A model generated the notes under the pieces. It ran no database searches. It was not told the DNA's origin and saw nothing but the letters and a program-made list of their open reading frames with translations. This document shows positions 1-64,000 of a DNA stretch of 64,000 bases, piece by piece. The number at the start of each line of letters is the position of its first letter. Positions within the stretch are counted from its first letter, which is position 1. Location of the stretch: the NCBI GenBank assembly GCA_965204575.1, contig OZ241993.1, positions 672,001 through 736,000 of the forward strand, in the 5' to 3' direction. The stretch comes from an uncultured candidatus Porisulfidus sp. Lineage in GTDB: Bacteria > Pseudomonadota > Gammaproteobacteria > Poriferisulfidales > Poriferisulfidaceae. The position numbers and the translations under genes are program-made.

Positions 1-354
1 GGCCTGGCTCCGTATCACATCGAAATCGACGCGACGATATTCCTCAGCGAAAGGGTGGATGTCTCGGCCAGCCTGGGAGCCGAACACGACTTGTTAATTA
101 CTCAGCAGTGGGTGTTGCAGTCGTTGATCGAGATTGATTTTGCCGCCCAGGGCGTGGATGAACTCGATATTGCGGCCGGGCCGACCGGTTTTGAGTTTGG
201 CCTTCGGCTTCGCTATGAGTTTGCCCGGGAATTCGCGCCTTATATCGGCATCGTCTACGAGCGCGACCTGTTTGCGACCGAGAGGCTGACGGTGGAACGC
301 GGTGAAGATCCCCAGTTGTGGTCACTGGTCTCCGGGGTTCGACTTTCTTTCTAA
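1..354 (+). CDS. copB: Copper resistance protein B, C-terminal part (5' end lies outside the window)
   Basis: Frame is open from base 1: GLAPYHIEIDATIF...GLRLRYEFAREFAPYIG...GVRLSF, the typical CopB beta-barrel C-terminus. Confidence 0.85.
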   Translation, partial: GLAPYHIEIDATIFLSERVDVSASLGAEHDLLITQQWVLQSLIEIDFAAQGVDELDIAAGPTGFEFGLRLRYEFAREFAPYIGIVYERDLFATERLTVERGEDPQLWSLVSGVRLSF

Positions 355-389
355 ACCAAAGGCGGCTATGTTAAACTTTGCGGCCCCAT

Positions 390-465
390 TCCCCGGTAGC
401 TCAGTTGGCAGAGCGGGTGGCTGTTAACCACTAGGTCGGCGGTTCGAGCCCGTCCCGGGGAGCCA
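390..465 (+). tRNA. tRNA-Asn (GTT)
   Basis: 76-nt cloverleaf TCCCCGGTAGCTCAGTTGG...CTGTTAA anticodon loop...GGTTCGAGCCC...GGGGAGCCA. Confidence 0.97.
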
Positions 466-517
466 CCTCCCCCTTGCCGGATCCAGCTTCCTTTCAGATT
501 GGCGGGAGAGTTATCGA

Positions 518-2413
518 ATGGCGAGCATATTCGAGAGGCATGGTCTACCAGACCACTTATTCAACATTCCTGAGTTAGATTTCCACGAGGATCTATTTGC
601 AGATCGTCTTGGTGGCCTATGGTTCAGGCTAGGAGCTTGGACTATCCAACCCTACCGCGATGTTCAAGGCGTTGAAAATAGGATTGAACGCCAAAGTATC
701 ATGCTTCCACCTGGGCAGTTTTCTGAGATCTACGGCAAATTTGAATCCATTGGTAATTTGATTCATAATTTAGGAAAACCTACAAAAGTTCTGCAGTCTT
801 ATGGAAAGGATGAGACGTATTACTATGCTCCGTTTTACCGCTTCGATTTGGGTTTAACATCAGTATCATGCGAGCCGTTGGTATTCTTGCGTTTCTTGAC
901 TTCCAGCGTAGAACTTTACGTTAATCCCGACTTAGAGTTGTATTTTGAGCTAGAGGAAAAACCTAGCGGCATTTGGTGGGATCCATCACGTGGTTCCGAG
1001 ATACTGAGGCGTCGTGTGATTGAGAATGGAAATCTGCATGTCGTTGAGATACGGAGCGACTATTTGCAGAAATATCTTCAGGCGCGTCAACTGTCTTTGG
1101 TGGTCGCACATTATCGCCACCTCCACCTCTTTGATCCCTCTCCTGAAACCCTAGAGGCATTTGTGGAAGGAAATCTAGAACAAGGCTCTCCAGATCAGGG
1201 GGCTAAGGCAGTGTTTCAAAACTGGGGACTCAGGCAAGACGTCCTGGGATCACCATTCCTTCAGAGGAGATTGCATCTATGGTTTGAAATCAAGCCCCCC
1301 GAGATCAACATTGATGACCCATGGGCTGACGAACCACCTTTCGATCCCTACGAATTTACTCTGCCCACTCAAAGGGGGTCGGTAGCCCCGGCCCGGTGGA
1401 CGTACTTTCGGCAAGTCGAAGGGAGGAGATTCGAAGGCGAATCTGGTAACTTTCTGGATATGGTCTATTTTAGACAGGAAGTGTTATCGAAGTATGAAGG
1501 GGCTTCCGGCTTTGAGATCTCGGACACTGGCTCAGTAGAGTATCGGCACTACTGGGGACTGGTCCGGGGCATGTCGCGGATTGGCAATGAACTCATCTCA
1601 ACCGCCATCGGTGATTTTGCGGAGGGGGTTCCCTTTGAGGAGTGGCAACACTGGAAACAGCATGTTGTTGAGCCACCGAGCCCAGAAACCATAAGCACAC
1701 TCTGCGAAGAACAGACAGTACCGGATGCGGTGAATTGCTTAGTCGAGCAACTCAATGTATTGAATGAAATGTTGGCGAATCTCGCGAATGTTATGGGGGC
1801 TGAGGTCTCAGACCCGTTTTGGAACGGTTCGGTTGAAAGTTTGGCTGGCCGTCAGCTCAAATGGGTGTATCCAACGACTGCTGATGACGACGAGTTTCTC
1901 AAGCGGGCGACACTTATGTCGACATTGGTTATTGACGGGTTAATCCCGCCATCGCTTCGGGGTTTCCTTCAGACTTGGGGGGATGACTTACACCTTGATG
2001 GCCAAGGCCAATCTCTAGGTTCCCGAAAGCTTCTAGAGAGAGTCACGCTCGTTGCTGTACTGATAGAGGAACTCCAGCCTACTAGTGCAGAGATTCCCAT
2101 ATTGGTTAAACAGGCGGGAAATTGCACGAGTAGTGCAGCCGACCCTGATCTGCAGGTCGAACTCAAAAAATTGTTTGGTGACATCAGGGACGAATTGGCC
2201 CCGCTAGCGTTTCTCTATGATCTGCGGGTGCACGCCGGAATCGCACATTCCCCCAATAAGGAAGAGGTAATTAAGGCAATGAAAAAACTTGACCTTCCTG
2301 AAAGAGACTGGCATCGGACTCACTATCTTTACCTTCTCAACCTTGTCACCCAAAGCATTAGGCAAGTCGGTGATTACCTTGTAGCTGCCGCAGAGAATGT
2401 GTCTAGGCATTAA
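518..2413 (+). CDS. Hypothetical 631-aa protein with a possible C-terminal HEPN-like domain
   Basis: Long ORF with GGGAG RBS, AT-richer than flanking genes; C-terminal helical region contains LYDLRVHAGIAH (R-X6-H). Confidence 0.6.
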   Translation: MASIFERHGLPDHLFNIPELDFHEDLFADRLGGLWFRLGAWTIQPYRDVQGVENRIERQSIMLPPGQFSEIYGKFESIGNLIHNLGKPTKVLQSYGKDETYYYAPFYRFDLGLTSVSCEPLVFLRFLTSSVELYVNPDLELYFELEEKPSGIWWDPSRGSEILRRRVIENGNLHVVEIRSDYLQKYLQARQLSLVVAHYRHLHLFDPSPETLEAFVEGNLEQGSPDQGAKAVFQNWGLRQDVLGSPFLQRRLHLWFEIKPPEINIDDPWADEPPFDPYEFTLPTQRGSVAPARWTYFRQVEGRRFEGESGNFLDMVYFRQEVLSKYEGASGFEISDTGSVEYRHYWGLVRGMSRIGNELISTAIGDFAEGVPFEEWQHWKQHVVEPPSPETISTLCEEQTVPDAVNCLVEQLNVLNEMLANLANVMGAEVSDPFWNGSVESLAGRQLKWVYPTTADDDEFLKRATLMSTLVIDGLIPPSLRGFLQTWGDDLHLDGQGQSLGSRKLLERVTLVAVLIEELQPTSAEIPILVKQAGNCTSSAADPDLQVELKKLFGDIRDELAPLAFLYDLRVHAGIAHSPNKEEVIKAMKKLDLPERDWHRTHYLYLLNLVTQSIRQVGDYLVAAAENVSRH

Positions 2414-2599
2414 AGAATTCCGTGGACAATGGAGCTAAGGCATCTAGGGATATACCGCCGTTTTATATAGAAGCCGACTTGACATCAAACTTACCACTTC
2501 TACAGCCTGAAGGGGTAGACTCTGCCGCTGAGTTTGCAACCCTAATACATCGGCATCTTTTCGACTGGCAGGACACACTCGGTTTCTTTCACGCGCCGG

Positions 2600-3469
2600 C
2601 TACAGTTGCTGTAGCCATTCCCTGAATTCTTCGCCGAGATCTTCGCGGCGCAGGGCGTATTCCACGGAAGCTTGGAGATAGCCGAGCTTGCTTCCACAAT
2701 CGTAACGTTTTCCTTCAAACTGGAAGGCCTGGATCATTTCCTTTTGCAACTGAAGGGCGATGGCGTCGGTCAACTGGATCTCACCACCTGCACCGGGCGC
2801 CGTTTCGTGCAGGTACTCAAAGATCTTCGGGGTGAAGACATAGCGCCCAACCACACCAAGATCGGAAGGTGCCTCGTCGGCCGGGGGCTTTTCCACGATG
2901 CCGGTCAGCGTCCACAGCCGTTCACCGCACGGGTCGCCGGAAATCACGCCATAGCGCGAGATGTGTTCCAGAGGGACTTGTTCCACTGCGATCACACCGG
3001 ATCCAGAGCGCTCGAACACATCCACCATCTGTTTTAGGCAAGAGACATCTCCGCCGTCGATCAGGTCGTCTGCCAGGATGACGGCGAACGGCTCGTCGCC
3101 GACGACCGGTTCCGCGCATAGAACGGCATGGCCCAGCCCGAGCGCTTGGCGCTGGCGAAGGTAGACGCAGGTGACGCCCTCAGGGGTGATTCTCCGCACC
3201 TGCTCAAGTTGCTCGGTCTTGCCGTTGGCCTCCAGTTCTGCTTCCAGTTCGTAGGCCATGTCGAAATGGTCTGGGATCGAGCGCTTGTTGCGTCCGGTGA
3301 TGAAAATGAGTTGGTCAATCCCGGCGGCAACGACTTCTTCCACCGCATACTGGATGAGCGGTTTGTCCACGATCGGCAACGCCTCCTTGGGCACGGCCTT
3401 GGTGGCGGGCAGGAACCGCGTGCCGAGCCCGGCAACGGGAAACACCGCTTTGCGAATGCGCATGGCCAT
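2600..3469 (-). CDS. galU: UTP--glucose-1-phosphate uridylyltransferase
   Basis: [47 protein letters not shown] motifs. Confidence 0.97.
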
Positions 3470-3709
3470 CTACGAAAAAAGACTCAAGAGCCGGAAAATA
3501 CATATTGTACTGGAGCTTCTGCGCGCCTAGTCAGAGGCGTTTTGTCCCATAAATGCTGTGTTAGAAGTGTATGGTTAGCTACTTGTAACAGTCCCTTGAG
3601 TTCTTGTAGAGGCTAGGGGCATATTTCTTTCGAAGACTATAGTACACTGAGCAAACGAGAGTTTTTCTCACAGAAAATTTGCAGCTAGAGTACTTACTCC
3701 CTCAGGAAA

Positions 3710-4711
3710 ATGAAAACACTTTTTGAGTCAGAAACTGGTTTTCTTAACCAGCTAATCTTAGGGGACGCAAAAAAAATTCTATCTACGCTACCTGATAGCT
3801 GTGTAGATTTAGTGGTCACCTCTCCTCCATATTGGACGGCTGTGGAATATGAGGAACCGACTGTCGAAAGTGTTGGCACCTATGAGGAATATCTTGCATC
3901 ATTGTTAGCCGTTTGGGAGGAATGCTTCCGTGTGTTGCGCCCAAACGGAAAAATGGCTATCAATACCCCAATTATGCCAATCCCGAAGAAAATTATAGGA
4001 GGGCAACATACTCGGCATCTGAAAAACATCAACAACGATATTGAATTCACCATTCTCAATAAAACCAAATTTCTGCGCTACAGCCTGTTCATCTGGCAAA
4101 AGCAAACATCTAAACTAATGTTTGGCAGCTACCCATACCCAGGGAACATATTAGAGAACAACACAGTCGAGTTTATTAATGTGTTTGTCAAACCTGGCAG
4201 ACCGCCAAAATTTTCCAAATTGATAAAGCAGGCTAACAAAATACTACAGGATGAGTGGATCGACTTGACTCAGCAAGTATGGTTCATGTACCCAGAAGAT
4301 ATAAAACGGGAGGGTGACCATCCTGCGCCTTTTCCAGAAAAACTGCCAGCCCGATTAATTCGTATGTATACCTATGGAGCAGCCGGGGATTTCGAAGGAG
4401 AAGTAGTGCTGGATCCGTTTTGTGGCACGGGTACAGCTTGTGCTGTCGCTAAGAGAATGAAACGGCAGTTTATTGGTATTGACATAGTAGAAAGTTATCT
4501 TGCCTACGCTCAAGACCGTGTGGAATTGGCGGGTGGTCAAACAACACCTGCCCTCTGGGTGGGACGCCCCAAATATCCTGGAAAAGCTGAATTGGACAAG
4601 ATGGCTAGTTCCTCCGAAAAAGCAGGAAAAAAGACGGCAAATCCTATGAAACACCGACGAAAAACGTACGGCCGGTCTACTCAAGAGAAGCCTCAAATGG
4701 GGCTACTCTGA
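3710..4711 (+). CDS. Site-specific DNA amino-methyltransferase (beta-class order, N4-C/N6-A)
   Basis: Motif IV TSPPYW near the N-terminus, then HPAPFP and motif I VLDPFCGTGT; AT-rich. Confidence 0.9.
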   Translation: MKTLFESETGFLNQLILGDAKKILSTLPDSCVDLVVTSPPYWTAVEYEEPTVESVGTYEEYLASLLAVWEECFRVLRPNGKMAINTPIMPIPKKIIGGQHTRHLKNINNDIEFTILNKTKFLRYSLFIWQKQTSKLMFGSYPYPGNILENNTVEFINVFVKPGRPPKFSKLIKQANKILQDEWIDLTQQVWFMYPEDIKREGDHPAPFPEKLPARLIRMYTYGAAGDFEGEVVLDPFCGTGTACAVAKRMKRQFIGIDIVESYLAYAQDRVELAGGQTTPALWVGRPKYPGKAELDKMASSSEKAGKKTANPMKHRRKTYGRSTQEKPQMGLL

Positions 4712-4766
4712 GTTTTTAGGTAATCAAAAGTTTGTTTGATTTGTCGGCGGTGTTGGTTCCATAACA

Positions 4767-6149
4767 ATGCCAAGAATCTCACATGACTGGAAAAGGTGGA
4801 TCGACCGATATACTGCGGATGGAAGTTATTGGTACGTGCCCAAGGGTAGAAGTATCTCCGATATTGAAACAATCCAGCAACAATTAAGGGTGCTTGCCCA
4901 GCTTGAAGGCAAGAAATGGAGGCAAGCACAACGTCCTTATATCAACAAGTTGATACGAGAGAATCTTTCGGAGGCGCGAGCTCGAGACGATGATCGAAAA
5001 GGTATTCCTATGGCTCGAATGCTTGCGAAAGTCTTTGAATTACTGGGATTTGCGTGGGTGGATGAAGACGAGGCCATTGTTCTAACTCCGGCGGGAGAGA
5101 AATTCATAGCATCGACTAACCCAGAAGCCGTTGTGGCGAGACAATCGAGGCGTTACCAAGTTTCCAATCCGGTTTTTGGAATGAGTTCGACCAAAGGGGT
5201 ACAAATCCATCCAGTACCGTATTTGCTTGAGATTTTATTGCAGACAAAGACCTTGACGAAGCTAGAGTATGTCCTTTTTTGTGCCAAGGCGAAAAGTTAT
5301 GGAGATGTTGATGATACTGTTGAGGGAATAAAAAAGTGGCGCAATATTGGCCCACGGTATCAGCAGACAATCATAAAAACATTAGAACAGACTACCATTT
5401 CCAAACCTCCGAATCGCCGAAAGTCCATCTACAACACGGTTAACTTGAACGCACCCTATGCGCTTGCCTTTTGGACCGCATCGAAATTGATCCAAGCCAT
5501 TCACCGAGATGGGGAAACTCTTTACAAGGTCGCTCGCGGCAAATATTCAGAAGTTCGTTCTCTCGTAAAGCAATCTCAGCGTGACGGGCAATACATCTTT
5601 TTTGAAAGCGCTAAAGATTGGGTGGCCTTTTATGGAGATCCCGAAAAGGCCCACACAAAAATGTCGGCACTGTCTTACTATTCGGATGTTGCTGATTTCG
5701 ACAGAGTTCGGGCTGTGCTCGATGAGATGCACGGCTATACCTCTCGTGAGAAGCAAAAGTATATTGAACTGATTGTCGAAGAAAAAACTGTCGAAGACAT
5801 CTTAGAAAGCAACATCGAATTAGTTGAGCCTGGCATGAGATTACTTGAGCGCCAAAAGCAGACCGAAATCGGACGCATTGATTTATTCGCCCGCGACAAA
5901 GAAGGTGTTTATACGATTATTGAATTAAAAAAGGGGAGAACTGATGACCGTGTATTTGGGCAGTTGTCCCGGTATATGGGTTGGTGCAAGAAAGTGAAGT
6001 CTAGGTCTAACCAAGTTCGTGGGATCATTATCGCTAAGACAATTGGGGAAAAATTGTGGGCTGCGGCTGATGGGCACGATACCCCTGTTGAACTTATGGA
6101 ATATGACTTGAAAATGAGTTTGGATAAAGCTCAGCGATCTATTTCTTGA
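4767..6149 (+). CDS. Putative restriction endonuclease: AlwI-like N-terminal region plus C-terminal NucS/DUF91-like PD-(D/E)XK domain
   Basis: C-terminus GRIDLFARD...IIELKKG...GQLSRYMGW...VRGIIIA resembles NucS/EndoMS C-domains; N-terminus LGFAW..LTPAGEKF...IHPVPYLLEIL resembles REase recognition domains; lies downstream of the MTase. Confidence 0.7.
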   Translation: MPRISHDWKRWIDRYTADGSYWYVPKGRSISDIETIQQQLRVLAQLEGKKWRQAQRPYINKLIRENLSEARARDDDRKGIPMARMLAKVFELLGFAWVDEDEAIVLTPAGEKFIASTNPEAVVARQSRRYQVSNPVFGMSSTKGVQIHPVPYLLEILLQTKTLTKLEYVLFCAKAKSYGDVDDTVEGIKKWRNIGPRYQQTIIKTLEQTTISKPPNRRKSIYNTVNLNAPYALAFWTASKLIQAIHRDGETLYKVARGKYSEVRSLVKQSQRDGQYIFFESAKDWVAFYGDPEKAHTKMSALSYYSDVADFDRVRAVLDEMHGYTSREKQKYIELIVEEKTVEDILESNIELVEPGMRLLERQKQTEIGRIDLFARDKEGVYTIIELKKGRTDDRVFGQLSRYMGWCKKVKSRSNQVRGIIIAKTIGEKLWAAADGHDTPVELMEYDLKMSLDKAQRSIS

Positions 6150-6283
6150 CAACGGAAAAGCATGGCGTTGGGCTTTTTGCCATTGCTTATTGCCTGACAA
6201 TTGCAACAAAGCTAGTGTTTGTATCAGCAGAGACCCATCTCCTATGATGTGCCATTCAGCTTCATTCTGACTGGGAGAAGGCT

Positions 6284-7054
6284 ATGCACGGCATTGATAA
6301 TCTGTTGCAGATCATGCGGGACCTGCGGGATCCCGACCATGGCTGTCCGTGGGACTTGCGCCAGGATTTCAGGACGATTGCGCCCTACACGGTGGAGGAG
6401 GCTTATGAGGTGGCGGATGCCATCGAGCGGGAAGCCTGGCATGAGTTGCGTGGCGAACTCGGAGACCTGTTGCTACAGGTGGTGTATCACGCGCAAATGG
6501 CCGAGGAGAAGGACCTGTTCCGTTTCTCCGACGTGGTAGAGGCGATCTGTACCAAGATGGTCGAACGACACCCGCATGTTTTCGGGGAGGTCGGCCAGCG
6601 CAACGAGGATGAAATCAAGGCGGACTGGGAGAGGCGCAAGCATCGCGAACGGGCCGAATACGGAACGTCAGGCGTACTGGGGGGCGTGCCGAAGACGCAG
6701 CCGGCGCTGACGCGGGCGTTCAAACTGCAGAAACGCGCCGCACGGGTGGGGTTTGACTGGGAGGAAGCCCAGCAGGTGGAGGACAAGATCGAGGAAGAGT
6801 TGCGCGAATTGCGCGAGGCGCAGGATGCAGATGAGCGGGCCGCGGAAATTGGCGACCTGCTGTTCACCCTGGTGAACTATGCGCGCCATTGCGGCCTCCG
6901 TCCGGAGGAAACCCTGCACCGCGCATGCTCGCGGTTTACGCGGCGTTTCGAATCCATGGAGGCACGCCTGCAGGAGAGCGGCGAGGCGGTGGAGACGGTG
7001 TCCGCCGAGCGTTGGGAAGAATTATGGCAGGAGGCGAAGCGCGCCGAATCCTAG
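6284..7054 (+). CDS. mazG: Nucleoside triphosphate pyrophosphohydrolase MazG
   Basis: LRDPDHGCPWD, EEAYEVADAI, ELGDLLLQVVYHA, second EIGDLLF repeat. Confidence 0.96.
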   Translation: MHGIDNLLQIMRDLRDPDHGCPWDLRQDFRTIAPYTVEEAYEVADAIEREAWHELRGELGDLLLQVVYHAQMAEEKDLFRFSDVVEAICTKMVERHPHVFGEVGQRNEDEIKADWERRKHRERAEYGTSGVLGGVPKTQPALTRAFKLQKRAARVGFDWEEAQQVEDKIEEELRELREAQDADERAAEIGDLLFTLVNYARHCGLRPEETLHRACSRFTRRFESMEARLQESGEAVETVSAERWEELWQEAKRAES

Positions 7055-7884
7055 GCGCGCTCCATCCGCATCGAAAAATCGACGGCTTGGATATCCTTGG
7101 TCAGGGTACCGAGAGAAATACGTGCCGCACCGGCGGCCGCGTAGTCGGTCAGGTTTGATTCGGTAACCCCGCCGGAGATTTCCAGCGGGATGTCCGGGCA
7201 TTCGGCCGCTGCCGATCGTGCCTGTTCCGGGGTGAAATTGTCCAGCAGGATCACGTCCGGGCGCGCTTCGCGTACGCGCTCAAGTTGTTCCAGGTTCTCG
7301 ACTTCCACGATGACCTGCGTGTCCGGATGCTGGCCGCGCGCCTCGCGGATGGCGACCTCCAGGTCGGGAAGCAGGGCCCAATGGTTTTCCTTGATCAGGA
7401 CGGCTTCCGCCAGACTTGAGCGGTGGGCCACGCCACCGCCGCAGCGTACCGCGTATTTCTGCGCGTGGCGCAGGCCGGGGAGCGTCTTGCGGGTGTCGAG
7501 CAGCATGCACGGGGCTGAATCCAGCGCTTGCGCGAACTGGCGGGTGCGGCTGGCGGTCGCCGACAGGAACTGCAGGAAGTTGAGCGCCGTGCGCTCGCCT
7601 TGCAGCAGGGCTCGGCCTGAGCCCTGAAGTTCACAGACGACGGTATCAGCGTCAACCAGGTCGCCGTCTTCGGCCTGCCACTCAAGGGCAATGGAGGATT
7701 CCAGTTGGTGGAACACTTCTGCGGCCCAAGGGATGCCGCACAGTACGGCTTGCTGCCGGCAGAGAATCGTCGCGCGAGCCGACTGCTCGGGAACCAGCCC
7801 GGCGGTCAAGTCGCCGGTCGCCTCGTCCTCCCGCAAGGCCCGAGCGACGTCCTCGCGAACTATGCCCGGGTTCGGGGTCACCAC
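7051..7884 (-). CDS. nadC: Nicotinate-nucleotide diphosphorylase (carboxylating)
   Basis: ERTALNFLQ, DTRKTLPGLR, LIKENH, ILLDNF, EISGG motifs. Confidence 0.96.
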   Translation of the reverse strand: MVTPNPGIVREDVARALREDEATGDLTAGLVPEQSARATILCRQQAVLCGIPWAAEVFHQLESSIALEWQAEDGDLVDADTVVCELQGSGRALLQGERTALNFLQFLSATASRTRQFAQALDSAPCMLLDTRKTLPGLRHAQKYAVRCGGGVAHRSSLAEAVLIKENHWALLPDLEVAIREARGQHPDTQVIVEVENLEQLERVREARPDVILLDNFTPEQARSAAAECPDIPLEISGGVTESNLTDYAAAGAARISLGTLTKDIQAVDFSMRMERA

Positions 7885-9210
<1,326 letters not shown>

Positions 9211-9282
9211 AACTGAACCCCCATTGCGGCCGTGCACCGCCGAATCATTCAAGGGTCATTATAAGCACGATGTCCGCGGCGC

Positions 9283-9300
9283 CTGTCAGAATGATGTAAC
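9283..9300 (+). promoter_or_regulatory. Putative Pho box upstream of phoB
   Basis: CTGTCAGAATGATGTAAC resembles the 18-bp consensus CTGTCATAAAACTGTCAT; 25 bp before the phoB ATG. Confidence 0.65.
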
Positions 9301-9325
9301 ATTTGCAGGGCAGACTAGCGCAAGC

Positions 9326-10066
9326 ATGCCCGTTGCAAAAATCCTCATCGTCGAGGACGAGCCCGCCATCCGCGAGATGGTGAGTTATGCCCTCCGGCAA
9401 TCCGACTTTGAACTGCTGGAAGCAGAAGACGCACAGCAGGCCTATGGATTGATTGCCGACCATAAGCCGGACCTGGTCCTGCTTGACTGGATGTTGCCCG
9501 GGCAAAGCGGCCTGGAGGTGGCCCGGCGCTTGCGCAAGGATGCGCCGACCTCTGAGCTTCCGATCATCATGCTGACCGCCCGCGGGGAGGAATCCGACCG
9601 GGTGCGTGGACTGGAGTGCGGGGCGGACGACTACGTGTCCAAGCCGTTCTCGCTGCGCGAATTGATCGCCCGCATCCACGCCCTGCTGCGCCGTTCCGCA
9701 CCGCATATCGCAAGTCCCACGCTACAGCATGGAACCGTCCAGCTCGATTCGCTTCGGCACGAGGTGTGGGTTGGCAAGAAGCAGGCCGAAATGGGGCCGA
9801 CGGAGTTTCGGCTGTTGCGTTTCCTGATGGCGCATCCCAACCGGGTCTATAGCCGCAGCCAGCTGCTGGACCAGGTGTGGGGGCAGAATAGTTACATCGA
9901 GGAACGGACCATCGACGTGCATATCCTGCGTTTGCGCAAGGCGCTCGGCAAGAAGGCCTCGGGTCATATCCGTACCATTCACAGCGCAGGTTACCAGTTC
10001 CACACCGACCTGCCCGCAAAATCCAGCAAAAAATCCGGGAAGGCCAAACAGCGTAAGGCTGCCTGA
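9326..10066 (+). CDS. phoB: Phosphate regulon response regulator PhoB
   Basis: ILIVEDEPAIREM, LLDWMLPG, GPTEFRLL, ERTIDVHI; start placed at ATG 9326. Confidence 0.95.
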   Translation: MPVAKILIVEDEPAIREMVSYALRQSDFELLEAEDAQQAYGLIADHKPDLVLLDWMLPGQSGLEVARRLRKDAPTSELPIIMLTARGEESDRVRGLECGADDYVSKPFSLRELIARIHALLRRSAPHIASPTLQHGTVQLDSLRHEVWVGKKQAEMGPTEFRLLRFLMAHPNRVYSRSQLLDQVWGQNSYIEERTIDVHILRLRKALGKKASGHIRTIHSAGYQFHTDLPAKSSKKSGKAKQRKAA

Positions 10067-10074
10067 CGACTCGG

Positions 10075-11373
10075 GTGAAGGATCCCGCGCTTTCCAGGGA
10101 GGTCACGCGCCTGTTGGCGCTGGCGGTGGTCGGCGCGGCAATTGGCTCTGCTTTTTCAGTGCCAGGTCTGGGGTTCGGGCTGGCGCTGCTCTTCTTTATC
10201 CTGTGGCACGCGCGGCAGTTGCGCCAAGTACGGAAATGGGAGCGCCTTCCACAGGCACCGATCCCGCACAACCTGTCGCCGTTTTGGCACAAATGGGTCG
10301 CGGATTTGTCGGATCGCCGGCATCAGGCGGCTCAAGTCAAACAGGAGCTAAAGCGTCTGCAGAGAAAATTCGAGGTTCTGTCGGTCGCCTTGCCGGACGC
10401 CGCCGTGGCGGTAGATTCGGAATTGCGGATCGAATGGTTTAACGACACAGCCGAGTCCTTGCTGGATTTGCAACCGGATGATCAAGGCCGCTCACTGGCC
10501 CATGTCGTGCGCATCCCGGAACTGGTCCAGTACTTGCAGGAGGGGGATTTTGCCCTGCCCTTGGACTTGGAGGCATTCGCAGATTCTTCGCACCCGGTGA
10601 GCGTGCAGGTTTCGAAGTTCGGAAAACACGACCGGCTGATCACCTTTCGCGACCTGACCCAGGAAATTCGCCTGAACCAGTTGCGCCAAGAGTTCGTGGC
10701 CAACGTGTCGCACGAGATCAAGAGTCCCCTGACCGTGGTGACTGGCTACCTGGAGACCATCGAGGACCATGCGGACAAACCCCCGAAGCGGTCGGTCATC
10801 CGCGAAATGTCACGCCAGTGCCAGCGCATGCGTCACCTGGTGGAAGACCTGCTGGAGTTGTCGCGGCTGGAGGCCAGCGAACTGAGCGATTACGACCTGC
10901 AGGACGTGGACTTGGCTCTCCTGACGGATGAGGTCCGCCGAGAAGCCCAAGCCCTGACCTCGGAAGCCCAGCACACGATCGAGGTGGAAGGCGAGGCTGG
11001 GGTGACGATCCGAGGGCGACCGGAAGAACTGCATAGCGCGTTATTCAACCTGGTCAGCAACGCGCTGCGCTATTCACCGGACGGGGGCGTGGTGAAGATC
11101 GGTTGGCAACGCAAGAACGACCGGGTCCGGCTGTCGGTCACCGATCAGGGGGTCGGCATCAAGAAAGATCAGATCGCCCGGCTGGCCGAACGCTTCTACC
11201 GGGTCGATAAGGCCCGGTCGCGCAACACCGGGGGGACGGGGCTCGGGCTTGCGATCGTGAAGCACATCCTGCAGCGCCATGATGCGCGGTTGCAGATCGA
11301 CAGCGAATGGGGCAAAGGCAGCACCTTCACCTGTGTATTCCCGTTTCCGGTGGAGGGCCGCAAGGGGCGTTAG
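10075..11373 (+). CDS. phoR: Phosphate regulon sensor histidine kinase PhoR
   Basis: PAS domain, FVANVSHEIKSPLT H-box, ERFYRVDKARSR..GGTGLGLAIVKH. Confidence 0.95.
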   Translation: MKDPALSREVTRLLALAVVGAAIGSAFSVPGLGFGLALLFFILWHARQLRQVRKWERLPQAPIPHNLSPFWHKWVADLSDRRHQAAQVKQELKRLQRKFEVLSVALPDAAVAVDSELRIEWFNDTAESLLDLQPDDQGRSLAHVVRIPELVQYLQEGDFALPLDLEAFADSSHPVSVQVSKFGKHDRLITFRDLTQEIRLNQLRQEFVANVSHEIKSPLTVVTGYLETIEDHADKPPKRSVIREMSRQCQRMRHLVEDLLELSRLEASELSDYDLQDVDLALLTDEVRREAQALTSEAQHTIEVEGEAGVTIRGRPEELHSALFNLVSNALRYSPDGGVVKIGWQRKNDRVRLSVTDQGVGIKKDQIARLAERFYRVDKARSRNTGGTGLGLAIVKHILQRHDARLQIDSEWGKGSTFTCVFPFPVEGRKGR

Positions 11374-11379
11374 ACGGTA

Positions 11380-12258
11380 TCAGCCGAATCGGCCCGTGAT
11401 GTACTCTTCGGTCAGCTGGTGCTTCGGTGTGGTGAAGATGTCCTTGGTGGTTCCCACCTCGACCAGGTAACCCAGATGGAAGTAGGCGGTGCGCTGGGAG
11501 ACGCGCGCGGCCTGCTGCATGGAGTGGGTGACGATGGCGATGGAGAAGTTGTTACGCAACTCGCCGATCAGTTCCTCGATCCTCGCGGTGGCAATCGGGT
11601 CTAGAGCCGAGCAGGGCTCGTCCATCAGGATCACTTCGGGACTGACCGCGATGGCACGCGCGATGCACAGGCGCTGCTGCTGGCCGCCGGACAATCCGGT
11701 GCCGGGCTGATCCAAGCGGTCCTTGACCTCGTCGAGCAAGCCTGCCCGCTCCAACGAAGTATGGACGACTTCCTCCAGGTCGGTGCGGTCGTGCACCAGC
11801 CCATGGATGCGGGGGCCGTAGGCGACATTGTCGAAGATTGATTTCGGAAACGGGTTGGGCTTCTGGAATACCATGCCGACCCGGGCGCGCAGCAGGACGG
11901 GATCCACTTTGCGGTCGTAGATGTTGTGGCCGTCCATATGGATCTGGCCCTCGACCCGGCAGCCGTCGATCGTATCGTTCATCCGGTTGAGGCAGCGAAG
12001 CAGGGTGGTTTTCCCGCAGCCGGACGGGCCGATCATGGAGACAACGGAATTCGATCCGATGTCGAGGTTGACGTCGAAGACGGCCTGTTTGGCGCCGTAG
12101 AAGACGTTGACGTCACGGACCTTCATTCGAGGGTTTTCCGTGGTGTAGTCGCCGACCGTCGTCAGGTCGATATCTTTCTTTCCGGAAATGGCGGTTTCTT
12201 CTGGCTGATCCGGGATCGGCATGTCCAGGGCTTCGGTGGTGTCCATAGGGTTATCCAT
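11380..12258 (-). CDS. pstB: Phosphate ABC transporter ATP-binding protein
   Basis: [40 protein letters not shown]. Confidence 0.97.
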
Positions 12259-12283
12259 GAATTATAGGGGACAAAAGGGTTCC

Positions 12284-13558
12284 TCAGAATCGCTTGGCAA
12301 TCTTTTTGCGCAGGTAGACGGCGGTCGCGTTCATCGTGACCAGGAATGCCAGCAGTACCAGGATTGCAGCGGAGGTGCGTTCGGTAAAGCCTCGCTCGGG
12401 GCTGTCCGACCACAGATAGATTTGTACCGGCAAGGCCGTGGCTGGGTCCGTGAACCCGCTGGGGGCCTCGACGATGAAAGCCACCATGCCGATCATCAGC
12501 AGGGGGGCCGATTCGCCCAGCGCCTGCGCCATGCCGATGATGGTGCCGGTCAGCATGCCGGGCATAGCGATAGGCAGTACGTGGTGGAACATCGCCTGCA
12601 TGCGCGAGGCGCCGATGCCAAGCGCTGCCTCCTTGATGGAGGGGGGCACCGACTGGATGGAGGCGCGCGATGCGATGATGATGGTCGGCAGTGTCATCAG
12701 CGTCAGTACCAGCCCGCCCACGACGGGCGTGGACCGGGGCATGCCGAACCAGTTGATGAAGATGGCAAGCCCGAGCAGTCCGAAGATGATCGAGGGCACG
12801 GCGGCGAGGTTGTTGATGTTGATCTCGATCAGGTCGATGAAGCGGTTGCGTGGCGCAAACTCTTCAAGATAGACGGCCGCGGCCACGCCGATCGGGAACG
12901 ACAGCAACAGGGTCACGATCAGGGTCAGGAACGACCCCATCAAGGCACCGAGGATGCCAGCCTGTTCCGGTTCCCGGGAGTCTCCGGCAGTGAAGAATGT
13001 GGTGTTGAACTTCCGTTCGACAACGCCTGCCTCATCCAGGATGTCCACATAACCGATCATCCGGTCGTTCAGGCGCCGTTCGTCCTCCGGCAGATTCCGG
13101 TCGATGTGTCCTTTGATCAGCATGTCAATGTCATCGTCGGCCACCAGCCAGACGCGCTGGGTCGTGCCAATCAGGCCGGGATTCTCGAGAACTCGTTCAC
13201 GCAGATCAAACGCGGCACCCCCGCTCATGATTCGGCTCACCTCGCGGCGTCCCGACCGTCCGCTGACCTGAGGGAACTGCTGGTACATGGCGGTCTTGAC
13301 CAGCTTCCAGTAATCTGCGGAGAACAGGGCCTGGGGGTCGCGGTCGCCGTCTGGGTCGATGACCTCGGGATCGAAGTAGATGGGCAATTCGATGTAGGTC
13401 TGGGTGAACGCCTGATAGCCATTCGCAATGATGCTGGTGAACAGCAGCACCAGGAAGGACATCCCGAGGAGAATGGCGATGATGCCGTAGGCCCGGAACC
13501 GTTTCTCGGCCCGTTGCCGCCGGGCCAGTCCGGAAACAATCTTTTGCGTGTGAATCAT
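12284..13558 (-). CDS. pstA: Phosphate ABC transporter permease PstA
   Basis: NINNLAAVPSIIFGLLG, AQALGESAPLL. Confidence 0.95.
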   Translation of the reverse strand: MIHTQKIVSGLARRQRAEKRFRAYGIIAILLGMSFLVLLFTSIIANGYQAFTQTYIELPIYFDPEVIDPDGDRDPQALFSADYWKLVKTAMYQQFPQVSGRSGRREVSRIMSGGAAFDLRERVLENPGLIGTTQRVWLVADDDIDMLIKGHIDRNLPEDERRLNDRMIGYVDILDEAGVVERKFNTTFFTAGDSREPEQAGILGALMGSFLTLIVTLLLSFPIGVAAAVYLEEFAPRNRFIDLIEININNLAAVPSIIFGLLGLAIFINWFGMPRSTPVVGGLVLTLMTLPTIIIASRASIQSVPPSIKEAALGIGASRMQAMFHHVLPIAMPGMLTGTIIGMAQALGESAPLLMIGMVAFIVEAPSGFTDPATALPVQIYLWSDSPERGFTERTSAAILVLLAFLVTMNATAVYLRKKIAKRF

Positions 13559-14934
13559 TCGTACTGCTCCCGGTATTTGCGCACGACGTAAAGGGCGATG
13601 AAGTTAAGCACCAGGGTGACGAAGAACAGGGTCAGGCCGAGGGCGAACGCGGCCAGTGTCTTGGGGCTGTCGAATTCCTGGTCGCCGACCAGCAGAGTGA
13701 CGATCTGCACGGTAACCGTGGTCACGGCCTCCAGCGGGTTGGCTGTCAGGTTGGAGGACAGGCCGGCCGCCATCACGACGATCATGGTTTCGCCGATGGC
13801 GCGCGAGATGGCCAGCAGCAAGCCCCCGATAATCCCGGGGAGGGCGGCGGGCAGAATGACCCGGCGCATGGTCTCGGAGTGGGTGGCCCCCATTCCCAGC
13901 GAACCGTCACGCATCGCCTGCGGTACTGCGGCAATCACGTCATCGGACAGGGAGGACACGAAGGGAATGATCATGATGCCCATCACGAGGCCGGCCGCCA
14001 GGGCACTTTCGGCCGCGACGTCAAGACCGATGGAAGCCCCGAACCCGCGCAGAGCGGGGCTCACTACGATGGCGGCGAAGAAGCCGTATACCACGGTCGG
14101 CACCCCGGCCAGAATTTCCAGCAGTGGCTTGACCGCGGTGCGGACCTTGTGCGGGGCGTATTCCGACAGGTAGATTGCCGACATCAGGCCGATGGGCGCG
14201 GCGATCATCATCGCAATGAACGAGATGAGCAAGGTGCCGGCAAACAGCGGCACGGCGCCGAAGGCTCCGCTGGAGCCGACCTGGTCCTCGCGGATCGCCA
14301 TCTGCGGGCTCCACTCTAGGCCAAACAGGAACTCGGTCACTGGAACGGTCTGGAAGAACCGGCTGGCCTCGAACAGGACCGAAAGCACGATGCCGATGGT
14401 GGTGAAGATGGCCAGTGTCGAGCACAGCAGCAGGAATCCGCGGACGAATTTCTCAATCTGGATCCGGGCGCGGACGCGGGGGGTCAGGAATTTCAGAACC
14501 AGCGCGGAGCAGATGGCGAAGACCGACAGGCAGGTGGCAGCCAGCGCAATCGCGGCGGTTTGCGACAGTTCACGGTAGCGGTCCGCCGCCATGCGGACCT
14601 CCTCGCTGGCCATCTGATAGCTCATGGGATTGTTGATGGCGTTGCGGATGTCGCCGATCAACAACTCCGGCGTCGCCGCCATGGACTCGGCATCCGGCAG
14701 TATCGCCAGCACTTGGGCCATGAGGATGTCGCCCTCGAAAATCAGCCACAGGAAGTACACCAGCAGGGCAGGCGCACCGGCCCAGATGGCGCCCAGCATC
14801 CCAAAGTGTTCGGGGAGGGAGTTGAGACGCGTGACGTTCGCTTCCCGGGCCTGCCGCAGCATGCGGCGCTGGCTAAAGAAATAAGCTGCCGACGACAATG
14901 CCAGCAGTACAAAAATCAGAAAAAGTGGGGACAC
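13555..14934 (-). CDS. pstC: Phosphate ABC transporter permease PstC
   Basis: KPLLEILAGVPTVVYGFFA, SRAIGETMIV. Confidence 0.95.
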   Translation of the reverse strand: MSPLFLIFVLLALSSAAYFFSQRRMLRQAREANVTRLNSLPEHFGMLGAIWAGAPALLVYFLWLIFEGDILMAQVLAILPDAESMAATPELLIGDIRNAINNPMSYQMASEEVRMAADRYRELSQTAAIALAATCLSVFAICSALVLKFLTPRVRARIQIEKFVRGFLLLCSTLAIFTTIGIVLSVLFEASRFFQTVPVTEFLFGLEWSPQMAIREDQVGSSGAFGAVPLFAGTLLISFIAMMIAAPIGLMSAIYLSEYAPHKVRTAVKPLLEILAGVPTVVYGFFAAIVVSPALRGFGASIGLDVAAESALAAGLVMGIMIIPFVSSLSDDVIAAVPQAMRDGSLGMGATHSETMRRVILPAALPGIIGGLLLAISRAIGETMIVVMAAGLSSNLTANPLEAVTTVTVQIVTLLVGDQEFDSPKTLAAFALGLTLFFVTLVLNFIALYVVRKYREQYE

Positions 14935-14977
14935 CTGGGAATGATCTCTTAAGAGAGAAACATTATCCCGGCAGAAT

Positions 14978-14995
14978 ATGTCAGTTTGGTTACAG
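14978..14995 (-). promoter_or_regulatory. Putative Pho box upstream of pstC
   Basis: Minus strand reads CTGTAACCAAACTGACAT, close to consensus, about 45 bp upstream of pstC. Confidence 0.7.
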
Positions 14996-15028
14996 CGGCA
15001 TGGACGCGCTGTGACCAGATCGCCGCGG

Positions 15029-15301
15029 TCAACTCTCCGGTTCGACGAATTCCTTTGGCTTTTCGGAACCTTCTCCGAAGAAATATTTTTCCATCTCGTC
15101 TTCGAGGAATTTCCGCGCCTTGGGATCGACCGGGGTCAGCCGGTATTCGTTGATCAGCATGGTCTGGTGGCGCAGCCAGCCGCCCCAGGCCTCGGCCGAG
15201 ACCCCGTCGAAGATACGCTGCCCGAGCGGTCCCGGATAGGGCATCCGCTCCAGACCCTCGGCTTCGCGGCCGAGTTTTACGCATTGGACCATTCGGGGCA
15301 T
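15029..15301 (-). CDS. yggX: Fe(II)-trafficking / oxidative damage protection protein
   Basis: [27 protein letters not shown]...[12 protein letters not shown]. Confidence 0.95.
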
Positions 15302-15365
15302 TGCTGAATAGGTTCGAGGACGGGTTGATGGGGGAAAGGATTATAGATTAACTTGACCAAGCCCG

Positions 15366-16136
15366 TCACTCACAGACTACGCCGTCACCGTCGCCATCGT
15401 GCATGAGCGGATAGGCGGGATGTCCGCGCGGTACGGGCGCGATGCCATGGCGGCGCGCTTCGCGGCAGGTGATTCTTCCATTCCGATTGTCATCCCAAAG
15501 GCGCAGGGCTTCCGCTCCTTCCGGGGATGATGCGGGACGGGAGTCCGGCAGGTCGGATGCAGCAATGCAGTCCGATTTCTCGATTTCGGTCGTCGTGCAG
15601 GTGGACAGGACCCGCTCCAGGGCTTCGGCCTCGCGCCGATCGATGCTCAGCCCGTACTTGAGGCGTACCTGAATCACGCGATTGGCGAACCAGCATCGAT
15701 TGATCGCGGGCATCCATTCAGCCGCATCGTAGGCGCGTTTCTGGTGTCGATTGAGTTTGGGGTCAGCCAGTGTCAGGTTGAGAAGGTCGGAGCTGAATCT
15801 TTTTCGGGTGGCGATATCTGCGCGGCACAGCCCGCTGTCGTGCGCCTCGGAGCGGGCCACGACATGTTCAATGTCGGTTTGCCGAATGCTGCCGAAACAC
15901 TGCCCGGTGTAGGGACTGTAGATTTTTCCGAGTTCGGTGACGATTCTAGGCTCGACCGACTGCGGGTAGGAATAATCACGGCTCCGGTAGGGTGAGCAAC
16001 GATCTTCCGGCTCGACGACCAGGCCGCGCCAGGTTTCGGCCGGGACGGGCGGGACGTGGAAAACAGTAGAAAGGACGATGCAGATAGATGCCTTGCACAG
16101 CCTCCGGTGAGAGGTTCGGGGGATCCGGGGGGACAT
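15366..16136 (-). CDS. Probably secreted DUF1524-like HNH nuclease with C-terminal Excalibur/EF-hand-like Ca-binding motif
   Basis: DIEHVVARSEAHDSG...NLTLADPKLNRHQK HNH-type core; DDNRNGRITC...DGDGDGVVCE tail; start uncertain (hydrophobic leader after ATG 16136). Confidence 0.7.
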   Translation of the reverse strand: MSPRIPRTSHRRLCKASICIVLSTVFHVPPVPAETWRGLVVEPEDRCSPYRSRDYSYPQSVEPRIVTELGKIYSPYTGQCFGSIRQTDIEHVVARSEAHDSGLCRADIATRKRFSSDLLNLTLADPKLNRHQKRAYDAAEWMPAINRCWFANRVIQVRLKYGLSIDRREAEALERVLSTCTTTEIEKSDCIAASDLPDSRPASSPEGAEALRLWDDNRNGRITCREARRHGIAPVPRGHPAYPLMHDGDGDGVVCE

Positions 16137-16322
16137 GGACTGTGGAGCGATCTTGCGTCGTTTGGCAATGCCGGAGCGGACGAAGCCGCAAACCGGCTTC
16201 TTCGGCATCCGGCGCATGGAGATGATCGTGTGATGCGGGCGCAATGTCGTGACGGCACTCCTCGCGGCAGATAATCTTCCATTCTGATTGCCAGCGCGTT
16301 TCGAAAAATTCATTCGCGCAGT

Positions 16323-16595
16323 TCAAGGGTTCCTGTAGATTTTGCTGCGGCGGCCGACCCGCAAGATCAGGACGGTCAGCCGTTCATTCTCTATTCTGCA
16401 GATTATGCGGCAGTCACCAACCCGATAACGCCACAGGCCGGCAAAACCCGCCGCCAGCGGCTTTCCGAGCTGCCTGGGGTTTTCAGCAACCGCCACGCGG
16501 TCATCGAAATAATCGAGAATGGCTCGTCGTGTCTGCGCATCCAGCTTCCTGAGTTCCCTGACCGCGCGCTTGTCGTATTCAATTGTCCAGGGCAA
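16323..16595 (-). CDS. Type II toxin, RelE/StbE family
   Basis: WTIEYDKRAVRELRKLD...NPRQLGKPL....LWRYRVGDCRIIC....ILRVGRR. Confidence 0.92.
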   Translation of the reverse strand: MPWTIEYDKRAVRELRKLDAQTRRAILDYFDDRVAVAENPRQLGKPLAAGFAGLWRYRVGDCRIICRIENERLTVLILRVGRRSKIYRNP

Positions 16596-16791
16596 GCGTT
16601 CGCCTCACTGTCTGGCTGGTCATGGTGTCGGCAGGATGTTCCAGCCGATGGACGGCAAGAAACAGGTCCTCCAGGTCATCGAGGTTGTCTTCGATGAGTT
16701 TTTTGATGTAGAAGGTTTTGGTACGGCCTGTCGTCACGGCGAGGGCGTTGAGCCGTGTCTCGACCTCTTCGCTTAAACGCACGCTTGTCAT
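16579..16791 (-). CDS. RelB-like ribbon-helix-helix antitoxin
   Basis: MTSVRLSEEVETRLNALA..TGRTKTFYI....LDDLEDLFLA; overlaps the toxin start. Confidence 0.9.
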   Translation of the reverse strand: MTSVRLSEEVETRLNALAVTTGRTKTFYIKKLIEDNLDDLEDLFLAVHRLEHPADTMTSQTVRRTLALDN

Positions 16792-16811
16792 GATGGTTGC
16801 CCTCCTGATCG

Positions 16812-16834
16812 TAATAGATGTAAGACATGTATTA
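16812..16834. promoter_or_regulatory. Palindromic putative operator of the relBE-like operon
   Basis: TAATAGATGT-AAG-ACATGTATTA (9/10 inverted repeat), 20 bp upstream of the antitoxin start. Confidence 0.55.
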
Positions 16835-17035
16835 TTTCACATTATTGGGAAATTGGCGTCAACTGCAAGGCTGCACGTTTGATGATTACTCGGGACTCGG
16901 CAAAAAGTCGGAAAGGGAAAATTTTTGCGCCGGTACCGGAAGCATCGAATACCCTGCCGACGACCGCCCAGCCCAGCCATGCAGGGCAAGGCTGCAAAAA
17001 ACCCCCGAACACTCGCATCCCTTCATGCGGCTGGA

Positions 17036-17923
17036 CTAGAAGTACCGCAGCAGCCTCATTCTCAGGCCGATTTCATCGGCATCCAGCTCGTGCATGGCCC
17101 GAACCCGCAAGTCCCCCGTCCCGTCCAACTGCACCAGGGATTCCGAATCGTAATCCATGTAGTAGGTTTCGACTTGCAGGCCGATCTGTTCCGCAAGCGA
17201 AGCATGTACCCCCATTCCCAGGGCCCAGGCGGTGTAGTCCCGGTCGGTACGGACGGTACTCGCCCCGAAATCCTCTTCGCTTGTGCAGCGTGCCGGGGGA
17301 ACTTCAAAACAGCCGGTTGCGCTGTTGACGTATTCGGTCTCGATCCGGTGCACGCCGGCCAAGACGTAGAGCCCGGCATCCGGGCCGAGCGCGGAGGTCA
17401 GGAACTCCGGTCGCCCGCCCAGCCTGAGCGTCACGCCGTAGCTGTAGTCTTTTTCGAAGGTCCAGCGCTCCGGCCAGTTCTCGCCGACCTGCGGGCCGAC
17501 CGAAAAGGCCGGCAGGTCCGGATCATTGGCATCGTTGTAGGTTTTCCGTGCCGCGGCATCCTCGGTGCCTTCCAGCCCTCCGCGCGCTTTCCCGCCGTGG
17601 TAGGCCAGATTGATCTCGCCGCTCCAGTACAGGCTTCCGTAGCGGAGAGGGCGCTGGTATCCAAGCACGAACCCGAACCCGCTTGCCGTCTTGGTGTCGG
17701 AATCCCGTTCCGTGAAGATTTTGCCCTGGGACAGGGTCATGTTTCCGTCCGGCGTGTTGTCGAGGGTCTTGAAGACCGAAACGTCCAGGTCTTCCGCGGC
17801 GGCGGAAATCCCGATATAAACGCCTTCCTGCAAAGCGGCAGCCGGAGCCGGGGCGCCTGCCAGAAATACCGTGCAGACCAGGATTCCAGAGATCGGGACG
17901 ACGGATCGATTTATCCTCTTCAT
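17036..17923 (-). CDS. Outer-membrane beta-barrel protein, function unknown
   Basis: Signal peptide, GVYIGIS first strand, amphipathic strands, C-terminal ...RYF. Confidence 0.7.
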   Translation of the reverse strand: MKRINRSVVPISGILVCTVFLAGAPAPAAALQEGVYIGISAAAEDLDVSVFKTLDNTPDGNMTLSQGKIFTERDSDTKTASGFGFVLGYQRPLRYGSLYWSGEINLAYHGGKARGGLEGTEDAAARKTYNDANDPDLPAFSVGPQVGENWPERWTFEKDYSYGVTLRLGGRPEFLTSALGPDAGLYVLAGVHRIETEYVNSATGCFEVPPARCTSEEDFGASTVRTDRDYTAWALGMGVHASLAEQIGLQVETYYMDYDSESLVQLDGTGDLRVRAMHELDADEIGLRMRLLRYF

Positions 17924-18173
17924 CTTTGTCCTCAGCCAAAGTCGGTCTCGGATTCAAGAAATTATAGTCGGCATGTCAGGCCGCATCCTGCTGCCGTGAT
18001 TGTTCTCGCACGGCATCTGCCACGGCCTGGCCGATCAGTTCAATTTTTGCGAGTTTTTTATCTTGGGTCGGAGTTCATCCAGGATGGCCCGGTCCAGCAG
18101 CCCTCCCCACAAGGCGCAGGCCTCGATCAGACTGGATGACTGTACCACGCGGCATCTTATTTTTGGAATGCGG

Positions 18174-19190
18174 TTATACGCTGGAGGGCGGCTCGCGCTG
18201 GATCAGTCTCAGGATCGGAGTGGCCACGCCGACGGTCAACCGCTTCGGGTCGAACCAGCGCCCGCCTTCCCGGAACCCCGCGCGGTCCGAATTCCGGATC
18301 CGGATTCGCAGGGGATGAAGGCAAAGTTCCAGATGGCTCAGGCGATGGGTCAGGGGAGGGTCCTCCCGCCACCCCAGTTCTTTCCCGCAGTCCCGGGCCC
18401 AGCGCCGCGCCGCACTCCGGTTCGGGTATTCCGGCAGGCTCCAGAGCCCGCCCCAGATGCTGTCCGTCGGCCTTTGCAGCAGCAGAACCTGCCCGTCTTC
18501 GGACTGCACGATGGCCACCCAGAAATCACGGCGCGGCAGTGGGGATCGCTTTCGGTCAGGTCGCTCATCCGGTTCGTGGCTGGCGTAGTGACAGTCCTGG
18601 CTCAACGGGCAGCGCGTGCAGTCGGGTGCGCGCGGCGTACAGCATTGCGACCCAAGATCCATCAAGCCCTGCGTGTAGGCGGCGGCATCCCGGTCCGGCA
18701 GCAATTGCTCGGCAGCGTGCCACAAGGCTGAACGGGAAGTCGTGGGTAGGCCCTGATGCCGCGCAATAACGCGCCGCGCATTGCCGTCGAGCATGGGGGC
18801 CGGCTGGTTCAAGGCAAGCGAGGCGATGGCGCCGGCCGTGCTGCGGCCGATGCCTGGCAGATGCATCCAGCCTTCGACGGTGCGCGGCAGACGGCCCCCC
18901 GAGTCGCGGATGGCTCGTGCAGCCTGATGCAGGTGGCGTGCCCGGGCGTAGTAGCCCAGTCCGGACCAGCACGCCAGCACGGAGTCCAAGGGGGCCTCGG
19001 CCAGTTGTTTGACGTTCGGGAACTGCCGTATGAACCGACGGAAATAAGGAATGACGGTCGCCACCTGGGTCTGCTGCAGCATGATTTCGGAGACCCACAC
19101 GCGGTACAGCGTGCGCCGGCGCTGCCACGGCAGGTCGTGCCGGCCGTGTTCGCGCTGGTAGCGGATGATCCGGCTGGCGAACGACGACAC
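18174..19190 (-). CDS. mutY: A/G-specific adenine glycosylase
   Basis: GRHDLPWQ, VWVSEIMLQQTQV, WSGLGYYARAR, LPGIGRSTAGAI, CTPRAPDCTRCPL; start placed at GTG 19190. Confidence 0.95.
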   Translation of the reverse strand: MSSFASRIIRYQREHGRHDLPWQRRRTLYRVWVSEIMLQQTQVATVIPYFRRFIRQFPNVKQLAEAPLDSVLACWSGLGYYARARHLHQAARAIRDSGGRLPRTVEGWMHLPGIGRSTAGAIASLALNQPAPMLDGNARRVIARHQGLPTTSRSALWHAAEQLLPDRDAAAYTQGLMDLGSQCCTPRAPDCTRCPLSQDCHYASHEPDERPDRKRSPLPRRDFWVAIVQSEDGQVLLLQRPTDSIWGGLWSLPEYPNRSAARRWARDCGKELGWREDPPLTHRLSHLELCLHPLRIRIRNSDRAGFREGGRWFDPKRLTVGVATPILRLIQREPPSSV

Positions 19191-19194
19191 AGAT

Positions 19195-21297
19195 TCAGAA
19201 CAGGTCTTTGAGCAGTTTCCGCAGAACTTTTCCGGCGGGCTTGCCAGCTTTTTCTTCGACTTTTTCCTCGACCTTGTCGACGATGGACTCCAATCCCTTA
19301 TCAAGCCCTTTGTCCAGTTGTTCCTCGACCAGTGACGACATGTCCAGGGAGTGTGACAGGTTGTCGAACGGTCCTCGGATCCGAACCGGAATCCGCAGGC
19401 TGTCGCCGGACCAGACGTTCAACTGGTAGTCGATCGACGAATGCGGCAGGTCGATGTAACCCAGCCCGTCCAGGGAAATCGCGCCGGCATTCAACTTCAA
19501 TTCGCGACTGGTTAATCGCCCGTCGTTGGCGTCCCAGCTCGCAAGCAGCAGGTCGAACGGCAACTTGCCCTGGGAGGTCGTTTCGCTGGGGCGTCCCTGC
19601 AGTGCTGCAACGGCAGCCTCTACGGCTTGGGCGACCCCTCCGACCTGCAGCACGCCGTTACGCACGGTCAAACTGGCGAAACCGGTCAGCGAAGGCCAAA
19701 GCGTGGCCATGCGGTGTCCGCGCGCGTTGAAGGCCAGGTTCAGGTCGGTCGTGCCCTCGATGGGGGTGTGCCCATGTTCGTCGAACAGGGCGAGCACGCG
19801 GCCGAGTTCCATCTGTTCCAGTTTCAGATCCAGCCGATACAGCGGAATGCCGCCGGAGACGTCCAATTCCGCGCTGGCCTCGACCGTGCTGTCGTTGATT
19901 CTCCCGTCCAGCGATTCGACTTCCCAGAGCCCCTGATTGGCTGTCAGCTGAGTGCGTGTTTCTGCGAATTGAAGCCCTTGCCAATGCAGGCGTTCCAGCG
20001 CTACTTTTGCCACGAGCCTTTGCTGGCGGAGCCAATCGATCGGCAAGCTGCTTGGTTTCGGTGATGCCGCACCTTCGGGATCGGGTTTTTCCTCGGCTTC
20101 GGCTGCCTGATCCTGAGGGAGGTAACGGTCCAAGTCGATCTCGCCCACCTGCAGGTCCAGGGCGAGCCGCGGCCGGTCGAAGTCCAACAGAGAGAGTTCT
20201 CCTCGAATCGGGGTGGAATCCAGCACGGCATCCAGCCCCGACAGCTGGACTCCCTGCGGATGGATCCTGAGATCGCCTTGCCATTTCAGGAACCGCAAAG
20301 CGGTCGGATCCTCCAGGGTTGGCACTTCTTCGTTCCACAGGGCCAGCCAGTGCAGGACGTCGACGCCGGTTCCCTCGACATGTCCCGTCAATTCCGGCTT
20401 TTTGGACAAGGACTTCACCTCCAGAGGGGCGAGCCGCAACTGCGCGCCTTCGACCGTCGCCTCGGTTCCATCGAGGCGAAGAGTGTCGCTTGCCTGGTCC
20501 CAGTGGAAGGATTCGGCCTCAATGGTGGGATTGATGCGCATGAAAGCGAATGCCGGCCCAGTCAGCTCCAGCGTCATGTCCAGGTCTTCCCCGGCGATTT
20601 TCTCTCCGCCGTCTTTCAGGGCGAGATCGGTGGTCATCTGCACTTGGGCATTGATTCGGCTTTCGGCACGGGTGTCGAGCCAGGCCATCAACTCGCCGTT
20701 CAATGCGACCTGCATGTTGCCGCCGGAAGTCAGGTTCTTCAAGTTCAGGTCGAGATCAGAGCCTCGCAGGCGGCGATTGCGCAACTCGTCCCAGATCGCG
20801 ATGGTCCCGTCGGTCAGGTGGATCTCGGCCAGGTCAATGCCGGTCGCTTTGCCCGGGTCGCCTGGGCCGGGGCTGGCGGCACCCTGGGCGGCGAGCAGGT
20901 CGGACCAATTGGTGTGCCCGTTCGACTTCCGCCGCAGCCGCAACTGCAGTCCGTCCAGAAGTACGGAGCGAATGCGCAGTTCGCCGAGCAGCAACGGGAT
21001 GACTTGCAAATACGCTTCGACGCGTTTCGCGGTCAGCATCGGCTCCTGCCCGAACCCCGGAGGGTTGTCGAACGAGATGTCGTGGACCTCGAAGCCGACC
21101 AGCGGCGGGTTCAGGTGCAGGTCCAGGCTGCCGTCGATGGTGAATGCCCGCCCGGTCTGTTCCTCCACTAGATTGATGAGGTCGTCCCGGTAATCGTCGG
21201 GTTCGAACGTCAGCACCAGGTAGCTGAGCGCCAACAGGCCCGCAAGCACCAGCGTCAGGATGCCGAAGGCGGTGTAACGCAGGAGCCTGAACAGCAT
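19195..21297 (-). CDS. asmA: AsmA family protein
   Basis: N-terminal TM anchor, FEPDDYRDDL..LVEEQTGR..IDG, IDLDRYLP, IPVRIRGPF; asmA-mutY synteny. Confidence 0.85.
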   Translation of the reverse strand: MLFRLLRYTAFGILTLVLAGLLALSYLVLTFEPDDYRDDLINLVEEQTGRAFTIDGSLDLHLNPPLVGFEVHDISFDNPPGFGQEPMLTAKRVEAYLQVIPLLLGELRIRSVLLDGLQLRLRRKSNGHTNWSDLLAAQGAASPGPGDPGKATGIDLAEIHLTDGTIAIWDELRNRRLRGSDLDLNLKNLTSGGNMQVALNGELMAWLDTRAESRINAQVQMTTDLALKDGGEKIAGEDLDMTLELTGPAFAFMRINPTIEAESFHWDQASDTLRLDGTEATVEGAQLRLAPLEVKSLSKKPELTGHVEGTGVDVLHWLALWNEEVPTLEDPTALRFLKWQGDLRIHPQGVQLSGLDAVLDSTPIRGELSLLDFDRPRLALDLQVGEIDLDRYLPQDQAAEAEEKPDPEGAASPKPSSLPIDWLRQQRLVAKVALERLHWQGLQFAETRTQLTANQGLWEVESLDGRINDSTVEASAELDVSGGIPLYRLDLKLEQMELGRVLALFDEHGHTPIEGTTDLNLAFNARGHRMATLWPSLTGFASLTVRNGVLQVGGVAQAVEAAVAALQGRPSETTSQGKLPFDLLLASWDANDGRLTSRELKLNAGAISLDGLGYIDLPHSSIDYQLNVWSGDSLRIPVRIRGPFDNLSHSLDMSSLVEEQLDKGLDKGLESIVDKVEEKVEEKAGKPAGKVLRKLLKDLF

Positions 21298-21301
21298 TAG
21301 C

Positions 21302-21790
21302 CTAGGACGAGGCGGTTTCGCGTGCCCAGTCTCCCGAGCGGCCCCCGGACTTGCGCAGCAGCCCGATCTCCTGGATGCGCATTCCCCGGTCGACGGCTTT
21401 GCACATGTCGTAGATTGTCAGCAGGGAGATTTGCACCGCCGTCAGGGCTTCCATCTCGACCCCGGTGGGTCCCTTGGTTTCACAACGCGCGAGGCAGTGC
21501 ACGGCAGGAGGTTGATCCTCCAGTTCGAACTCGACTGATGCATGGGTCAGGGACAATGGATGGCACAGCGGGATCAATTCCGCAGTTCGCTTGGTGGCCA
21601 TGATGCCCGCGGTGCGCGCAATGCCGAGCACGTCGCCCTTGCGGTGGGTTCCTTCTCGAATCTGCTCCAGGGTTTCCGCCTGCATCAGGATGCGCCCTTC
21701 CGCTTCCGCTATGCGGTGTGTGGATTCTTTCTCTGAAATGTCAACCATGTGGGCTTCACCCCGGGCGTTGAAGTGTGTCAGGTCGGCCAT
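21302..21790 (-). CDS. moaC: Cyclic pyranopterin monophosphate synthase
   Basis: [46 protein letters not shown]. Confidence 0.97.
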
Positions 21791-21834
21791 GTTCTGGAAA
21801 TCAGCGAATCCGTCTATTGTATGTCCATATCGGC

Positions 21835-22683
21835 TTATCGGGTCCGCCGTCCGACGGCTGTGATTGGCACTGTGGCGGTTTCACCGTGAGCACGCGAAAC
21901 AGGCGCAAGGGCATGCCCGAAAATAACCTCGTAAGTCGCGTGGACCCGCCCCTGATCGTCGATTGGATAGGCATCGGTCAGGGCTTGCCACTGATGTCGG
22001 GTGCAGGGCTGTTCGGCCGGGGAGTCGATACGACTTGAACCGATGCCCTTCAGTTCAATCATCAGGTCTCGAACCGACGCATAAGAGGCGTCTAACCGCT
22101 CGACGTCAAGAACCGGATCCTGATAGCCTTCTTCCAGCAGCAGGTCACCGATGGGGTGCATGTCGCTGAACTCGTTGACGCCGCCTTCCATGCCTGCCGC
22201 CTGTTGTGCGGCATGCAGTTCCTGCAGGGTGTCCGGGCCATAAGTCGAGAACATCAGCAGCCCGCCGGGGCGCAGCACGCGGCTGATCTCCCGCAGGGAC
22301 TCGGCCAGCGGCACACACCACTGCAAGGTGGAGCTTGAAAACACCAGGTCGGCCGTGCCGGGCGCGAAAGGCAGATGAAACGCGTCGGCCACGACGGAAG
22401 AACCGGGCTGTCCGCGCCTTTGATTCTGCCGCAGCATGGCGTGCGAGAAGTCGACCGCGACAACCCGGGCCTGGGGGTAGCGCTGGCGCAACTGCGCCGT
22501 TCCGTCCCCGGTTCCGGCACCCAGGTCCACCACGCATCCGGGATCCAACTGGACCAGGTCCAGTCGTTCGAGCAGCCGAAGGGTGATTTCGCGTTGCACG
22601 CCTGCAAACTCGTCGTAACGAGCCGCCGCGCGGTCGAATCTCCTGCGCAGTCTTGCCTGCCGGGAGTGATCCGGCTCGTTCAT
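21835..22683 (-). CDS. bioC: Malonyl-ACP O-methyltransferase
   Basis: [41 protein letters not shown]; start placed at ATG 22683. Confidence 0.9.
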
Positions 22684-23414
22684 CCGAGTGACTCCCAGAA
22701 TGTGCGCATCAGCTCCGCACACTGGCCCGGTTCCGACAGCGGCAGGGCATGCCCGGATCGGGGGACGAGGTCGAAGCGGGCCTCGGGGCGCAAGGTGTGC
22801 AGAGCCCGGCCTGCGTCCGCCGGAATCAGCGCGTCGCGTTCTCCCAGGATGCACTGTTGCGGGACCCGGCATCGGGTCCACGTCTCGCGCAGGTCCGTGT
22901 GTTCAAGCAGGTCCAGTCCCCGTTCGAGAGTCGGGCGGTCCGGAATCGATGTGGCCTGCAGTTGATCGCGGATTTGCTGGGCTTGGTCGTCGCCATGGGC
23001 GACCAAGGTCGCAAAATAGCGCATAGCGGCTTCAGAGTCCAGCTGGATGCGCTGGCGGAAGTCCTCGAATGCCGAAGCCCCGATGGCATGGGGCCAACCC
23101 TCGCGTTCGACCATGCAGGGCAGCGAGGCAAGCAGGGTCAACGAGCGCGGGCGAAGCCCGCCCTCAATGGCGGAAAGCGCCACCAGGCCGCCCATCGACC
23201 AGCCGACCCAATGCGCATCCTCGTATTCCGCCAGTTGCTCGGAATCCCGGCCATTGGACCGGCCGGGGGTTCCGTCGTACCCCGCGAGCGTGAGCCGGCG
23301 AACCGTATAATTGGCAGCGAGCCGCGTCGCGACCGGTTCCCACACGAATGAATGAAACCCGAATCCGTGAATCAGGATCACCGACGGTTTGCTTTTGGAA
23401 TCCGAGTTGGTCAT
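22680..23414 (-). CDS. bioH: Pimeloyl-ACP methyl ester carboxylesterase
   Basis: LIHGFG, GWSMGG nucleophile motif, GHALPLSEP; adjacent to bioC. Confidence 0.85.
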   Translation of the reverse strand: MTNSDSKSKPSVILIHGFGFHSFVWEPVATRLAANYTVRRLTLAGYDGTPGRSNGRDSEQLAEYEDAHWVGWSMGGLVALSAIEGGLRPRSLTLLASLPCMVEREGWPHAIGASAFEDFRQRIQLDSEAAMRYFATLVAHGDDQAQQIRDQLQATSIPDRPTLERGLDLLEHTDLRETWTRCRVPQQCILGERDALIPADAGRALHTLRPEARFDLVPRSGHALPLSEPGQCAELMRTFWESLG

Positions 23415-24030
23415 GAGTGCTGAAGTTCACCAGTTTCTTGTGCTGCTGAGCGTGGTGCTGGGCAGTTATCTGCTCGGCGCGGTCAACAGTGCTTTGATTA
23501 TAAGCAGGGTCTTTGACCTGAAAGATCCGCGCACCGAAGGTTCCGGCAATCCGGGTGCGACCAACATGCTGCGGGTCAGCAAGAACAAGAGATGGGGTGC
23601 GATGACCCTGGCCGGGGATGCCGGCAAGGGAGCGCTGGCGGTTTGGCTGGCCTCCTATTTTGCCGGAGAAAGCCTCCCTTCCTCTTGGCCGTCGCCGGAA
23701 GTGTTGGCTGCCGTCATGGCGGTGGTCGGGCACGTATGGCCGATCTACTACCGTTTTCAGGGCGGCAAGGGTGTGGCGACGCTGGCCGGGGTGATGGCGG
23801 TGCTGAATCCGCTGCTGCTGGCGATGGGACTGGCGACCTGGCTGTTCGGGTACGGGCTGTATCGGCGGGTATCGGCCGCCTCCATCGCGGTGAGTGCGGC
23901 CTTGCCGTTCTATGCCTGGGCGGTGCACCGGGACTGGGACCTGGTGTGGGCGGGCCTCTTTCTGGGCATCGTGGTCGTCTACCGTCACCAGGAGAACCTA
24001 CGCCGTCTTCTGCGCGGCGAGGAGGACTGA
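23413..24030 (+). CDS. plsY: Glycerol-3-phosphate acyltransferase PlsY
   Basis: YLLGA, DPRTEGSGNPGATNMLR, GHVWPI..FQGGKGVAT, RHQENLRRL. Confidence 0.95.
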   Translation: MSAEVHQFLVLLSVVLGSYLLGAVNSALIISRVFDLKDPRTEGSGNPGATNMLRVSKNKRWGAMTLAGDAGKGALAVWLASYFAGESLPSSWPSPEVLAAVMAVVGHVWPIYYRFQGGKGVATLAGVMAVLNPLLLAMGLATWLFGYGLYRRVSAASIAVSAALPFYAWAVHRDWDLVWAGLFLGIVVVYRHQENLRRLLRGEED

Positions 24031-24077
24031 ATCTAAACCGCGAGGGTTTTGCATTGCGACGGGTTCGTTGGACTTCC

Positions 24078-24335
24078 TTACTTCGTCCAGGGATCGATGG
24101 GGCGGGGCGGGGCGGTGTCGCGTTGCACAAAGCCCGCGAATTCCTCGTCCGTTAACCGGGCGCGCTGGCCGACAGTGGTGAGCAACGACCCCAACGCGGC
24201 CCTCCCTTCCGGCAGGACTGTTTCCTCCAGAATAGCGCGCACCTCGACCTCGGTGCTGCGGCCGCGAAGGGCGGCCCGCACACGCAGGGCGCGATGCACC
24301 TCGGCCGGTACATTTCGGACAATCAAAGTGGCCAT
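24078..24335 (-). CDS. FitA/StbC-like Arc/RHH antitoxin (no toxin partner seen)
   Basis: MATLIVRNVPAEVHRALRVRAALRGRSTEVEVRAIL. Confidence 0.85.
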   Translation of the reverse strand: MATLIVRNVPAEVHRALRVRAALRGRSTEVEVRAILEETVLPEGRAALGSLLTTVGQRARLTDEEFAGFVQRDTAPPRPIDPWTK

Positions 24336-24439
24336 AGTCAATCCCCAGTCATGATGAAAGCATTATCTACGTGATGGTTTCGCTTCAAGCGGGGCATGCC
24401 AATGCTTTTGGATGTGGGTGACCCATATGAAAGTTTCCG

Positions 24440-25600
24440 CTATCGCACTTCGGATTCTTCGGTCAGAACATCCAGGTATTGCTGGTGGCCAAAGAGACGA
24501 TTGCGTTTCTTCCCGGTCAGTTCGTGCACAATGCCAAGCTGCTCCAGCAATTTCACCCCGGCGGCTACGGCCGTATATGAAAGCCCCGTGTTTCGGGCCA
24601 TCTCCTGGAGGGATGCGATAGGGCGTTTTTGCAGCACTTGGTGTACTCGGAGCGCCGACCCGGCTTTGCGTCCTTCCTGCTGAATTCTTGCCCGGTCCTG
24701 TTCGAACATGTCGAGTAGACGCCGCGCGGTGGAGACGGCCCCTTGGGCGGTTTGCGTCACGCCGTCGAAAAAGAATCTGAGCCATGCCTCCCAGTCGCCG
24801 TTCTCCCTCACCTCATCGAGGAGTGCGTAGTACCGGTCCCGGTGCTGCTTGAAATAGAGACTCAAGTATAAAAGTGGCTGGCGTATGACGCCCGCGTTGT
24901 ACAGCGCGAGAGTGATCATCAGGCGGCCGACCCGGCCATTGCCGTCCAGGAACGGATGGATGGTCTCGAACTGGACATGGGCGAGACCTGTGCGCAGCAG
25001 TACCGGCAACCCATGCTTTTCGTCGTGGTAGAACTGCTCCAGGTTGCCCATGCAGGTTTCGACGTCATGGGGGGGCGGAGGCACGAAGCGCGCCCGTCCA
25101 GGGCGTGTCCCGCCGATCCAGTTCTGCGTCCTGCGGAATTCTCCCGGCATTTTTTCGCTGCCGCGGCCGTGGCTGAGCAACTTGCCGTGGATTTCTCGGA
25201 CGAGCCGGTTGCAAAGCGGGAACCCCTCCTCTAGTCGGAAGATTCCATGTTCCAACGCCGCGACATAGTTCGAGACTTCGATGACGTCGTCCAAGGGAGC
25301 GCCGGGTGCCTCTTCGAGCTCGAAGAGCAGAAGATCCGACAAGGTGGACTGGGTGCCCTCGATCTGAGAGGACAGGACCGCTTCCTTGCGCACATAGGTG
25401 TAGAGGAACTGGTGCACGTCAGGCAGGAGCGTGGACAGGCTGTCCAGTTGGCCGAGTGCCAGCAGTGCTTCTTCCATGGATCCCTGGAGAACGCCCAGGT
25501 CCAGCGAGGGCTCGGGCGGAAGAGGGTTGGGCACGAAAGCGCGCACCGTTTCACTGCCGGTGTGGGTGGTACTGAACTGGCCTGTGGGTCCCCGCCTCAT
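24440..25600 (-). CDS. Fic family protein with C-terminal HTH
   Basis: Catalytic HPFLDGNGRVGR; N-terminal autoinhibitory SSQIEGT motif. Confidence 0.93.
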   Translation of the reverse strand: MRRGPTGQFSTTHTGSETVRAFVPNPLPPEPSLDLGVLQGSMEEALLALGQLDSLSTLLPDVHQFLYTYVRKEAVLSSQIEGTQSTLSDLLLFELEEAPGAPLDDVIEVSNYVAALEHGIFRLEEGFPLCNRLVREIHGKLLSHGRGSEKMPGEFRRTQNWIGGTRPGRARFVPPPPHDVETCMGNLEQFYHDEKHGLPVLLRTGLAHVQFETIHPFLDGNGRVGRLMITLALYNAGVIRQPLLYLSLYFKQHRDRYYALLDEVRENGDWEAWLRFFFDGVTQTAQGAVSTARRLLDMFEQDRARIQQEGRKAGSALRVHQVLQKRPIASLQEMARNTGLSYTAVAAGVKLLEQLGIVHELTGKKRNRLFGHQQYLDVLTEESEVR

Positions 25601-25622
25601 GGTTTACCTTGTCGCGAAAATC

Positions 25623-25750
25623 AAAATAAGCAATCCCGTTATTATTATTTCATGCCTAAATAAAAATAACAAGCCTTTTTTGGTCAGGTTATTATGGAAT
25701 TGAAAATAAGAAAATGTCTTATTATTACTTCAGGGGTAAATCATAATAAT
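25623..25750. repeat. AT-rich repeated motif with about 40-bp period upstream of fic
   Basis: AAAATAA(G/C) at 25623, 25663 and 25703; the units at 25623 and 25703 share AAAATAAG-N8-TTATTATTA-(T/C)TTCA. Confidence 0.7.
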
Positions 25751-25853
25751 AAATTCTTCGTGTCGGTTGCCCAGAATGGAATGGGAATCCGGCATGGTGC
25801 GGAATTGAGAAAAGGACGCGTTTCAAAGACACAGCAAGTAGAATAAGGATCAA

Positions 25854-25927
25854 GCGGGTGTAGTTCAATGGTAGAACTTCAGCTTCCCAAGCTGATAACG
25901 AGGGTTCGATTCCCTTCACCCGCTCCA
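25854..25927 (+). tRNA. tRNA-Gly (CCC)
   Basis: GCGGGTGTAGTTCAATGGTAGAAC...TTCCCAA anticodon loop...GGTTCGATTCCC...CCCGCTCCA, 74 nt. Confidence 0.97.
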
Positions 25928-25940
25928 CTTTTGAGAACCG

Positions 25941-27035
25941 ATGAGCGATCCGGCCACCGTCGCGAAGACTGAACCGCAGGCTTTCATGCGCAGCGTTCTG
26001 CAGCGCATTGCGACCGGGCCCGAATACAGCAAGGATCTCCCGCAGGAAGAGGCGCGGGCCGCGCTGAACCTGATTCTGGACGGCCGGGCGGACCCGGTGC
26101 AGGCAGGGATTTTCTTTATTGCATTGCGCATGAAGCGGGAAACCCTGGAAGAAAACACCGGTTCGCTGGAAGCGCTGCGCGACCACACCGAGCCGGTGGT
26201 GGCGGACGTCACTCAGGTCGTGGATGTTGCAGAACCCTATGACGGCTTCGTGCGCGGGCTGCCGGTCGGGGCGTTCCTGCCGGCCGTGTTGAGTGCCTGC
26301 GGGCTGCCGGCGGTCTGCCATGGCGCCGAGGCGGTTGGGCCGAAGTTCGGAGTGACGCCGCGGCAGATTCTTCGCGCCTGCGGCGCAAACGTGGATCGCA
26401 CGACTGCAGAAGCAGCCGCACAGATCGGAGATCCCAAGTGTGGCTGGAGTTACGTGGATCAGTCACAGTTCTGTCCTGCCCTGCACCAGTTGCTGGAATT
26501 CCGCACCCGCATCGTCAAGCGCCCGGTGCTGACGACGGTGGAGGTGCTGCTCGCGCCGGTGCGCGGCCGCGACGCCACCCATTTGGTTACCGGCTACGTG
26601 CACAAGCCCTACCCGCCGGTATATGCGCACCTGGCCCGTGCCGCAGGGTTCGATTCCGCACTGATCGTGCGCGGCGTGGAGGGCGGCGTGTTTCCCTCGC
26701 TCAAACAGGCCGGGAAGGCGTTCGGGTTCCACGGGGACGAGGAAGAGACGGAGTGGGACTTCCACGCCGACGACCTGGATTTCACGCACGACAGTCGCGC
26801 GGTGCCTCTGCCGGATGGCGACCTGCCGACGGAGCAGATGGCGCAGGCGGCAGCCGAGGCCGGGATTTCGGCGTTGGCCGGGCAGGCGGGGCCGGCCAAG
26901 GACAGCCTGCAATATGCCGCGGCAATGATTCTGTCGCACCTCGACGGCAGCCGGGACATTCGGAGCCATTACTCCAGTGCGTGCGAAGCCATCGACAGTG
27001 GCCGGGCACGGGCACGTTTCGAAGCGGGTACGTGA
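25941..27035 (+). CDS. Anthranilate phosphoribosyltransferase-like (glycosyl transferase family 3 / YbiB-like) protein
   Basis: IATGPEYSKDL, QAGIFFIALRMKRET, GYVHKPY, VRGVEG; lacks the canonical TrpD GTGGD motif. Confidence 0.75.
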   Translation: MSDPATVAKTEPQAFMRSVLQRIATGPEYSKDLPQEEARAALNLILDGRADPVQAGIFFIALRMKRETLEENTGSLEALRDHTEPVVADVTQVVDVAEPYDGFVRGLPVGAFLPAVLSACGLPAVCHGAEAVGPKFGVTPRQILRACGANVDRTTAEAAAQIGDPKCGWSYVDQSQFCPALHQLLEFRTRIVKRPVLTTVEVLLAPVRGRDATHLVTGYVHKPYPPVYAHLARAAGFDSALIVRGVEGGVFPSLKQAGKAFGFHGDEEETEWDFHADDLDFTHDSRAVPLPDGDLPTEQMAQAAAEAGISALAGQAGPAKDSLQYAAAMILSHLDGSRDIRSHYSSACEAIDSGRARARFEAGT

Positions 27036-27466
27036 TGGCCATGGACGAATCGACCCAAGTGAGTCTGGAAAGCGGCATCGCGGCGTTCGCGTCCAAGCAG
27101 TTTTCGCGTGCGCTGCAACTGTTGACCCCGCTGGCTGAGGCGGGAGAGCCGGAAGCCCAGTACCGATGCGCGATCATGTGCCAGAATGGATTGGGTTGCG
27201 TGGTGGATGCCGGACGGGCTTTTACCTGGATGACTGCGTCGGCCGAAGCGGGTCTGGCATTGGCGCAACACGGCTTGGGGTTCATGTACATGGAGGGTGA
27301 ATGTGTTGAACAGGACGGGGAGAAAGCCGTGTACTGGTACGAAAAGGCGGCAGCTCAGGGACTGGCCGGCTCGCTGACCACGCTGGCCATGATGTACGAA
27401 GAAGGAAAACTGGTGCCGCAGGATACGGAGCGGGCCCGCGCCTTGTACAAAAAAGCAGGGTTCTGA
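27035..27466 (+). CDS. Sel1-repeat protein
   Basis: AEAGEPEAQY, AQHGLGFMYMEGECVEQDGEKAVYWYEKAAAQG repeats. Confidence 0.88.
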   Translation: MAMDESTQVSLESGIAAFASKQFSRALQLLTPLAEAGEPEAQYRCAIMCQNGLGCVVDAGRAFTWMTASAEAGLALAQHGLGFMYMEGECVEQDGEKAVYWYEKAAAQGLAGSLTTLAMMYEEGKLVPQDTERARALYKKAGF

Positions 27467-27472
27467 TTACAT

Positions 27473-28518
<1,046 letters not shown>

Positions 28519-28519
<1 letters not shown>

Positions 28520-29652
28520 TGCCGGCGGCGCGCGACGCGAAGACCCGCCTGGCACAGGCCCGCACCCGGTTGGTCCTGGATCGACCTTTCCTTGGCGCCC
28601 TGGTGCTGCAATTGCCGCTGGTGGAAGAGGAGGACTGGTGCCGCACCACTGCCACCGACACACAGAGTTTCTACTACAACCCTGCCTATATTGATCGTCT
28701 GACCGGTGAGGAGATCCAGTCAGTACTCTGCCATGAGGCTCTCCACTGCGCGCTGCTGCACTTGCATCGGAAAGGACACCGCGTACGGGGACGCTGGGAC
28801 GTCGCCTGTGATTATGCGGTGAATTGCCTGCTGGTCGCCGAGGACATGGTGCTCCCCCAAGGCGCCTTGTACGAACCGAAGTTCGCAGATCTTACAGCGG
28901 AAGAAATCTATCCTTGCCTTGACGAAATGGAGGACAAGCGGACCCAGGACTTGCATCTGTACAGCGATTCGTTGGGCCGGGAAGATCCGGCGGCCGGACC
29001 CCGCCCCCTCAGTTCGGCAAAGCAGAATGCCATGGCGGCGACCTGGCAAGCCCGGGTTTCGCGCGCCCTGGATGCGACTCGGCAGGCCGGGCGCCTGTCC
29101 GAGAGCTTCGAGCGGCATTTCTCCCCGCAACTGATGCCGCGCCTACCTTGGCGGCAGTTGCTCGCCCGTTACACCGGTGCGCTGGCACGTGACGACTACA
29201 GTTACCAGCGCACTTCGACGCGACGCGAAGGCCCTGCAATCTACCCAAGCCTCCGTGGGCGCGAAATCAATCTGGTCACTGCACTGGATGTCAGCGGTTC
29301 AATCTCTGATGCCGAGATCGCGGAATTCGTCGGCGAGGTCAACGCGCTCAAAGGAACCCTTCGCGCCCGCATCACGCTGCTGGCGTGTGATCAGGAACTG
29401 TCCTCGGAAGGCCCGAAAGTGTTCGAACCTTGGGAGACGCTGGAGCCTCCGACCCAAGTTAGCGGCGGCGGTGGTACTTCGTTCCGGCCAGTCTTCGAAT
29501 GGGTGAATCGTCAGGACCGAATGCCGGACCTGCTGCTGTATTTCACGGATGCCCGGGGCCGTTACCCAAAGACCGAGCCGCCTTATCCGGTACTGTGGCT
29601 GGTCAAGGGCCGCGCGCCCGTGCCGTGGGGCGAGAGAATCCAGTTGAACTGA
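28519..29652 (+). CDS. DUF2201-type metallopeptidase-like plus VWA domain protein
   Basis: HEALH (HExxH), MIDAS DVSGS, GGGGTSFRPVF, YFTD. Confidence 0.88.
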
Positions 29653-29657
29653 TCACG

Positions 29658-30749
29658 GTGCTGGCCGAGCCCGACCTGTTGCGCATGAACGTGCTGTTGA
29701 CTCAGCCGCTGCAGGCGGTCCGTATCGATGAGTCGCGGATGTGCCTGGAGGCTCTGACCGAGCAGGGCGAGGCGCGAGTGTCGCTGCATCCGAACACTCG
29801 TCCGGAATCCTACCTGCGCGAAGTGCGTGCCCTGCTGTCCACCCGGATTCTGGGTTCTCCGGGAGGGTATCCGCTGTACATTCGACGCTGGACCCGGATG
29901 GGCCAGGCACGTGACGATGGCTCACTGGAGCGGTTGTTGCTGCTGGGTGAACCGGAGGCGGTGGCGGCGGTGGTCCATGCGCCGGGACTGACGGAGGAGT
30001 TGGCGCGACGGGCCTGGTGGGTGGAACCGAACTCCGAACACGCCCGGCGGATGCTGGATAGCCCAGCTGTTGCCGACAGTGCGCTGGGCGCGACGCTGGT
30101 GGAATTTCTCCTCGAATTCCTGCCATTCGAGGAGCGTCCTGGCGACATCATTGCCTCCTTGCAGCGTCTGCTGCGTCACTCGTCATTGACGGAGGAGCAG
30201 CGGTCCGCCTTGTGGCAACGCGCCCAGCGCCAGTCCACCTACATGGTCGGATTTTTATCGGCGGGTGCCGAGTGCTTGCCGGAAATGCGCCCCCCGCACC
30301 CGAAACTCGAAGAGGTCCGGGCTGAAATCGGCCAAGATTCGGAAGACCTGCTCGCACAACGTCTTCTGTGGGCTCTCGATGCATCCGGACAGGGTTTTCT
30401 CGCGGCCGCCCAAAAAGCCCTCGCTCGTCCACCCAACCAAGACGTGGTGGTGGCCCTGTTGAACGCGATCGGGCAGGGGTTCGCCCTGCCTGAAGCCGCT
30501 GCATCGTTCCGCACGTTCAATGAACTGGAGAAGAGAATTGATGCTTTGCCAATCCAGGCCCCGTGGGAGGAAAACCCGGATTTGTCCGAATTCCGCCGTT
30601 CGGTGTTGTGCTTGGCCCGGGTCGGTGAGCGATTGTTGGATCCGATTTTTGGTGTGAGCGATGCGGTGGGGTCGGTCATGCGCCGGCGGATCGAACCGGT
30701 CGTCCAGCCGATCAGGGAATATTTGGAATGCCTGTCTGGCCATGAATGA
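29658..30749 (+). CDS. dsrS: DsrS-like protein (sulfur-oxidation associated)
   Basis: DLLRMNVLL..QAVRIDES...ILGSPGGYPLYIRRWTRMGQ...LLLLGEPEAV..VV resembles DsrS as recalled from Allochromatium vinosum; GTG start inferred. Confidence 0.75.
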   Translation: MLAEPDLLRMNVLLTQPLQAVRIDESRMCLEALTEQGEARVSLHPNTRPESYLREVRALLSTRILGSPGGYPLYIRRWTRMGQARDDGSLERLLLLGEPEAVAAVVHAPGLTEELARRAWWVEPNSEHARRMLDSPAVADSALGATLVEFLLEFLPFEERPGDIIASLQRLLRHSSLTEEQRSALWQRAQRQSTYMVGFLSAGAECLPEMRPPHPKLEEVRAEIGQDSEDLLAQRLLWALDASGQGFLAAAQKALARPPNQDVVVALLNAIGQGFALPEAAASFRTFNELEKRIDALPIQAPWEENPDLSEFRRSVLCLARVGERLLDPIFGVSDAVGSVMRRRIEPVVQPIREYLECLSGHE

Positions 30750-31593
30750 AGACCTGAAGATAAAACTGCCGGACGGAAGAACGCTGGCCTACGCCGAGTA
30801 CGGGGACTCCGGCGGTATCCCGGTTCTGGGTCTGCACGGCACGCCCGGGACCCGGCACATCTTTTCGCTCGGCGACGTTTCGGCTTGCAAGTATGGACTC
30901 CGCGTAATCGCGCCGGACCGGGCAGGCGTCGGAGATTCGGACGACCGCCCCGATCACAGTCTCGCGGGACATATCGAGGATGCCGTCGCGCTGCTGGATC
31001 ATCTCGGGATAGAGAAGTTCGCGGTGCTCGGTTTTTCCGGCGGGGGGCCCTATGCGGCGGAAGTCGCGAGGCAGGTGCCGCACCGGATACGGGCTCTGAC
31101 CCTGGTCAGCGCGCATGCGTTGAGCACGCCGCCCGGCCCGGGACATCGAGTCCTGATGAAACTGGCCAACGTCAGCATCCCGGTGGCCCGACTAATGTTC
31201 TTGGCGATTGCAATTCCTGCGGTCACAGCACCAAATTTCTCCCGGTTCCTGATTGGTCCCGGTCTTAATCGTAGTGATCGGCAGGCTTTGAGAGACCGGG
31301 AGATCCGTCGATGCCTTACCAAGGGCATTGCCGGAGTCCTCTGGAGTGGACGCGCGACCGCCTTTGAGGCGAGGAATTTCTATCGTGAACGCCCTCTTCC
31401 GCCGATGGCGCTGGATGTGCGGGTCCGAATCTGGCACGGGGCGGAAGACAAGGTGATTGTGCCGGAGGCGGCGTTTCTTTATTCGCGCATGTTTCCCGGC
31501 TCCTTTCTGACTGTCATCCCGGAGGTGGGACATCTGTGGGGGTTGGTGGCCTGCGACCAGGTGCTGGCGACCTTGGCCAGCGATTTGCGTTGA
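30742..31593 (+). CDS. Alpha/beta hydrolase
   Basis: LPDGRTLAYAEYG, HGTPG, GFSGGG, WHGAED, GH. Confidence 0.9.
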   Translation: MNEDLKIKLPDGRTLAYAEYGDSGGIPVLGLHGTPGTRHIFSLGDVSACKYGLRVIAPDRAGVGDSDDRPDHSLAGHIEDAVALLDHLGIEKFAVLGFSGGGPYAAEVARQVPHRIRALTLVSAHALSTPPGPGHRVLMKLANVSIPVARLMFLAIAIPAVTAPNFSRFLIGPGLNRSDRQALRDREIRRCLTKGIAGVLWSGRATAFEARNFYRERPLPPMALDVRVRIWHGAEDKVIVPEAAFLYSRMFPGSFLTVIPEVGHLWGLVACDQVLATLASDLR

Positions 31594-31668
31594 AGCTTCG
31601 ATGGGACTAAAGACATTCCGTACAATGTTGACATCGCACGTTCAAAGAAGATCGAAAAGGAACAGGAC

Positions 31669-32142
31669 ATGACCGGTGAAACCCGGCATTGCACTAACGG
31701 GCCGGATGTGGACACCAGGCTGGCCGCAGCTGAGGCATTAGCAACCATCGCTCATTCCGGCCAGGTAGATAAATCTGGTCGACCGTATAGGAACCATTTG
31801 GAACGGGTTGCGTCTCGACTAGGGCCGGACACACATTCGATCATCGTCGCATGGCTGCATGACGTCATTGAAGATACGGAGGTGACGGAGCAATGCATCC
31901 GATCAGTGATCGGGGAATCTGTCGCGGATGATGTGCTGGTACTGACTAGGCGTGATGGCGAGACCTACAAGGACTACATTGCTCGTGTGTGCGCACACGG
32001 GTCAGTCGAGGTGTGCAGGGTTAAGTTGGCAGATCTGCACGATCACTTGTCCGAGCGTTCCGGATATATTCTGCCTGACAGCCTCCGGAAAAGATACGAG
32101 ACGGCGGCTGAGACCTTGGAGGCAAGGCTATCAAGCGGTTGA
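31669..32142 (+). CDS. Stand-alone HD-domain protein (small alarmone hydrolase / Mesh1-like)
   Basis: AHSGQVDKSGRPYRNH, WLHDVIED, LTRR, VKLAD. Confidence 0.8.
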   Translation: MTGETRHCTNGPDVDTRLAAAEALATIAHSGQVDKSGRPYRNHLERVASRLGPDTHSIIVAWLHDVIEDTEVTEQCIRSVIGESVADDVLVLTRRDGETYKDYIARVCAHGSVEVCRVKLADLHDHLSERSGYILPDSLRKRYETAAETLEARLSSG

Positions 32143-32239
32143 TTGCAAACGGTCTGTACAGGAGAAAGCCCGTACCCGGGAAGACTGAGTGTACGACTAA
32201 AATCCAGACTGAATCGTCTCGGTTTTTTCGCCTTTGAAG

Positions 32240-33970
32240 ATGTCCGGCTCTATCCGTTGGTATCAAGAAAATTCGGGGCATGCCGCGAAACGGTACGAAA
32301 TGGCTGCTGCGGGAGACATTCATGGTTGGCTGACAAGGTTTTTGCCGGAAAGTCCCGCGCGGGTTCTGGATATCGGCGCGGGTAGCGGACGGGATGCAGC
32401 CTGGTTGGCCGGACTGGGTCACCGAGTGGTGGCGGTGGAGCCTTCTTCGGCGATGCGGAAGGAAGCAAGGAGGCGACACCCCGAGCCGAAGATTCGATGG
32501 ATGAACGACCGCCTGCCTAGTCTGGGCCAGGTTTCCCGACAGGAGCCATTCGACCTGATTTTGCTCAGCGCAGTGTGGATGCATGTGGCGGAATCCGACC
32601 GCAAGCGGGCATTCCGGAAAGTTATCAACCTCCTCAAGCCGGGCGGGACTCTCGCCATTACGCTGCGTCACGGCCCTCCGGACCTAGAACGAGGGATCCA
32701 TGCTATATCCGAGGAGGAACTGAAAGACTTGGCCCGCGACCATGGAGCCTTCGTGGCGTACCGGGGCGAGAGCGGAGATTGCCTAGGACGGAAAGGTATC
32801 CGCTGGATTCAAGTCGCGATCCGGTTTCCGGACGACGACACTGGTGAGCTTCCGCTTTTGCGCCACATCATTCTCCAGCAGAGCAAGAGCGCGACTCACA
32901 AGCTGGGTCTGCTGCGCACGTTGTGCCGGATCGCGGACGGTGCGCCGGGTAGCGCCCGAGCCAATAACGACGGCAGCGTCAGCATCCCGATGGGCTTAGT
33001 GGCTCTGACTTGGCTTCGGCTGTACAAGCCGCTGCTGAACAAGAGACTTCCTCAGCGCCCATTCGGTGGTCGGAAACCTCCGGGCCTAGGCTTCGTGAAG
33101 GCTGCCTACCGGGAGATCGAGTCGCTGTCGCACCTCGACCTGCGGATGGGCATGCGTTTTGGCGGGAGACAGGGGTCCGTCCTGCATCAGGCGATCCGAG
33201 ATGCAGCGAACAACATCAGGGACATGCCGATCAAGCACATGACCTATCCGGGCGGGGAGCAGAAACCGATACTTCGGGTTTCCCCCGGCGCACGAACGCG
33301 CAGGACGGGCGAGGTCCTGCTCGACGAAGACTACCTGTTCGGTTTTGGTGAGGTCCGAGTTCCGGAAGCCCTGTGGCAGGCCCTGCGCAAGCATGCGTTG
33401 TGGGTGGAGCCGGTAGTAATCTCGGAGTGGACCGAAATGATGCGGGTATATACACGAAGGCAGGAAAAGGCGGTCGACGAGAGCGAACTCAGGGACGCCA
33501 TGGTCTGGGCAGACCCGGAGCGGGACGTGCGGGATTCCCGCGAGCGGGCGAAACGCCTCCTTGAGAATCGGGAACTGTACTGCGTCTGGAGCGGAAAGCG
33601 CCTCAGAACGGCATGGGACATTGACCACTGCCTGCCGTGGTCGGTATGGTCGTGCGGCGACCTGTGGAACCTGATGCCGGCGAATCGCGACGTAAACCAG
33701 AACAAGAAGAAAGACCTCCTGCCCAGCGAACCCGTCATGGACGAGGCCCACGACCGAATCCTGGACTGGTGGGATCGCGCCTATTTCCGGGACGATTCCC
33801 CCATGAAAGAAAGATTCTTAGTGCAGGCGGTCTCAAGCCTTCCGGGCATCCGGCGGGAAGAACGTTCTCTCGATCTTGAGGAGATCTTCGAATCGGTCTG
33901 CCTGCAGCGGGCGAAGCTCAGACGTGACCAGCGGGCGCCGGAATGGGTTGGATTGATTGAAGACATTTAA
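32240..33970 (+). CDS. Class I SAM-dependent methyltransferase fused to a C-terminal HNH endonuclease
   Basis: VLDIGAGSGRDA, LSAVWMH; C-terminal CVWSG..DIDHCLPWS....LWNLMPA...VNQNKKD. Confidence 0.85.
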   Translation: MSGSIRWYQENSGHAAKRYEMAAAGDIHGWLTRFLPESPARVLDIGAGSGRDAAWLAGLGHRVVAVEPSSAMRKEARRRHPEPKIRWMNDRLPSLGQVSRQEPFDLILLSAVWMHVAESDRKRAFRKVINLLKPGGTLAITLRHGPPDLERGIHAISEEELKDLARDHGAFVAYRGESGDCLGRKGIRWIQVAIRFPDDDTGELPLLRHIILQQSKSATHKLGLLRTLCRIADGAPGSARANNDGSVSIPMGLVALTWLRLYKPLLNKRLPQRPFGGRKPPGLGFVKAAYREIESLSHLDLRMGMRFGGRQGSVLHQAIRDAANNIRDMPIKHMTYPGGEQKPILRVSPGARTRRTGEVLLDEDYLFGFGEVRVPEALWQALRKHALWVEPVVISEWTEMMRVYTRRQEKAVDESELRDAMVWADPERDVRDSRERAKRLLENRELYCVWSGKRLRTAWDIDHCLPWSVWSCGDLWNLMPANRDVNQNKKKDLLPSEPVMDEAHDRILDWWDRAYFRDDSPMKERFLVQAVSSLPGIRREERSLDLEEIFESVCLQRAKLRRDQRAPEWVGLIEDI

Positions 33971-34326
33971 ACAACGCCCCCCTCCCGATAGGGTTTTCCA
34001 TGCAAGGTTCGTTTGCCTGGTAAATTCCACAGGCTTTTGAAGGGTGGCGGCTAGCAGGCCGACAGGCCGGAATTCCAGCATTATGGCGGCTCAATGGATG
34101 TTTTTAGCGGTAGTGATTTCTGCAGTGCGGTGGATTGCTGCTTTCCGGACAAAGGAGCCAGACAAATTCGTGCGATAATTCTTTGCCCAGAAACAATAAA
34201 ATTGAAATATTGTTAATCAGGTTCCCGGCAATATGAAAATTTATATTATTTATCAATATTTTGCGGAGATCTCGATTTGCATCTAAATCTAAATTCGGGC
34301 TGTGAACAATATTTAGAAATCATGTG

Positions 34327-35451
34327 ATGCGTTCATACCAAAGTTTGATTGACCGGCCTAACTCCGCGCCTCTAGAATGGCAGGAGTCTTGCACACATAG
34401 CGAGTCGACGTTACACCAACTTTCACCATATATTGGGAAATTGAAAAGTTCCATCGCTCGTGACCTAGTTTCAGAGTATTCGAGAAGAGGAGAAATAGTT
34501 GCAGATGTTTTTTGCGGCAGTGGCACAATTCCGCTTGAATGTGTTCAGATGGGACGGCGAATCTTTGCGTCAGATGCTAGCCCTTATGCGATAACTCTTA
34601 CTAGAGGAAAACTGAATGCTCCTTGTGATCTCGAAGAGGCAAATAAAGCGTTGGATAAAGCGCTAAAAGCCGCACAATCATGCCAAATAGATCTTCGCCG
34701 GGTTCCAGGTTGGGTGCGTAGTTTCTATCACCCTAAAACACTCAAAGAGATTTTAGGGTTACTCACAGTACTGCATAAGCGCAAAGATTATTTTCTCCTG
34801 TCTTGTTTGCTGGGCATTTTGCACCATCAACGCCCAGGATTCCTGTCTTTTCCGAGCAGCCACCTTGTTCCCTATCTTCGCTCAAAAAAATTTCCGCAAG
34901 ACGATCATCCTGAGATGTATGAGTATCGAAGTGTCCAACCGCGTATTAAAGCGAAAGTTGCACGAGCTCTTAAACGACGCAAAAAAATAGATACTAGTCT
35001 AGTCGTTGGAATTCGCCGATCGACAATTGAATTTTTGACCTCGCCTCGTACGGTAGATTGCTTTATTACAAGTCCGCCCTACATGAATGCGCTTGATTAT
35101 GGGCGTGACAACCGCCTGCGAAATTGGTTTTTATCGGGAAGCACCCAGGAACACATTGATACGCGATTGGCTAGCGATGCAGATTTTCGTCGCATGATGT
35201 CGTCCTATGCGCGAATACTTACAAAGACCTTAGTTAAAGGTGGACGGTGTGTGTTTGTGGTGGGTGAAAGGGCAAAACGGAATGGGAAACGATCCCCATC
35301 AGAAGCGCTCTCAGAAGTTCTAGAGAAATTTGCACCAAATTTAAGAATTAAGGAAATCATTAATGATCAAATCCCTGATATTCGTCGCTCGCGGCGTAAT
35401 TTTTCTGGCGTGAAAATGGAGCATATCCTCGTTTACGAACGTCATTGCTAG
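34327..35451 (+). CDS. DNA amino-methyltransferase (alpha-class order, probably N4-cytosine)
   Basis: LHQLSPYIGK, motif I DVFCGSGT near the N-terminus, motif IV ITSPPY near the C-terminus; AT-rich. Confidence 0.88.
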   Translation: MRSYQSLIDRPNSAPLEWQESCTHSESTLHQLSPYIGKLKSSIARDLVSEYSRRGEIVADVFCGSGTIPLECVQMGRRIFASDASPYAITLTRGKLNAPCDLEEANKALDKALKAAQSCQIDLRRVPGWVRSFYHPKTLKEILGLLTVLHKRKDYFLLSCLLGILHHQRPGFLSFPSSHLVPYLRSKKFPQDDHPEMYEYRSVQPRIKAKVARALKRRKKIDTSLVVGIRRSTIEFLTSPRTVDCFITSPPYMNALDYGRDNRLRNWFLSGSTQEHIDTRLASDADFRRMMSSYARILTKTLVKGGRCVFVVGERAKRNGKRSPSEALSEVLEKFAPNLRIKEIINDQIPDIRRSRRNFSGVKMEHILVYERHC

Positions 35452-35452
35452 C

Positions 35453-37942
35453 ATGCGCAAATACATGCCTGATTCTCAGCACTTTTTAGGCCAAGTTTTG
35501 CCTGAATTCCCAGATCATGAAATTGTCGATCTGATTGGTTCTGGTTTCAATGGGCATGTATATCGAGCACATGCACCAAATATCAAAGGTGATTTAGCTT
35601 TCAAATTCGTGCCAACAGAAAACCTTCCCTCGGATCCCGAACAGCGTAATACTTACTTGACCGAGGCTAGAAAGGCTAATCTATTGGAAAATGAAAATGT
35701 TGTTCGGTGCATAAGTGTGCTTCCGTGGGAGGACAAAGCCTTAAATAGGACTTTTGTTGTGTTTATCCTTCCTTATGTGCCGGGCAAGTCGCTAGCAGAG
35801 TACATAAAGAACAACCGAAAAAACATCAGTATTGCATTTGTTGAAAACTTCCTTCTAACAATGTTCAACTTGCTTCACGAGCTTGGTCTGCGCAACATGG
35901 AACACAATGACCTGCATTCTGGGAATGTGCTTGTTTCTCAATCTCAATATGATCTGAGTGGCAAAACGACATTTCGAATCACGGATTTTGGTGTTGCAGA
36001 GGTGACAGAGACTCACCATCCTAACGACTATTTGTCCGTCGCGAGGATGCTAAAAGACCTACTAGGGAACATTGACTACCAAGAGCAACAATCACGTGAT
36101 CGTTATGTATATGAAATATTGCGAACTGACTTCTTAGGACGACACCTGATTGAAACGGACCCATTGGCTGATTCATTAGCGAGGAATGCGAGGGGACTAG
36201 CTGAAAAGCTAAACTCCATAGATGATGATTTTCGTGAAGCTAATAGAGAGCATACAGTCACTCAAATGGAAACACCATTTGACTATCCGAATTGTGAACA
36301 GATGGGCAATTCTCATCTACTACTAAAAAATTTGTATTCGGACCAATTGCTAGGGCTAGATAAGATTCGCGAGCGATCAAATCTCGTACTTACCGGACCA
36401 CGAGGCTGTGGCAAAACGACGGTTTTTCGAGCGTTGAGTTTAGACTATAAAACCTCTACGGATGAAGACCATCCTTCTGAAATCCAGTTCATAGGTGTTT
36501 ATTATCGTTGTGACGACTTGTATTTTTCATTTCCACGCTACGAATTGCCAGCAAGACAAGAAGCTATTGACATCCCGATGCATTTTGTCGTTGCCACCCT
36601 TATGGCAGAGACTTTACAGCATTTGAGCAGTTGGGGGAGGAAGTTTTTTGCAGAAGAATTTCAACAAAAAGAGCCAATTGCGGCTAAAAAATTGTGGGGA
36701 ATAATTGGACTTAACCAACCCATGGACCCATCCGCCGGACAGTTTGCGTTATTGGTTAATAGCCTTATAAAGCAACGGAAGCGTGCAGCCAACAAACAAC
36801 GTGTTTGTCATGACCCCTCTCATCCAATCAAAAACTACGTGGGGCCAGAGGCGCTATTTAAATTCTGTTCGGCACTCAGATCCACATTTTCCTTTTTAAG
36901 CGATCGTCCTTTTTTCTACTTTATTGACGACTATTCGATGCCGAAGATTACATCAAACTTGCAACAAAATTTAAACAGACTATTTATGCATCGAGATGCT
37001 GACGTGTTTTTCAAACTGTCTACAGAAAGCCCCGTTTCATTCGAACGAGGCGATATAGACGAAAAACAGTATGTAGAAGAGCGTGAATACGATCTGCTGA
37101 ATTTGGGATTGCGCTATCTTGCAAGTGATGGAAAACAAGTACAGACATTTCTTACTGATCTCTTTCAGCGCCGTTTTCACGCTGCTAGAAATTTTCCATG
37201 CGATTCGCTTGCTGAATTGCTTGGGGATAACCCTAGAAATGAAAATGATAATGCAAGAAAAATCAGAGAGAAAAAAAGGCATAACACATACTGGGGAGTT
37301 CAGACAGTCACCGCGATGTGTAGCGGCGACATTCATTACATGATTCGACTTGTCGGAAAGATGGTCGAAGATGCAGGCGATCTTGATTCGCGCAAAGAAA
37401 TCCCTCGTATACTATCGGACCGACAGTCTGAAACAATTCGAAAAGCAGCAGGTGAGTTTATGGAGTCTGTCCGAAACTTGCCGCGTCATGGAGAAAAACT
37501 AGCGCGAATAATTACTGCACTGGGAAAAGTAGCTAGTTCGTATTTACGTTATCGCAATGCACGTAATGTGACAGGGAGCCCGCCGCATCAAGCGTCGAGA
37601 ATTGAACCATATGGCCCTTTAAAGTTATCGGATGATGCCCAAAACCTATTGAACGACTTAATCCGATTTTCTATCCTAATGATGGATCCTCGTGGAAAGA
37701 GTCGCCGTGGAGACGTTGTTCCCCGACTGTATCTCAGACGTTATCTATTGCCACATTTCAATCTCACATTCAGTAAGAGAGATTCCCTTCAACTAGAAAA
37801 TACTGAGATCGAATTGCTCCTAACTGACCCAGATCTTTTTGAAAGACGAAAATGTATTAGAAGTGCTCGTGATTCAAAGGCAAAAGAGCAACAAAGCCGA
37901 AGTCAGGAAAATTTATTTGATGAGAATAGTAATGGAACGTGA
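35453..37942 (+). CDS. Ser/Thr protein kinase fused to a P-loop ATPase (ORC/CDC6/STAND-like)
   Basis: GSGFNGHVY, AFK, HNDLHSGN, DFG; then Walker A GPRGCGKT and Walker B FYFIDDY. Confidence 0.85.
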   Translation: MRKYMPDSQHFLGQVLPEFPDHEIVDLIGSGFNGHVYRAHAPNIKGDLAFKFVPTENLPSDPEQRNTYLTEARKANLLENENVVRCISVLPWEDKALNRTFVVFILPYVPGKSLAEYIKNNRKNISIAFVENFLLTMFNLLHELGLRNMEHNDLHSGNVLVSQSQYDLSGKTTFRITDFGVAEVTETHHPNDYLSVARMLKDLLGNIDYQEQQSRDRYVYEILRTDFLGRHLIETDPLADSLARNARGLAEKLNSIDDDFREANREHTVTQMETPFDYPNCEQMGNSHLLLKNLYSDQLLGLDKIRERSNLVLTGPRGCGKTTVFRALSLDYKTSTDEDHPSEIQFIGVYYRCDDLYFSFPRYELPARQEAIDIPMHFVVATLMAETLQHLSSWGRKFFAEEFQQKEPIAAKKLWGIIGLNQPMDPSAGQFALLVNSLIKQRKRAANKQRVCHDPSHPIKNYVGPEALFKFCSALRSTFSFLSDRPFFYFIDDYSMPKITSNLQQNLNRLFMHRDADVFFKLSTESPVSFERGDIDEKQYVEEREYDLLNLGLRYLASDGKQVQTFLTDLFQRRFHAARNFPCDSLAELLGDNPRNENDNARKIREKKRHNTYWGVQTVTAMCSGDIHYMIRLVGKMVEDAGDLDSRKEIPRILSDRQSETIRKAAGEFMESVRNLPRHGEKLARIITALGKVASSYLRYRNARNVTGSPPHQASRIEPYGPLKLSDDAQNLLNDLIRFSILMMDPRGKSRRGDVVPRLYLRRYLLPHFNLTFSKRDSLQLENTEIELLLTDPDLFERRKCIRSARDSKAKEQQSRSQENLFDENSNGT

Positions 37943-38996
37943 GGCCATGCTAGAAAAATTGCTCAGACCTGATGAGCAGTTGTCCGCAATTGATTGGCCC
38001 GAACTGATGCCTATCGATAACTTTTCTCTTGGTCCTACAGACTGCCTTGTCGTTGGGATGGGTTTCGAAGAAAGAGCATTGGCTGCACTGAAACAGGCAT
38101 GCCAAACATCAAAAGATTTTCACGTTGTATTAATCCGCTATTTGCCTGAAATCCGGCAAAACAAAGAGGCAGAATGTCTGGATCTTTGTAGAGCTAGTAA
38201 CCTTAATGTCACTCAATTTGAGTATAACCGTGAGCAGCCTTCGGGTATGGGTGTGTCTCTAGCAGATTACGTGTCGAGTTTCGAGCGAATTTTCTTGGAC
38301 ATTTCGGGGATGTCACGCCTGTTGATCGTTCAAGCTATTGTGGCTCTGATTGAGAGTGGTAGAAAATTTCATATCTTGTATACGGAAGCGCAAGTTTATC
38401 CACCGCTCCGAGAAGAGTACGAAAAAGAGCGCGAAAAGGCGAGTGTGGCAGACAACGCGAGCCTTTCATTTATTTCTAGTGGAATTTTTGAGATTGTTTC
38501 AACTCCAGAATTGAGCTCAGCTTTCATGCTAGGAGGGGCTATCCGTCTTATTTCATTTCCATCATTTGATCCTAGCCAATTATCAAATCTTGTCCAAGAG
38601 GTTCAACCCACTCACAACGATGTTGTCCATGGAACGCCTCCGCACGAAGAGATGGTTTGGCGCACAAATGCGATTAGTCAATTGAACGGGTCAACAATGA
38701 AAGCATTGCAACGTGCAGAAAGTCATAAAGCCAGCACTTTAGATTATCGAGAGACGCTCAATCTAATCTTAGACTTGTATCATCGGCACTCGATGTTTGA
38801 TCGTTTCGTGATTGCGCCGACTGGCAGCAAAATGCAGGCTATCGCTATTGGCATTTTACGTGGAGTGCTAGCAGATATCCAGATCGTTTATCCAACACCT
38901 TTACAATTTGTCGAGCCGGATCGCTATACTGAAGGAGTGAAACAGATTTTTCACCTTGCCGTGGATTGTGTGGAAGTTTATCCCGTCCAAGATTAA
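37932..38996 (+). CDS. Hypothetical protein, putative tandem CARF-like Rossmann folds
   Basis: Two half-repeats (VVGMGFEER...FLDISGMSR...ILY and ISFPSFDP...VIAPTGSK...IVY); start overlaps the kinase stop. Confidence 0.6.
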   Translation: MEREAMLEKLLRPDEQLSAIDWPELMPIDNFSLGPTDCLVVGMGFEERALAALKQACQTSKDFHVVLIRYLPEIRQNKEAECLDLCRASNLNVTQFEYNREQPSGMGVSLADYVSSFERIFLDISGMSRLLIVQAIVALIESGRKFHILYTEAQVYPPLREEYEKEREKASVADNASLSFISSGIFEIVSTPELSSAFMLGGAIRLISFPSFDPSQLSNLVQEVQPTHNDVVHGTPPHEEMVWRTNAISQLNGSTMKALQRAESHKASTLDYRETLNLILDLYHRHSMFDRFVIAPTGSKMQAIAIGILRGVLADIQIVYPTPLQFVEPDRYTEGVKQIFHLAVDCVEVYPVQD

Positions 38997-39073
38997 TATT
39001 CATATTGAAATATTTTTTTAGATGCTCTAAATCTGGGGATTACCCTAAATCTCTAGTCTTCTGATTTTGCTTT

Positions 39074-39568
39074 ATGCGCCAACTGATCCTCGTCCGCCAC
39101 GCAAAATCCGATCGCAGCGATTGGAGTGTTCCGGATGTTGAGCGCCCGCTTGCTCCAAGGGGGGAACGGGATGCCCCGGAAATGGGGCGGCGGCTGGCGG
39201 ACCGCCAGAAGGATATCGATGCTTTGTACAGTTCGCCCGCCCGCCGGGCACTCGACACTGCGGAACATTTCGCTTCGGCGCTGGGCATGGACGCGGCGGA
39301 CATCCGCTTGCGGAAAGGCTTCTACACATTTTCGCCCAACGACATGCTTCGGGAGTTGCGCGAACTGGACGATGCTGCTGACCGGGTCGTGGTTTTCAGC
39401 CACAATCCCGCGACCAGCGGAGTTGCCGCTTACTTGGCCAACGAGGTCTTGGGAGACCTTCCGACCTGCGCGGTGGTTCGGCTGGATGTAGATTGCGACT
39501 CTTGGCGGGACCTGGGCCCTGCTGTCTGCACCCTGCGCGAGGTTGACACTCCGAAAAACCCGGCTTGA
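39074..39568 (+). CDS. sixA: Phosphohistidine phosphatase SixA family
   Basis: LILVRHAKS, RPL..RG, SSPARRA, SHNP. Confidence 0.88.
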   Translation: MRQLILVRHAKSDRSDWSVPDVERPLAPRGERDAPEMGRRLADRQKDIDALYSSPARRALDTAEHFASALGMDAADIRLRKGFYTFSPNDMLRELRELDDAADRVVVFSHNPATSGVAAYLANEVLGDLPTCAVVRLDVDCDSWRDLGPAVCTLREVDTPKNPA

Positions 39569-39585
39569 CGGGTGATCCGATTTGA

Positions 39586-41367
39586 TCAGGGATTGATCCC
39601 GTCCACGTGCTGTTGCAGCCAGCATTCCAACGCTGCTGCATGCCATAGGAGGCTGCCGTCCAGCGCAGTTCGATAGCGCAGGGGATCCCGAAGCAGCCGG
39701 TCCAGATACTCTCCCCTGAACAGCCCACGATTCCGGCATTCGGGCAGATTCAAGGTTTCCCGCGCCCAGTCCAGGAAAGGCCCCTGCACGTACTTGAGGG
39801 CCGGAACCGGGAAATACCCTTTTGGCCGGTCGATCACCTCCGCCGGCAGCCGCGACCGGGCCAAGGCACGCAACGGGTACTTGCCGCCGTCGCGCAGCTT
39901 CAGTTCTGCCGGCATCCCGGCGACGCATTCCACCAATTGATGGTCGAGATACGGCACGCGCGCTTCAAGCCCCCACGCCATGGTCATGTTGTCGACCCGC
40001 TTGACCGGATCATCGGTGATCAGCATGGTCGCGTCCATGCGCAGCACGGCATTCAGGAATTCGACGTCCTCGCTGCATTCCAGCCGTTCGGCGAGCAATG
40101 CCCGGGTATGATCCTCGCCGACCCATTCCGGCACCAGCGCCTCACCGAACTCATCGTGGGTACGGTCAAGGTAATGGCGGCAGAAAGCATCCAGTCCGTC
40201 CGCCTGTTCCTCGTGCATTTTCGGGTACCAGGAATAGCCTGCGAACACTTCATCTGCGCCTTGCCCGCTCTGCACGACCGAGATGTCTGGCTTGACCTGT
40301 TCGGCCAGCAGGAAGAACGCCGCCGCGTCCTGCGCCACCATGGGTTCGCTCATGCAGCCGATGGCCTCGTCCAAGCGGCCCAGCAGTTGATCGTTGCGGA
40401 TGAAGTAACGGTGATGTTCGGTGGCATAGTGCCGGGCAACCGCATCCGAGTAGTCGAATTCATGCCCGGCTTCTCCGCCTGCGTCCTCGAAGCCGATGCT
40501 GTAAGTGCGGATGGGTGAGGAGCCATGCTCGGCCAGCAGGGCCACCAGCAGGCTGGAGTCCAGGCCGCCGGACAGAAGCACGCCGACCGGGATGTCGGAG
40601 ATCTCCACCCGCTTGCGCACGGCCTCCCGAAGTTCGACATGCACCTGCTCCACCCATTCCTCCGTGCTGCGAGCGGGATCCGGGTTGCGTGCATCCAGTT
40701 GCCAGTAACCCCTCTCTTTCATCGTGCCGTCCGCATCGACCATCAGGCAGTGGCCCGGCGCGAGCTTGCGGATGGAGCGCAGCAGGGTACGGGGTGCCGG
40801 GACGACCGCGTGCAGGCTCAGGTGATGGTGCAGGGCGACCTCGTCGAGCGCAAGATCGACGTCCCCGGTGGCAAGCAACGCCTGTACATTGGAGGCGAAG
40901 CGGAACACATCGGGGCTCTGGTGGTAATAAAGCGGCTTGATGCCCAGCCGGTCCCGGGCCAGGAACAGTTGCTCTGCATCCGGATCCCATAGGGCGAAGG
41001 CGAACATGCCGTGCAAGCGCCCGACGCAGTCTTCGCCCCACTCGGCGTAGGCTTTCAGAATGACCTCGCTGTCCCCCGTCGTCTGGAAACGGTGGCCGCG
41101 CTCTTTGAGCAGCGTTCGCAGTTGCGGGTAGTTGTAGATGCACCCGTTGAACACCAGGATTCGCCCGGAATCGGGATCCAGAAGCGGTTGATGCGCGCGG
41201 GGATTCAGGTCGATGACCGACAGGCGTCGGTGTCCCAGGGCGATCGGGCCCTGATGCCACTGGCCTTCGTGATCGGGTCCACGCCGGGCCAGGGGCCCAA
41301 GCATGCGGGTGATTCGGGCGGGGTCGGCCGGCCCTCTAAAATGCCTTTCTCCCGCAATTCCACACAC
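39586..41367 (-). CDS. Asparagine-synthase-family amidotransferase (N-acetylglutaminylglutamine amidotransferase-like)
   Basis: (M)CGIAGE Ntn start at GTG 41367, RGPD, LSGGLDSS, SGQGADE, DDPVKRVDNMTMAWGLEARVP, KGYFPVPALK. Confidence 0.85.
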   Translation of the reverse strand: MCGIAGERHFRGPADPARITRMLGPLARRGPDHEGQWHQGPIALGHRRLSVIDLNPRAHQPLLDPDSGRILVFNGCIYNYPQLRTLLKERGHRFQTTGDSEVILKAYAEWGEDCVGRLHGMFAFALWDPDAEQLFLARDRLGIKPLYYHQSPDVFRFASNVQALLATGDVDLALDEVALHHHLSLHAVVPAPRTLLRSIRKLAPGHCLMVDADGTMKERGYWQLDARNPDPARSTEEWVEQVHVELREAVRKRVEISDIPVGVLLSGGLDSSLLVALLAEHGSSPIRTYSIGFEDAGGEAGHEFDYSDAVARHYATEHHRYFIRNDQLLGRLDEAIGCMSEPMVAQDAAAFFLLAEQVKPDISVVQSGQGADEVFAGYSWYPKMHEEQADGLDAFCRHYLDRTHDEFGEALVPEWVGEDHTRALLAERLECSEDVEFLNAVLRMDATMLITDDPVKRVDNMTMAWGLEARVPYLDHQLVECVAGMPAELKLRDGGKYPLRALARSRLPAEVIDRPKGYFPVPALKYVQGPFLDWARETLNLPECRNRGLFRGEYLDRLLRDPLRYRTALDGSLLWHAAALECWLQQHVDGINP

Positions 41368-41422
41368 AATACAAGTATAGTAAAGCCTTTTTCTGGAACT
41401 CTTTTTATATGAAGGCCGCCTG

Positions 41423-41690
41423 TAACGCAAGTTACTCTCCAGACCGTGTTGGGGGCGGCCAGATTGCAGTTTTATATTCGACCTGTTGATGCGGGTCCCG
41501 CCGAAGCTTCGCCCACTGGCCCTGATGGAATCTGCCGACCCGGTCCTCATTTCCAAAACGAGCTCGTAGCTCAAAGAGACTGCCAGGCTGACGGGTCGTC
41601 AGGTCTGGTCCTGCTTGCCATCACAATCGGGAATGCCTTGCGCAACCTGTTTCGTGCCACCTCCTCTGGTGAAGTCAGTGTCGGGAGCCG
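41423..41690 (-). ncRNA. Putative bridge/seek RNA in the IS1111 downstream non-coding region
   Basis: Structured region with segments matching the reconstructed target (TTGGAAA, CTCTTT) and the circle junction (ATATAAAA); boundaries approximate. Confidence 0.65.
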
Positions 41691-42719
41691 TCAGCCGCGC
41701 GGCGGACAGACGTAATCTTTCTGGTACTTGCGGCCATGGGCCAGCAAGGCCCAGGCGATTCTCGCCTGCCGGTTGGCGACTGCCACCGCGGCGACGTTGA
41801 ACGGCTTGTTCCGCTTGATCTTCTCGACCCACTCGGGCAGCTCCCGGCCGTTGGCCAGCAGTGACCGGGCGCCATGGATCAGCAGCGTGCGCAGGTAGCG
41901 GTCGCCCCGCTTGCTGATGCCGAGAATGCGGGTCTTCCCGCCAGTGCCGCTGTGGCGCGGCACCAGCCCCAGCCAGGCCGCGAACTCCCGAGCGTTGCGG
42001 AACGCCCGCGCGTCTCCCGCGGCGGCGACCAGGGCGGTCGCGGTCAGCAGGCCGATGCCCGGCACCTCCCGCAGTCGCCGGCAAGCCTCATGGCTTGTGC
42101 ACCATGCCTCCAGCTTCCGCTCGACCCGCGCAATCGCCTCGTCGTGCTCGTGGACGCGACGCCACTGCGCGGATAACTCTTCCCGACCCATCTCCGGGAC
42201 TCGCCCAGCCAGCCGGTCCAGCACGCCTTCGATCTCCCGGCTCAGCCCGGCCCGTCCTTGCGGCATCACCTCCCCGTATTCGCCCAGCAGGCCGCGCAGG
42301 CTATTGATCGTCGCCGTGCGGAACTTCACCTGCTGCTGCCGCAGGCGGTGCAGCCCCAGAATCATCTGCTGCTCCTCGTCCTTGATCGCCACCGACTTCG
42401 ACCGCGGATGCTGCACCGCCGTCCAGATCGCCCGCGCATCCTGCACGTCGCTCTTGTTGCCGGTGACGAACGCCCGCACCGACTGCGCCGGCAACACGGT
42501 CACCTCGTGTCCCATCTGCCGGAACCGGCGCGCCCACTCCTGCGAACCGCCGCAGGCTTCCAACCCGATCCGGCAGGGCGCCCGGTTGGCAAAGTGCTCG
42601 ACGAACTTCTGCCGCGACAGCTTCAGATCGACCAGTTCGCCGCCGGCCTCCACCCAGTGCAGTTGGAACACGTGCTTCGCGGTATCCACGCCGACCACCG
42701 GTTTATTGCTATACTCCAT
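41691..42719 (-). CDS. IS110 family transposase/recombinase
   Basis: VGVDTAKHVF, GLEACG, KSDVQDA (DEDD RuvC-like); GLVPRHSGTGGK, GISKRGDRYLRTLLIHGAR. Confidence 0.96.
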   Translation of the reverse strand: MEYSNKPVVGVDTAKHVFQLHWVEAGGELVDLKLSRQKFVEHFANRAPCRIGLEACGGSQEWARRFRQMGHEVTVLPAQSVRAFVTGNKSDVQDARAIWTAVQHPRSKSVAIKDEEQQMILGLHRLRQQQVKFRTATINSLRGLLGEYGEVMPQGRAGLSREIEGVLDRLAGRVPEMGREELSAQWRRVHEHDEAIARVERKLEAWCTSHEACRRLREVPGIGLLTATALVAAAGDARAFRNAREFAAWLGLVPRHSGTGGKTRILGISKRGDRYLRTLLIHGARSLLANGRELPEWVEKIKRNKPFNVAAVAVANRQARIAWALLAHGRKYQKDYVCPPRG

Positions 42720-42861
42720 CTCGAATCCTCCAGTCTGGCTCGTTGAAGTCGCCTATTGTCCACCTTTGGTACCCTAGATGCCGTCCGGACTCACTGGAGG
42801 ATTCACCCTCTCCCAGTAATCCGGTCGCCAAGGCCAGGCGGCTTTCATACCATTTCCAATC

Positions 42862-43914
42862 ATGCCCGATTCGCTGCCGGATTTATCGCATGCCATCCGC
42901 CGGTGGGGCGGGGAACTGGGCTTTGACCAGGTGGGCATCACCGACCTGGATCTGGAAGAGCATGAGGTGCATTTGCTGAACTGGCTGGAACAGGGCCGGC
43001 ATGGCGAGATGGACTACATGCAGCGCCACGGAGTGCGCCGTTCGCGCCCCGGGGAGCTGGTGCCCGGAACGCAGCGGGTGATTTCGGTCCGGCTCAACTA
43101 CCTCCCGCACGGGTTTGATCGCGCCAAACAGGCACTGGCGGACCCCGCCTGCGGCTACGTATCCAGGTACGCTCTGGGCCGGGACTACCACAAGGTCCTG
43201 CGCGGCCGTCTGCGGAATCTGGTTCGACGAATCGAGGAAGCGGCCGGTTCCTTTGGCTACCGCGTGTTCACCGACAGTGCGCCGGTGCTTGAGAAGGCGC
43301 TGGCGGAGCGCGCCGGGCTGGGCTGGATCGGCAAGCACACCAACCTGCTGGCCAAGGATGCGGGATCCTGGTTCTTTCTGGGCGAGATCTACACGGACCT
43401 GCCGCTGACGCCCGACCCGCCGACCCGCGAAGAACATTGTGGGGATTGCCACGCCTGCATCGATGTCTGCCCGACCCAGGCGATCGTCGCGCCATACCAG
43501 TTGGACGCGCGCCGCTGCATCTCGTACTTGACGATTGAATTGAAAGGATCGATTCCCGTATCGCTGCGGCCATTGATCGGAAACCGGGTCTACGGCTGCG
43601 ACGATTGCCAGCTGGTCTGTCCGTGGAACCGTTACGCCCAACTGGCGGCCGTGGAAGATTTTCGGCCACGGGCCGTGCTGGAGGAATCGTCGCTGGTGGA
43701 AATGATGGCTTGGGAGGAAGAGGACTTCCTGCGTTACACCGAGGGTACGGCAATGCGCCGCATCGGCCACCTCCAGTGGCTGCGCAATGTCGCCGTGGCA
43801 CTGGGCAACGCCCCGCGAAACGAGACGGTTACCGCATCGTTGAAAGCTCGCTCCGGGCACCCCAGCCAACTGGTGCGCGAACACGTTTCATGGGCGCTGG
43901 AGCGCCACGCGTGA
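42862..43914 (+). CDS. queG: Epoxyqueuosine reductase
   Basis: SRYALGRDYHK, DSAPVLEK, GSWFFLGE, two 4Fe-4S Cys clusters, GCDDCQLVCPWN. Confidence 0.96.
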   Translation: MPDSLPDLSHAIRRWGGELGFDQVGITDLDLEEHEVHLLNWLEQGRHGEMDYMQRHGVRRSRPGELVPGTQRVISVRLNYLPHGFDRAKQALADPACGYVSRYALGRDYHKVLRGRLRNLVRRIEEAAGSFGYRVFTDSAPVLEKALAERAGLGWIGKHTNLLAKDAGSWFFLGEIYTDLPLTPDPPTREEHCGDCHACIDVCPTQAIVAPYQLDARRCISYLTIELKGSIPVSLRPLIGNRVYGCDDCQLVCPWNRYAQLAAVEDFRPRAVLEESSLVEMMAWEEEDFLRYTEGTAMRRIGHLQWLRNVAVALGNAPRNETVTASLKARSGHPSQLVREHVSWALERHA

Positions 43915-45620
43915 ACACCGTCTCCGAACATCTCCGGGCGTTGTACCCGGGTGCGGATGCGGATGCACTGCGGCAGAGGATTGCCGAGTGTTTTGAGCGG
44001 CACACATACCTGCCGTGCCGCCCGGATCGGGAGTGGTCGGAGAAGGACACGCTGCTGATTACCTATGCCGACACCCTGGCGGAGCCCGGGGTGGCGCCGC
44101 TGCGCACCTTGGCCGATTTCCTGGAGACCCGCCTGCAGGACACGTTCAGCGCAGTGCATCTGCTTCCCTACTTTCCGTTCACTTCGGACGACGGCTTCGC
44201 GGTCTCGTCCTACCGGGAAGTGCGCCCCGACCTGGGAGGCTGGGAGGACGTCTCCCGGATCGCCGAGAAATTCGACCTGATGACCGATCTGGTGCTCAAC
44301 CACTGTTCGCGGGAACACCCATTGGCGCGACGCCTGCTGTCCGGCGATGCGAGTGCGGAGCCTTGGTTTCACGTGGTGGATTCGGCGATAGACACCTCCA
44401 TGGTCGTCCGGCCGCGGGCGACCCCACTGGTTACGCCGCTGCCGGATGACCCGCAGGGCCGCGGGGTCTGGACCACGTTCAGCGACGATCAGCTGGACTT
44501 CAACTACCGCAATCCGGAAGTCCTGCTTGAGGTCATCGACGTGATGGCGCAGTACGTGGCCGCCGGCACGCGCCTGTTGCGGTTGGACGCGGTCGCCTAT
44601 CTGTGGAAGGAACCCGGGACGACCTGCATCCATTTGCCCCAGACGCATCGGATCATCCGGTTGCTTCATGCGATCCTCAGGGAGTATGCGCCGGGCTGTC
44701 GGCTGATCACGGAAACCAACGTTCCGCAACACGAGAACCTGAATTACTTCGGCGAGGGAGACGAGGCGGACCTGGTCTACCAGTTCGCACTGCCGTCCTT
44801 GGTGTTGCAGGCCCTGCATCGTGGCAGTTCCGTCTACCTGAACCGGTGGCTCCGCGATTGGCCGGAGTTGCCGCCGGGCTGTACGTTCCTGAATTTCATC
44901 GCCTCCCACGACGGCATCGGCGTGCGCCCGGTCGAGCGGATCGTCACTCCGGCGGAATTGGAGGATTTGCTGCAGACGATGCGCCGCTTCGGCGGGCGAA
45001 TCAGCACCCGGGCCGGCGACGACGGGTGCGAACATCCCTACGAGATCAACATCACGTTGTTCGATGCCTTGCGTGGCACCCGCTTCGGTGAAGATGATTT
45101 CCAGATCGCCCGGATGCTGTGCGCGCACGTCATTCTCCTGTCGCTGCCGGGGATTCCGGCGTTTTATATCCACAGCCTGCTGGCTTCGCCAAACGATGAG
45201 GAGAAGGCGCGCGAGACCGGACGTGCACGCTCGGTCAACCGCGGGCAATTGGATCGGGCAGCACTCGAACAGCAATTGGATGAGCCGGGGCACCCGAGGC
45301 GAGAGGTATTGGAGGCCCTGCTCGGCCTGATTCGCCTGCGGGCCGGGCAGCCTGCGTTCGCGCCACAGGCGTCGATGATGCCATTGACCCTCGGTTCAGG
45401 ATTCCTCGGCCTGATGCGGGAGTCGCCTGGGCAGAAGATTCTGGTGCTCTGCAACGTCACGCCACAGCCACAGCGCGTGAATTTGGACACGCACCCGCTG
45501 GGTGCGCCGCGTGCGGTGGACGACCTGATCGGCCGGAACAGGATTCGGGTCCCCCATCGCCACCTGAACCTGGAGTTGGAGCCGTACCAGTGCCTGTGGC
45601 TGGCGGCGGCCAGTCGCTAG
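43911..45620 (+). CDS. GH13 sugar phosphorylase (sucrose/glucosylglycerate phosphorylase-like)
   Basis: LITYAD, HLLPYFPFTSDDGF, WTTFSDDQLD, RLDAVAYLWK, ITETNVP, NFIASHDGIG. Confidence 0.88.
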   Translation: MNTVSEHLRALYPGADADALRQRIAECFERHTYLPCRPDREWSEKDTLLITYADTLAEPGVAPLRTLADFLETRLQDTFSAVHLLPYFPFTSDDGFAVSSYREVRPDLGGWEDVSRIAEKFDLMTDLVLNHCSREHPLARRLLSGDASAEPWFHVVDSAIDTSMVVRPRATPLVTPLPDDPQGRGVWTTFSDDQLDFNYRNPEVLLEVIDVMAQYVAAGTRLLRLDAVAYLWKEPGTTCIHLPQTHRIIRLLHAILREYAPGCRLITETNVPQHENLNYFGEGDEADLVYQFALPSLVLQALHRGSSVYLNRWLRDWPELPPGCTFLNFIASHDGIGVRPVERIVTPAELEDLLQTMRRFGGRISTRAGDDGCEHPYEINITLFDALRGTRFGEDDFQIARMLCAHVILLSLPGIPAFYIHSLLASPNDEEKARETGRARSVNRGQLDRAALEQQLDEPGHPRREVLEALLGLIRLRAGQPAFAPQASMMPLTLGSGFLGLMRESPGQKILVLCNVTPQPQRVNLDTHPLGAPRAVDDLIGRNRIRVPHRHLNLELEPYQCLWLAAASR

Positions 45621-45755
45621 ACTCTAGGTTTTTTGGTAGTATTGCGCGGGCTGTCCGGGGGTGTGATCCTTTGACAGCCTGTTTTACCGGCCGACCGGAG
45701 CTTCTCGCCTCTGATCGGCCTTTTGATTAGCCTGAGAACCAACGAGGAGAAATTC

Positions 45756-48059
45756 ATGGCGCATTGTGGAGTGATCTGCATGCAGATCTGCGGTTTTTCT
45801 CTCTCAGGTCTATTGGCTGTTACGGCGTTCCTGTTCACGACAGTGACCGTTCATGCACAGGAAATCATCACGGTGTTCGGTTCCAGGACGGTATTCCAGC
45901 ACGCCGGCGTCCCGACAGATACGCCCAACCTGATCCGTTTGGCACCGGGCGGCGCGGTCAGTCGCAACGGCGCCTTGACCAGCATCCCGCAATACCGGGG
46001 ATTGCATACCTACCGGGTCCAGACTCACCTGGACGGTCGCCAGCCGCATACGGCCGGACCCGCCTGGATGGACAGTCCGTTGCACTACATGCCGAGCTCC
46101 CTGATGGAATCGGTGCAGGTGCACCGGGGCATCGCGCCGGTCGGGGCCGGGTCCGCGATCGGCGGCTACATCGATGCGCTTTCGTACACCAGCCGATACA
46201 CCCTGTCGAAGGATTACGAATTCCACGCACGGTTGACGGCGGACAACCTCTCGTTCAACGACGGCAAGAATGCGAGCGTGTTCCTGTCGGTGGCGAACGA
46301 CCGCTCCCGATACCATGTGTACGGGGCACACGACCAGGGCGACGAGGCGAACAGCGCGGACGTCAAGATCCAGACCTCTCACTACAAGCGGGATTTCTTC
46401 GGGTTCGGCATGGGCCACCAACTGGGCGAGGGTGAACTGATGATCGACTACGCCCGGAACAATACCGGTGACGCCGGCGTTCCGGCCTTGCCGATGGACA
46501 TCCACTTCTACCATACGGACCTGATCAACCTGCGCTACCGCGGCGATACGGGAGAGTGGCACATGGAGGCGCAAATCCATTACCAGGAAACCGATCACGA
46601 CATGTCCAACTATGCACTGCGCGACCCCCCGGACTTCAGCCAGGCCAACATCCTGCCGCCGTTTCGCGGGACCGACAAACGCCTGGTGCTTGTAGACGGG
46701 CTTTCGATCGGGGGCAGACTGGCCGGGAGCCGTCCGTGGGGCGACGGGACCCTGCGCTTGGGGCTGGACTTCAGGCAGAGTGAGAACGGGGCGACCGTCT
46801 TCGATCCGGATGCGCCTCCTTTCTTCGTCGAAAACTTCGATGACACGACAACGGACGAATACGGGGCATTCATCGAATGGAGCGGCGATCTCACGGGCCC
46901 GTGGAGCGGCGAATTCGGCGTCCGGGTCCACCACACCCGTACCGATGCCGACACCGTCGAACATTTCCGGCCGACCTGCCAGATGCTTTTGCGGGTCAAC
47001 GCCGATCTGATGAATCCCTATGGCCCGGACGGGGCAAAGACGCAGGCGATTGAAGATGCCGGGGGGTGCGATGTTGCCGTCCCGAGCGTTTGGATGCCGC
47101 CTCCGGCGATGTCGGTCGGCATGTTGAGCGGGCGCTTCAACCGGGCCGACCGCAGCCAAACGGACACGGAAATCGACGCCACGGCTGTATTCCGTTACGA
47201 CTGGGGCGAATCGACGGAATTGGAGTTCGGCCTGGCGCACAAGACCCGGGCGCCGGCCTACATGGAACGCTACCTGTGGGTTCCGCTCGAGATCAACGCG
47301 GGCTTGGGTGACGGCAACAATTACGTGGGCGACGTCAACCTCAAACCGGAGAATTCCTGGCAAATCGAGTTGGGCCTGAACTGGGAAGACAGTGGAAAGA
47401 AATTCTCGCCGCGCATCTTCGCGCGCCGGGTCGACGACTACATCACCGGGATCCCGGCCACGGACGAACACATCATCCGGGTCAGCCGCGTGCTCAACGG
47501 CGATCCGACCCCGGTTCAGTTCGCCAATGTCGATGCCGAATTCTATGGGGCCGACACGGTGTTCGGATTCCCGCTGACGGAGGAGTGGCGGCTAGACGGC
47601 ACGGTCAGCTATGTACGCGGCAAGCTGCGGGAGTCCTTCCAGAGCCAGAGACGGGCGGATGGCACAACCCGCACGATCCGGGACGACAGTATCTACCGCA
47701 TGCCGCCGCTGCGCGGCCTGCTGTCCGCCTCGCGCACCCTGGACGACTGGGTGGTGTCGGTGGAGGTGGACTGGGCGGCGCGCCAGTCCAAGATCTCGCA
47801 ACTCATGCTGGATGACCCTCAAAGCGGCAACAATCACAACCGACCGACTTCGGGGTACGCGTTGTACAACCTGCGCACCCAGTACATGCACCCGTCTATG
47901 GGCTTTATGCTCTCTGTCGGCGTGGAGAACCTGACGGATCGCATGTACGTCGACCACATGGACGGCTTCAATCGGGTCAGCGGGGGAGAACTGGCGGTCG
48001 GCGAGCGCCTGCCAGGGCCGGGGCGAAATATCTACGCCCGGATCAACTGGGAGTGGTGA
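45756..48059 (+). CDS. TonB-dependent outer-membrane receptor (possibly copper/metal)
   Basis: GAGGAG RBS, signal peptide, plug GPAWMDSPLHY, LKPE, NLTDRMY, GPGRN, terminal W. Confidence 0.88.
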   Translation: MAHCGVICMQICGFSLSGLLAVTAFLFTTVTVHAQEIITVFGSRTVFQHAGVPTDTPNLIRLAPGGAVSRNGALTSIPQYRGLHTYRVQTHLDGRQPHTAGPAWMDSPLHYMPSSLMESVQVHRGIAPVGAGSAIGGYIDALSYTSRYTLSKDYEFHARLTADNLSFNDGKNASVFLSVANDRSRYHVYGAHDQGDEANSADVKIQTSHYKRDFFGFGMGHQLGEGELMIDYARNNTGDAGVPALPMDIHFYHTDLINLRYRGDTGEWHMEAQIHYQETDHDMSNYALRDPPDFSQANILPPFRGTDKRLVLVDGLSIGGRLAGSRPWGDGTLRLGLDFRQSENGATVFDPDAPPFFVENFDDTTTDEYGAFIEWSGDLTGPWSGEFGVRVHHTRTDADTVEHFRPTCQMLLRVNADLMNPYGPDGAKTQAIEDAGGCDVAVPSVWMPPPAMSVGMLSGRFNRADRSQTDTEIDATAVFRYDWGESTELEFGLAHKTRAPAYMERYLWVPLEINAGLGDGNNYVGDVNLKPENSWQIELGLNWEDSGKKFSPRIFARRVDDYITGIPATDEHIIRVSRVLNGDPTPVQFANVDAEFYGADTVFGFPLTEEWRLDGTVSYVRGKLRESFQSQRRADGTTRTIRDDSIYRMPPLRGLLSASRTLDDWVVSVEVDWAARQSKISQLMLDDPQSGNNHNRPTSGYALYNLRTQYMHPSMGFMLSVGVENLTDRMYVDHMDGFNRVSGGELAVGERLPGPGRNIYARINWEW

Positions 48060-48089
48060 ACGCGGCCGTGACCGGCCGCCCGAATGGCA

Positions 48090-48117
48090 GTAGGCCTTGC
48101 CGCCGTGCGGGGCCTAC
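48090..48117. terminator. Hairpin between the convergent TonB receptor and fur genes
   Basis: GTAGGCC-TTGC-cgccgt-GCGG-GGCCTAC stem-loop; no clear U-tract. Confidence 0.4.
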
Positions 48118-48539
48118 TTGTTCCGGCAGAAGTCTTTCGACTTGCAGACGCCGTACAGGTACAGGGAGTGGCTTTGCAGGTCGAAATGGTTCTGCTGGAT
48201 GATCTCCTTGAGATGCTCGACGAGTTCGGGATACTCGAATTCGATGACTGCGTTGCACTCCGTGCAGATCAGGTGCTCGTGCGGGGATTCGTCGTTGAGC
48301 TCGTAGACGGCCCGGCCCGCGTCGAAGTTGTGCCGGACCACTAGGCCCGCCTGTTCGAACTGGGTCAGGACCCGGTACACGGTCGCAAGGCCGATGTCTT
48401 CGTTGGCATCCAGCAGCTTGCGATAGAGGTCTTCGGCCGACACGTGCCGCACATCGCTGTTTTCCAGCACGGCCAAGATTTTCAGCCGGGGGACGGTGCT
48501 CTTGAGGCCCGCCTTGCGCAATCCGTCGTCGCTGGACAT
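48114..48539 (-). CDS. fur: Ferric uptake regulator
   Basis: LRKAGLKSTVPRLKIL, IGLATVYRVLTQFEQAG, HEHLICTEC. Confidence 0.95.
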   Translation of the reverse strand: MSSDDGLRKAGLKSTVPRLKILAVLENSDVRHVSAEDLYRKLLDANEDIGLATVYRVLTQFEQAGLVVRHNFDAGRAVYELNDESPHEHLICTECNAVIEFEYPELVEHLKEIIQQNHFDLQSHSLYLYGVCKSKDFCRNK

Positions 48540-48663
48540 GTGGGAACCTCCGCTAGTCAAGGGGACTTCATACTCTAGCATAGAGAAGTGTTGGGAAGGG
48601 GCTCGTGTCATTCTAAAATTGTTCGTGCGAAGACCGAGCCCGGGAGGCTCCGAGGAGAAACTG

Positions 48664-48873
48664 ATGAGTGAAGAAAACCGGAAAGACATCCGCATGCTGC
48701 TGAAGCGGTTCGGGGTGCAGGCGGACGAGGCCATCGTCCGGCATCTGGCGGTTCTGGGAGGTGGTGTGCCCCTGCGGTTGCGCTGCACGCTGGAAGACCT
48801 GACCGATTACGGCGACCGCTCCCCGGACTCGCCGTTGAGCGTGGTGATCGAAGGAGAAATCCAGGCGGAGTGA
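48664..48873 (+). CDS. Small hypothetical protein (DUF6494-like)
   Basis: GAGGAG RBS before ATG; IRMLLKRFGV...VIEGEI. Confidence 0.55.
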   Translation: MSEENRKDIRMLLKRFGVQADEAIVRHLAVLGGGVPLRLRCTLEDLTDYGDRSPDSPLSVVIEGEIQAE

Positions 48874-48879
48874 CCGCGC

Positions 48880-49479
48880 CTATTGGTGCGCGCGGATCAG
48901 CAGCGTCTCGATCCGGTTGTCACGGAGCCGCTTGCGCACTTCGCGTAGCTGCGCGAGGTTCTTGTAGGGTCCGACCCGAACCCGATGCCAGGTGTCGCGG
49001 TCGAGGGTGACGGACTGGATGGACGCTTCGGTTCCGAGCAGGATGACCTGAGCCCTCATGCCGTTGGCGTCGTCAAGATTGCGGAAAGAGCCGACCTGCA
49101 AGTAGTAGACGCCCTCGGGCACGGGCTTGGCTTTCTTGTCGCCTGGTTTCGGTTCTTTTTTGGCGGGTGGTTCCGGGTCCGGCACCACGACCTCCTGGTT
49201 GGGCAGGATGGTGTAGAAGTCGAACCGCGGCGTTTCCGCTGGCTTCGCTGCGGCCATCTTCGGTGGCTGCGCATTACCCCACAAGGTGTTCCATTCCACT
49301 TCCTTCGCCACGTTGAACGCCAGCACGCTGACGACCCCGGTCAGTAGACCGCCGCCGAGCAGGAGCCATGGGGGCAGGGGCTTGCGTGCGCGCGTTTTGC
49401 GTTTTTTGGCGGTCGGTCGCCGCTTGGTGGTCGCGGGACGTCGTTTCGGGGCCGCAGTGCGTTTTTTGGGGGCCGCCAT
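48880..49479 (-). CDS. SPOR-domain cell division protein (FtsN-like)
   Basis: Basic N-terminus, single TM, PRFDFYTILP, YYLQVGSF..WHRVRVGP; follows argS. Confidence 0.88.
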   Translation of the reverse strand: MAAPKKRTAAPKRRPATTKRRPTAKKRKTRARKPLPPWLLLGGGLLTGVVSVLAFNVAKEVEWNTLWGNAQPPKMAAAKPAETPRFDFYTILPNQEVVVPDPEPPAKKEPKPGDKKAKPVPEGVYYLQVGSFRNLDDANGMRAQVILLGTEASIQSVTLDRDTWHRVRVGPYKNLAQLREVRKRLRDNRIETLLIRAHQ

Positions 49480-51233
49480 CACATGCTCTCGGGGGCGTCG
49501 ATGTTCAACAGGTTCAGGCCATTGCCGAGCGTCTGGCGTACCGCCATGATCAGCCGGAGCCGGGCCTGGCACTCGGGAATCTCATCGACCAACACGGCAA
49601 CGGCATTATAGTAAGCGTGAAATTCCTGAGCCAGTTTGCGCAGGTAGACGGTCAGATGATGCGGTTCGCGCTCCCGGGCCGAACGCAGGACCGCGTCCGG
49701 GTAGCGTGACAACTGTTTCTGCAATGCGCGTTCGCCCTCGTCGGTCAGCGATGACAGGTCGCAAGGGTCCTCGGGAATGTTGATGTCCTCATCTTCCGCC
49801 CGTTCCAGGATGCTGCAGATCCGTGCGTGTGCGTACTGCACGTAGTAGACCGGGTTGTCCACGCTTTGTTCGGTGGCCAGCTGAAGGTCGAAGTCCAGGT
49901 GCTGGTCCGATTTACGCATGACGTAGAAGAAGCGTGCCGCATCCTGTCCGACTTCGCGCTGCAGCGACTGCAGGGTCACGAACTCCCCGCTGCGTGTCGA
50001 CATCGAGATTTTTTGCTTGCCTCGGTACAGGCTGGCGAACTGGACCAGCAGGATTTCCAGCCGTTCGGGGTCGATCCCGAGCGCCTGGAGCGCGGCACGC
50101 ACCCGCCCCGCGTAGCCGTGATGGTCCGCCCCCCAGATATTGATCGCGGTGCCGTAGCCGCGCGCCATCTTGTCGGCATGATAGGCGATGTCGGTCGCGA
50201 AGTACGTCCACTGCCCGTTGCTTCTCTGGACGACGCGATCCTTTTCGTCGCCGAATTCGCTTGAACGGAACCAGAGGGCACCCTCCAGTTCGTACAGGTG
50301 GCCGGCCTCCCGCAGTTGCGCGATGGTTTGCTCGACCTTGCCGTCGTCCAGCAGTTCGCGCTCGGACTGCCAATGATCGAAACTTGCGCCGAAATGATCC
50401 AGATCGCGGCGGATGCGTTCGAGCAGCGTGTCGACCGCGTCCGAGGCCAACTCGGCCCAGATCGTTTCGTCGAGGAAATCCCGGGCTCGAAGGATCAGGA
50501 AGTCCAGGTACATGTTGTGCCCGTCCTCGTCCGGCCCGTCGTCCGGTGCGCCCGCCCGGATGTTTTCGAACGAGGCCCGCCACACGTCGCCACGAGCACG
50601 GTGGCAGTCGGCCGCGATGTCGAGGATATAGTCGCCCTGGTATCCGGCTTCCGGGAAGATCACGGGTTCTCCGCACAGTTCCAGGTAACGCAGCCAGACG
50701 GAAATCGCCAGGATGTCCATTTGTCGGCCGGCGTCGTTGATGAAGTATTCACACTCGACCGTATGGCCGGCCGCTTCGAGAATCCGGGCGAGGCAGGAGC
50801 CGAGCGCGGCCCCGCGGCCGTGTCCGACATGCAGGGGGCCGGTCGGGTTGGCGGAGACGTATTCGATCAGGATGCGCTGTTCGCTGCCGGGCGGCCGGGT
50901 TCCGTAATTCGTCGCTTGGTTCAGGATCTGGTCGACGATGTCCGCCTTGGCTTCAGGCCGCAACTGGAAGTTGATGAATCCCGGGCCTGCCACTTCCGCG
51001 GCCAACAGGTCCGGGTTCTCCGGCAGGTTCTGGATGATCCGCTCGGCCAGTTCGCGTGCATCGAGATTTGCTTCCCGCGCCAAGGCAAGGGCGAGGTTGC
51101 AGGCGTAATCTCCATGTCTCGGATCCTTGGTCGACACGACCTCGATGCGGTCGGGGTTCGGGTCGGGCAATAGGCCCTGCTGGTGCAGGGTCTGCCACGC
51201 CTGGGTCAGGTTGGCGACAAGAGTAACTTTCAC
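49479..51233 (-). CDS. argS: Arginine--tRNA ligase
   Basis: HGDYACN, AGPGFINF, EYVSANPTGPLHVGHGR, WGADHHGY, MSTRSG, YVQYAHAR; start placed at GTG 51233. Confidence 0.97.
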   Translation of the reverse strand: MKVTLVANLTQAWQTLHQQGLLPDPNPDRIEVVSTKDPRHGDYACNLALALAREANLDARELAERIIQNLPENPDLLAAEVAGPGFINFQLRPEAKADIVDQILNQATNYGTRPPGSEQRILIEYVSANPTGPLHVGHGRGAALGSCLARILEAAGHTVECEYFINDAGRQMDILAISVWLRYLELCGEPVIFPEAGYQGDYILDIAADCHRARGDVWRASFENIRAGAPDDGPDEDGHNMYLDFLILRARDFLDETIWAELASDAVDTLLERIRRDLDHFGASFDHWQSERELLDDGKVEQTIAQLREAGHLYELEGALWFRSSEFGDEKDRVVQRSNGQWTYFATDIAYHADKMARGYGTAINIWGADHHGYAGRVRAALQALGIDPERLEILLVQFASLYRGKQKISMSTRSGEFVTLQSLQREVGQDAARFFYVMRKSDQHLDFDLQLATEQSVDNPVYYVQYAHARICSILERAEDEDINIPEDPCDLSSLTDEGERALQKQLSRYPDAVLRSAREREPHHLTVYLRKLAQEFHAYYNAVAVLVDEIPECQARLRLIMAVRQTLGNGLNLLNIDAPESM

Positions 51234-51286
51234 GGGATTGACCGGTAAGAGGGGCGTAGTGTAACGCCATGCTTTAAAATTACCAG

Positions 51287-52021
51287 ATGCGCCTAGCGGT
51301 ATTGGCCTTTTTCCTGATTTCCGGTTACGCGTTTGCCTTTTTCGAGGCAGACCCGGCGGGAGAATGGCTGCGTGATGATGCGCCGCACGTGTACCTGGTA
51401 CGCCAGGGAGAAGCCGAGGCAGACGCGGCACGGCGTTTCGTCAAGGACCCGCAGGACTGGCCGGAAGTGTGGTGCCCGTGGCCGGGGTACGAGCCGCCGG
51501 TGCCGGTCGGTCCGGGAGACCTTCTGGTTCGCGTGCGGGTCAATGGGCGCAGTTGGATCCAGCGCGCCCGGCTTGGCAACGGCGACCAACCGCACGCCCG
51601 GGCATTGGAGGCTTTCAATGTCGGCGAAATCGAGCCTTTCATCTGGATCCCGGATGCGCGGGCGCACCCGCCGCAGCACCTCGAGATCGACTTGACCGAA
51701 ATCGTCGTGCATGAACCGGCGCGGGCGATCCACCGCAGGATTTCGAGGTTCTGGCCGGGCAGCGAGACGCAGCCTCTTCCGGTGGTTCGCCTGAACGCGG
51801 GCAGCCTGGAGTTCCTGTCGGTCGGCATGGCGCTGACGGTAGTCCCGGCCGGGGAAGAGGCAGAGCCGGCATCTTGGCTTCGAGCCGTGGTGGCGGCGGT
51901 CTTTCCCAGTTACAGTTATGCGCTGTTGCTGGAGCCTGAAGCCGTTGCCGCGCCGGGGGATTCGGTGCGCAGTCCGACGGCGTGGTGCTTCCGGCGCGAT
52001 TCTGTCCCGGCTTCCGAATAG
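51287..52021 (+). CDS. Degenerate LysM-domain (TsaP-like) exported protein
   Basis: Signal peptide; LRDDAPHVYLVRQGE....ARRFVKDPQDWPEVW resembles the LysM/TsaP N-terminus. Confidence 0.55.
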   Translation: MRLAVLAFFLISGYAFAFFEADPAGEWLRDDAPHVYLVRQGEAEADAARRFVKDPQDWPEVWCPWPGYEPPVPVGPGDLLVRVRVNGRSWIQRARLGNGDQPHARALEAFNVGEIEPFIWIPDARAHPPQHLEIDLTEIVVHEPARAIHRRISRFWPGSETQPLPVVRLNAGSLEFLSVGMALTVVPAGEEAEPASWLRAVVAAVFPSYSYALLLEPEAVAAPGDSVRSPTAWCFRRDSVPASE

Positions 52022-52026
52022 GTTTG

Positions 52027-52060
52027 GAACGGGTTTTGGGCCGAACGCCCAGAACCGTTC
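52027..52060. terminator. Hairpin between convergent genes
   Basis: GAACGGGTTTTGGGC-cgaac-GCCCAGAACCGTTC inverted repeat. Confidence 0.5.
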
Positions 52061-54439
52061 AGTACTGGTAGGAAACCCGGAAACCCCAGCGGCGCCCCTC
52101 GTTGGTCAGGGGCGCAAACACCATGCCAGTGCCCTTGTAGCCGTCCGGAGCGGCCGGGCCGCCGGGGAAATTGGCCGGAAACCTGGATTCGCCGCCCTCC
52201 CGGACCTCGTCCAGGAGATTTTTGCCGAACAGGGAAAGTCGCAGCCGTTCATCGAAACTGGCATAGGTCAGGCTTGCCTCCAGCACGTCGACTTCGCTCA
52301 GCCTTCCAAGATTGGCGTCGTCCGAGGCCGCATCATCGTTATGGCTGAAATCGACCCGGGTCAGCACCATGCCGTTCCACGACTCCATCGGAAGGCTATG
52401 GGTCAGCCCCAGACTGTAGGTCAGCGGCGCCAGGCGCGGCAGGTCCAGGTCTTTGTCCTGCCCATCGATCTTTCCGTCCCTATTGAGGTCCTCGCGCACG
52501 GTGTCGTACTCCCCGTCCGTATAGCCGAGATTGGCGGTCAGTGCCAGGCCTTCGGCAAGCCGAGCCCAGACTTCCAGCTCGATGCCCTTCAGCGTCGCAT
52601 CGGCAGGGTTCAGGATATTCTGCACCGAGCCCGCGGTAGGGTGCGTTCGCGCCACTTCACGCTGCATGTTGTCCACCTTGTTGTAGAACAGCGCCAGATT
52701 GGTGCGCAGGCGTCCGTCGTGCCAATCGACCTTGGCGCCGACTTCATAGGAATTCTGTCGCTCCTCGCTGAACGGCTCCGGATCGATATCGGGGTCCGTA
52801 TGCCGGAAGTTGTAGCCGCCGCTGCGAAAGCCCTTGGTCCAGAACGCGTAAAGGTTCACGGCATCGCTCGCATGGTACTGCACGCCGACTTTTGGTGTCC
52901 AGTTGTTCCAACTGTGTTCGTCCGAGTAATTGAAGTTGCAGGCCCTGGCGTCGAAATCGCATCGCGAGTCTCCTATCGGAATGGGGGCCAGGCCCGGCGC
53001 CACTTCGATCATAAAGGCCCCGGGATCGAACGTCGCGATGTCCGCCTTCTTCTTCTCGTAGGTGTAGCGCACGCCCAGGTTGAAGGTCACGCTCGGCGTC
53101 GCGTGCACATCCGCATGGATGAAGGCCCCCCGCGTCGTCTGATCCTGAGAGCCGCCCAGCGCGGAATCGATCCAACTGTTGTGCCAGGCACTGGTGTAAG
53201 TCCCCGAGTTTTCCACGCATAACGCGGGCAGTCCCGGGATATTGTTCAGGCTCGCCCGCACCGGGGCAACGTTGCAGAGCGGGAGAGCGGGATTGTAGAC
53301 GGCGTGACGCTCCCGGAATAGCACCCGGCGCTCCCAATAGCCGATGTCCTGGTCGAACCAGTACAAGCCTGCGGTCAAATCCACCCGGTCGTCGAGAAAC
53401 GACCCGAAATACCTGAATTCGTTGCTGAACTGCTCCTGATCGAAATAGGCGTCGCCGAGGAAGACGTCCAGTTCAGAGGAGTCCAGGTCCGTCCGCGCAT
53501 CAAGATCGATGCGGCGCCAGCCGAAAATATTGGTGATCGTGCCGTTGCCCAGAGGCACGCCCATGCTGAATTCGGTGAACGCTGGGACCAGTCCGAATCC
53601 GAGTAGCCCTTGTCGTTCACGGCGAAGTCCCATGAGGTCCGGTCGTAGAGGCCGCGGTTCTGGCTGCGGGCGCCATCGCCGCGCGCCTGTCCGCGTTCGA
53701 ACCGCACCGTCAGTTCCGCGTCCTCGCCCAGGTAGTACGTCAGGGACGGCCGCGCCAGCGAGATGCGGTAGGCACCGAAATCGTCGCTGGGATCGGCCAG
53801 GTTCGTGTGCCAGCCCTCGTCGTCCTTGTGGTAGAGGGCCAGCCGTCCCAGAAGTTTGCCCGGCAGGATCGGTCCGGACACCGTGAGCCCTCCGCCCTCT
53901 TCGGTGCCTTGCTGGAAATCCCCCCGGAGCGTCATTTCGAACTCGTCGCTCGGTTTGCGGGTGCGCAGCAGGACGGCGCCGCCCGTCACATTGCGGCCGA
54001 ACAACAGGCCTTGCGGGCCGCGCAGGATCTCGACGCCTTCCAGGTCGAAGAAATCGTTGATGACGCCTGCCGAAATGCCCATGTAAATCCCGTCGACGAA
54101 CACGCCCACCGTCGGGTCGATGGACGGAATGGAACTGTTGATGCCCAAGCCGCGGATGGTGAAGTTGGCCACGCCTCGCGTGGTCCCGACATCCGCCAGC
54201 CCGACGTTCGGGGCCCGGTAACTCAGGCTGGCCAGGTCGCTCGAAAGGCGCGCCTCCAGTTCCTCGGAAGAAAACGCCGATACCGCAAACGGCACTTCCT
54301 GCAATGCTTCCCCCGCATCCCGCTTGCGCGCCGTGATCGTGAACTCTTCGGTTTCGGCGACGACGGCCGGAGGCATCCCCAGCGCGATCACGCAGAGAAG
54401 CATCGCCGGTGCCCGAAGCCCGGAAAATGCGCGATTCAT
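52059..54439 (-). pseudogene. TonB-dependent receptor split by a frameshift near 53582
   Basis: ORF 54439-53375 carries the plug (TITARKR, IRGLG, EILRGPQG); ORF 53633-52059 carries the barrel (GFRSGGYN, terminal YQY); the frames join as SDWSQ/AFTEF with one base missing. Confidence 0.8.
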
Positions 54440-54640
54440 TGTGACGGACGCCCGCCTGTCGGCTGTGCGGTCACCACCAGATGCAATCTCCTCCCGGCAG
54501 AATTTCCGACATTATATGCAAGGCATGCCGGGTTTTCGTCGGTGCCGAAGAGGTTTGAGGGCGGGATTTGTGACCCCTGTATATAATTCCCCAATCGCCA
54601 CACCAGCAGAATCGAGATTTCTCCCGCGTAATATCCCGCC

Positions 54641-56971
54641 ATGCCGAACAATCTGGTTGTCGTGGAGTCTCCGGCGAAAGCCCGGACGATCGAGAAGTAT
54701 CTGGGTCCAGGCTTCCAGGTGCTGGCGTCGTACGGCCATGTGCAGGACCTGATTCCGAAGGACGGGGCCGTCGATACGGAAGGCGATTATTCCCTCAAGT
54801 ACCAGGTGACGCCCGGACACGAGAAGCACCTGCGCAAGATCGCAAGCGCGCTTGAGGATTGCGAGGCGCTGTACCTGGCTTCCGACCCGGACCGCGAGGG
54901 CGAGGCGATCTCCTGGTCGCTGTACAGCCTGCTCAACAAGCGCAAGAAACTGGGCGAGAAGAAAACCTACCGGGTGGTGTTCCACGAGGTGACCCCCGAG
55001 GCGGTGCGCCAGGCCCTGGAGCACCCGCGTGACCTGTCGGACGACCTGGTCAACGCCTACCAGGCGCGGCGGGCCATCGACTACCTGGTCGGGTTCAACC
55101 TGTCGCCGCTGCTGTGGCGGAAGATCGCCCCCAAGCTTTCGGCAGGCCGCGTCCAGAGCCCGGCCCTGCGCCTGATCGTCGAACGCGAGGGTGAGATCGA
55201 GGCGTTCCAGCCCCGCGAGTTCTGGAGCGTGGACGCGATCCTCGACAAGGACGGGCACGGGTTCCCGGCCAAGCTGCACATGCTGGACGGGAAACGCCTG
55301 AAGAAATTCGATCTGGAGAACGAAGAGCAGGCGAGTGCAGCCCGCGACCAGGTCCAGGCGCATGCCGGGGAACTGGCCGTCGCCTCGGTGGAGCGCAAGG
55401 AGCGCAAGCGCAACCCGGCGCCGCCGTTCACCACCTCGACCCTGCAGCAGGAAGCGTCGCGCAAGCTGCGTTTCTCCGCGCGCAAGACGATGCAGGTCGC
55501 CCAGCAGTTGTACGAAGGCGTCGACCTGGGCTCCGGCCCGGCCGGCCTGATCACCTATATGCGAACGGATTCGGTCACGCTGTCGAACGCCGCGCTGAAC
55601 AACCTTCGGCAAACCATCGGCGAGCGTTATGGCGAGGACCAGATGCCGCCGTCCCCCCGGCGGTACAAGACCCGCACCCGAAATGCGCAAGAGGCGCATG
55701 AGGCGGTCCGACCGACCGATGCCGCGCGAACGCCGGAACACACCCGCGGCAAGTTGAGCAGTGACCAGCAGAAGCTTTACGAGTTGGTCTGGAAGCGCGC
55801 CGTGGCCTGCCAGATGATCCCGGCCGTGATCGATCAGGTCAGCGTGGATATCGACTGCGGTCCAGGCACCCAGTTGCGGGCGACGGGCTCCCATGTCCGG
55901 ATTCCGGGGTTCATGCAGGTGTACCGTGAAGGTTCGGACGAAGCAAACGGCAACGGAAGCCAAAAAAACAGTGACGAACGCTACCTCCCTGAATTGCGCG
56001 AGGGCGAACGCGCGGCGCTCCAGGAGGTCAAGGCGAACCAGCATTTCACGGAGCCGCCGCCGCGCTACACCGAGGCGAGCCTGGTCAAGACCCTGGAGGA
56101 ATACGGCATCGGCCGCCCCTCCACCTATGCGGACACCCTGTCGACCCTGACCAATCGCAAGTACGCGGAGATCGACAAGCGGACATTCTTCCCGACCGCG
56201 CTTGGCAAGGTGGTGTGCAATTTCCTGACTGAGCACTTTTCGCGGTACGTCGACTACGAATTCACGGCGGAGCTGGAGGACTCTCTGGACCAAGTGGCGC
56301 GGGGAGAAACCGAGTGGATCCCGGTCGTGGACAGTTTCTGGAAGCCGTTCCACCAGCAGGTGGACGAGAAGAGCAAGACCGTGTCCCGCCAGAAGGCGCA
56401 GATGATGCGCGAACTCGGTACGGATCCGGAAAGCGGCAAGCCGGTCCGTGTCCGGGTCGGGCGCTACGGGGCGTTCGTCCAGGTCGGGGACCGCGAGGAC
56501 GAGGAGAAGCCCCGGTTCGCGAGCCTTCGCGAAAACCAGAGTTTCGAGACCATCACGTTCGAGGAGGCGATGGACCTGCTGGTGCTGCCGAGATCGCTGG
56601 GGGCGGGAGACGACGGGGAGTTGATCGAGGTCAACATCGGCCGCTTCGGGCCCTACGTGAAATACGGCCCGAAAAAATACGTGTCCCTGCCGGAAGGAGA
56701 GGATCCGATGACGGTGACGCGCGAGCAGGCGGACGAATGGATCGCGGAACATCGGCACCGCGAGGCGAACCGCACGATTCAGGACTTCGGGGTGGACGAT
56801 ATCCAGGTGCTCAATGGCCGGTACGGCCCGTACGTCACGAATGGCAAGCGCAACGCGAAGATTCCGAAGGGGGAGGATCCCGCGGAACTGACGCTGGAAC
56901 AATGCCAGGAACTCCTGGCCGCCGCACCGCCGCGCAAGCGCCGCGCTTCACGCGCAAAACGCAAAAGCTGA
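54641..56971 (+). CDS. topA: DNA topoisomerase I
   Basis: LVVVESPAKA, SYGHV, DPDREGEAI, SAGRVQS, LITYMRTDS, AHEAVRPT, C-terminal GRYGPY repeats. Confidence 0.98.
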   Translation: MPNNLVVVESPAKARTIEKYLGPGFQVLASYGHVQDLIPKDGAVDTEGDYSLKYQVTPGHEKHLRKIASALEDCEALYLASDPDREGEAISWSLYSLLNKRKKLGEKKTYRVVFHEVTPEAVRQALEHPRDLSDDLVNAYQARRAIDYLVGFNLSPLLWRKIAPKLSAGRVQSPALRLIVEREGEIEAFQPREFWSVDAILDKDGHGFPAKLHMLDGKRLKKFDLENEEQASAARDQVQAHAGELAVASVERKERKRNPAPPFTTSTLQQEASRKLRFSARKTMQVAQQLYEGVDLGSGPAGLITYMRTDSVTLSNAALNNLRQTIGERYGEDQMPPSPRRYKTRTRNAQEAHEAVRPTDAARTPEHTRGKLSSDQQKLYELVWKRAVACQMIPAVIDQVSVDIDCGPGTQLRATGSHVRIPGFMQVYREGSDEANGNGSQKNSDERYLPELREGERAALQEVKANQHFTEPPPRYTEASLVKTLEEYGIGRPSTYADTLSTLTNRKYAEIDKRTFFPTALGKVVCNFLTEHFSRYVDYEFTAELEDSLDQVARGETEWIPVVDSFWKPFHQQVDEKSKTVSRQKAQMMRELGTDPESGKPVRVRVGRYGAFVQVGDREDEEKPRFASLRENQSFETITFEEAMDLLVLPRSLGAGDDGELIEVNIGRFGPYVKYGPKKYVSLPEGEDPMTVTREQADEWIAEHRHREANRTIQDFGVDDIQVLNGRYGPYVTNGKRNAKIPKGEDPAELTLEQCQELLAAAPPRKRRASRAKRKS

Positions 56972-57028
56972 GGGGACGTCTCCGGCAGGGGCGGCAGTAC
57001 GCTGGACACCCGAGAGGGCATCCGGGCA

Positions 57029-57553
57029 TTGCTGGACGGCAAGGTCCTCGCCTATCCGACCGAAGGAGTGTGGGGCTTGGGCTGCCTGCCGGATCACCCG
57101 GACGCGGTGCGCCGGCTGCTGGACGTAAAACAGAGAGACCCGGACAAAGGGCTGATCCTGATCGCGGCCCGCTGCGAGGACCTGGAGCCGTATATCCACC
57201 CCCTGGATGGGGAACAGCAGGCTAAACTGGAATCCCCGGGAGAACCGGTAACCTGGTTGGTCCCGGCCGCCGAAGGCGCGTCCGCCTTGCTGCGGGGCAC
57301 GCATGCGACCCAGGCGGTTCGCATCACCCGCCACGGCCTGTGCCGTGTGCTGTGCCTTGAGGTTGGGGCCCTGGTTTCGACCAGCGCGAACCCGGAGGGC
57401 GCACCCCCGGCAAGAACGTCCGAGGAGGTTCACGAGATGTTCGGTTCGACGATAGACGGAATCGTGGAAGGTTTGCTCGGCGGGGCTTCGGGCTCCAGCG
57501 AGATTCGGGACTTGTTGACGGGACGGGTGATCCGCTCGGCGCAGGCGGCATGA
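57029..57553 (+). CDS. tsaC: Threonylcarbamoyl-AMP synthase (Sua5/YrdC)
   Basis: [24 protein letters not shown]; the true start may be upstream (CTG 57002). Confidence 0.9.
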
Positions 57554-58461
57554 GCGACGCTCCCGACTCCGGTTCCGTTCGCGCCTTCCTGGAGAAGTTC
57601 CAGCAGGACGCCACCGGGGCGTTCGAACGATTGGAGCCGACGGCGAGGTTCCGCCGGGACCCTTGGGATCATCCCGAGGGAAGCCGGGGCGATACACGGG
57701 TGCTGGAAGGAGGGGAGACTTTCGAGAAAGCGGGCGTGAATTTCTCCGACGTCGCAGGCACGGCGCTGCCCGAGGCAGCCACCGAGCGGCACCCGGAATT
57801 GGCGGGGCAGTCGTTCACCGCGACGGGCGTGTCGATCGTGGTCCACCCGCGGAACCCCTACGTGCCCACGGCGCACTGCAACGTCCGGTTCTTCAGCGCC
57901 CGCGCGCCCGACGGCACGGATCGGTGGTGGTTCGGAGGCGGGTTCGACCTGACGCCGTACTACGGGTTCGAGGAAGATGCCCGGCACTGGCATGCCATGG
58001 CCCGCGATGCTTGCGCGCCTTTCGGGGACGAGGTCTACCCGAAGTTCAAGCAGTGGTGCGACCGCTACTTCTACCTGCCGCACCGAGACGAGACGCGCGG
58101 CATCGGCGGCCTGTTCTTCGACGATCTCAACGAATGGGGCTTTGAGAAGACTTTTGCGTTCATGCGTGCCGTGGCGGAGCACTTTCTCAAGGGATACCTG
58201 CCGATAGTGGAACGTCGCCGCGAGACGCCTTGGGGCGAACGTGAAAGAGCCTTCCAGAAATACCGTCGCGGCCGTTACGCCGAGTTCAACCTGCTGTACG
58301 ATCGCGGCACGCTGTTCGGGCTGCAGAACAGCCGGCGTGCCGAATCGATCCTGATGTCGCTCCCTCCGGACTGCGGTTGGATTTACGACTACCAACCCGA
58401 GCCCGGCTCGCCGGAGGCGGAACTGACCGGACGCTTTCTGGGTGCCCGCGACTGGGCCTGA
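57550..58461 (+). CDS. hemF: Oxygen-dependent coproporphyrinogen III oxidase
   Basis: [49 protein letters not shown]. Confidence 0.97.
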
Positions 58462-58890
58462 CTACTCGACGGTGATCGTAATCGTCCCGGACACGACCGG
58501 CGGGTCGTGCGGGATGTGCGCGTAATCGCCGAGCACCAGTTGCAGCGTATAGCGGCCCGGCTCCAGCGTCAGCATGGTTTCCGTCTGTCCGCCGCCGAAA
58601 TGGCGGACCTGATCCGTTGTGGGAAGCGGCATGCCGAGGTCGACTTCCGGAGAGTTGATCAGCAGGTGATGATGGCCGGTATTCGGCTGGTTCACGCCAG
58701 CCGGGGCGACGCCCATGTCATGCAGGCCGAACGACACCTTGAAGGGAGACTGGACGGTTGCGCCGTCGGCAGGTTCGATGAGGTACACGCCGGCGCCTTC
58801 AGGCGCCGGTTGCCGAGGCATCTCGGCCAGGAGGGGAGACAGGGCCAGGCCCACGACAAGGGCAAGAATGCCGGAATGTGCGTATCTCAT
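58462..58890 (-). CDS. DUF4399 family exported protein
   Basis: Signal peptide; FGL..MGVAPAG..NTGHHHLLI...HFGGGQTE...LQLVLGD..H. Confidence 0.85.
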   Translation of the reverse strand: MRYAHSGILALVVGLALSPLLAEMPRQPAPEGAGVYLIEPADGATVQSPFKVSFGLHDMGVAPAGVNQPNTGHHHLLINSPEVDLGMPLPTTDQVRHFGGGQTETMLTLEPGRYTLQLVLGDYAHIPHDPPVVSGTITITVE

Positions 58891-59402
58891 GTCGGGTACT
58901 CCAGGTGACGTTTCCGGATGGCGTCGATCATGTCGACCAGCGATAGCAGAAACAATACCACAAAAAGGCCCAGGGTCAGGGCCGGGATGGACAACCCCAG
59001 GAACGTCCACTGGATGGTGCCGCAATCGCCGCTGCCCTGCAGTGCAGACGCCACCGCCCCTTCGAGGCCGACCTGGTCGAGCAGGTGCCAGAACCCTGCA
59101 CCGCAGTCACCCAGAGTGTCCGGCGGGTGGTTCTGGAGATAGACGTGTCGTCCAGCGATTCCGGTCCCGCCCAGGCTCATGACCAGGGCGCCGATGTCGT
59201 AGCCGATCCGATCCCTCGCCCCAGGGCGCTGAAAGTAGGCCAGCGCAAAAATGACGGCCAGCGCGGTGAAGACGAATCGGTCCAGAATACACAGCGGACA
59301 GGGCTCAAGACCCAGGGTGCGCTCCAGGTACAGGTAGCCGAAAGCGAGCGCGGCCACGCAGATGACGAGGCCGACGAGATGGAGGTTTGGAATGCGGTGC
59401 AT
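58887..59402 (-). CDS. dsbB: Disulfide bond formation protein B
   Basis: LEPCPLCI, second Cys pair (DCG...GDCG), W.FLGLSIP; four TM helices. Confidence 0.92.
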   Translation of the reverse strand: MHRIPNLHLVGLVICVAALAFGYLYLERTLGLEPCPLCILDRFVFTALAVIFALAYFQRPGARDRIGYDIGALVMSLGGTGIAGRHVYLQNHPPDTLGDCGAGFWHLLDQVGLEGAVASALQGSGDCGTIQWTFLGLSIPALTLGLFVVLFLLSLVDMIDAIRKRHLEYPT

Positions 59403-59411
59403 CGGTTTTTA

Positions 59412-59765
59412 TTATTGCTTCCCAGTGGCCCACGAAGTCCTAGAAACCCAAATCTTAATTACTGCCGGGAAAAGAAATCCAGTAACAAGCGTCAAATATA
59501 TCGCCAAAGACACATAAGCGATTTGTCCATTTTCAAGCCAAGCAGCTATCCAAAAGAAGGGGGCGACCGGTAGAGTAGCCCAATACAGAGCCATTTCCAA
59601 CATCCACAGATGGAACGCCCAAATAGGGAAGCTCCAGTTCCATGGCCAAGAGGTGTGAATAGTGGCAATCTCCTGTATGCATAGAGGCGCAAGGTACACG
59701 AAAGACATCTGTGCCGCAAAAAGCGCCCATGCTGCCCATATCAGGAACACCAGTATCTTTTTCAA
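59412..59765 (-). CDS. Hypothetical Trp-rich membrane protein
   Basis: 117-aa hydrophobic ORF, AT-richer than neighbours. Confidence 0.45.
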   Translation of the reverse strand: MKKILVFLIWAAWALFAAQMSFVYLAPLCIQEIATIHTSWPWNWSFPIWAFHLWMLEMALYWATLPVAPFFWIAAWLENGQIAYVSLAIYLTLVTGFLFPAVIKIWVSRTSWATGKQ

Positions 59766-59834
59766 GATTGTTTTACTTTGGACAGGCGGCCCGATACTCG
59801 TCCTTGTCCAAGTCTTTACACCATTTGCAGAACA

Positions 59835-60248
59835 TTAACCTATTTTGTCATAGTGGACGAGAGATTGAAGGCCGCTTCTAGGTACAACCAAGGCATCAAA
59901 CATCATCTCTGCGAGATTGCGGCACGAAGACTTCCTCAAGTCGGACAATTCGCAGAAGGATAGTTCCTTTTTCGGCTGTGGTTTCGGTTTTGCCTGCGGA
60001 TATTTCAGTTCGAACAGCCTTTGGGCTTCGCTTTCTTCCTCTTGTTGTCTGAGCCATTCATCGAACTCTTGGTCTCTTTTAGAAATACGTTCTTGTGATT
60101 CTTGATACAGCCTGATTTTTTCATCCAATAGTTTCTGGATTCTTTCCGCTCTTTCCCCTTTTTCATCCTCGGTCGTGTCATCCGCGAAAGCCGGTAACAC
60201 CAAGAATGCACCCGCGAGAACCATGAGCGCTAGCACGATTGGCTTCAT
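59835..60248 (-). CDS. Hypothetical exported coiled-coil protein
   Basis: Signal peptide ending AFA, Glu/Lys-rich helix. Confidence 0.55.
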   Translation of the reverse strand: MKPIVLALMVLAGAFLVLPAFADDTTEDEKGERAERIQKLLDEKIRLYQESQERISKRDQEFDEWLRQQEEESEAQRLFELKYPQAKPKPQPKKELSFCELSDLRKSSCRNLAEMMFDALVVPRSGLQSLVHYDKIG

Positions 60249-60369
60249 CAAAGCGTGGCAGACCTCTTGGCCGCGGAGCAGGCCGTGTACGGCCTGCGCT
60301 TCCGAATAATTGAAAGTCGAAGTTTTATCATGGTCGGAGTAGGGCTTGTTTTGGCCCTGCGGCTTGTGG

Positions 60370-60582
60370 TCAAGCGAACATCAGGCGTTCGCCCTTGGGT
60401 TCGGGGACAGGTCGCCCCAACTCTTGGGCCCGGTCGATCCAGAACTGCATCGCATCGTTGATGTTTTGCAAGGCGGTTTCCTGATCGTCGCCATGTGCCA
60501 TACACCCAGACAACTCGGGGACCTCAGCAACAAATACCTGATCTTCGTTGCTCCAGTAGAGAATGATTTCATATTTGTGCAT
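60370..60582 (-). CDS. hicB: HicB family antitoxin (short form)
   Basis: KYEIILYWSNEDQVFVAEVPELSGCMAHG...WIDRAQELGRPVPEPKG. Confidence 0.92.
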   Translation of the reverse strand: MHKYEIILYWSNEDQVFVAEVPELSGCMAHGDDQETALQNINDAMQFWIDRAQELGRPVPEPKGERLMFA

Positions 60583-60836
60583 CAGATTTCCTCCTCCAAT
60601 CGGTATTTTAGAATTAACTGCCGGACCTGTTTTACTTGATAAGGTTTCACTTGCCCGCCCCGGCTCTGCAAATTGATGAGTTCCACAACGCCTTCCTTGT
60701 CGAAGAGATGGTGACTGCCCCGTACCCGCTCCGAGAAACCTAGGTGGCGTAGCAAGGCACATAGGTCGGCGAAACGGATGTTCGCGTCTGATCGTCCATG
60801 GAGAATAGTCTGAAACAGTCGCTCATGCCGACCCAT
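60582..60836 (-). CDS. hicA: HicA family toxin
   Basis: NIRFADLCALL..LGF.ER.RGSHH.F...INLQ...KPYQVKQVR. Confidence 0.92.
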   Translation of the reverse strand: MGRHERLFQTILHGRSDANIRFADLCALLRHLGFSERVRGSHHLFDKEGVVELINLQSRGGQVKPYQVKQVRQLILKYRLEEEI

Positions 60837-60885
60837 GGCTCGTCTTCCTCAATCCGCTGGAATCAAAAGCCTGCATAAAAATAAG

Positions 60886-60908
60886 TTGTGTATCAAATAG
60901 ATACATAA
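60886..60908. promoter_or_regulatory. Palindrome upstream of hicAB (putative operator)
   Basis: TTGTGTATC-AAATA-GATACATAA, 8/9 inverted repeat. Confidence 0.5.
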
Positions 60909-61049
60909 TCATCGCCGGTGCCGAATAAATACTCATTTTACAGCCGCAAAAGAATAAATTCCAGCCTCGGAGGGAAGAGAAAAATTTGACTTTGCGTGGA
61001 CATTGGGTTGATACAGTTTCCGAAAACAGGCGCAATCCCCTAAACTTAA

Positions 61050-62057
<1,008 letters not shown>

Positions 62058-62081
62058 AAGCCTTTAGGGAGTTTCCGGTTC

Positions 62082-62912
62082 GTGGAGCGTTATGCCGTTA
62101 TCGGGTATCCGGTCACGCACAGCCTGTCACCGGCTATTCATGCCGGGTTCGCGGCCCAGACCGGAAAAGAAATCCACTACGAGCAACTGAATGTCCCGGC
62201 GACCGACTTCGAGACCGCGGTGCGGGATTTCCGGCAGGCGGGCGGCTGCGGGCTTAACGTGACCGTGCCGCACAAAGAGGCCGCGCTGAATCTGGCAAAG
62301 GAGGTCATGCCGCAGGCCCGCATGGCGGGTGCGGCCAACTGGTTGGCATTCAGGGAGGGCGTCGTCGTCGCCGGCAACACGGACGGCAGTGGCCTGGTTT
62401 GCGACTTGACCGAGACGCTGGGCCTCGACCTGTCCGGCATGCGGATTTTGTTGCTGGGTGCCGGTGGCGCGGCACGGGGCATCTTGGGCCCCCTGCTGGG
62501 ATGCGCCCCGAAGCACCTGACCGTGGCCAACCGCACTCCCGAACGCGCGAACGCGCTGGTTCAAGCGCATGGTTCGCCTGGAAATCTCGAAGCATGCGGG
62601 CTGGGGGACCTGGGCGAGGCTTCCTTCGATTTGATTCTCAACGCGACGGCGGCGGAGTTGTCGGCCTCGCCAATGAATTTGCCGCCCTCGATCCTGGATG
62701 CGGAATCAACGGTCTGCTATGACCTGATGTACGGTGCCGAGACCGCGTTCATGGCTTGGGCGTGGCAGGCCGGTTGCGCCTGCGTTTGCGATGGGCTCGG
62801 GATGCTGGTAGAGCAGGCCGCGGAGAGTTTCGAGTTGTGGCACGGCATCCGCCCCGACACCGCGCCGGTACGCGCCCGCCTGCGTTCGGCGGTCAGGCCC
62901 CGTACTCCCTGA
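62082..62912 (+). CDS. aroE: Shikimate dehydrogenase
   Basis: GYPVTHSLSPAIH, NVTVPHK, NTDG, GAGGAARG, NRT, DGLGMLVEQAA. Confidence 0.96.
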   Translation: MERYAVIGYPVTHSLSPAIHAGFAAQTGKEIHYEQLNVPATDFETAVRDFRQAGGCGLNVTVPHKEAALNLAKEVMPQARMAGAANWLAFREGVVVAGNTDGSGLVCDLTETLGLDLSGMRILLLGAGGAARGILGPLLGCAPKHLTVANRTPERANALVQAHGSPGNLEACGLGDLGEASFDLILNATAAELSASPMNLPPSILDAESTVCYDLMYGAETAFMAWAWQAGCACVCDGLGMLVEQAAESFELWHGIRPDTAPVRARLRSAVRPRTP

Positions 62913-63558
62913 GATAACCTTCGATCTGCTCTTGATACTGCCGATACTGCGGGATGTCTTTCAGGAACTGGTAGAAATCGCTGGCGCACGCGACTGAAAT
63001 GACCGGAATCCCGCAATGTTCTTCAAGCTCCTGCACCGCAGAGCGCTGGCCCTGCCCGCGTTCGCCGCGATCCATCAGGATGAGCAGCCCGACCGGTGTG
63101 GCGCCGAGCGACCGGATCAGGTCCACCGAGCCCCGGACCGTGATCCCGGACGAGATCACGTCATCCACGAGCAGTACCCGGCCCTCGACCGGGGCTCCGA
63201 AGGTCTGTCCCTGATCGCCATGGTCCTTGGCTTCCTTGCGGTCAAAGCCTACCGGCACGGTCCGGCCGTACAGCCGCTGGAACGCGCAGGCGGCGGAGGT
63301 GGCCAGGGGGATGCCTTTGTAGGCCGGGCCGAACAGCATGTCGAACTGGATGCCCGCATCGGTGGCGGCTTGGGCATAGAACGTCCCGACCTGTTCCAGC
63401 GCCGCACCGTCGTTGAAGGACCCGGCATTGAAGAAATACGGGCTTTTGCGGCCGGACTTCAGCGTGAAATCGCCGAATTTCAGGCATTCGTACTCCAGTG
63501 CGAGCCGCAGAAACGCGGCCCGGTAGTCTATTGGCGGGGTCGTGGCGGGTGGCGGCAT
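62893..63558 (-). CDS. pyrE: Orotate phosphoribosyltransferase
   Basis: LKFGDFTLKSGRKSPYFFNAG, LFGPAYKGIP, RKEAKDHG, LVDDVISSG. Confidence 0.96.
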   Translation of the reverse strand: MPPPATTPPIDYRAAFLRLALEYECLKFGDFTLKSGRKSPYFFNAGSFNDGAALEQVGTFYAQAATDAGIQFDMLFGPAYKGIPLATSAACAFQRLYGRTVPVGFDRKEAKDHGDQGQTFGAPVEGRVLLVDDVISSGITVRGSVDLIRSLGATPVGLLILMDRGERGQGQRSAVQELEEHCGIPVISVACASDFYQFLKDIPQYRQYQEQIEGYLREYGA

Positions 63559-63616
63559 GCCGGTATACGGGGGTTCCAGCCTGATTTTATCCGATGCAGT
63601 CGGCGAGAGGGGCGCG

Positions 63617-64000
63617 ATGCGCATAATTACGCTTAACGCGAATGGCATCCGAAGCGCCGAACGCAAGGGATTCTTCCGGTGGCTGGCCCGCCAGCGGGCG
63701 GATGTGGTCTGCCTGCAGGAGCTCAAGGCCCACCTGCACCAGATCGATTTGCCGATGTTCTATCCGAAGTCGTTTCATTGCTACTACCATCCGGCCGAGC
63801 GGCCCGGCTACAGCGGCGTGGCTTTGTTCTCGCGGGAGGAGCCGGACCGGATCATCGAGGGTTTCGGCTCGGCCGAATTCGACCCGGAGGGCCGCTACCT
63901 GGAGGCTCGCTTCGGTCGCCTGTCGGTGGTTTCCCTGTATGCGCCGTCCGGGTCTTCGAGCGAGGAACGCCAGCAGGCGAAATACCGGTTCATGGACGAG
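63617..64000 (+). CDS. xth: Exodeoxyribonuclease III (3' end lies outside the window)
   Basis: MRIITLNANGIRSA..KGF...DVVCLQELKA...GYSGVA...EGRY...SLYAPSGSS. Confidence 0.93.
   Translation, partial: MRIITLNANGIRSAERKGFFRWLARQRADVVCLQELKAHLHQIDLPMFYPKSFHCYYHPAERPGYSGVALFSREEPDRIIEGFGSAEFDPEGRYLEARFGRLSVVSLYAPSGSSSEERQQAKYRFMDE

Follow-up and report, generated by a model that had tools for sequence, protein, structure and literature searches.

Results

The window, a stretch of 64,000 nucleotides from an uncultured candidatus Porisulfidus sp. (contig OZ241993.1, assembly GCA_965204575.1), carries at positions 34327-38996 three tightly coupled genes, all on the plus strand, as seen from open reading frame (ORF) calls and a direct read of the junctions. 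Gene 1 (34327..35451, +) encodes an amino-methyltransferase, recognized by Pfam, PADLOC, a PDB profile and invariant residues; its ORF runs from a GTG start at 34324 to 35451 on the plus strand and the ATG at 34327 yields 374 amino acids. Gene 2 (35453..37942, +) codes for a protein kinase-ATPase fusion of 829 amino acids, with the start in the public database copy placed at the ATG at 35465 to give 825 amino acids. Gene 3 (37932..38996, +), a stand-alone tandem CARF-like protein by AF2, VIA-align and PADLOC, occupies an ORF of 37839-38996 on the plus strand with a TTG start, in which the ATG at 37932 leads to 354 amino acids and the ATGs at 37920 and 37947 are further candidates. A single base separates the TAG of gene 1 (35449-35451) from the ATG of gene 2 (35453), and the TGA of gene 2 (37940-37942) and the ATG of gene 3 (37932) overlap by 11 bases, in agreement with the three co-oriented, coupled genes described in an earlier note on this DNA. 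A promoter and terminator scan of 33900-39150 returned 10 and 5 sites compared to 9.0 and 4.9 expected, which is the chance level.

The trio sits in a 5-kb insert of 42-44% GC in a genome of 60-65% GC, with 1-kb GC values of 0.424-0.440 over 34001-39000 versus 0.605 and 0.604 in the adjoining DNA. Read from the sequence, the left insert end (33971..34326) is non-coding DNA between a host methyltransferase gene, ending at 33970, and gene 1, and is AT-rich from about 34140 on, while the right insert end (38997..39073) is an AT-rich spacer before the host gene for a SixA-like phosphatase (39074-39568; His_Phos_1, 5.4e-13). Both the AT-richness of the trio relative to the host and that of its intergenic flanks, noticed earlier, are borne out by these data. 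The neighbours in the window, a class I methyltransferase and the SixA-like phosphatase, are host genes common to an empty site in a relative of the same genus (G009), where the two flanking genes lie 38 bp apart, the insert is missing and the SixA-like phosphatase orthologue is 86% identical. Only two of the 16 genomes of the genus carry the trio, which is kept at the same site in two diverged relatives. No integrase is present with the insert; a weak 23-nt direct repeat of 78% identity (34192-34214 and 38995-39017) and one 19-nt inverted pair were detected at the insert boundaries and are probably due to chance. Elsewhere, the GC content of the trio is lower than that of its flanks in all seven loci checked, and copies are found on a Bradyrhizobium plasmid and on two IMG/VR contigs, with no match of gene 2 among the INPHARED phages. 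The stretch is contained in three DNA runs, all from one study, and no RNA run is listed for it.

Motif I FxGxG and motif IV (D/N/S)PP(Y/F) define N6_N4 amino-methyltransferases. In gene 1, motif I (F62-x-G64-x-G66) precedes motif IV (S249-P-P-Y252), with a conserved insert of 180 amino acids in between; across 33 sequences F62, G64, G66 and S249-P-P-Y252 never vary, and in a set of 66 their conservation is 90% or more. Pfam N6_N4_Mtase (PF01555) matches in two stretches with 40.8 bits (cut-off 26.7), whereby the motif order is permuted compared with the beta class, since the SAM-binding part of PF01555 (profile 169-216) aligns to residues 42-89. The PADLOC profile MTase_II PDLC03325 is matched at 6e-23, and a gene 1 profile run against the PDB retrieves the DNA cytosine-N4 methyltransferase 8s9n (8.9e-10) as well as 2zie, DpnA, MboIIA and RsrI. 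The best solved relatives are, judged from these profiles, DNA N4C/N6A enzymes, and the amino-methyltransferase with FxGxG ahead of SPPY that had been read from the sequence stands. As Pfam UPF0020 (RNA m2G type) also exceeds its cut-off (31.9 bits, cut-off 22.3), the enzyme could act on RNA. Within the protein, conservation is highest in the block where target recognition usually resides (0.70 versus 0.65 for the SAM region), which is unusual for restriction-modification (R-M) methylases that diversify their specificity, and the central block does not vary between the domains of life. A fixed specificity of gene 1, considered on the grounds of this invariant block, is weakened, as the C-terminal 106 residues, which are variable (0.44), could carry specificity.

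The N-terminal part of gene 2, residues 14-268 (35492..36256, +), is assigned by Pfam and Foldseek to a Hanks-type Ser/Thr protein kinase domain. Pfam Pkinase is matched at 5.7e-16 (59.1 bits versus a cut-off of 31.7), a match that covers only profile positions 3-153; a Foldseek query with the whole gene 2 model yielded, among the matches returned, kinases only, and catalytic or pseudokinase domains of protein kinases (PknA, PknI, PknB, GCN2, Stk1) make up nearly all of the top 50, with about 260 aligned columns and TMt 0.5-0.67. Across 20 homologues the glycine loop (G29-S-G-F-N-G34), the beta3 lysine (K51), the alphaC glutamate (E71), HxDxxxxN (H151-N-D153-L-H-S-G-N158) and DFG (D178-F-G180) are invariant or nearly so, with K51, E71, H151, D153, N158, D178 and F179 strictly invariant. 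According to the model, the domain is thus a full Hanks-type kinase with a complete two-lobed fold and intact catalytic residues.

It is followed by an AAA+ P-loop ATPase (residues 294-601; 36332..37255, +) that matches the Pfam ORC-CDC6-like family PF24389 at 3.1e-45 (155.4 bits, cut-off 27) and is also recognized by PADLOC. Walker A (G315-P-R-G-C-G-K-T322) holds an arginine inside the P-loop, R317, which is invariant in 20 homologues, and TGPRGCGKT and the DD of Walker B (D492-D493) are invariant in 26 sequences, so that the fusion of intact kinase motifs to a Walker A/B ATPase proposed from the sequence is confirmed by Pfam, Foldseek and the invariant residues. A profile of the ATPase alone finds RAD17 (8.6e-5), Rix7, Cdc48 and ORC4 (0.48) in the PDB, matches remote enough to indicate that a solved close relative is absent. 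Based on the model and on conservation, residues of about 655-800 (37415..37852, +) form a helical lid and a basic beta-hairpin region with R716, R747, K749, R752, R758, R762, R763 and R776 invariant, a possible winged-helix-like nucleic-acid-binding end, the fold of which is uncertain because the pLDDT there is 50-90; overall, the model of gene 2 is of mediocre quality (pLDDT 72.9, pTM 0.41). In Orc1/Cdc6, a winged helix that binds DNA forms the C-terminal domain.

Gene 3 is filled over its whole length by two CARF-like domains (residues of about 36-190 and about 200-345) and shows neither a nuclease motif nor an effector domain. Its AF2 model (pLDDT 93.8, pTM 0.93) aligns best in a wide VIA-align search with Can1 (6sce; Z 14.8, rmsd 4.9, 238 aligned residues), with both CARF domains covered, followed by Can2 (Z 12.1), Card1, Csa3, VC1899 and Csm6, and each of the top 26 matches is a CARF or SAVED protein. 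On the basis of this model, gene 3 is a single-chain double CARF with the fold of the CARF superfamily, as the earlier reading of a tandem CARF-like protein devoid of a nuclease motif had anticipated. At the level of sequence profiles, support comes only from the PADLOC CARF6 profiles (2.6e-12 to 5.8e-17), namely PDLC01925 (5.8e-17, residues 35-344 aligned to profile 889-1184) and PDLC01917 (2.6e-12), while Pfam Csa3_N with 19.4 bits stays below its cut-off of 27 and NCBIfam gives no match. The names "CARF6" presumably derive from the CARF census of Makarova et al. 2020. Invariant residues are G44, F45, E46, R48, D123, M127, S128, Y150, Y156, P158, W243 and K300, and gene 3 carries D123-x-S-x3-R129, which we take to agree with the CARF pattern. 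Rare relatives are fused to TIR, metallophosphoesterase or histidine kinase domains, which, on sequence grounds, would count for a sensor role.

Among 77 loci fetched from a genome contig collection, genes 1, 2 and 3 are colinear and on one strand in 63, an arrangement that is not due to chance and corresponds to the conserved trio predicted by the earlier note; all three genes cover at least 85% of the query in 53 of the 77. The trio occurs in many phyla of bacteria and, among archaea, in Halobacteria, Bathyarchaeia, Methanoperedens and Thermoplasmatota. Cultivable carriers include Citreicoccus inhibens M34 (L033), whose copy is accompanied by ThyX, Bradyrhizobium sp. Oc8 (L069), B. quebecense with a plasmid copy (L093) and the archaeon Natrinema zhouii YPL30 (L041). 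Over 59 loci the identities of genes 2 and 3 co-vary with a rho of 0.93 and those of genes 1 and 2 with 0.78, values which are descriptive only because the loci are kin. Broken gene 2 combined with intact gene 1 is seen in nine loci and the reverse in two. The decay expected from R-M logic is thus weakly expressed, as a ratio of about 2:1 would follow from gene length alone and frameshifts in metagenome-assembled genomes are likely.

Most copies of the trio stand alone. In other loci it is located between mod and res of a type III R-M system (five loci: L006, L012, L013, L016, L021), or between HmaA and HmaB (three loci: L005, L009, L011), with HmaB directly downstream in six loci, and even where embedded in restriction loci it retains its own methylase. 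Other immediate neighbours are GmrSD with HsdR, HsdS, a MmeI-like enzyme, PIN/HicB, SMODS and transposases, whereby a cyclase makes up one of the 120 immediate neighbours scanned and cas genes none. The thymidylate synthase ThyX is encoded immediately next to the trio and in the same orientation in 14 of the 77 loci, with the RHRx7S signature kept in 12 of 13 copies, and also accompanies the trio on the Bradyrhizobium plasmid; it is absent from the remaining 63 loci and from this genome. ThyA is convergent to the trio in two loci, genes for a dCTP-deaminase-like protein, Maf and AdoMet synthetase adjoin it at others, and in two loci DruA takes the place of the methylase.

Public records label parts of the trio "protein kinase" and "hypothetical protein". 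Among the closest described relatives is a family of fused Zn-ribbon/Ser-Thr-Tyr kinase/AAA+/CARF/wHTH proteins with an arginine inside the P-loop (Makarova et al., 2014; PMC4012209). Its order of kinase, AAA+ with P-loop arginine and CARF is that of the trio, and the PADLOC-DB profile PDLC01925 'CARF6--CARF_STK_AAA' (1187 positions) is matched colinearly by gene 2 (1.6e-27, residues 304-661 aligned to profile 330-681) and gene 3. In contrast to this family, the chain is divided in the trio over two genes with an 11-base overlap and preceded by a methylase, of which the accessible part of PMC4012209 makes no mention, and the match to PDLC01925 is remote. The single profile and the fused family would connect genes 2 and 3 in the manner of a Rosetta stone. 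None of the 77 fetched loci holds a fusion of genes 2 and 3, and word-based searches for longer proteins returned one irrelevant match for gene 2 and none for gene 3; with fusions of about 1200 amino acids falling in the near-length range of the gene 2 search, of which the best 120 of 667 matches were listed, and the search being word-based, this negative is weak evidence.

Some features are shared with Pgl/BREX type 2, where a methylase (PglX), a protein kinase (PglW) and a P-loop ATPase (PglY/BrxC) occupy one operon and where PglW, too, joins its kinase to a C-terminal inactive STAND/ORC-Cdc6-like domain (PMC12839542). However, the ORC-like domain of PglW is inactive and located C-terminal to wHTH domains whereas Walker A and B are intact in gene 2, PglW carries a NERD nuclease whereas the trio is without nuclease, and BREX has no CARF protein equivalent to gene 3. 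PglZ, BrxC/PglY, BrxD, helicase and PglX-type proteins found no match among the PADLOC matches listed (for gene 1 the best 25 of 48), consistent with the absence of PglZ reported earlier, and the flanking genes are unrelated to BREX. MADS (mad1-mad8), a rare operon of wide distribution in which self and non-self are told apart by DNA methylation, likewise contains genes for a methylase, a kinase and ATPases (PMC13662399). Gene 1 matches PADLOC mad2 at 2e-7 and the kinase domain of gene 2 matches mad6 at 5e-17, with 19 bits to NCBIfam MAD6 (NF047741) against a cut-off of 460; none of the three proteins reaches a curated NCBIfam cut-off. These are matches of single domains only, and MADS comprises eight genes including nucleases and is without a CARF component, while the trio has three genes only. 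Residues 22-188 of gene 2 are recognized by PD-T4-6 profiles of PADLOC with up to 2.2e-14, and in PD-T4-6, as proposed here, a Hanks-type kinase is the immune effector. Stk2 is a single-gene anti-phage kinase. PD-T4-6 and Stk2 act alone, whereas the kinase of the trio shares its chain with an AAA+ switch and has a methylase and a CARF protein as companions. With the CARF/SAVED sensors (Can1, Can2/Card1, Csa3, Cap4/Cap5) gene 3 shares the fold and, with Can1, the single-chain double CARF, but it has no fused effector and no CRISPR context, and neither the operon nor the genome yields a cyclase match.

The best match to the PADLOC HEC/PDC candidates is PDC-S68 at 0.034. No named or tested system matching the trio and no report on the combination of methylase, kinase-ATPase and CARF protein, on the link to ThyX or on PF24389 was found in the literature searched, the scope of which is without the 2020 CARF census and the supplements of preprint 10.1101/2024.01.29.577857, either of which could contain the trio. 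The label "undescribed" given in the earlier note consequently holds within this scope for the trio with its methylase and does not hold for the fused kinase-AAA+-CARF family, known from PDLC01925 and PMC4012209.

Discussion

The three genes most likely constitute one horizontally mobile module protecting against phages or other invading DNA. That the trio is an anti-invader defence system is considered fairly probable, because it is encountered repeatedly in both bacteria and archaea, in many cases within known anti-phage loci; for the defence role put forward in the earlier note the support is purely contextual (horizontal spread, low GC, location within type III R-M and Hma loci). The argument of "guilt by embedding" is already in print (preprint 10.1101/2024.01.29.577857). 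The best overall explanation, to which we assign an even chance, is a methylation-linked defence module with the kinase as effector, the ATPase as switch and the CARF protein as sensor gate.

In such a module, gene 1 would set a self mark on the DNA of the host by methylating an exocyclic amino group, either N4 of cytosine or N6 of adenine. Gene 2 would be sensor and effector in one, with the ORC/Cdc6-type AAA+ and the basic C-terminal domain forming an ATP-driven switch on unmarked or foreign-structured nucleic acid; switching or assembly would activate the N-terminal Hanks-type kinase, which would phosphorylate host and/or phage proteins and halt infection, replacing a nuclease. Gene 3, fused to gene 2 in other lineages, would be its regulatory subunit, taking up a ligand of nucleotide type and gating or resetting the kinase. 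These specific roles are put forward tentatively, with less than even confidence. ThyX (14 of 77 loci, plasmid), ThyA (two loci) and the DruA swap (two loci) are unexplained by this model, and of these ThyX and DruA were also neither foreseen nor explained by the model of the earlier note.

The combination of methylase, kinase and ATPase recalls Pgl/BREX type 2, as does the architecture of PglW (PMC12839542), and the methylase might accordingly not set a protective self-mark but act as a trigger, with DNA gaining or lacking the mark in one round setting off the kinase in the next round, as proposed for Pgl, or as the antidote of a toxin-antitoxin-like pair that mainly stabilizes the mobile insert. 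The persistence of a small insert without integrase at the same site in two diverged relatives and the intact gene 1 in all nine loci with broken gene 2 would fit this logic, which sequence alone cannot separate from the main reading; nevertheless, matches to PglZ, BrxC/PglY and PglX-type proteins are missing from the PADLOC matches listed and from the flanking genes and the trio frequently lies within systems already equipped with a methylase, and we regard it as unlikely. The placement of the trio right inside the mod-res and HmaA-HmaB pairs could alternatively reflect a guard or backup module that monitors the neighbouring type III R-M or Hma system and fires the kinase once a phage disables it, a logic exemplified by PrrC inside EcoprrI. 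This is quite unlikely, as most copies are alone, the neighbours here are host genes also found at the empty site and embedded copies, too, retain a methylase of their own.

A role outside immunity, in which nucleotides or RNA are the substrates of the methylase, the kinase and any thymidylate synthase present, within a modification or regulatory pathway, and the CARF protein senses a metabolite, is suggested by the same-strand ThyX with its retained signature, by ThyA and the dCTP-deaminase-like, Maf and AdoMet synthetase neighbours, by the matches of the methylase to RNA methylase families (Pfam, NCBIfam) and by its central block being invariant across domains of life. We consider such a role improbable, given that ThyX is missing from most loci and from this genome, that the kinase fold is that of a full protein kinase and not of a small-molecule kinase, that the nearest methylase relatives are DNA N4C/N6A enzymes and that rarity, low GC, patchy distribution and residence in R-M/Hma operons are traits of defence genes. 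Finally, the nearest structures to gene 3 being cA4-binding CARF proteins (Can1, Can2, Card1, Csa3) and a SMODS gene being located next door in one locus (L037), gene 3 might sense the cyclic oligonucleotides of a distant Cas10 or CD-NTase and activate the kinase as a trans accessory of type III CRISPR-Cas or CBASS. However, SMODS, Csm1 and Cmr2 have no match each in this genome, which is 98.75% complete, and with a single cyclase and no cas gene among the immediate neighbours scanned this appears very improbable.

As the operon, too, is without a cyclic-oligonucleotide synthase gene, the ligand of the CARF protein has no known source. A version of the defence reading that dispenses with the cyclase would describe a self-contained immune system in which the CARF sensor reads a phage-made or infection-made nucleotide, the response is executed by a protein kinase driven by the ORC/Cdc6-type ATPase and not by a nuclease, and a methylase of fixed specificity, or DruA instead, silences the system on the host genome. 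This version is possible but clearly less likely than not. Given the ThyX and ThyA partners, the nucleotide sensed would perhaps come from the dUMP/dTMP branch.

If the trio defends, it would be a compact system, working in bacteria and archaea alike, in which self-marking by methylation, ATP switching of the ORC/Cdc6 type and sensing through CARF come together, themes which to our knowledge have so far been seen apart, with a kinase instead of a nuclease as effector. If it has no role in defence, it nonetheless represents a mobile operon of wide distribution that is as yet wholly uncharacterised. Should the main reading be true, CARF signalling would leave the frame of CRISPR and CBASS because the cyclase is absent, and what non-CRISPR CARF proteins sense would become directly testable, with the ThyX partner and the DruA swap as leads. 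In the cyclase-free version of the defence reading, the replacement of the methylase by DruA would also give initial access to the function of DruA in Druantia type I.

Results

The methylase (gene 1), the kinase-ATPase fusion (gene 2) and the tandem CARF protein (gene 3) are encoded on the plus strand at 34324/34327-35451, 35453-37942 and 37839/37932-38996, respectively, according to an ORF scan with the junctions read directly. The stop codon TAG of gene 1 occupies 35449-35451 followed by the gene 2 start ATG at 35453, and the gene 2 stop TGA (37940-37942) lies in an 11-base overlap with the gene 3 ATG at 37932, for which 37920 and 37947 are alternative start ATGs. The gene 2 copy in the public database has 825 amino acids and therefore starts at the next ATG, 35465. 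The GC content is 42.4-44.0% in the five 1-kb windows of 34001-39000, versus 60.5% and 60.4% in the adjoining ones and mostly 58-67% in the rest of the window. The description in the earlier note of three co-oriented, AT-rich genes with 1 bp between genes 1 and 2 and an 11-bp overlap between genes 2 and 3 is thus confirmed, and all sequence motifs named there were found.

The trio is flanked by a class I methyltransferase of 578 amino acids upstream (32234-33970) and a SixA-like histidine phosphatase downstream (39074-39568), in a genome that consists of a single contig of 1.82 Mb and is 98.75% complete. A search of 15 further genomes of the genus found gene 2 in one, G002, which carries the trio at the same site with a gene 1 that is 86% identical. 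In G009, another genome of the genus, an empty stretch of 38 bp separates the orthologues of both flanking genes (67% and 86% identical); the trio is therefore an insertion of roughly 5.1 kb. Neither an integrase nor a tRNA was found at the insertion site. Near both ends of the insert, a weak 23-nt direct repeat (34192-34214 / 38995-39017, 78% identical, common sequence ATTGAAATATT) and a 19-nt inverted pair (34229-34247 / 38989-39007) could be insertion remnants or chance matches in AT-rich DNA.

At least 667 relatives of gene 2 were present among the scored candidates, the best 120 sharing 52-100% identity along almost their entire length. Scanning one genome per species recovered at least 128 relatives, of which the best 80 gave 77 loci. 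Bacterial carriers of these loci belong to Gamma- and Alphaproteobacteria, Nitrospirales, Acidobacteriota, Latescibacterota, Chloroflexota, Bacteroidota, Myxococcota, Spirochaetia, Gaiellales, Doudnabacteria and Scalindua, and archaeal carriers to Natrinema, Halosimplex, Bathyarchaeia, Methanoperedens, Thermoplasmatota and Methanobacteriaceae. In this survey for a conserved trio, based on the best 80 of at least 128 relatives, the three genes share order and strand in 63 of the 77 loci, and all three reach at least 85% query coverage in 53. The 14 non-colinear loci comprise fragments or contig ends (L019, L040, L057, L059, L076), loci where gene 2 is broken and IS elements are close by (L012, L038, L051), a displaced or inverted gene 1 (L062, L065, L068) and loci without gene 1 (L070, L074, L075). 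Identity to the window proteins co-varies over 59 loci (rho 0.93 for genes 2 and 3, 0.78 for genes 1 and 2), a descriptive measure only as the loci are related.

The trio is rare, and a PADLOC profile search at E<=1e-10 found none in 400 additional genomes from the phylum of the host. In all seven loci checked it is AT-richer than its own flanks. It is carried by a Bradyrhizobium quebecense plasmid (L093), where two ORFs that overlap encode the kinase (246 aa) and the ATPase (652 aa) separately (L093:5030-7725) and every part except the methylase is annotated as "hypothetical protein"; a Mrr-type endonuclease is encoded two genes upstream of this methylase. Two of the three matching IMG/VR contigs contain the trio, which was not found in the INPHARED phage set. 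In several loci (L014, L027, L007, L023, L031, L034, L051, L074), the trio adjoins IS or transposase genes or has its gene 2 interrupted by them; L014 and L027 have gene 3 shifted by 0.9-1.3 kb.

Gene 1 passes the Pfam N6_N4_Mtase cut-off (40.8 bits, cut-off 26.7), its top PADLOC match, at 6e-23, is to a profile of type II methylases, and searching the PDB with a profile of 33 homologues gave DNA methylases of the cytosine-N4 and adenine-N6 types (8s9n at 8.9e-10, 2zie, DpnA, MboIIA, RsrI, CcrM, PvuII). It is in all likelihood a DNA amino-methyltransferase, with RNA as a possible target, as the cut-off of UPF0020, of the RNA m2G methylase type, is also passed (31.9 bits, cut-off 22.3). The PDB alignments span the SAM-binding segment only, which is C-terminal in those enzymes; the order in gene 1, FxGxG before SPPY, is thus a permutation of that in the beta class, in agreement with the alpha-order previously assigned. 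F62, G64, G66 and SPPYM 249-253 are invariant in the 33 homologues. In alpha-class methylases the region between the two motifs is the target-recognition domain; in gene 1 these 92 residues rank second in conservation, contrary to expectation (mean top-residue frequency 0.70, 25 invariant columns), and the C-terminal 106 residues are variable (0.44).

Gene 2 matches Pfam Pkinase over residues 24-190 (5.7e-16) and the ORC-CDC6-like PF24389 over residues 294-601 (3.1e-45). The glycine loop, K51, E71, H151-x-D153-x4-N158 and D178-F-G are invariant or almost so, and the Walker A motif TGPRGCGKT, with an arginine within the loop, is invariant, with DD as Walker B, which upholds the initial reading of intact kinase motifs fused to a Walker A/B ATPase. 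In a structure model from 20 homologues, mediocre overall (pLDDT 72.9, pTM 0.41), residues 1-268 align by Foldseek to whole Hanks-type kinase domains over about 260 columns (TMt 0.5-0.67), namely those of PknA, PknI, PknB, GCN2 and Stk1, with nearly all of the best 50 rows being protein-kinase catalytic or pseudokinase domains. With intact catalytic residues and a full-length domain alignment, the kinase looks active and complete; it also matches PADLOC PD-T4-6 profiles at up to 2e-14. The ATPase-only profile found no close solved relative in the PDB, the matches being RAD17 (8.6e-5), Rix7, Cdc48 and ORC4 (0.48). The C-terminal 170 residues include a conserved, very basic hairpin region, which may have a winged-helix fold.

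For gene 3, sequence libraries returned Csa3_N below the Pfam cut-off and no match in NCBIfam or among PDB sequences, and Foldseek gave weak tandem-Rossmann matches only. Its structure model from 40 homologues is confident (pLDDT 93.8, pTM 0.93), and an exhaustive VIA-align search against 48,161 chains placed Can1 (6sce) on top, with Z 14.8 and rmsd 4.9 over 238 residues across both CARF domains, followed by Can2, Card1, Csa3, VC1899, Csm6, Cam1 and Cad1-CARF and then by SAVED domains (Z 8-9.6). As rows 1-26 are CARF or SAVED without exception, gene 3 is predicted from its model to be a single-chain double CARF with no other domain, as the tandem CARF-like assignment had proposed. The conserved motifs GFEDR 44-48, D123-I-S-G-M-S-R129 and T-G-S-K300 are at positions expected for CARF ligand-site motifs. 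The family is large: a profile search of 1.84 billion representatives gave 2148 matches at E<=1e-3, of which 452 reach E<=1e-30, and almost all of the 150 top-ranking ones are stand-alone proteins of 340-380 aa. Four of five longer relatives scanned carry, or may carry, another domain, namely a calcineurin-like metallophosphoesterase (P0139), the histidine kinase modules HisKA and HATPase_c (P0214), TIR with a partial CARF part (P0250) and a 385-aa extension with no assigned domain (P0251). These four derive from short metagenome contigs and may be artefacts; if real, the fusions are what a sensor domain would be expected to show.

The flanks were surveyed by clustering 678 ORFs and scanning 120 immediate neighbours of intact trios, and four contexts recur. 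The trio lies between a type III Mod upstream and Res downstream in L006, L012, L013, L016 and L021 (PADLOC MTase_III 4e-180, REase_III 3e-219). The helicase HmaA is located upstream and the DUF1156 methylase HmaB directly downstream in L005, L009 and L011, and HmaB occurs without HmaA in L017, L029 and L039. Other defence or mobile genes nearby are GmrSD with HsdR, HsdS, a MmeI-like enzyme, PIN/HicB, SMODS and transposases.

In the fourth context, the thymidylate synthase ThyX (Pfam Thy1, ~1e-50) is encoded on the same strand, before gene 1 or after gene 3, in 14 of the 77 loci (L003, L023, L026, L033, L037, L044, L048, L056, L058, L067, L068, L069, L073, L074), within 90 bp in 12 of them, and on plasmid L093 it follows gene 3 (8905-9828). 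Pfam upheld 10 of 11 copies scanned, and the RHRx7S signature is present in 12 of 13; most of them fall into a single group of similar proteins that have a C-terminal extension. ThyA is found downstream and convergent at L064:6066-6857 and L066:9769-10563, the latter locus also having a dCTP-deaminase-like gene upstream. No ThyX was found in the host genome of the window. In the two most divergent loci without gene 1, a DruA homologue (PF14236) directly precedes gene 2 on the same strand (L070:1163-2086, 1.6e-40; L075:4680-5840, 5e-89), a methylase-DruA swap that might be a clue to the role of DruA in Druantia type I.

Discussion

PADLOC (PADLOC-DB 2.0.0) recognized components of the trio but no whole system. 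The earlier claim of an undescribed system holds in so far as the trio is unnamed and no description was found in the literature searched, a scope that excludes the 2020 CARF census, but not for the architecture of genes 2 and 3, which is already catalogued. The CARF6 names of PADLOC presumably derive from that census. Residues 304-661 of gene 2 correspond to positions 330-681 (1.6e-27) and residues 35-344 of gene 3 to positions 889-1184 (5.8e-17) of the 1187 positions of the PADLOC profile PDLC01925 (CARF6--CARF_STK_AAA). These colinear matches, and the fit of GPRGCGKT of gene 2 to the fused family in the relevant passage of Makarova et al. (PMC4012209), where CARF is suggested to work in a kinase-mediated signalling pathway, indicate that an architecture already catalogued but uncharacterized is split here between genes 2 and 3. 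That passage on the fused family mentions no methylase, whereas the trio has one. In composition, the trio comes closest to two named systems, Pgl/BREX type 2, from which it had rightly been set apart, and MADS; the defining parts of both are absent here. PglW is outlined in PMC12839542 as NERD nuclease, pseudokinase, kinase, wHTHs and an inactive ORC/Cdc6-like domain, and MADS in a passage of PMC13662399 as an eight-gene operon in which m6A separates self from phage; the MAD6 match is only 19 bits versus a cut-off of 460. As far as could be seen, the trio consists of known kinds of parts and is partly catalogued, but unnamed; the finding is real and the initial domain calls are right.

The trio's parts have intact catalytic residues, are inherited as a unit, are mobile and often reside in known defence operons, the last being a predictor of defence function according to a passage of a preprint (10.1101/2024.01.29.577857). 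That the trio serves in defence is reasonably probable. The methylase would mark host DNA, and the AAA+ module with the basic C-terminal end would act on nucleic acid that is unmarked or foreign, as an ATP-dependent switch that activates the kinase. In single-gene anti-phage kinases such as PD-T4-6 the kinase is the effector, and the gene 2 kinase may act likewise, with the double CARF protein binding a nucleotide signal to gate or reset the complex. This division of labour is tentative and may well be mistaken. No match to SMODS, Csm1 or Cmr2 was obtained in the host genome, and this lack of a source for a CARF ligand counts against it, as does the possible RNA target of the methylase; the ThyX/ThyA and DruA associations are left unexplained. 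Gene 2 is broken with gene 1 intact in nine loci and the reverse holds in two, where gene length alone predicts about 2:1, so that the decay asymmetry expected from the proposed working is weak.

Elsewhere in the window, a second low-GC stretch (45% GC, 3710-6149) lies near tRNA-Asn (390-465). The DNA methylase (beta-class N6_N4, 3710-4711) and the AlwI/NucS-like endonuclease (4767-6149) encoded there probably constitute a type II R-M system; a MazG pyrophosphohydrolase (6284-7054) comes next. A third such stretch (59000-61000, 49-54% GC) contains small ORFs without Pfam matches and a HicB-like antitoxin on the minus strand (60370-60762). A Fic/DOC protein (24440-25600, minus strand) adjoins tRNA-Gly (25854-25927), an IS110-family transposase is located at 41691-42719 on the minus strand, and an AAA/AAA_5 ATPase followed by a DUF2201 metallopeptidase/VWA-like protein is encoded on the plus strand at 27473-29652.

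Follow-up and report, generated by a model that had tools for sequence, protein, structure and literature searches.

Predicted guides for the target site and the circle junction in the non-coding region of an IS1111-group insertion sequence

What directs an IS1111-group insertion sequence (IS) to its site, and does its non-coding DNA carry the information? The question is raised by an element in the window, the whole 64-kb stretch of DNA analysed here. The original prediction held that guides for both the target and the element's own RE-LE (circle) junction can be read in the region downstream of the transposase gene. The IS lies on the minus strand at 41406-42855 and measures 1,450 bp when one copy of the AA core is counted. 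It occupies a former 44-nt divergent intergenic region between the epoxyqueuosine reductase gene queG (plus strand, start at 42862, identified with Pfam) and an asparagine synthase gene (minus strand, start at 41367). Read on the minus strand, CATGATTGG passes into AAATGGTATG at the left junction and CTTCATATA passes into AAAAGAGTTCC at the right junction. The left end proper begins ATGGTATG at 42853 and the right end proper ends CATATA at 41406. The non-coding DNA amounts to 285 nt downstream of the transposase gene (41406-41690), compared with 136 nt upstream of it (42720-42855). When the junctions were read directly, removal of 41406-42855 joined GATTGG to AAAAGAGTT, as had been claimed. 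The features of the element are collected in Table 1.

Table 1. Features of the element and of its predicted guide RNA, with positions in the window.
Feature	Position	Strand	Basis
IS1111-group insertion sequence	41406..42855	-	copy 2 differs at 1/1450 positions; 1450-bp excision restores the copy-2 ORF; site empty in congeners
Left AA core dinucleotide copy	42854..42855	-	deduced from junctions of both copies and empty ortholog site
Right AA core copy	41404..41405	-	deduced from junctions of both copies and empty ortholog site
Left subterminal inverted repeat ATGAAAGCCGCC	42837..42848	-	11/12 match to reverse complement of right repeat
Right subterminal inverted repeat GGCGGCCTTCAT	41409..41420	-	sequence reading
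Left target flank ATTGG	42856..42860	-	1 nt downstream (minus strand) of the queG start-codon complement
Right target flank AAGAG	41399..41403	-	sequence reading
Transposase gene, 342 aa, DEDD/RuvC-like domain and Tnp domain	41691..42719	-	Pfam, motifs, PDB sequence matches
Predicted seekRNA/bridge RNA	41462..41624	-	covariance-model R1 match, 114.7 bits; extent is that of the model match, not of mapped RNA ends
Target-module outer stem, 5' side	41592..41601	-	helix 25-34/89-96 of alignment A1, both-side changes at 8/8 pairs
Target-loop 5' strand GCAGTCTCTTT, predicted right-target guide	41573..41583	-	complementary to top-strand core and right target A-AA-GAGACTGC
Hairpin GAGCT-ACG-AGCTC between guide strands	41560..41572	-	fold; helix 56-59/68-71, compensatory changes at 3/4 pairs
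Target-loop 3' strand GTTTTGGAAATG, predicted left-target guide	41548..41559	-	identical to left target and AA core, then ATG
Target-module stems, 3' side, AGG and ACCGGGTCG	41536..41547	-	A1 structure
GATTCCATCAG, candidate right-donor guide or 3' strand of an invariant helix with UGAUGG (41618-41623)	41522..41532	-	alifold, invariant
Second (donor) module stem and hairpin	41480..41521	-	A1 helices 113-117/153-156 and 119-123/140-144; two pairs compensatory
Putative left-donor guide ATATAAAA	41470..41477	-	identical to right end ATATA, AA core and first A of left end
TTGCGT, -35-like hexamer in right end	41425..41430	-	reading only; 17 nt before terminal TA

The source genome, a single 1.82-Mb contig, contains a second copy of the IS (copy 2, G000:C1:24149-25598). 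Between the copies there is one mismatch in 1450 positions, located in the left non-coding end, and both transposase ORFs are intact. Copy 2 is flanked by GCGTTTGG on the left and AAGAGCATGC on the right and interrupts an ORF. Exact removal of 1450 bp gives the frame and length of the uninterrupted ortholog in the congener G005 (...RAKRL EEHALE... in the restored ORF, ...RAKRL DADALE... in G005). This restoration fixes the length of the element, a copy-2 target with two A's (TTTGG-AA-GAGCATGC), an RE-LE junction with four A's (CATAT-AAAA-TGG) and, from copy 2 and the ortholog together, a window target with four A's (ATTGG-AAAA-GAGTTCC). The four A's of the circle junction, like the window target, agree with what the original prediction had given. 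Insertion is site- and orientation-specific: both copies are preceded by TTGG-AA and followed by (AA)GAG, with no duplication beyond the core. The comparison of flanks that had been proposed thus placed copy 2, too, at a TTGG-AA/GAG-type site and not at an unrelated sequence.

In nine congeners (L090-L098) the queG/asparagine synthase intergenic region contains no IS; a stretch of 17 nt stands there for the 18 nt of the window after removal of the element. The exact pre-insertion sequence of the window could not be recovered from these nine congeners; the site has diverged (e.g. GCGAAAAAAAGTCCC). The contigs of three DNA runs of the same organism contained the two known sets of flanks only. 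Neither an RE-LE junction nor an empty site was found among these contigs, which are silent on rare forms, and the junction 12-mer was not found in the source genome. The near-identity of the two copies speaks for recent activity, and by its sequence the window element is best explained as an intact, recently active IS1111-group IS.

The transposase matched the Pfam families PF01548 (DEDD_Tnp_IS110, E 2.9e-12) and PF02371 (Transposase_20, E 9.3e-23). Its matches to PDB sequences were the ISCro4 and IS621 transposases, with an E value of 2.4e-6 for the Tnp domain against IS621 chain 8wt6. Putative catalytic residues read from the sequence are D12 (GVDTAK), E54 (GLEACG), and D91 and D94 (SDVQDA). 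T259-G260 is located within GLVPRHSGTG; in the alignment with the solved ISCro4 transposase, this TG falls opposite SG. According to the published description, IS1111-type enzymes are 330-350 aa long and have the motif GL-P----S/T-G, of which TG is a stated variant (PMC11187229). The marks of the IS1111 group that can be read at the locus, namely the domains, the DEDD and TG motifs, the subterminal repeats and the longer downstream non-coding region, are present.

All the motifs on which the guide reading was built lie on the minus strand where they had been placed: CTCTTT at 41578-41573, the hairpin GAGCT-ACG-AGCTC at 41572-41560, TTGGAAA at 41556-41550 and ATATAAAA at 41477-41470. The pattern CTCTTT-N(10-25)-TTGGAAA occurs once in the 64-kb window when both strands are searched, against an expectation of 0.02, and at least one match was seen in 2 of 100 shuffles. 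The proposed outer stem GACCCG/CGGGTC was predicted in a fold of 81 nt. Folding of the single sequence, which had been suggested as a check, thus reproduced the stems, but energetically it did no better than shuffled sequences (z of -0.33 over 285 nt, of -1.76 over 81 nt).

We compared the region with its relatives. Eighty loci encoding transposases 56-63% identical to that of the window, together with the two genomic copies, gave 82 sequences, 67 of which offered 340 nt or more downstream together with a clean match to the protein; with six loci of split or odd matches set aside, 47 distinct downstream regions were obtained. These regions align with a conserved scaffold and two variable stretches, exactly at the positions of the predicted guides. 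Alignment A1 comprised 49 distinct RNA regions (the window, the copy of congener G007 and 47 relatives), chosen by anchor motifs and a length of 135-175 nt. Its consensus structure has six helices, with 98.9% of cells paired. Both sides had changed at 14 of the 31 pairs, so that the covariance analysis called for in the original prediction returned compensatory changes. None of 500 shuffles reached the observed values, and when the partners were slid by 1-3 columns, 31-44% were paired. The G-U pairs present in several helices are consistent with an RNA transcribed in the sense of the transposase gene. No family was matched in an Rfam scan of 41000-43200 with E up to 10. We also considered a helix that would close both modules from outside (CCAGA with TCTGG in the window) and do not claim it; the pairings that the relatives allow there vary in register. 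The 285 nt downstream of the transposase gene very probably encode a seekRNA/bridge RNA of about 165 nt (41462-41624).

In the window copy, copy 2 and the G007 junctions, each strand of the target loop corresponds to a different strand of the target, and the two matches share the core. Agreement between guides and flanks was assessed in the 58 of 82 sequences that could be parsed fully (the others ended early or escaped the patterns), which gave 36 distinct guide types with one insertion each. For the right guide, that is the reverse-complemented 5' loop, the longest exact run shared with its own right flank averaged 6.39 nt, and 3.55 +/- 0.16 when flanks were permuted (0/2000). For the left guide, or 3' loop, 4.94 of 7 positions agreed with the left flank of the same insertion, compared with 2.79 +/- 0.23 after permutation (0/2000). 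At its longest, the right-side match in the full set of 58 insertions measured 4 nt in 13, 5 nt in 8, 6 nt in 16, 7 nt in 2, 8 nt in 11, 9 nt in 7 and 10 nt in 1, and this spread indicates that natural sites are often imperfect.

The congener G007 has an 86%-identical IS, seen as one full copy (L103) and as ends located at contig ends. Its 5' loop is ACAGTCTCTTT, compared with GCAGTCTCTTT in the window, and the same right guide is retained. The seven distinct right junctions of G007 read AAGAGACT (four junctions), AAGAGTCT, AACTGACT and AAAGTGACT (one each), that is AA-GAGACT(G) or near variants of it. Its 3' loop is GAGTTAGAAATG where the window has GTTTTGGAAATG (TTAG versus TTGG), and its four left flanks end TATAG, GTGAG, GGGAG and ATTAG; in the source genome the left flanks are ATTGG-AA (window copy) and TTTGG-AA (copy 2). 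The left guide and the left flank of G007 have shifted together from TTGG to TTAG, and the shared right guide accompanies a shared right target, the target loop of the contig-end copies being assumed from L103. The multi-copy variant at the contig ends differs from L103 in the left end, and only L103 displays the full non-coding region. A variant of the IS with about 96% identity in organism B (run X4) has the right flanks AAAAGACT... and AAACTGACTG....

These junctions also refine the predicted guides. CTCTTT is in place as the right guide but is too short; according to the seven G007 right junctions it extends in the 5' direction to (G)CAGTCTCTT(T). Likewise, the 11-nt target TTGGAAAAGAG is the site that the window copy occupies but not the target that the guides encode, whose optimum appears to be about TTTTGG-AA-GAGACTG(C). 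CAGTCTCTT lies 5' of TTTTGGAA, which is the published order of IS1111-type seekRNAs, with the complement of the top strand 5' and that of the bottom strand 3' (PMC11187229).

Copy 2 is in the register of the family and matches 6 of 8 right-target positions. The window copy has two extra A's and stands 2 nt out of the family register, and its guide strands disagree by 2 nt on the core. In neither copy does the contiguous fit to the right guide exceed 5-6 nt, and the distal GACT of G007 is missing from both. Core shifts of 1 nt in an A-rich core are also found among copies of one relative (L035 versus L036). The source genome contains 14 unoccupied TTGGAAGAG sites and no perfect TTGGAAGAGACT site. 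Given these imperfect fits, the 14 unoccupied sites and the lack of a perfect site in the genome, the guides alone do not explain where the IS is located.

On the donor side, the original prediction had pointed to ATATAAAA as a guide for the circle junction. Where insertions of relatives could be parsed, this segment agreed with the right end at the T/C of ATA[T/C]A in 66/66 and at the next variable position in 65/66 (G 11/11, A 54/55). Types with ATATAGAA have G at the core position and left junctions GAAT. This covariation with the right end supports ATATAAAA as a putative left-donor guide; the predicted junction guide therefore has support for one donor strand only, and the partner strand had been overlooked. 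A candidate for the partner is GATTCCATCAG, whose ATTCCAT could pair with ATGGTAT of the left end at 6 of 7 positions. Its CCAUCA is invariant among the relatives and is also predicted to pair with an invariant UGAUGG, so covariation is uninformative here; a few C/G and A/T matches of this segment with the left end were seen among relatives. A 'handshake' role was considered for the ATG that comes after the core on the 3' loop strand and was rejected: relatives with the left end ATT or ATA keep AUG, which looks like scaffold.

A scan of the integrated IS for promoters and terminators found nothing, and no sigma-70-like promoter was seen. A -10-like hexamer, TAAAAT, would form only when the right-end TA is joined to the AA core and the left end. 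A promoter at the circle junction has been described for IS1111-type elements, and silence in the integrated state is their normal published behaviour (PMC11187229).

Covariance model R1, built from the alignment, had four matches in the source genome, two to the copies of the window IS and two to a second, diverged IS1111-type element (C1:1241919-1243330 and 1813850-1815261). The loops of this second element, GTTGATAAACA and ATCTCAGTGATG, agree with the sequences that flank it (left, CT(C/G)AGTGAT; right, TTTATCAAA) and serve as an internal control with unrelated guides. R1 also provided ties to CHARACTERISED elements, with scores of 109.8 bits for an E. coli plasmid IS, 81.3 bits for a Klebsiella plasmid IS and 43.1 bits (E 6e-9) for an annotated IS5075. 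The match in the E. coli plasmid IS lies downstream of that element's transposase gene. Its aligned loops are CAGUAUUUU, at the same model positions as the right guide of the window, and GUGAAAAU; its flanks are GGTGAAA followed by ATG... and ...CATAT followed by AAATACTG. Loops and flanks spell GTGAAAATACTG, the published target of ISEc11 (PMC11187229; Siddiquee, Pong, Hall and Ataide, Nat Commun 2024). We infer from this target sequence that the plasmid IS, whose record is unannotated, is ISEc11-like. Because the structure covaries, the guides covary with the flanks and the covariance model finds homologous regions in the ISEc11-like element and IS5075, the reading of the downstream non-coding region as carrying putative guides for the target and the RE-LE junction is supported.

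Like ISEc11 as described in PMC11187229, the window element has a transposase in the same length class (342 aa), subterminal inverted repeats, a long downstream non-coding region and the same order of guides. It also shares with the ISEc11-like element the register of four nt of left target, AA and right target. However, the two transposases are only about 52% identical, the guides differ and in the window element the ends add a further A on either side of the core. The target is predicted to be TTTTGG-AA-GAGACTG for the window element and is GTGA-AA-ATACTG for the experimentally characterised ISEc11. For IS5075/IS4321, of the IS1111 family on enterobacterial plasmids, R1 detected the downstream region and the transposase is 35% identical.

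Going by the published accounts of IS621 (Durrant et al., Nature 2024, PMC11208160; Hiraizumi et al., Nature 2024, PMC11208158), a two-module RNA and a 2-nt core overlap are common to both elements, as are target strands that pair with different DNA strands, one strand carrying donor-junction sequence, and a DEDD and Ser/Thr transposase. In contrast to IS621, whose RNA lies in the left end, the window RNA lies in the right end, after the gene. Its target-loop guides come in the opposite order, the element has long subterminal inverted repeats, and TG and AA stand where IS621 has SG (catalytic position) and CT (core). In the window element a right-donor guide is at the candidate level, and no handshake guide was established.

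A mechanism modelled on ISEc11 and IS621 (PMC11187229, PMC11208160) may be proposed. In the target module, the covarying stem would close an internal loop whose 5' strand, (G)CAGUCUCUU(U), would pair with AA-GAGACUG of the top strand. The 3' strand, UUUUGG-AA(-AUG), has the sequence of the left target and core, so it would pair with the bottom strand. The donor module would present AUAUA-AA-A, the right end and core of the circularised element. The IS would excise as a circle, and its RE-LE junction would put TTGCGT 17 nt upstream of the junction-only TAAAAT. Transcription across the gene and the non-coding region would then yield the guide RNA. A complex of transposase and RNA would pair the strands of the target loop with opposite strands of the site, the junction being held through the donor module and the subterminal repeats. 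Strand exchange at the AA core would leave the IS inserted in one orientation, with the core as the sole duplication. The analysis itself shows the anatomy of the element, the conserved structure, the covariation of guides with flanks and ends, the homology to a characterised family and the insertion sites in three genomes; from published work on relatives, we infer expression of the RNA, its binding by the transposase and a need for it in transposition.

It may be instead that only the first module guides, as in a strict seekRNA, and that ATATAAAA acts as DNA, a repeat of the right-end terminus that the transposase reads or that is linked to the junction promoter. We consider this unlikely. 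A precedent is ISEc11, in which a short seekRNA of 82 nt with target matches only is reported to have supported transposition at 42% (PMC11187229), so that a donor loop may not be needed in the ISEc11/IS1111 family. Moreover, ATATAAAA stands outside any helix-closed loop of the consensus fold, the partner donor strand is unproven, and two DNA sites bound by one protein would covary alike. However, the match of ATATAAAA spans the core into the left end and so fits the junction rather than the right end alone. The ATATAGAA types, which accompany a G at the core position and left junctions GAAT, also argue for the junction, and right-end bridge RNAs with donor loops are predicted for 93% of catalogued IS1111 elements (PMC11208160). 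We therefore prefer an RNA with putative guides for both the target and the junction.

Such an RNA gene could also be intact but neither expressed nor used in this host, the IS being a recently arrived and now silent copy. There are only two copies with 14 TTGGAAGAG sites left unoccupied, no sigma-70-like promoter was found in the integrated copy, and the contigs of the three same-organism DNA runs, the only form in which these runs were searched, held no circle junction or empty site. Set against this are the single difference in 1450 positions, confined to the left non-coding end, and the two intact ORFs, while silence when integrated, with a promoter at the circle junction, is the normal behaviour of the family (PMC11187229); we regard a silent copy as improbable. 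That the guide-flank matches are coincidental and the region is a mere 3' untranslated tail is so improbable that it can practically be set aside. The matches are indeed short (6-7 nt) and the single-sequence fold is not significant. Nevertheless, the pattern is expected only 0.02 times in the window, covariation of guide and flank was equalled in 0/2000 permutations on each of the two sides, the helices show compensatory changes, and the second IS of the genome behaves alike with different guides. Coincidence is already contradicted by these data and by the covariation of the donor segment. The reading that the downstream region encodes target and junction guides is retained.

The sites of the relatives were also inspected. 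In the last 10 nt of their left flanks, GGAG, GAGG or AGGA was present in 52 of 67 distinct flanks, compared with 102 of 1600 random 10-mers. An ATG was found 4-18 nt past the right end in 56 of 61 distinct right flanks. In 41 of 61 right flanks this ATG opens an ORF of at least 80 codons co-oriented with the transposase gene, compared with 83 of 1340 random positions. The guides of the relatives are partly constant, with GGAG-AA in the left guide and, in the right guide, a distal end complementary to CAT.

We tentatively suggest, at slightly less than an even chance, that this clade (transposases 56-63% identical; Alpha-, Beta- and Gammaproteobacteria) has partly hard-wired guides, GGAG/AGGA-AA on the left and against CAT(G) on the right. 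[quoted passage not shown] The window lineage would have been naturally reprogrammed away from such sites (TTGG/GAGACT), and the congener has the left guide TTAG. A literature search, which for PMC11187229 and PMC11208160 covered text passages only, gave no report of an IS1111 or bridge-RNA clade that targets Shine-Dalgarno/start regions; the target logos of these two papers may bear on the point. Insertion of the relatives between Shine-Dalgarno sequence and start codon may be a new observation.

The window element offers no new mechanism, since RNA-guided target choice by IS110/IS1111 elements was already shown in 2024 and a specialist would expect it here. Its value is that of a clean natural example, unusually well controlled by natural variation: near-identical copies, an ortholog with an empty site, the joint change of guide and flank in G007, and a second IS as a control. 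The sites occupied in nature also indicate a tolerance of short guide matches and of 1-2-nt shifts in the A-rich core, which bears on the off-target behaviour of such tools. If the reading of the relatives is true and undescribed, they would constitute a family of RNA-guided transposons that targets translation-initiation regions as a class.

In the window, the IS divides the 44-nt spacer (window 41368-41405 plus 42856-42861) that separates two divergent genes, queG and an asparagine synthase gene; this spacer is intact in nine congeners. Because the IS and the start codon of queG are 6 bp apart, the insertion has probably displaced a promoter or leader, that of queG, of the asparagine synthase gene or of both. 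The second copy (G000:C1:24149-25598, locus L002) interrupts a conserved ORF between ...FRRRAIRAKRL and EEHALEDNDLDLVKQL..., and this ORF is intact in the congener G005.

Relatives of the window IS at the fetched loci outside the window (L009-L088) were inserted between a Shine-Dalgarno-like motif and a start codon, with the gene co-oriented. The left flanks carried the motif in 52 of 67 cases, compared with 102 of 1600 random 10-mers, and 56 of 61 right flanks had an ATG at +4 to +18. In 41 of the 61, this ATG was the start of an ORF with 80 codons or more, compared with 83 of 1340 random positions. The guides of these relatives are partly constant, GGAG-AA and the complement of CAT, matching such sites.

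The source genome also carries a second, diverged IS1111-type element, whose two copies (L130 and L131) are 99.86% identical. Its own predicted seekRNA scored 87.4 bits with R1, the covariance model built from 49 RNA regions, and the loops GTTGATAAACA and ATCTCAGTGATG agree with the flanks of the element. When the core was placed by homology, the junction dinucleotides were unequal, TG on the left and TT on the right; a core of AT, one base over, would remove this conflict. Two weak R1 matches in the window have no adjoining transposase gene and are most likely noise.

Coordinates of the second IS1111-type element, the short element and the weak R1 matches
Feature	Location	Strand	Remarks
Second IS1111-type element, copy 1	G000:C1:1241919-1243330		L130 or L131 pair
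Second IS1111-type element, copy 2	G000:C1:1813850-1815261		L130 or L131 pair
Element of ~190 bp	G000:C1:about 1097075-1097255 (L007 about 1443-1625)		Both ends like window IS left end
Weak R1 match	window 19814-19895	-	13.7 bits, E 0.083
Weak R1 match	window 40496-40587	+	11.3 bits, E 0.33

The ~190-bp element contains neither a transposase gene nor a seekRNA, and its ends, in inverted orientation, are 73-79% identical to the left end of the window IS. On the left it is again flanked by ...CGTTGG, and on the right by sequence that the right guide does not match. The element is possibly a miniature derivative that moves by mobilisation in trans.

A related IS is present in the congener G007, a draft assembly in which many contigs terminate within it, with at least seven right-end and at least four left-end junctions (contigs C17, C18, C19, C21, C50, C53, C79, C32, C45 and C75), compared with the two copies in the source genome. 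Thus, the related IS has expanded in the G007 genome.
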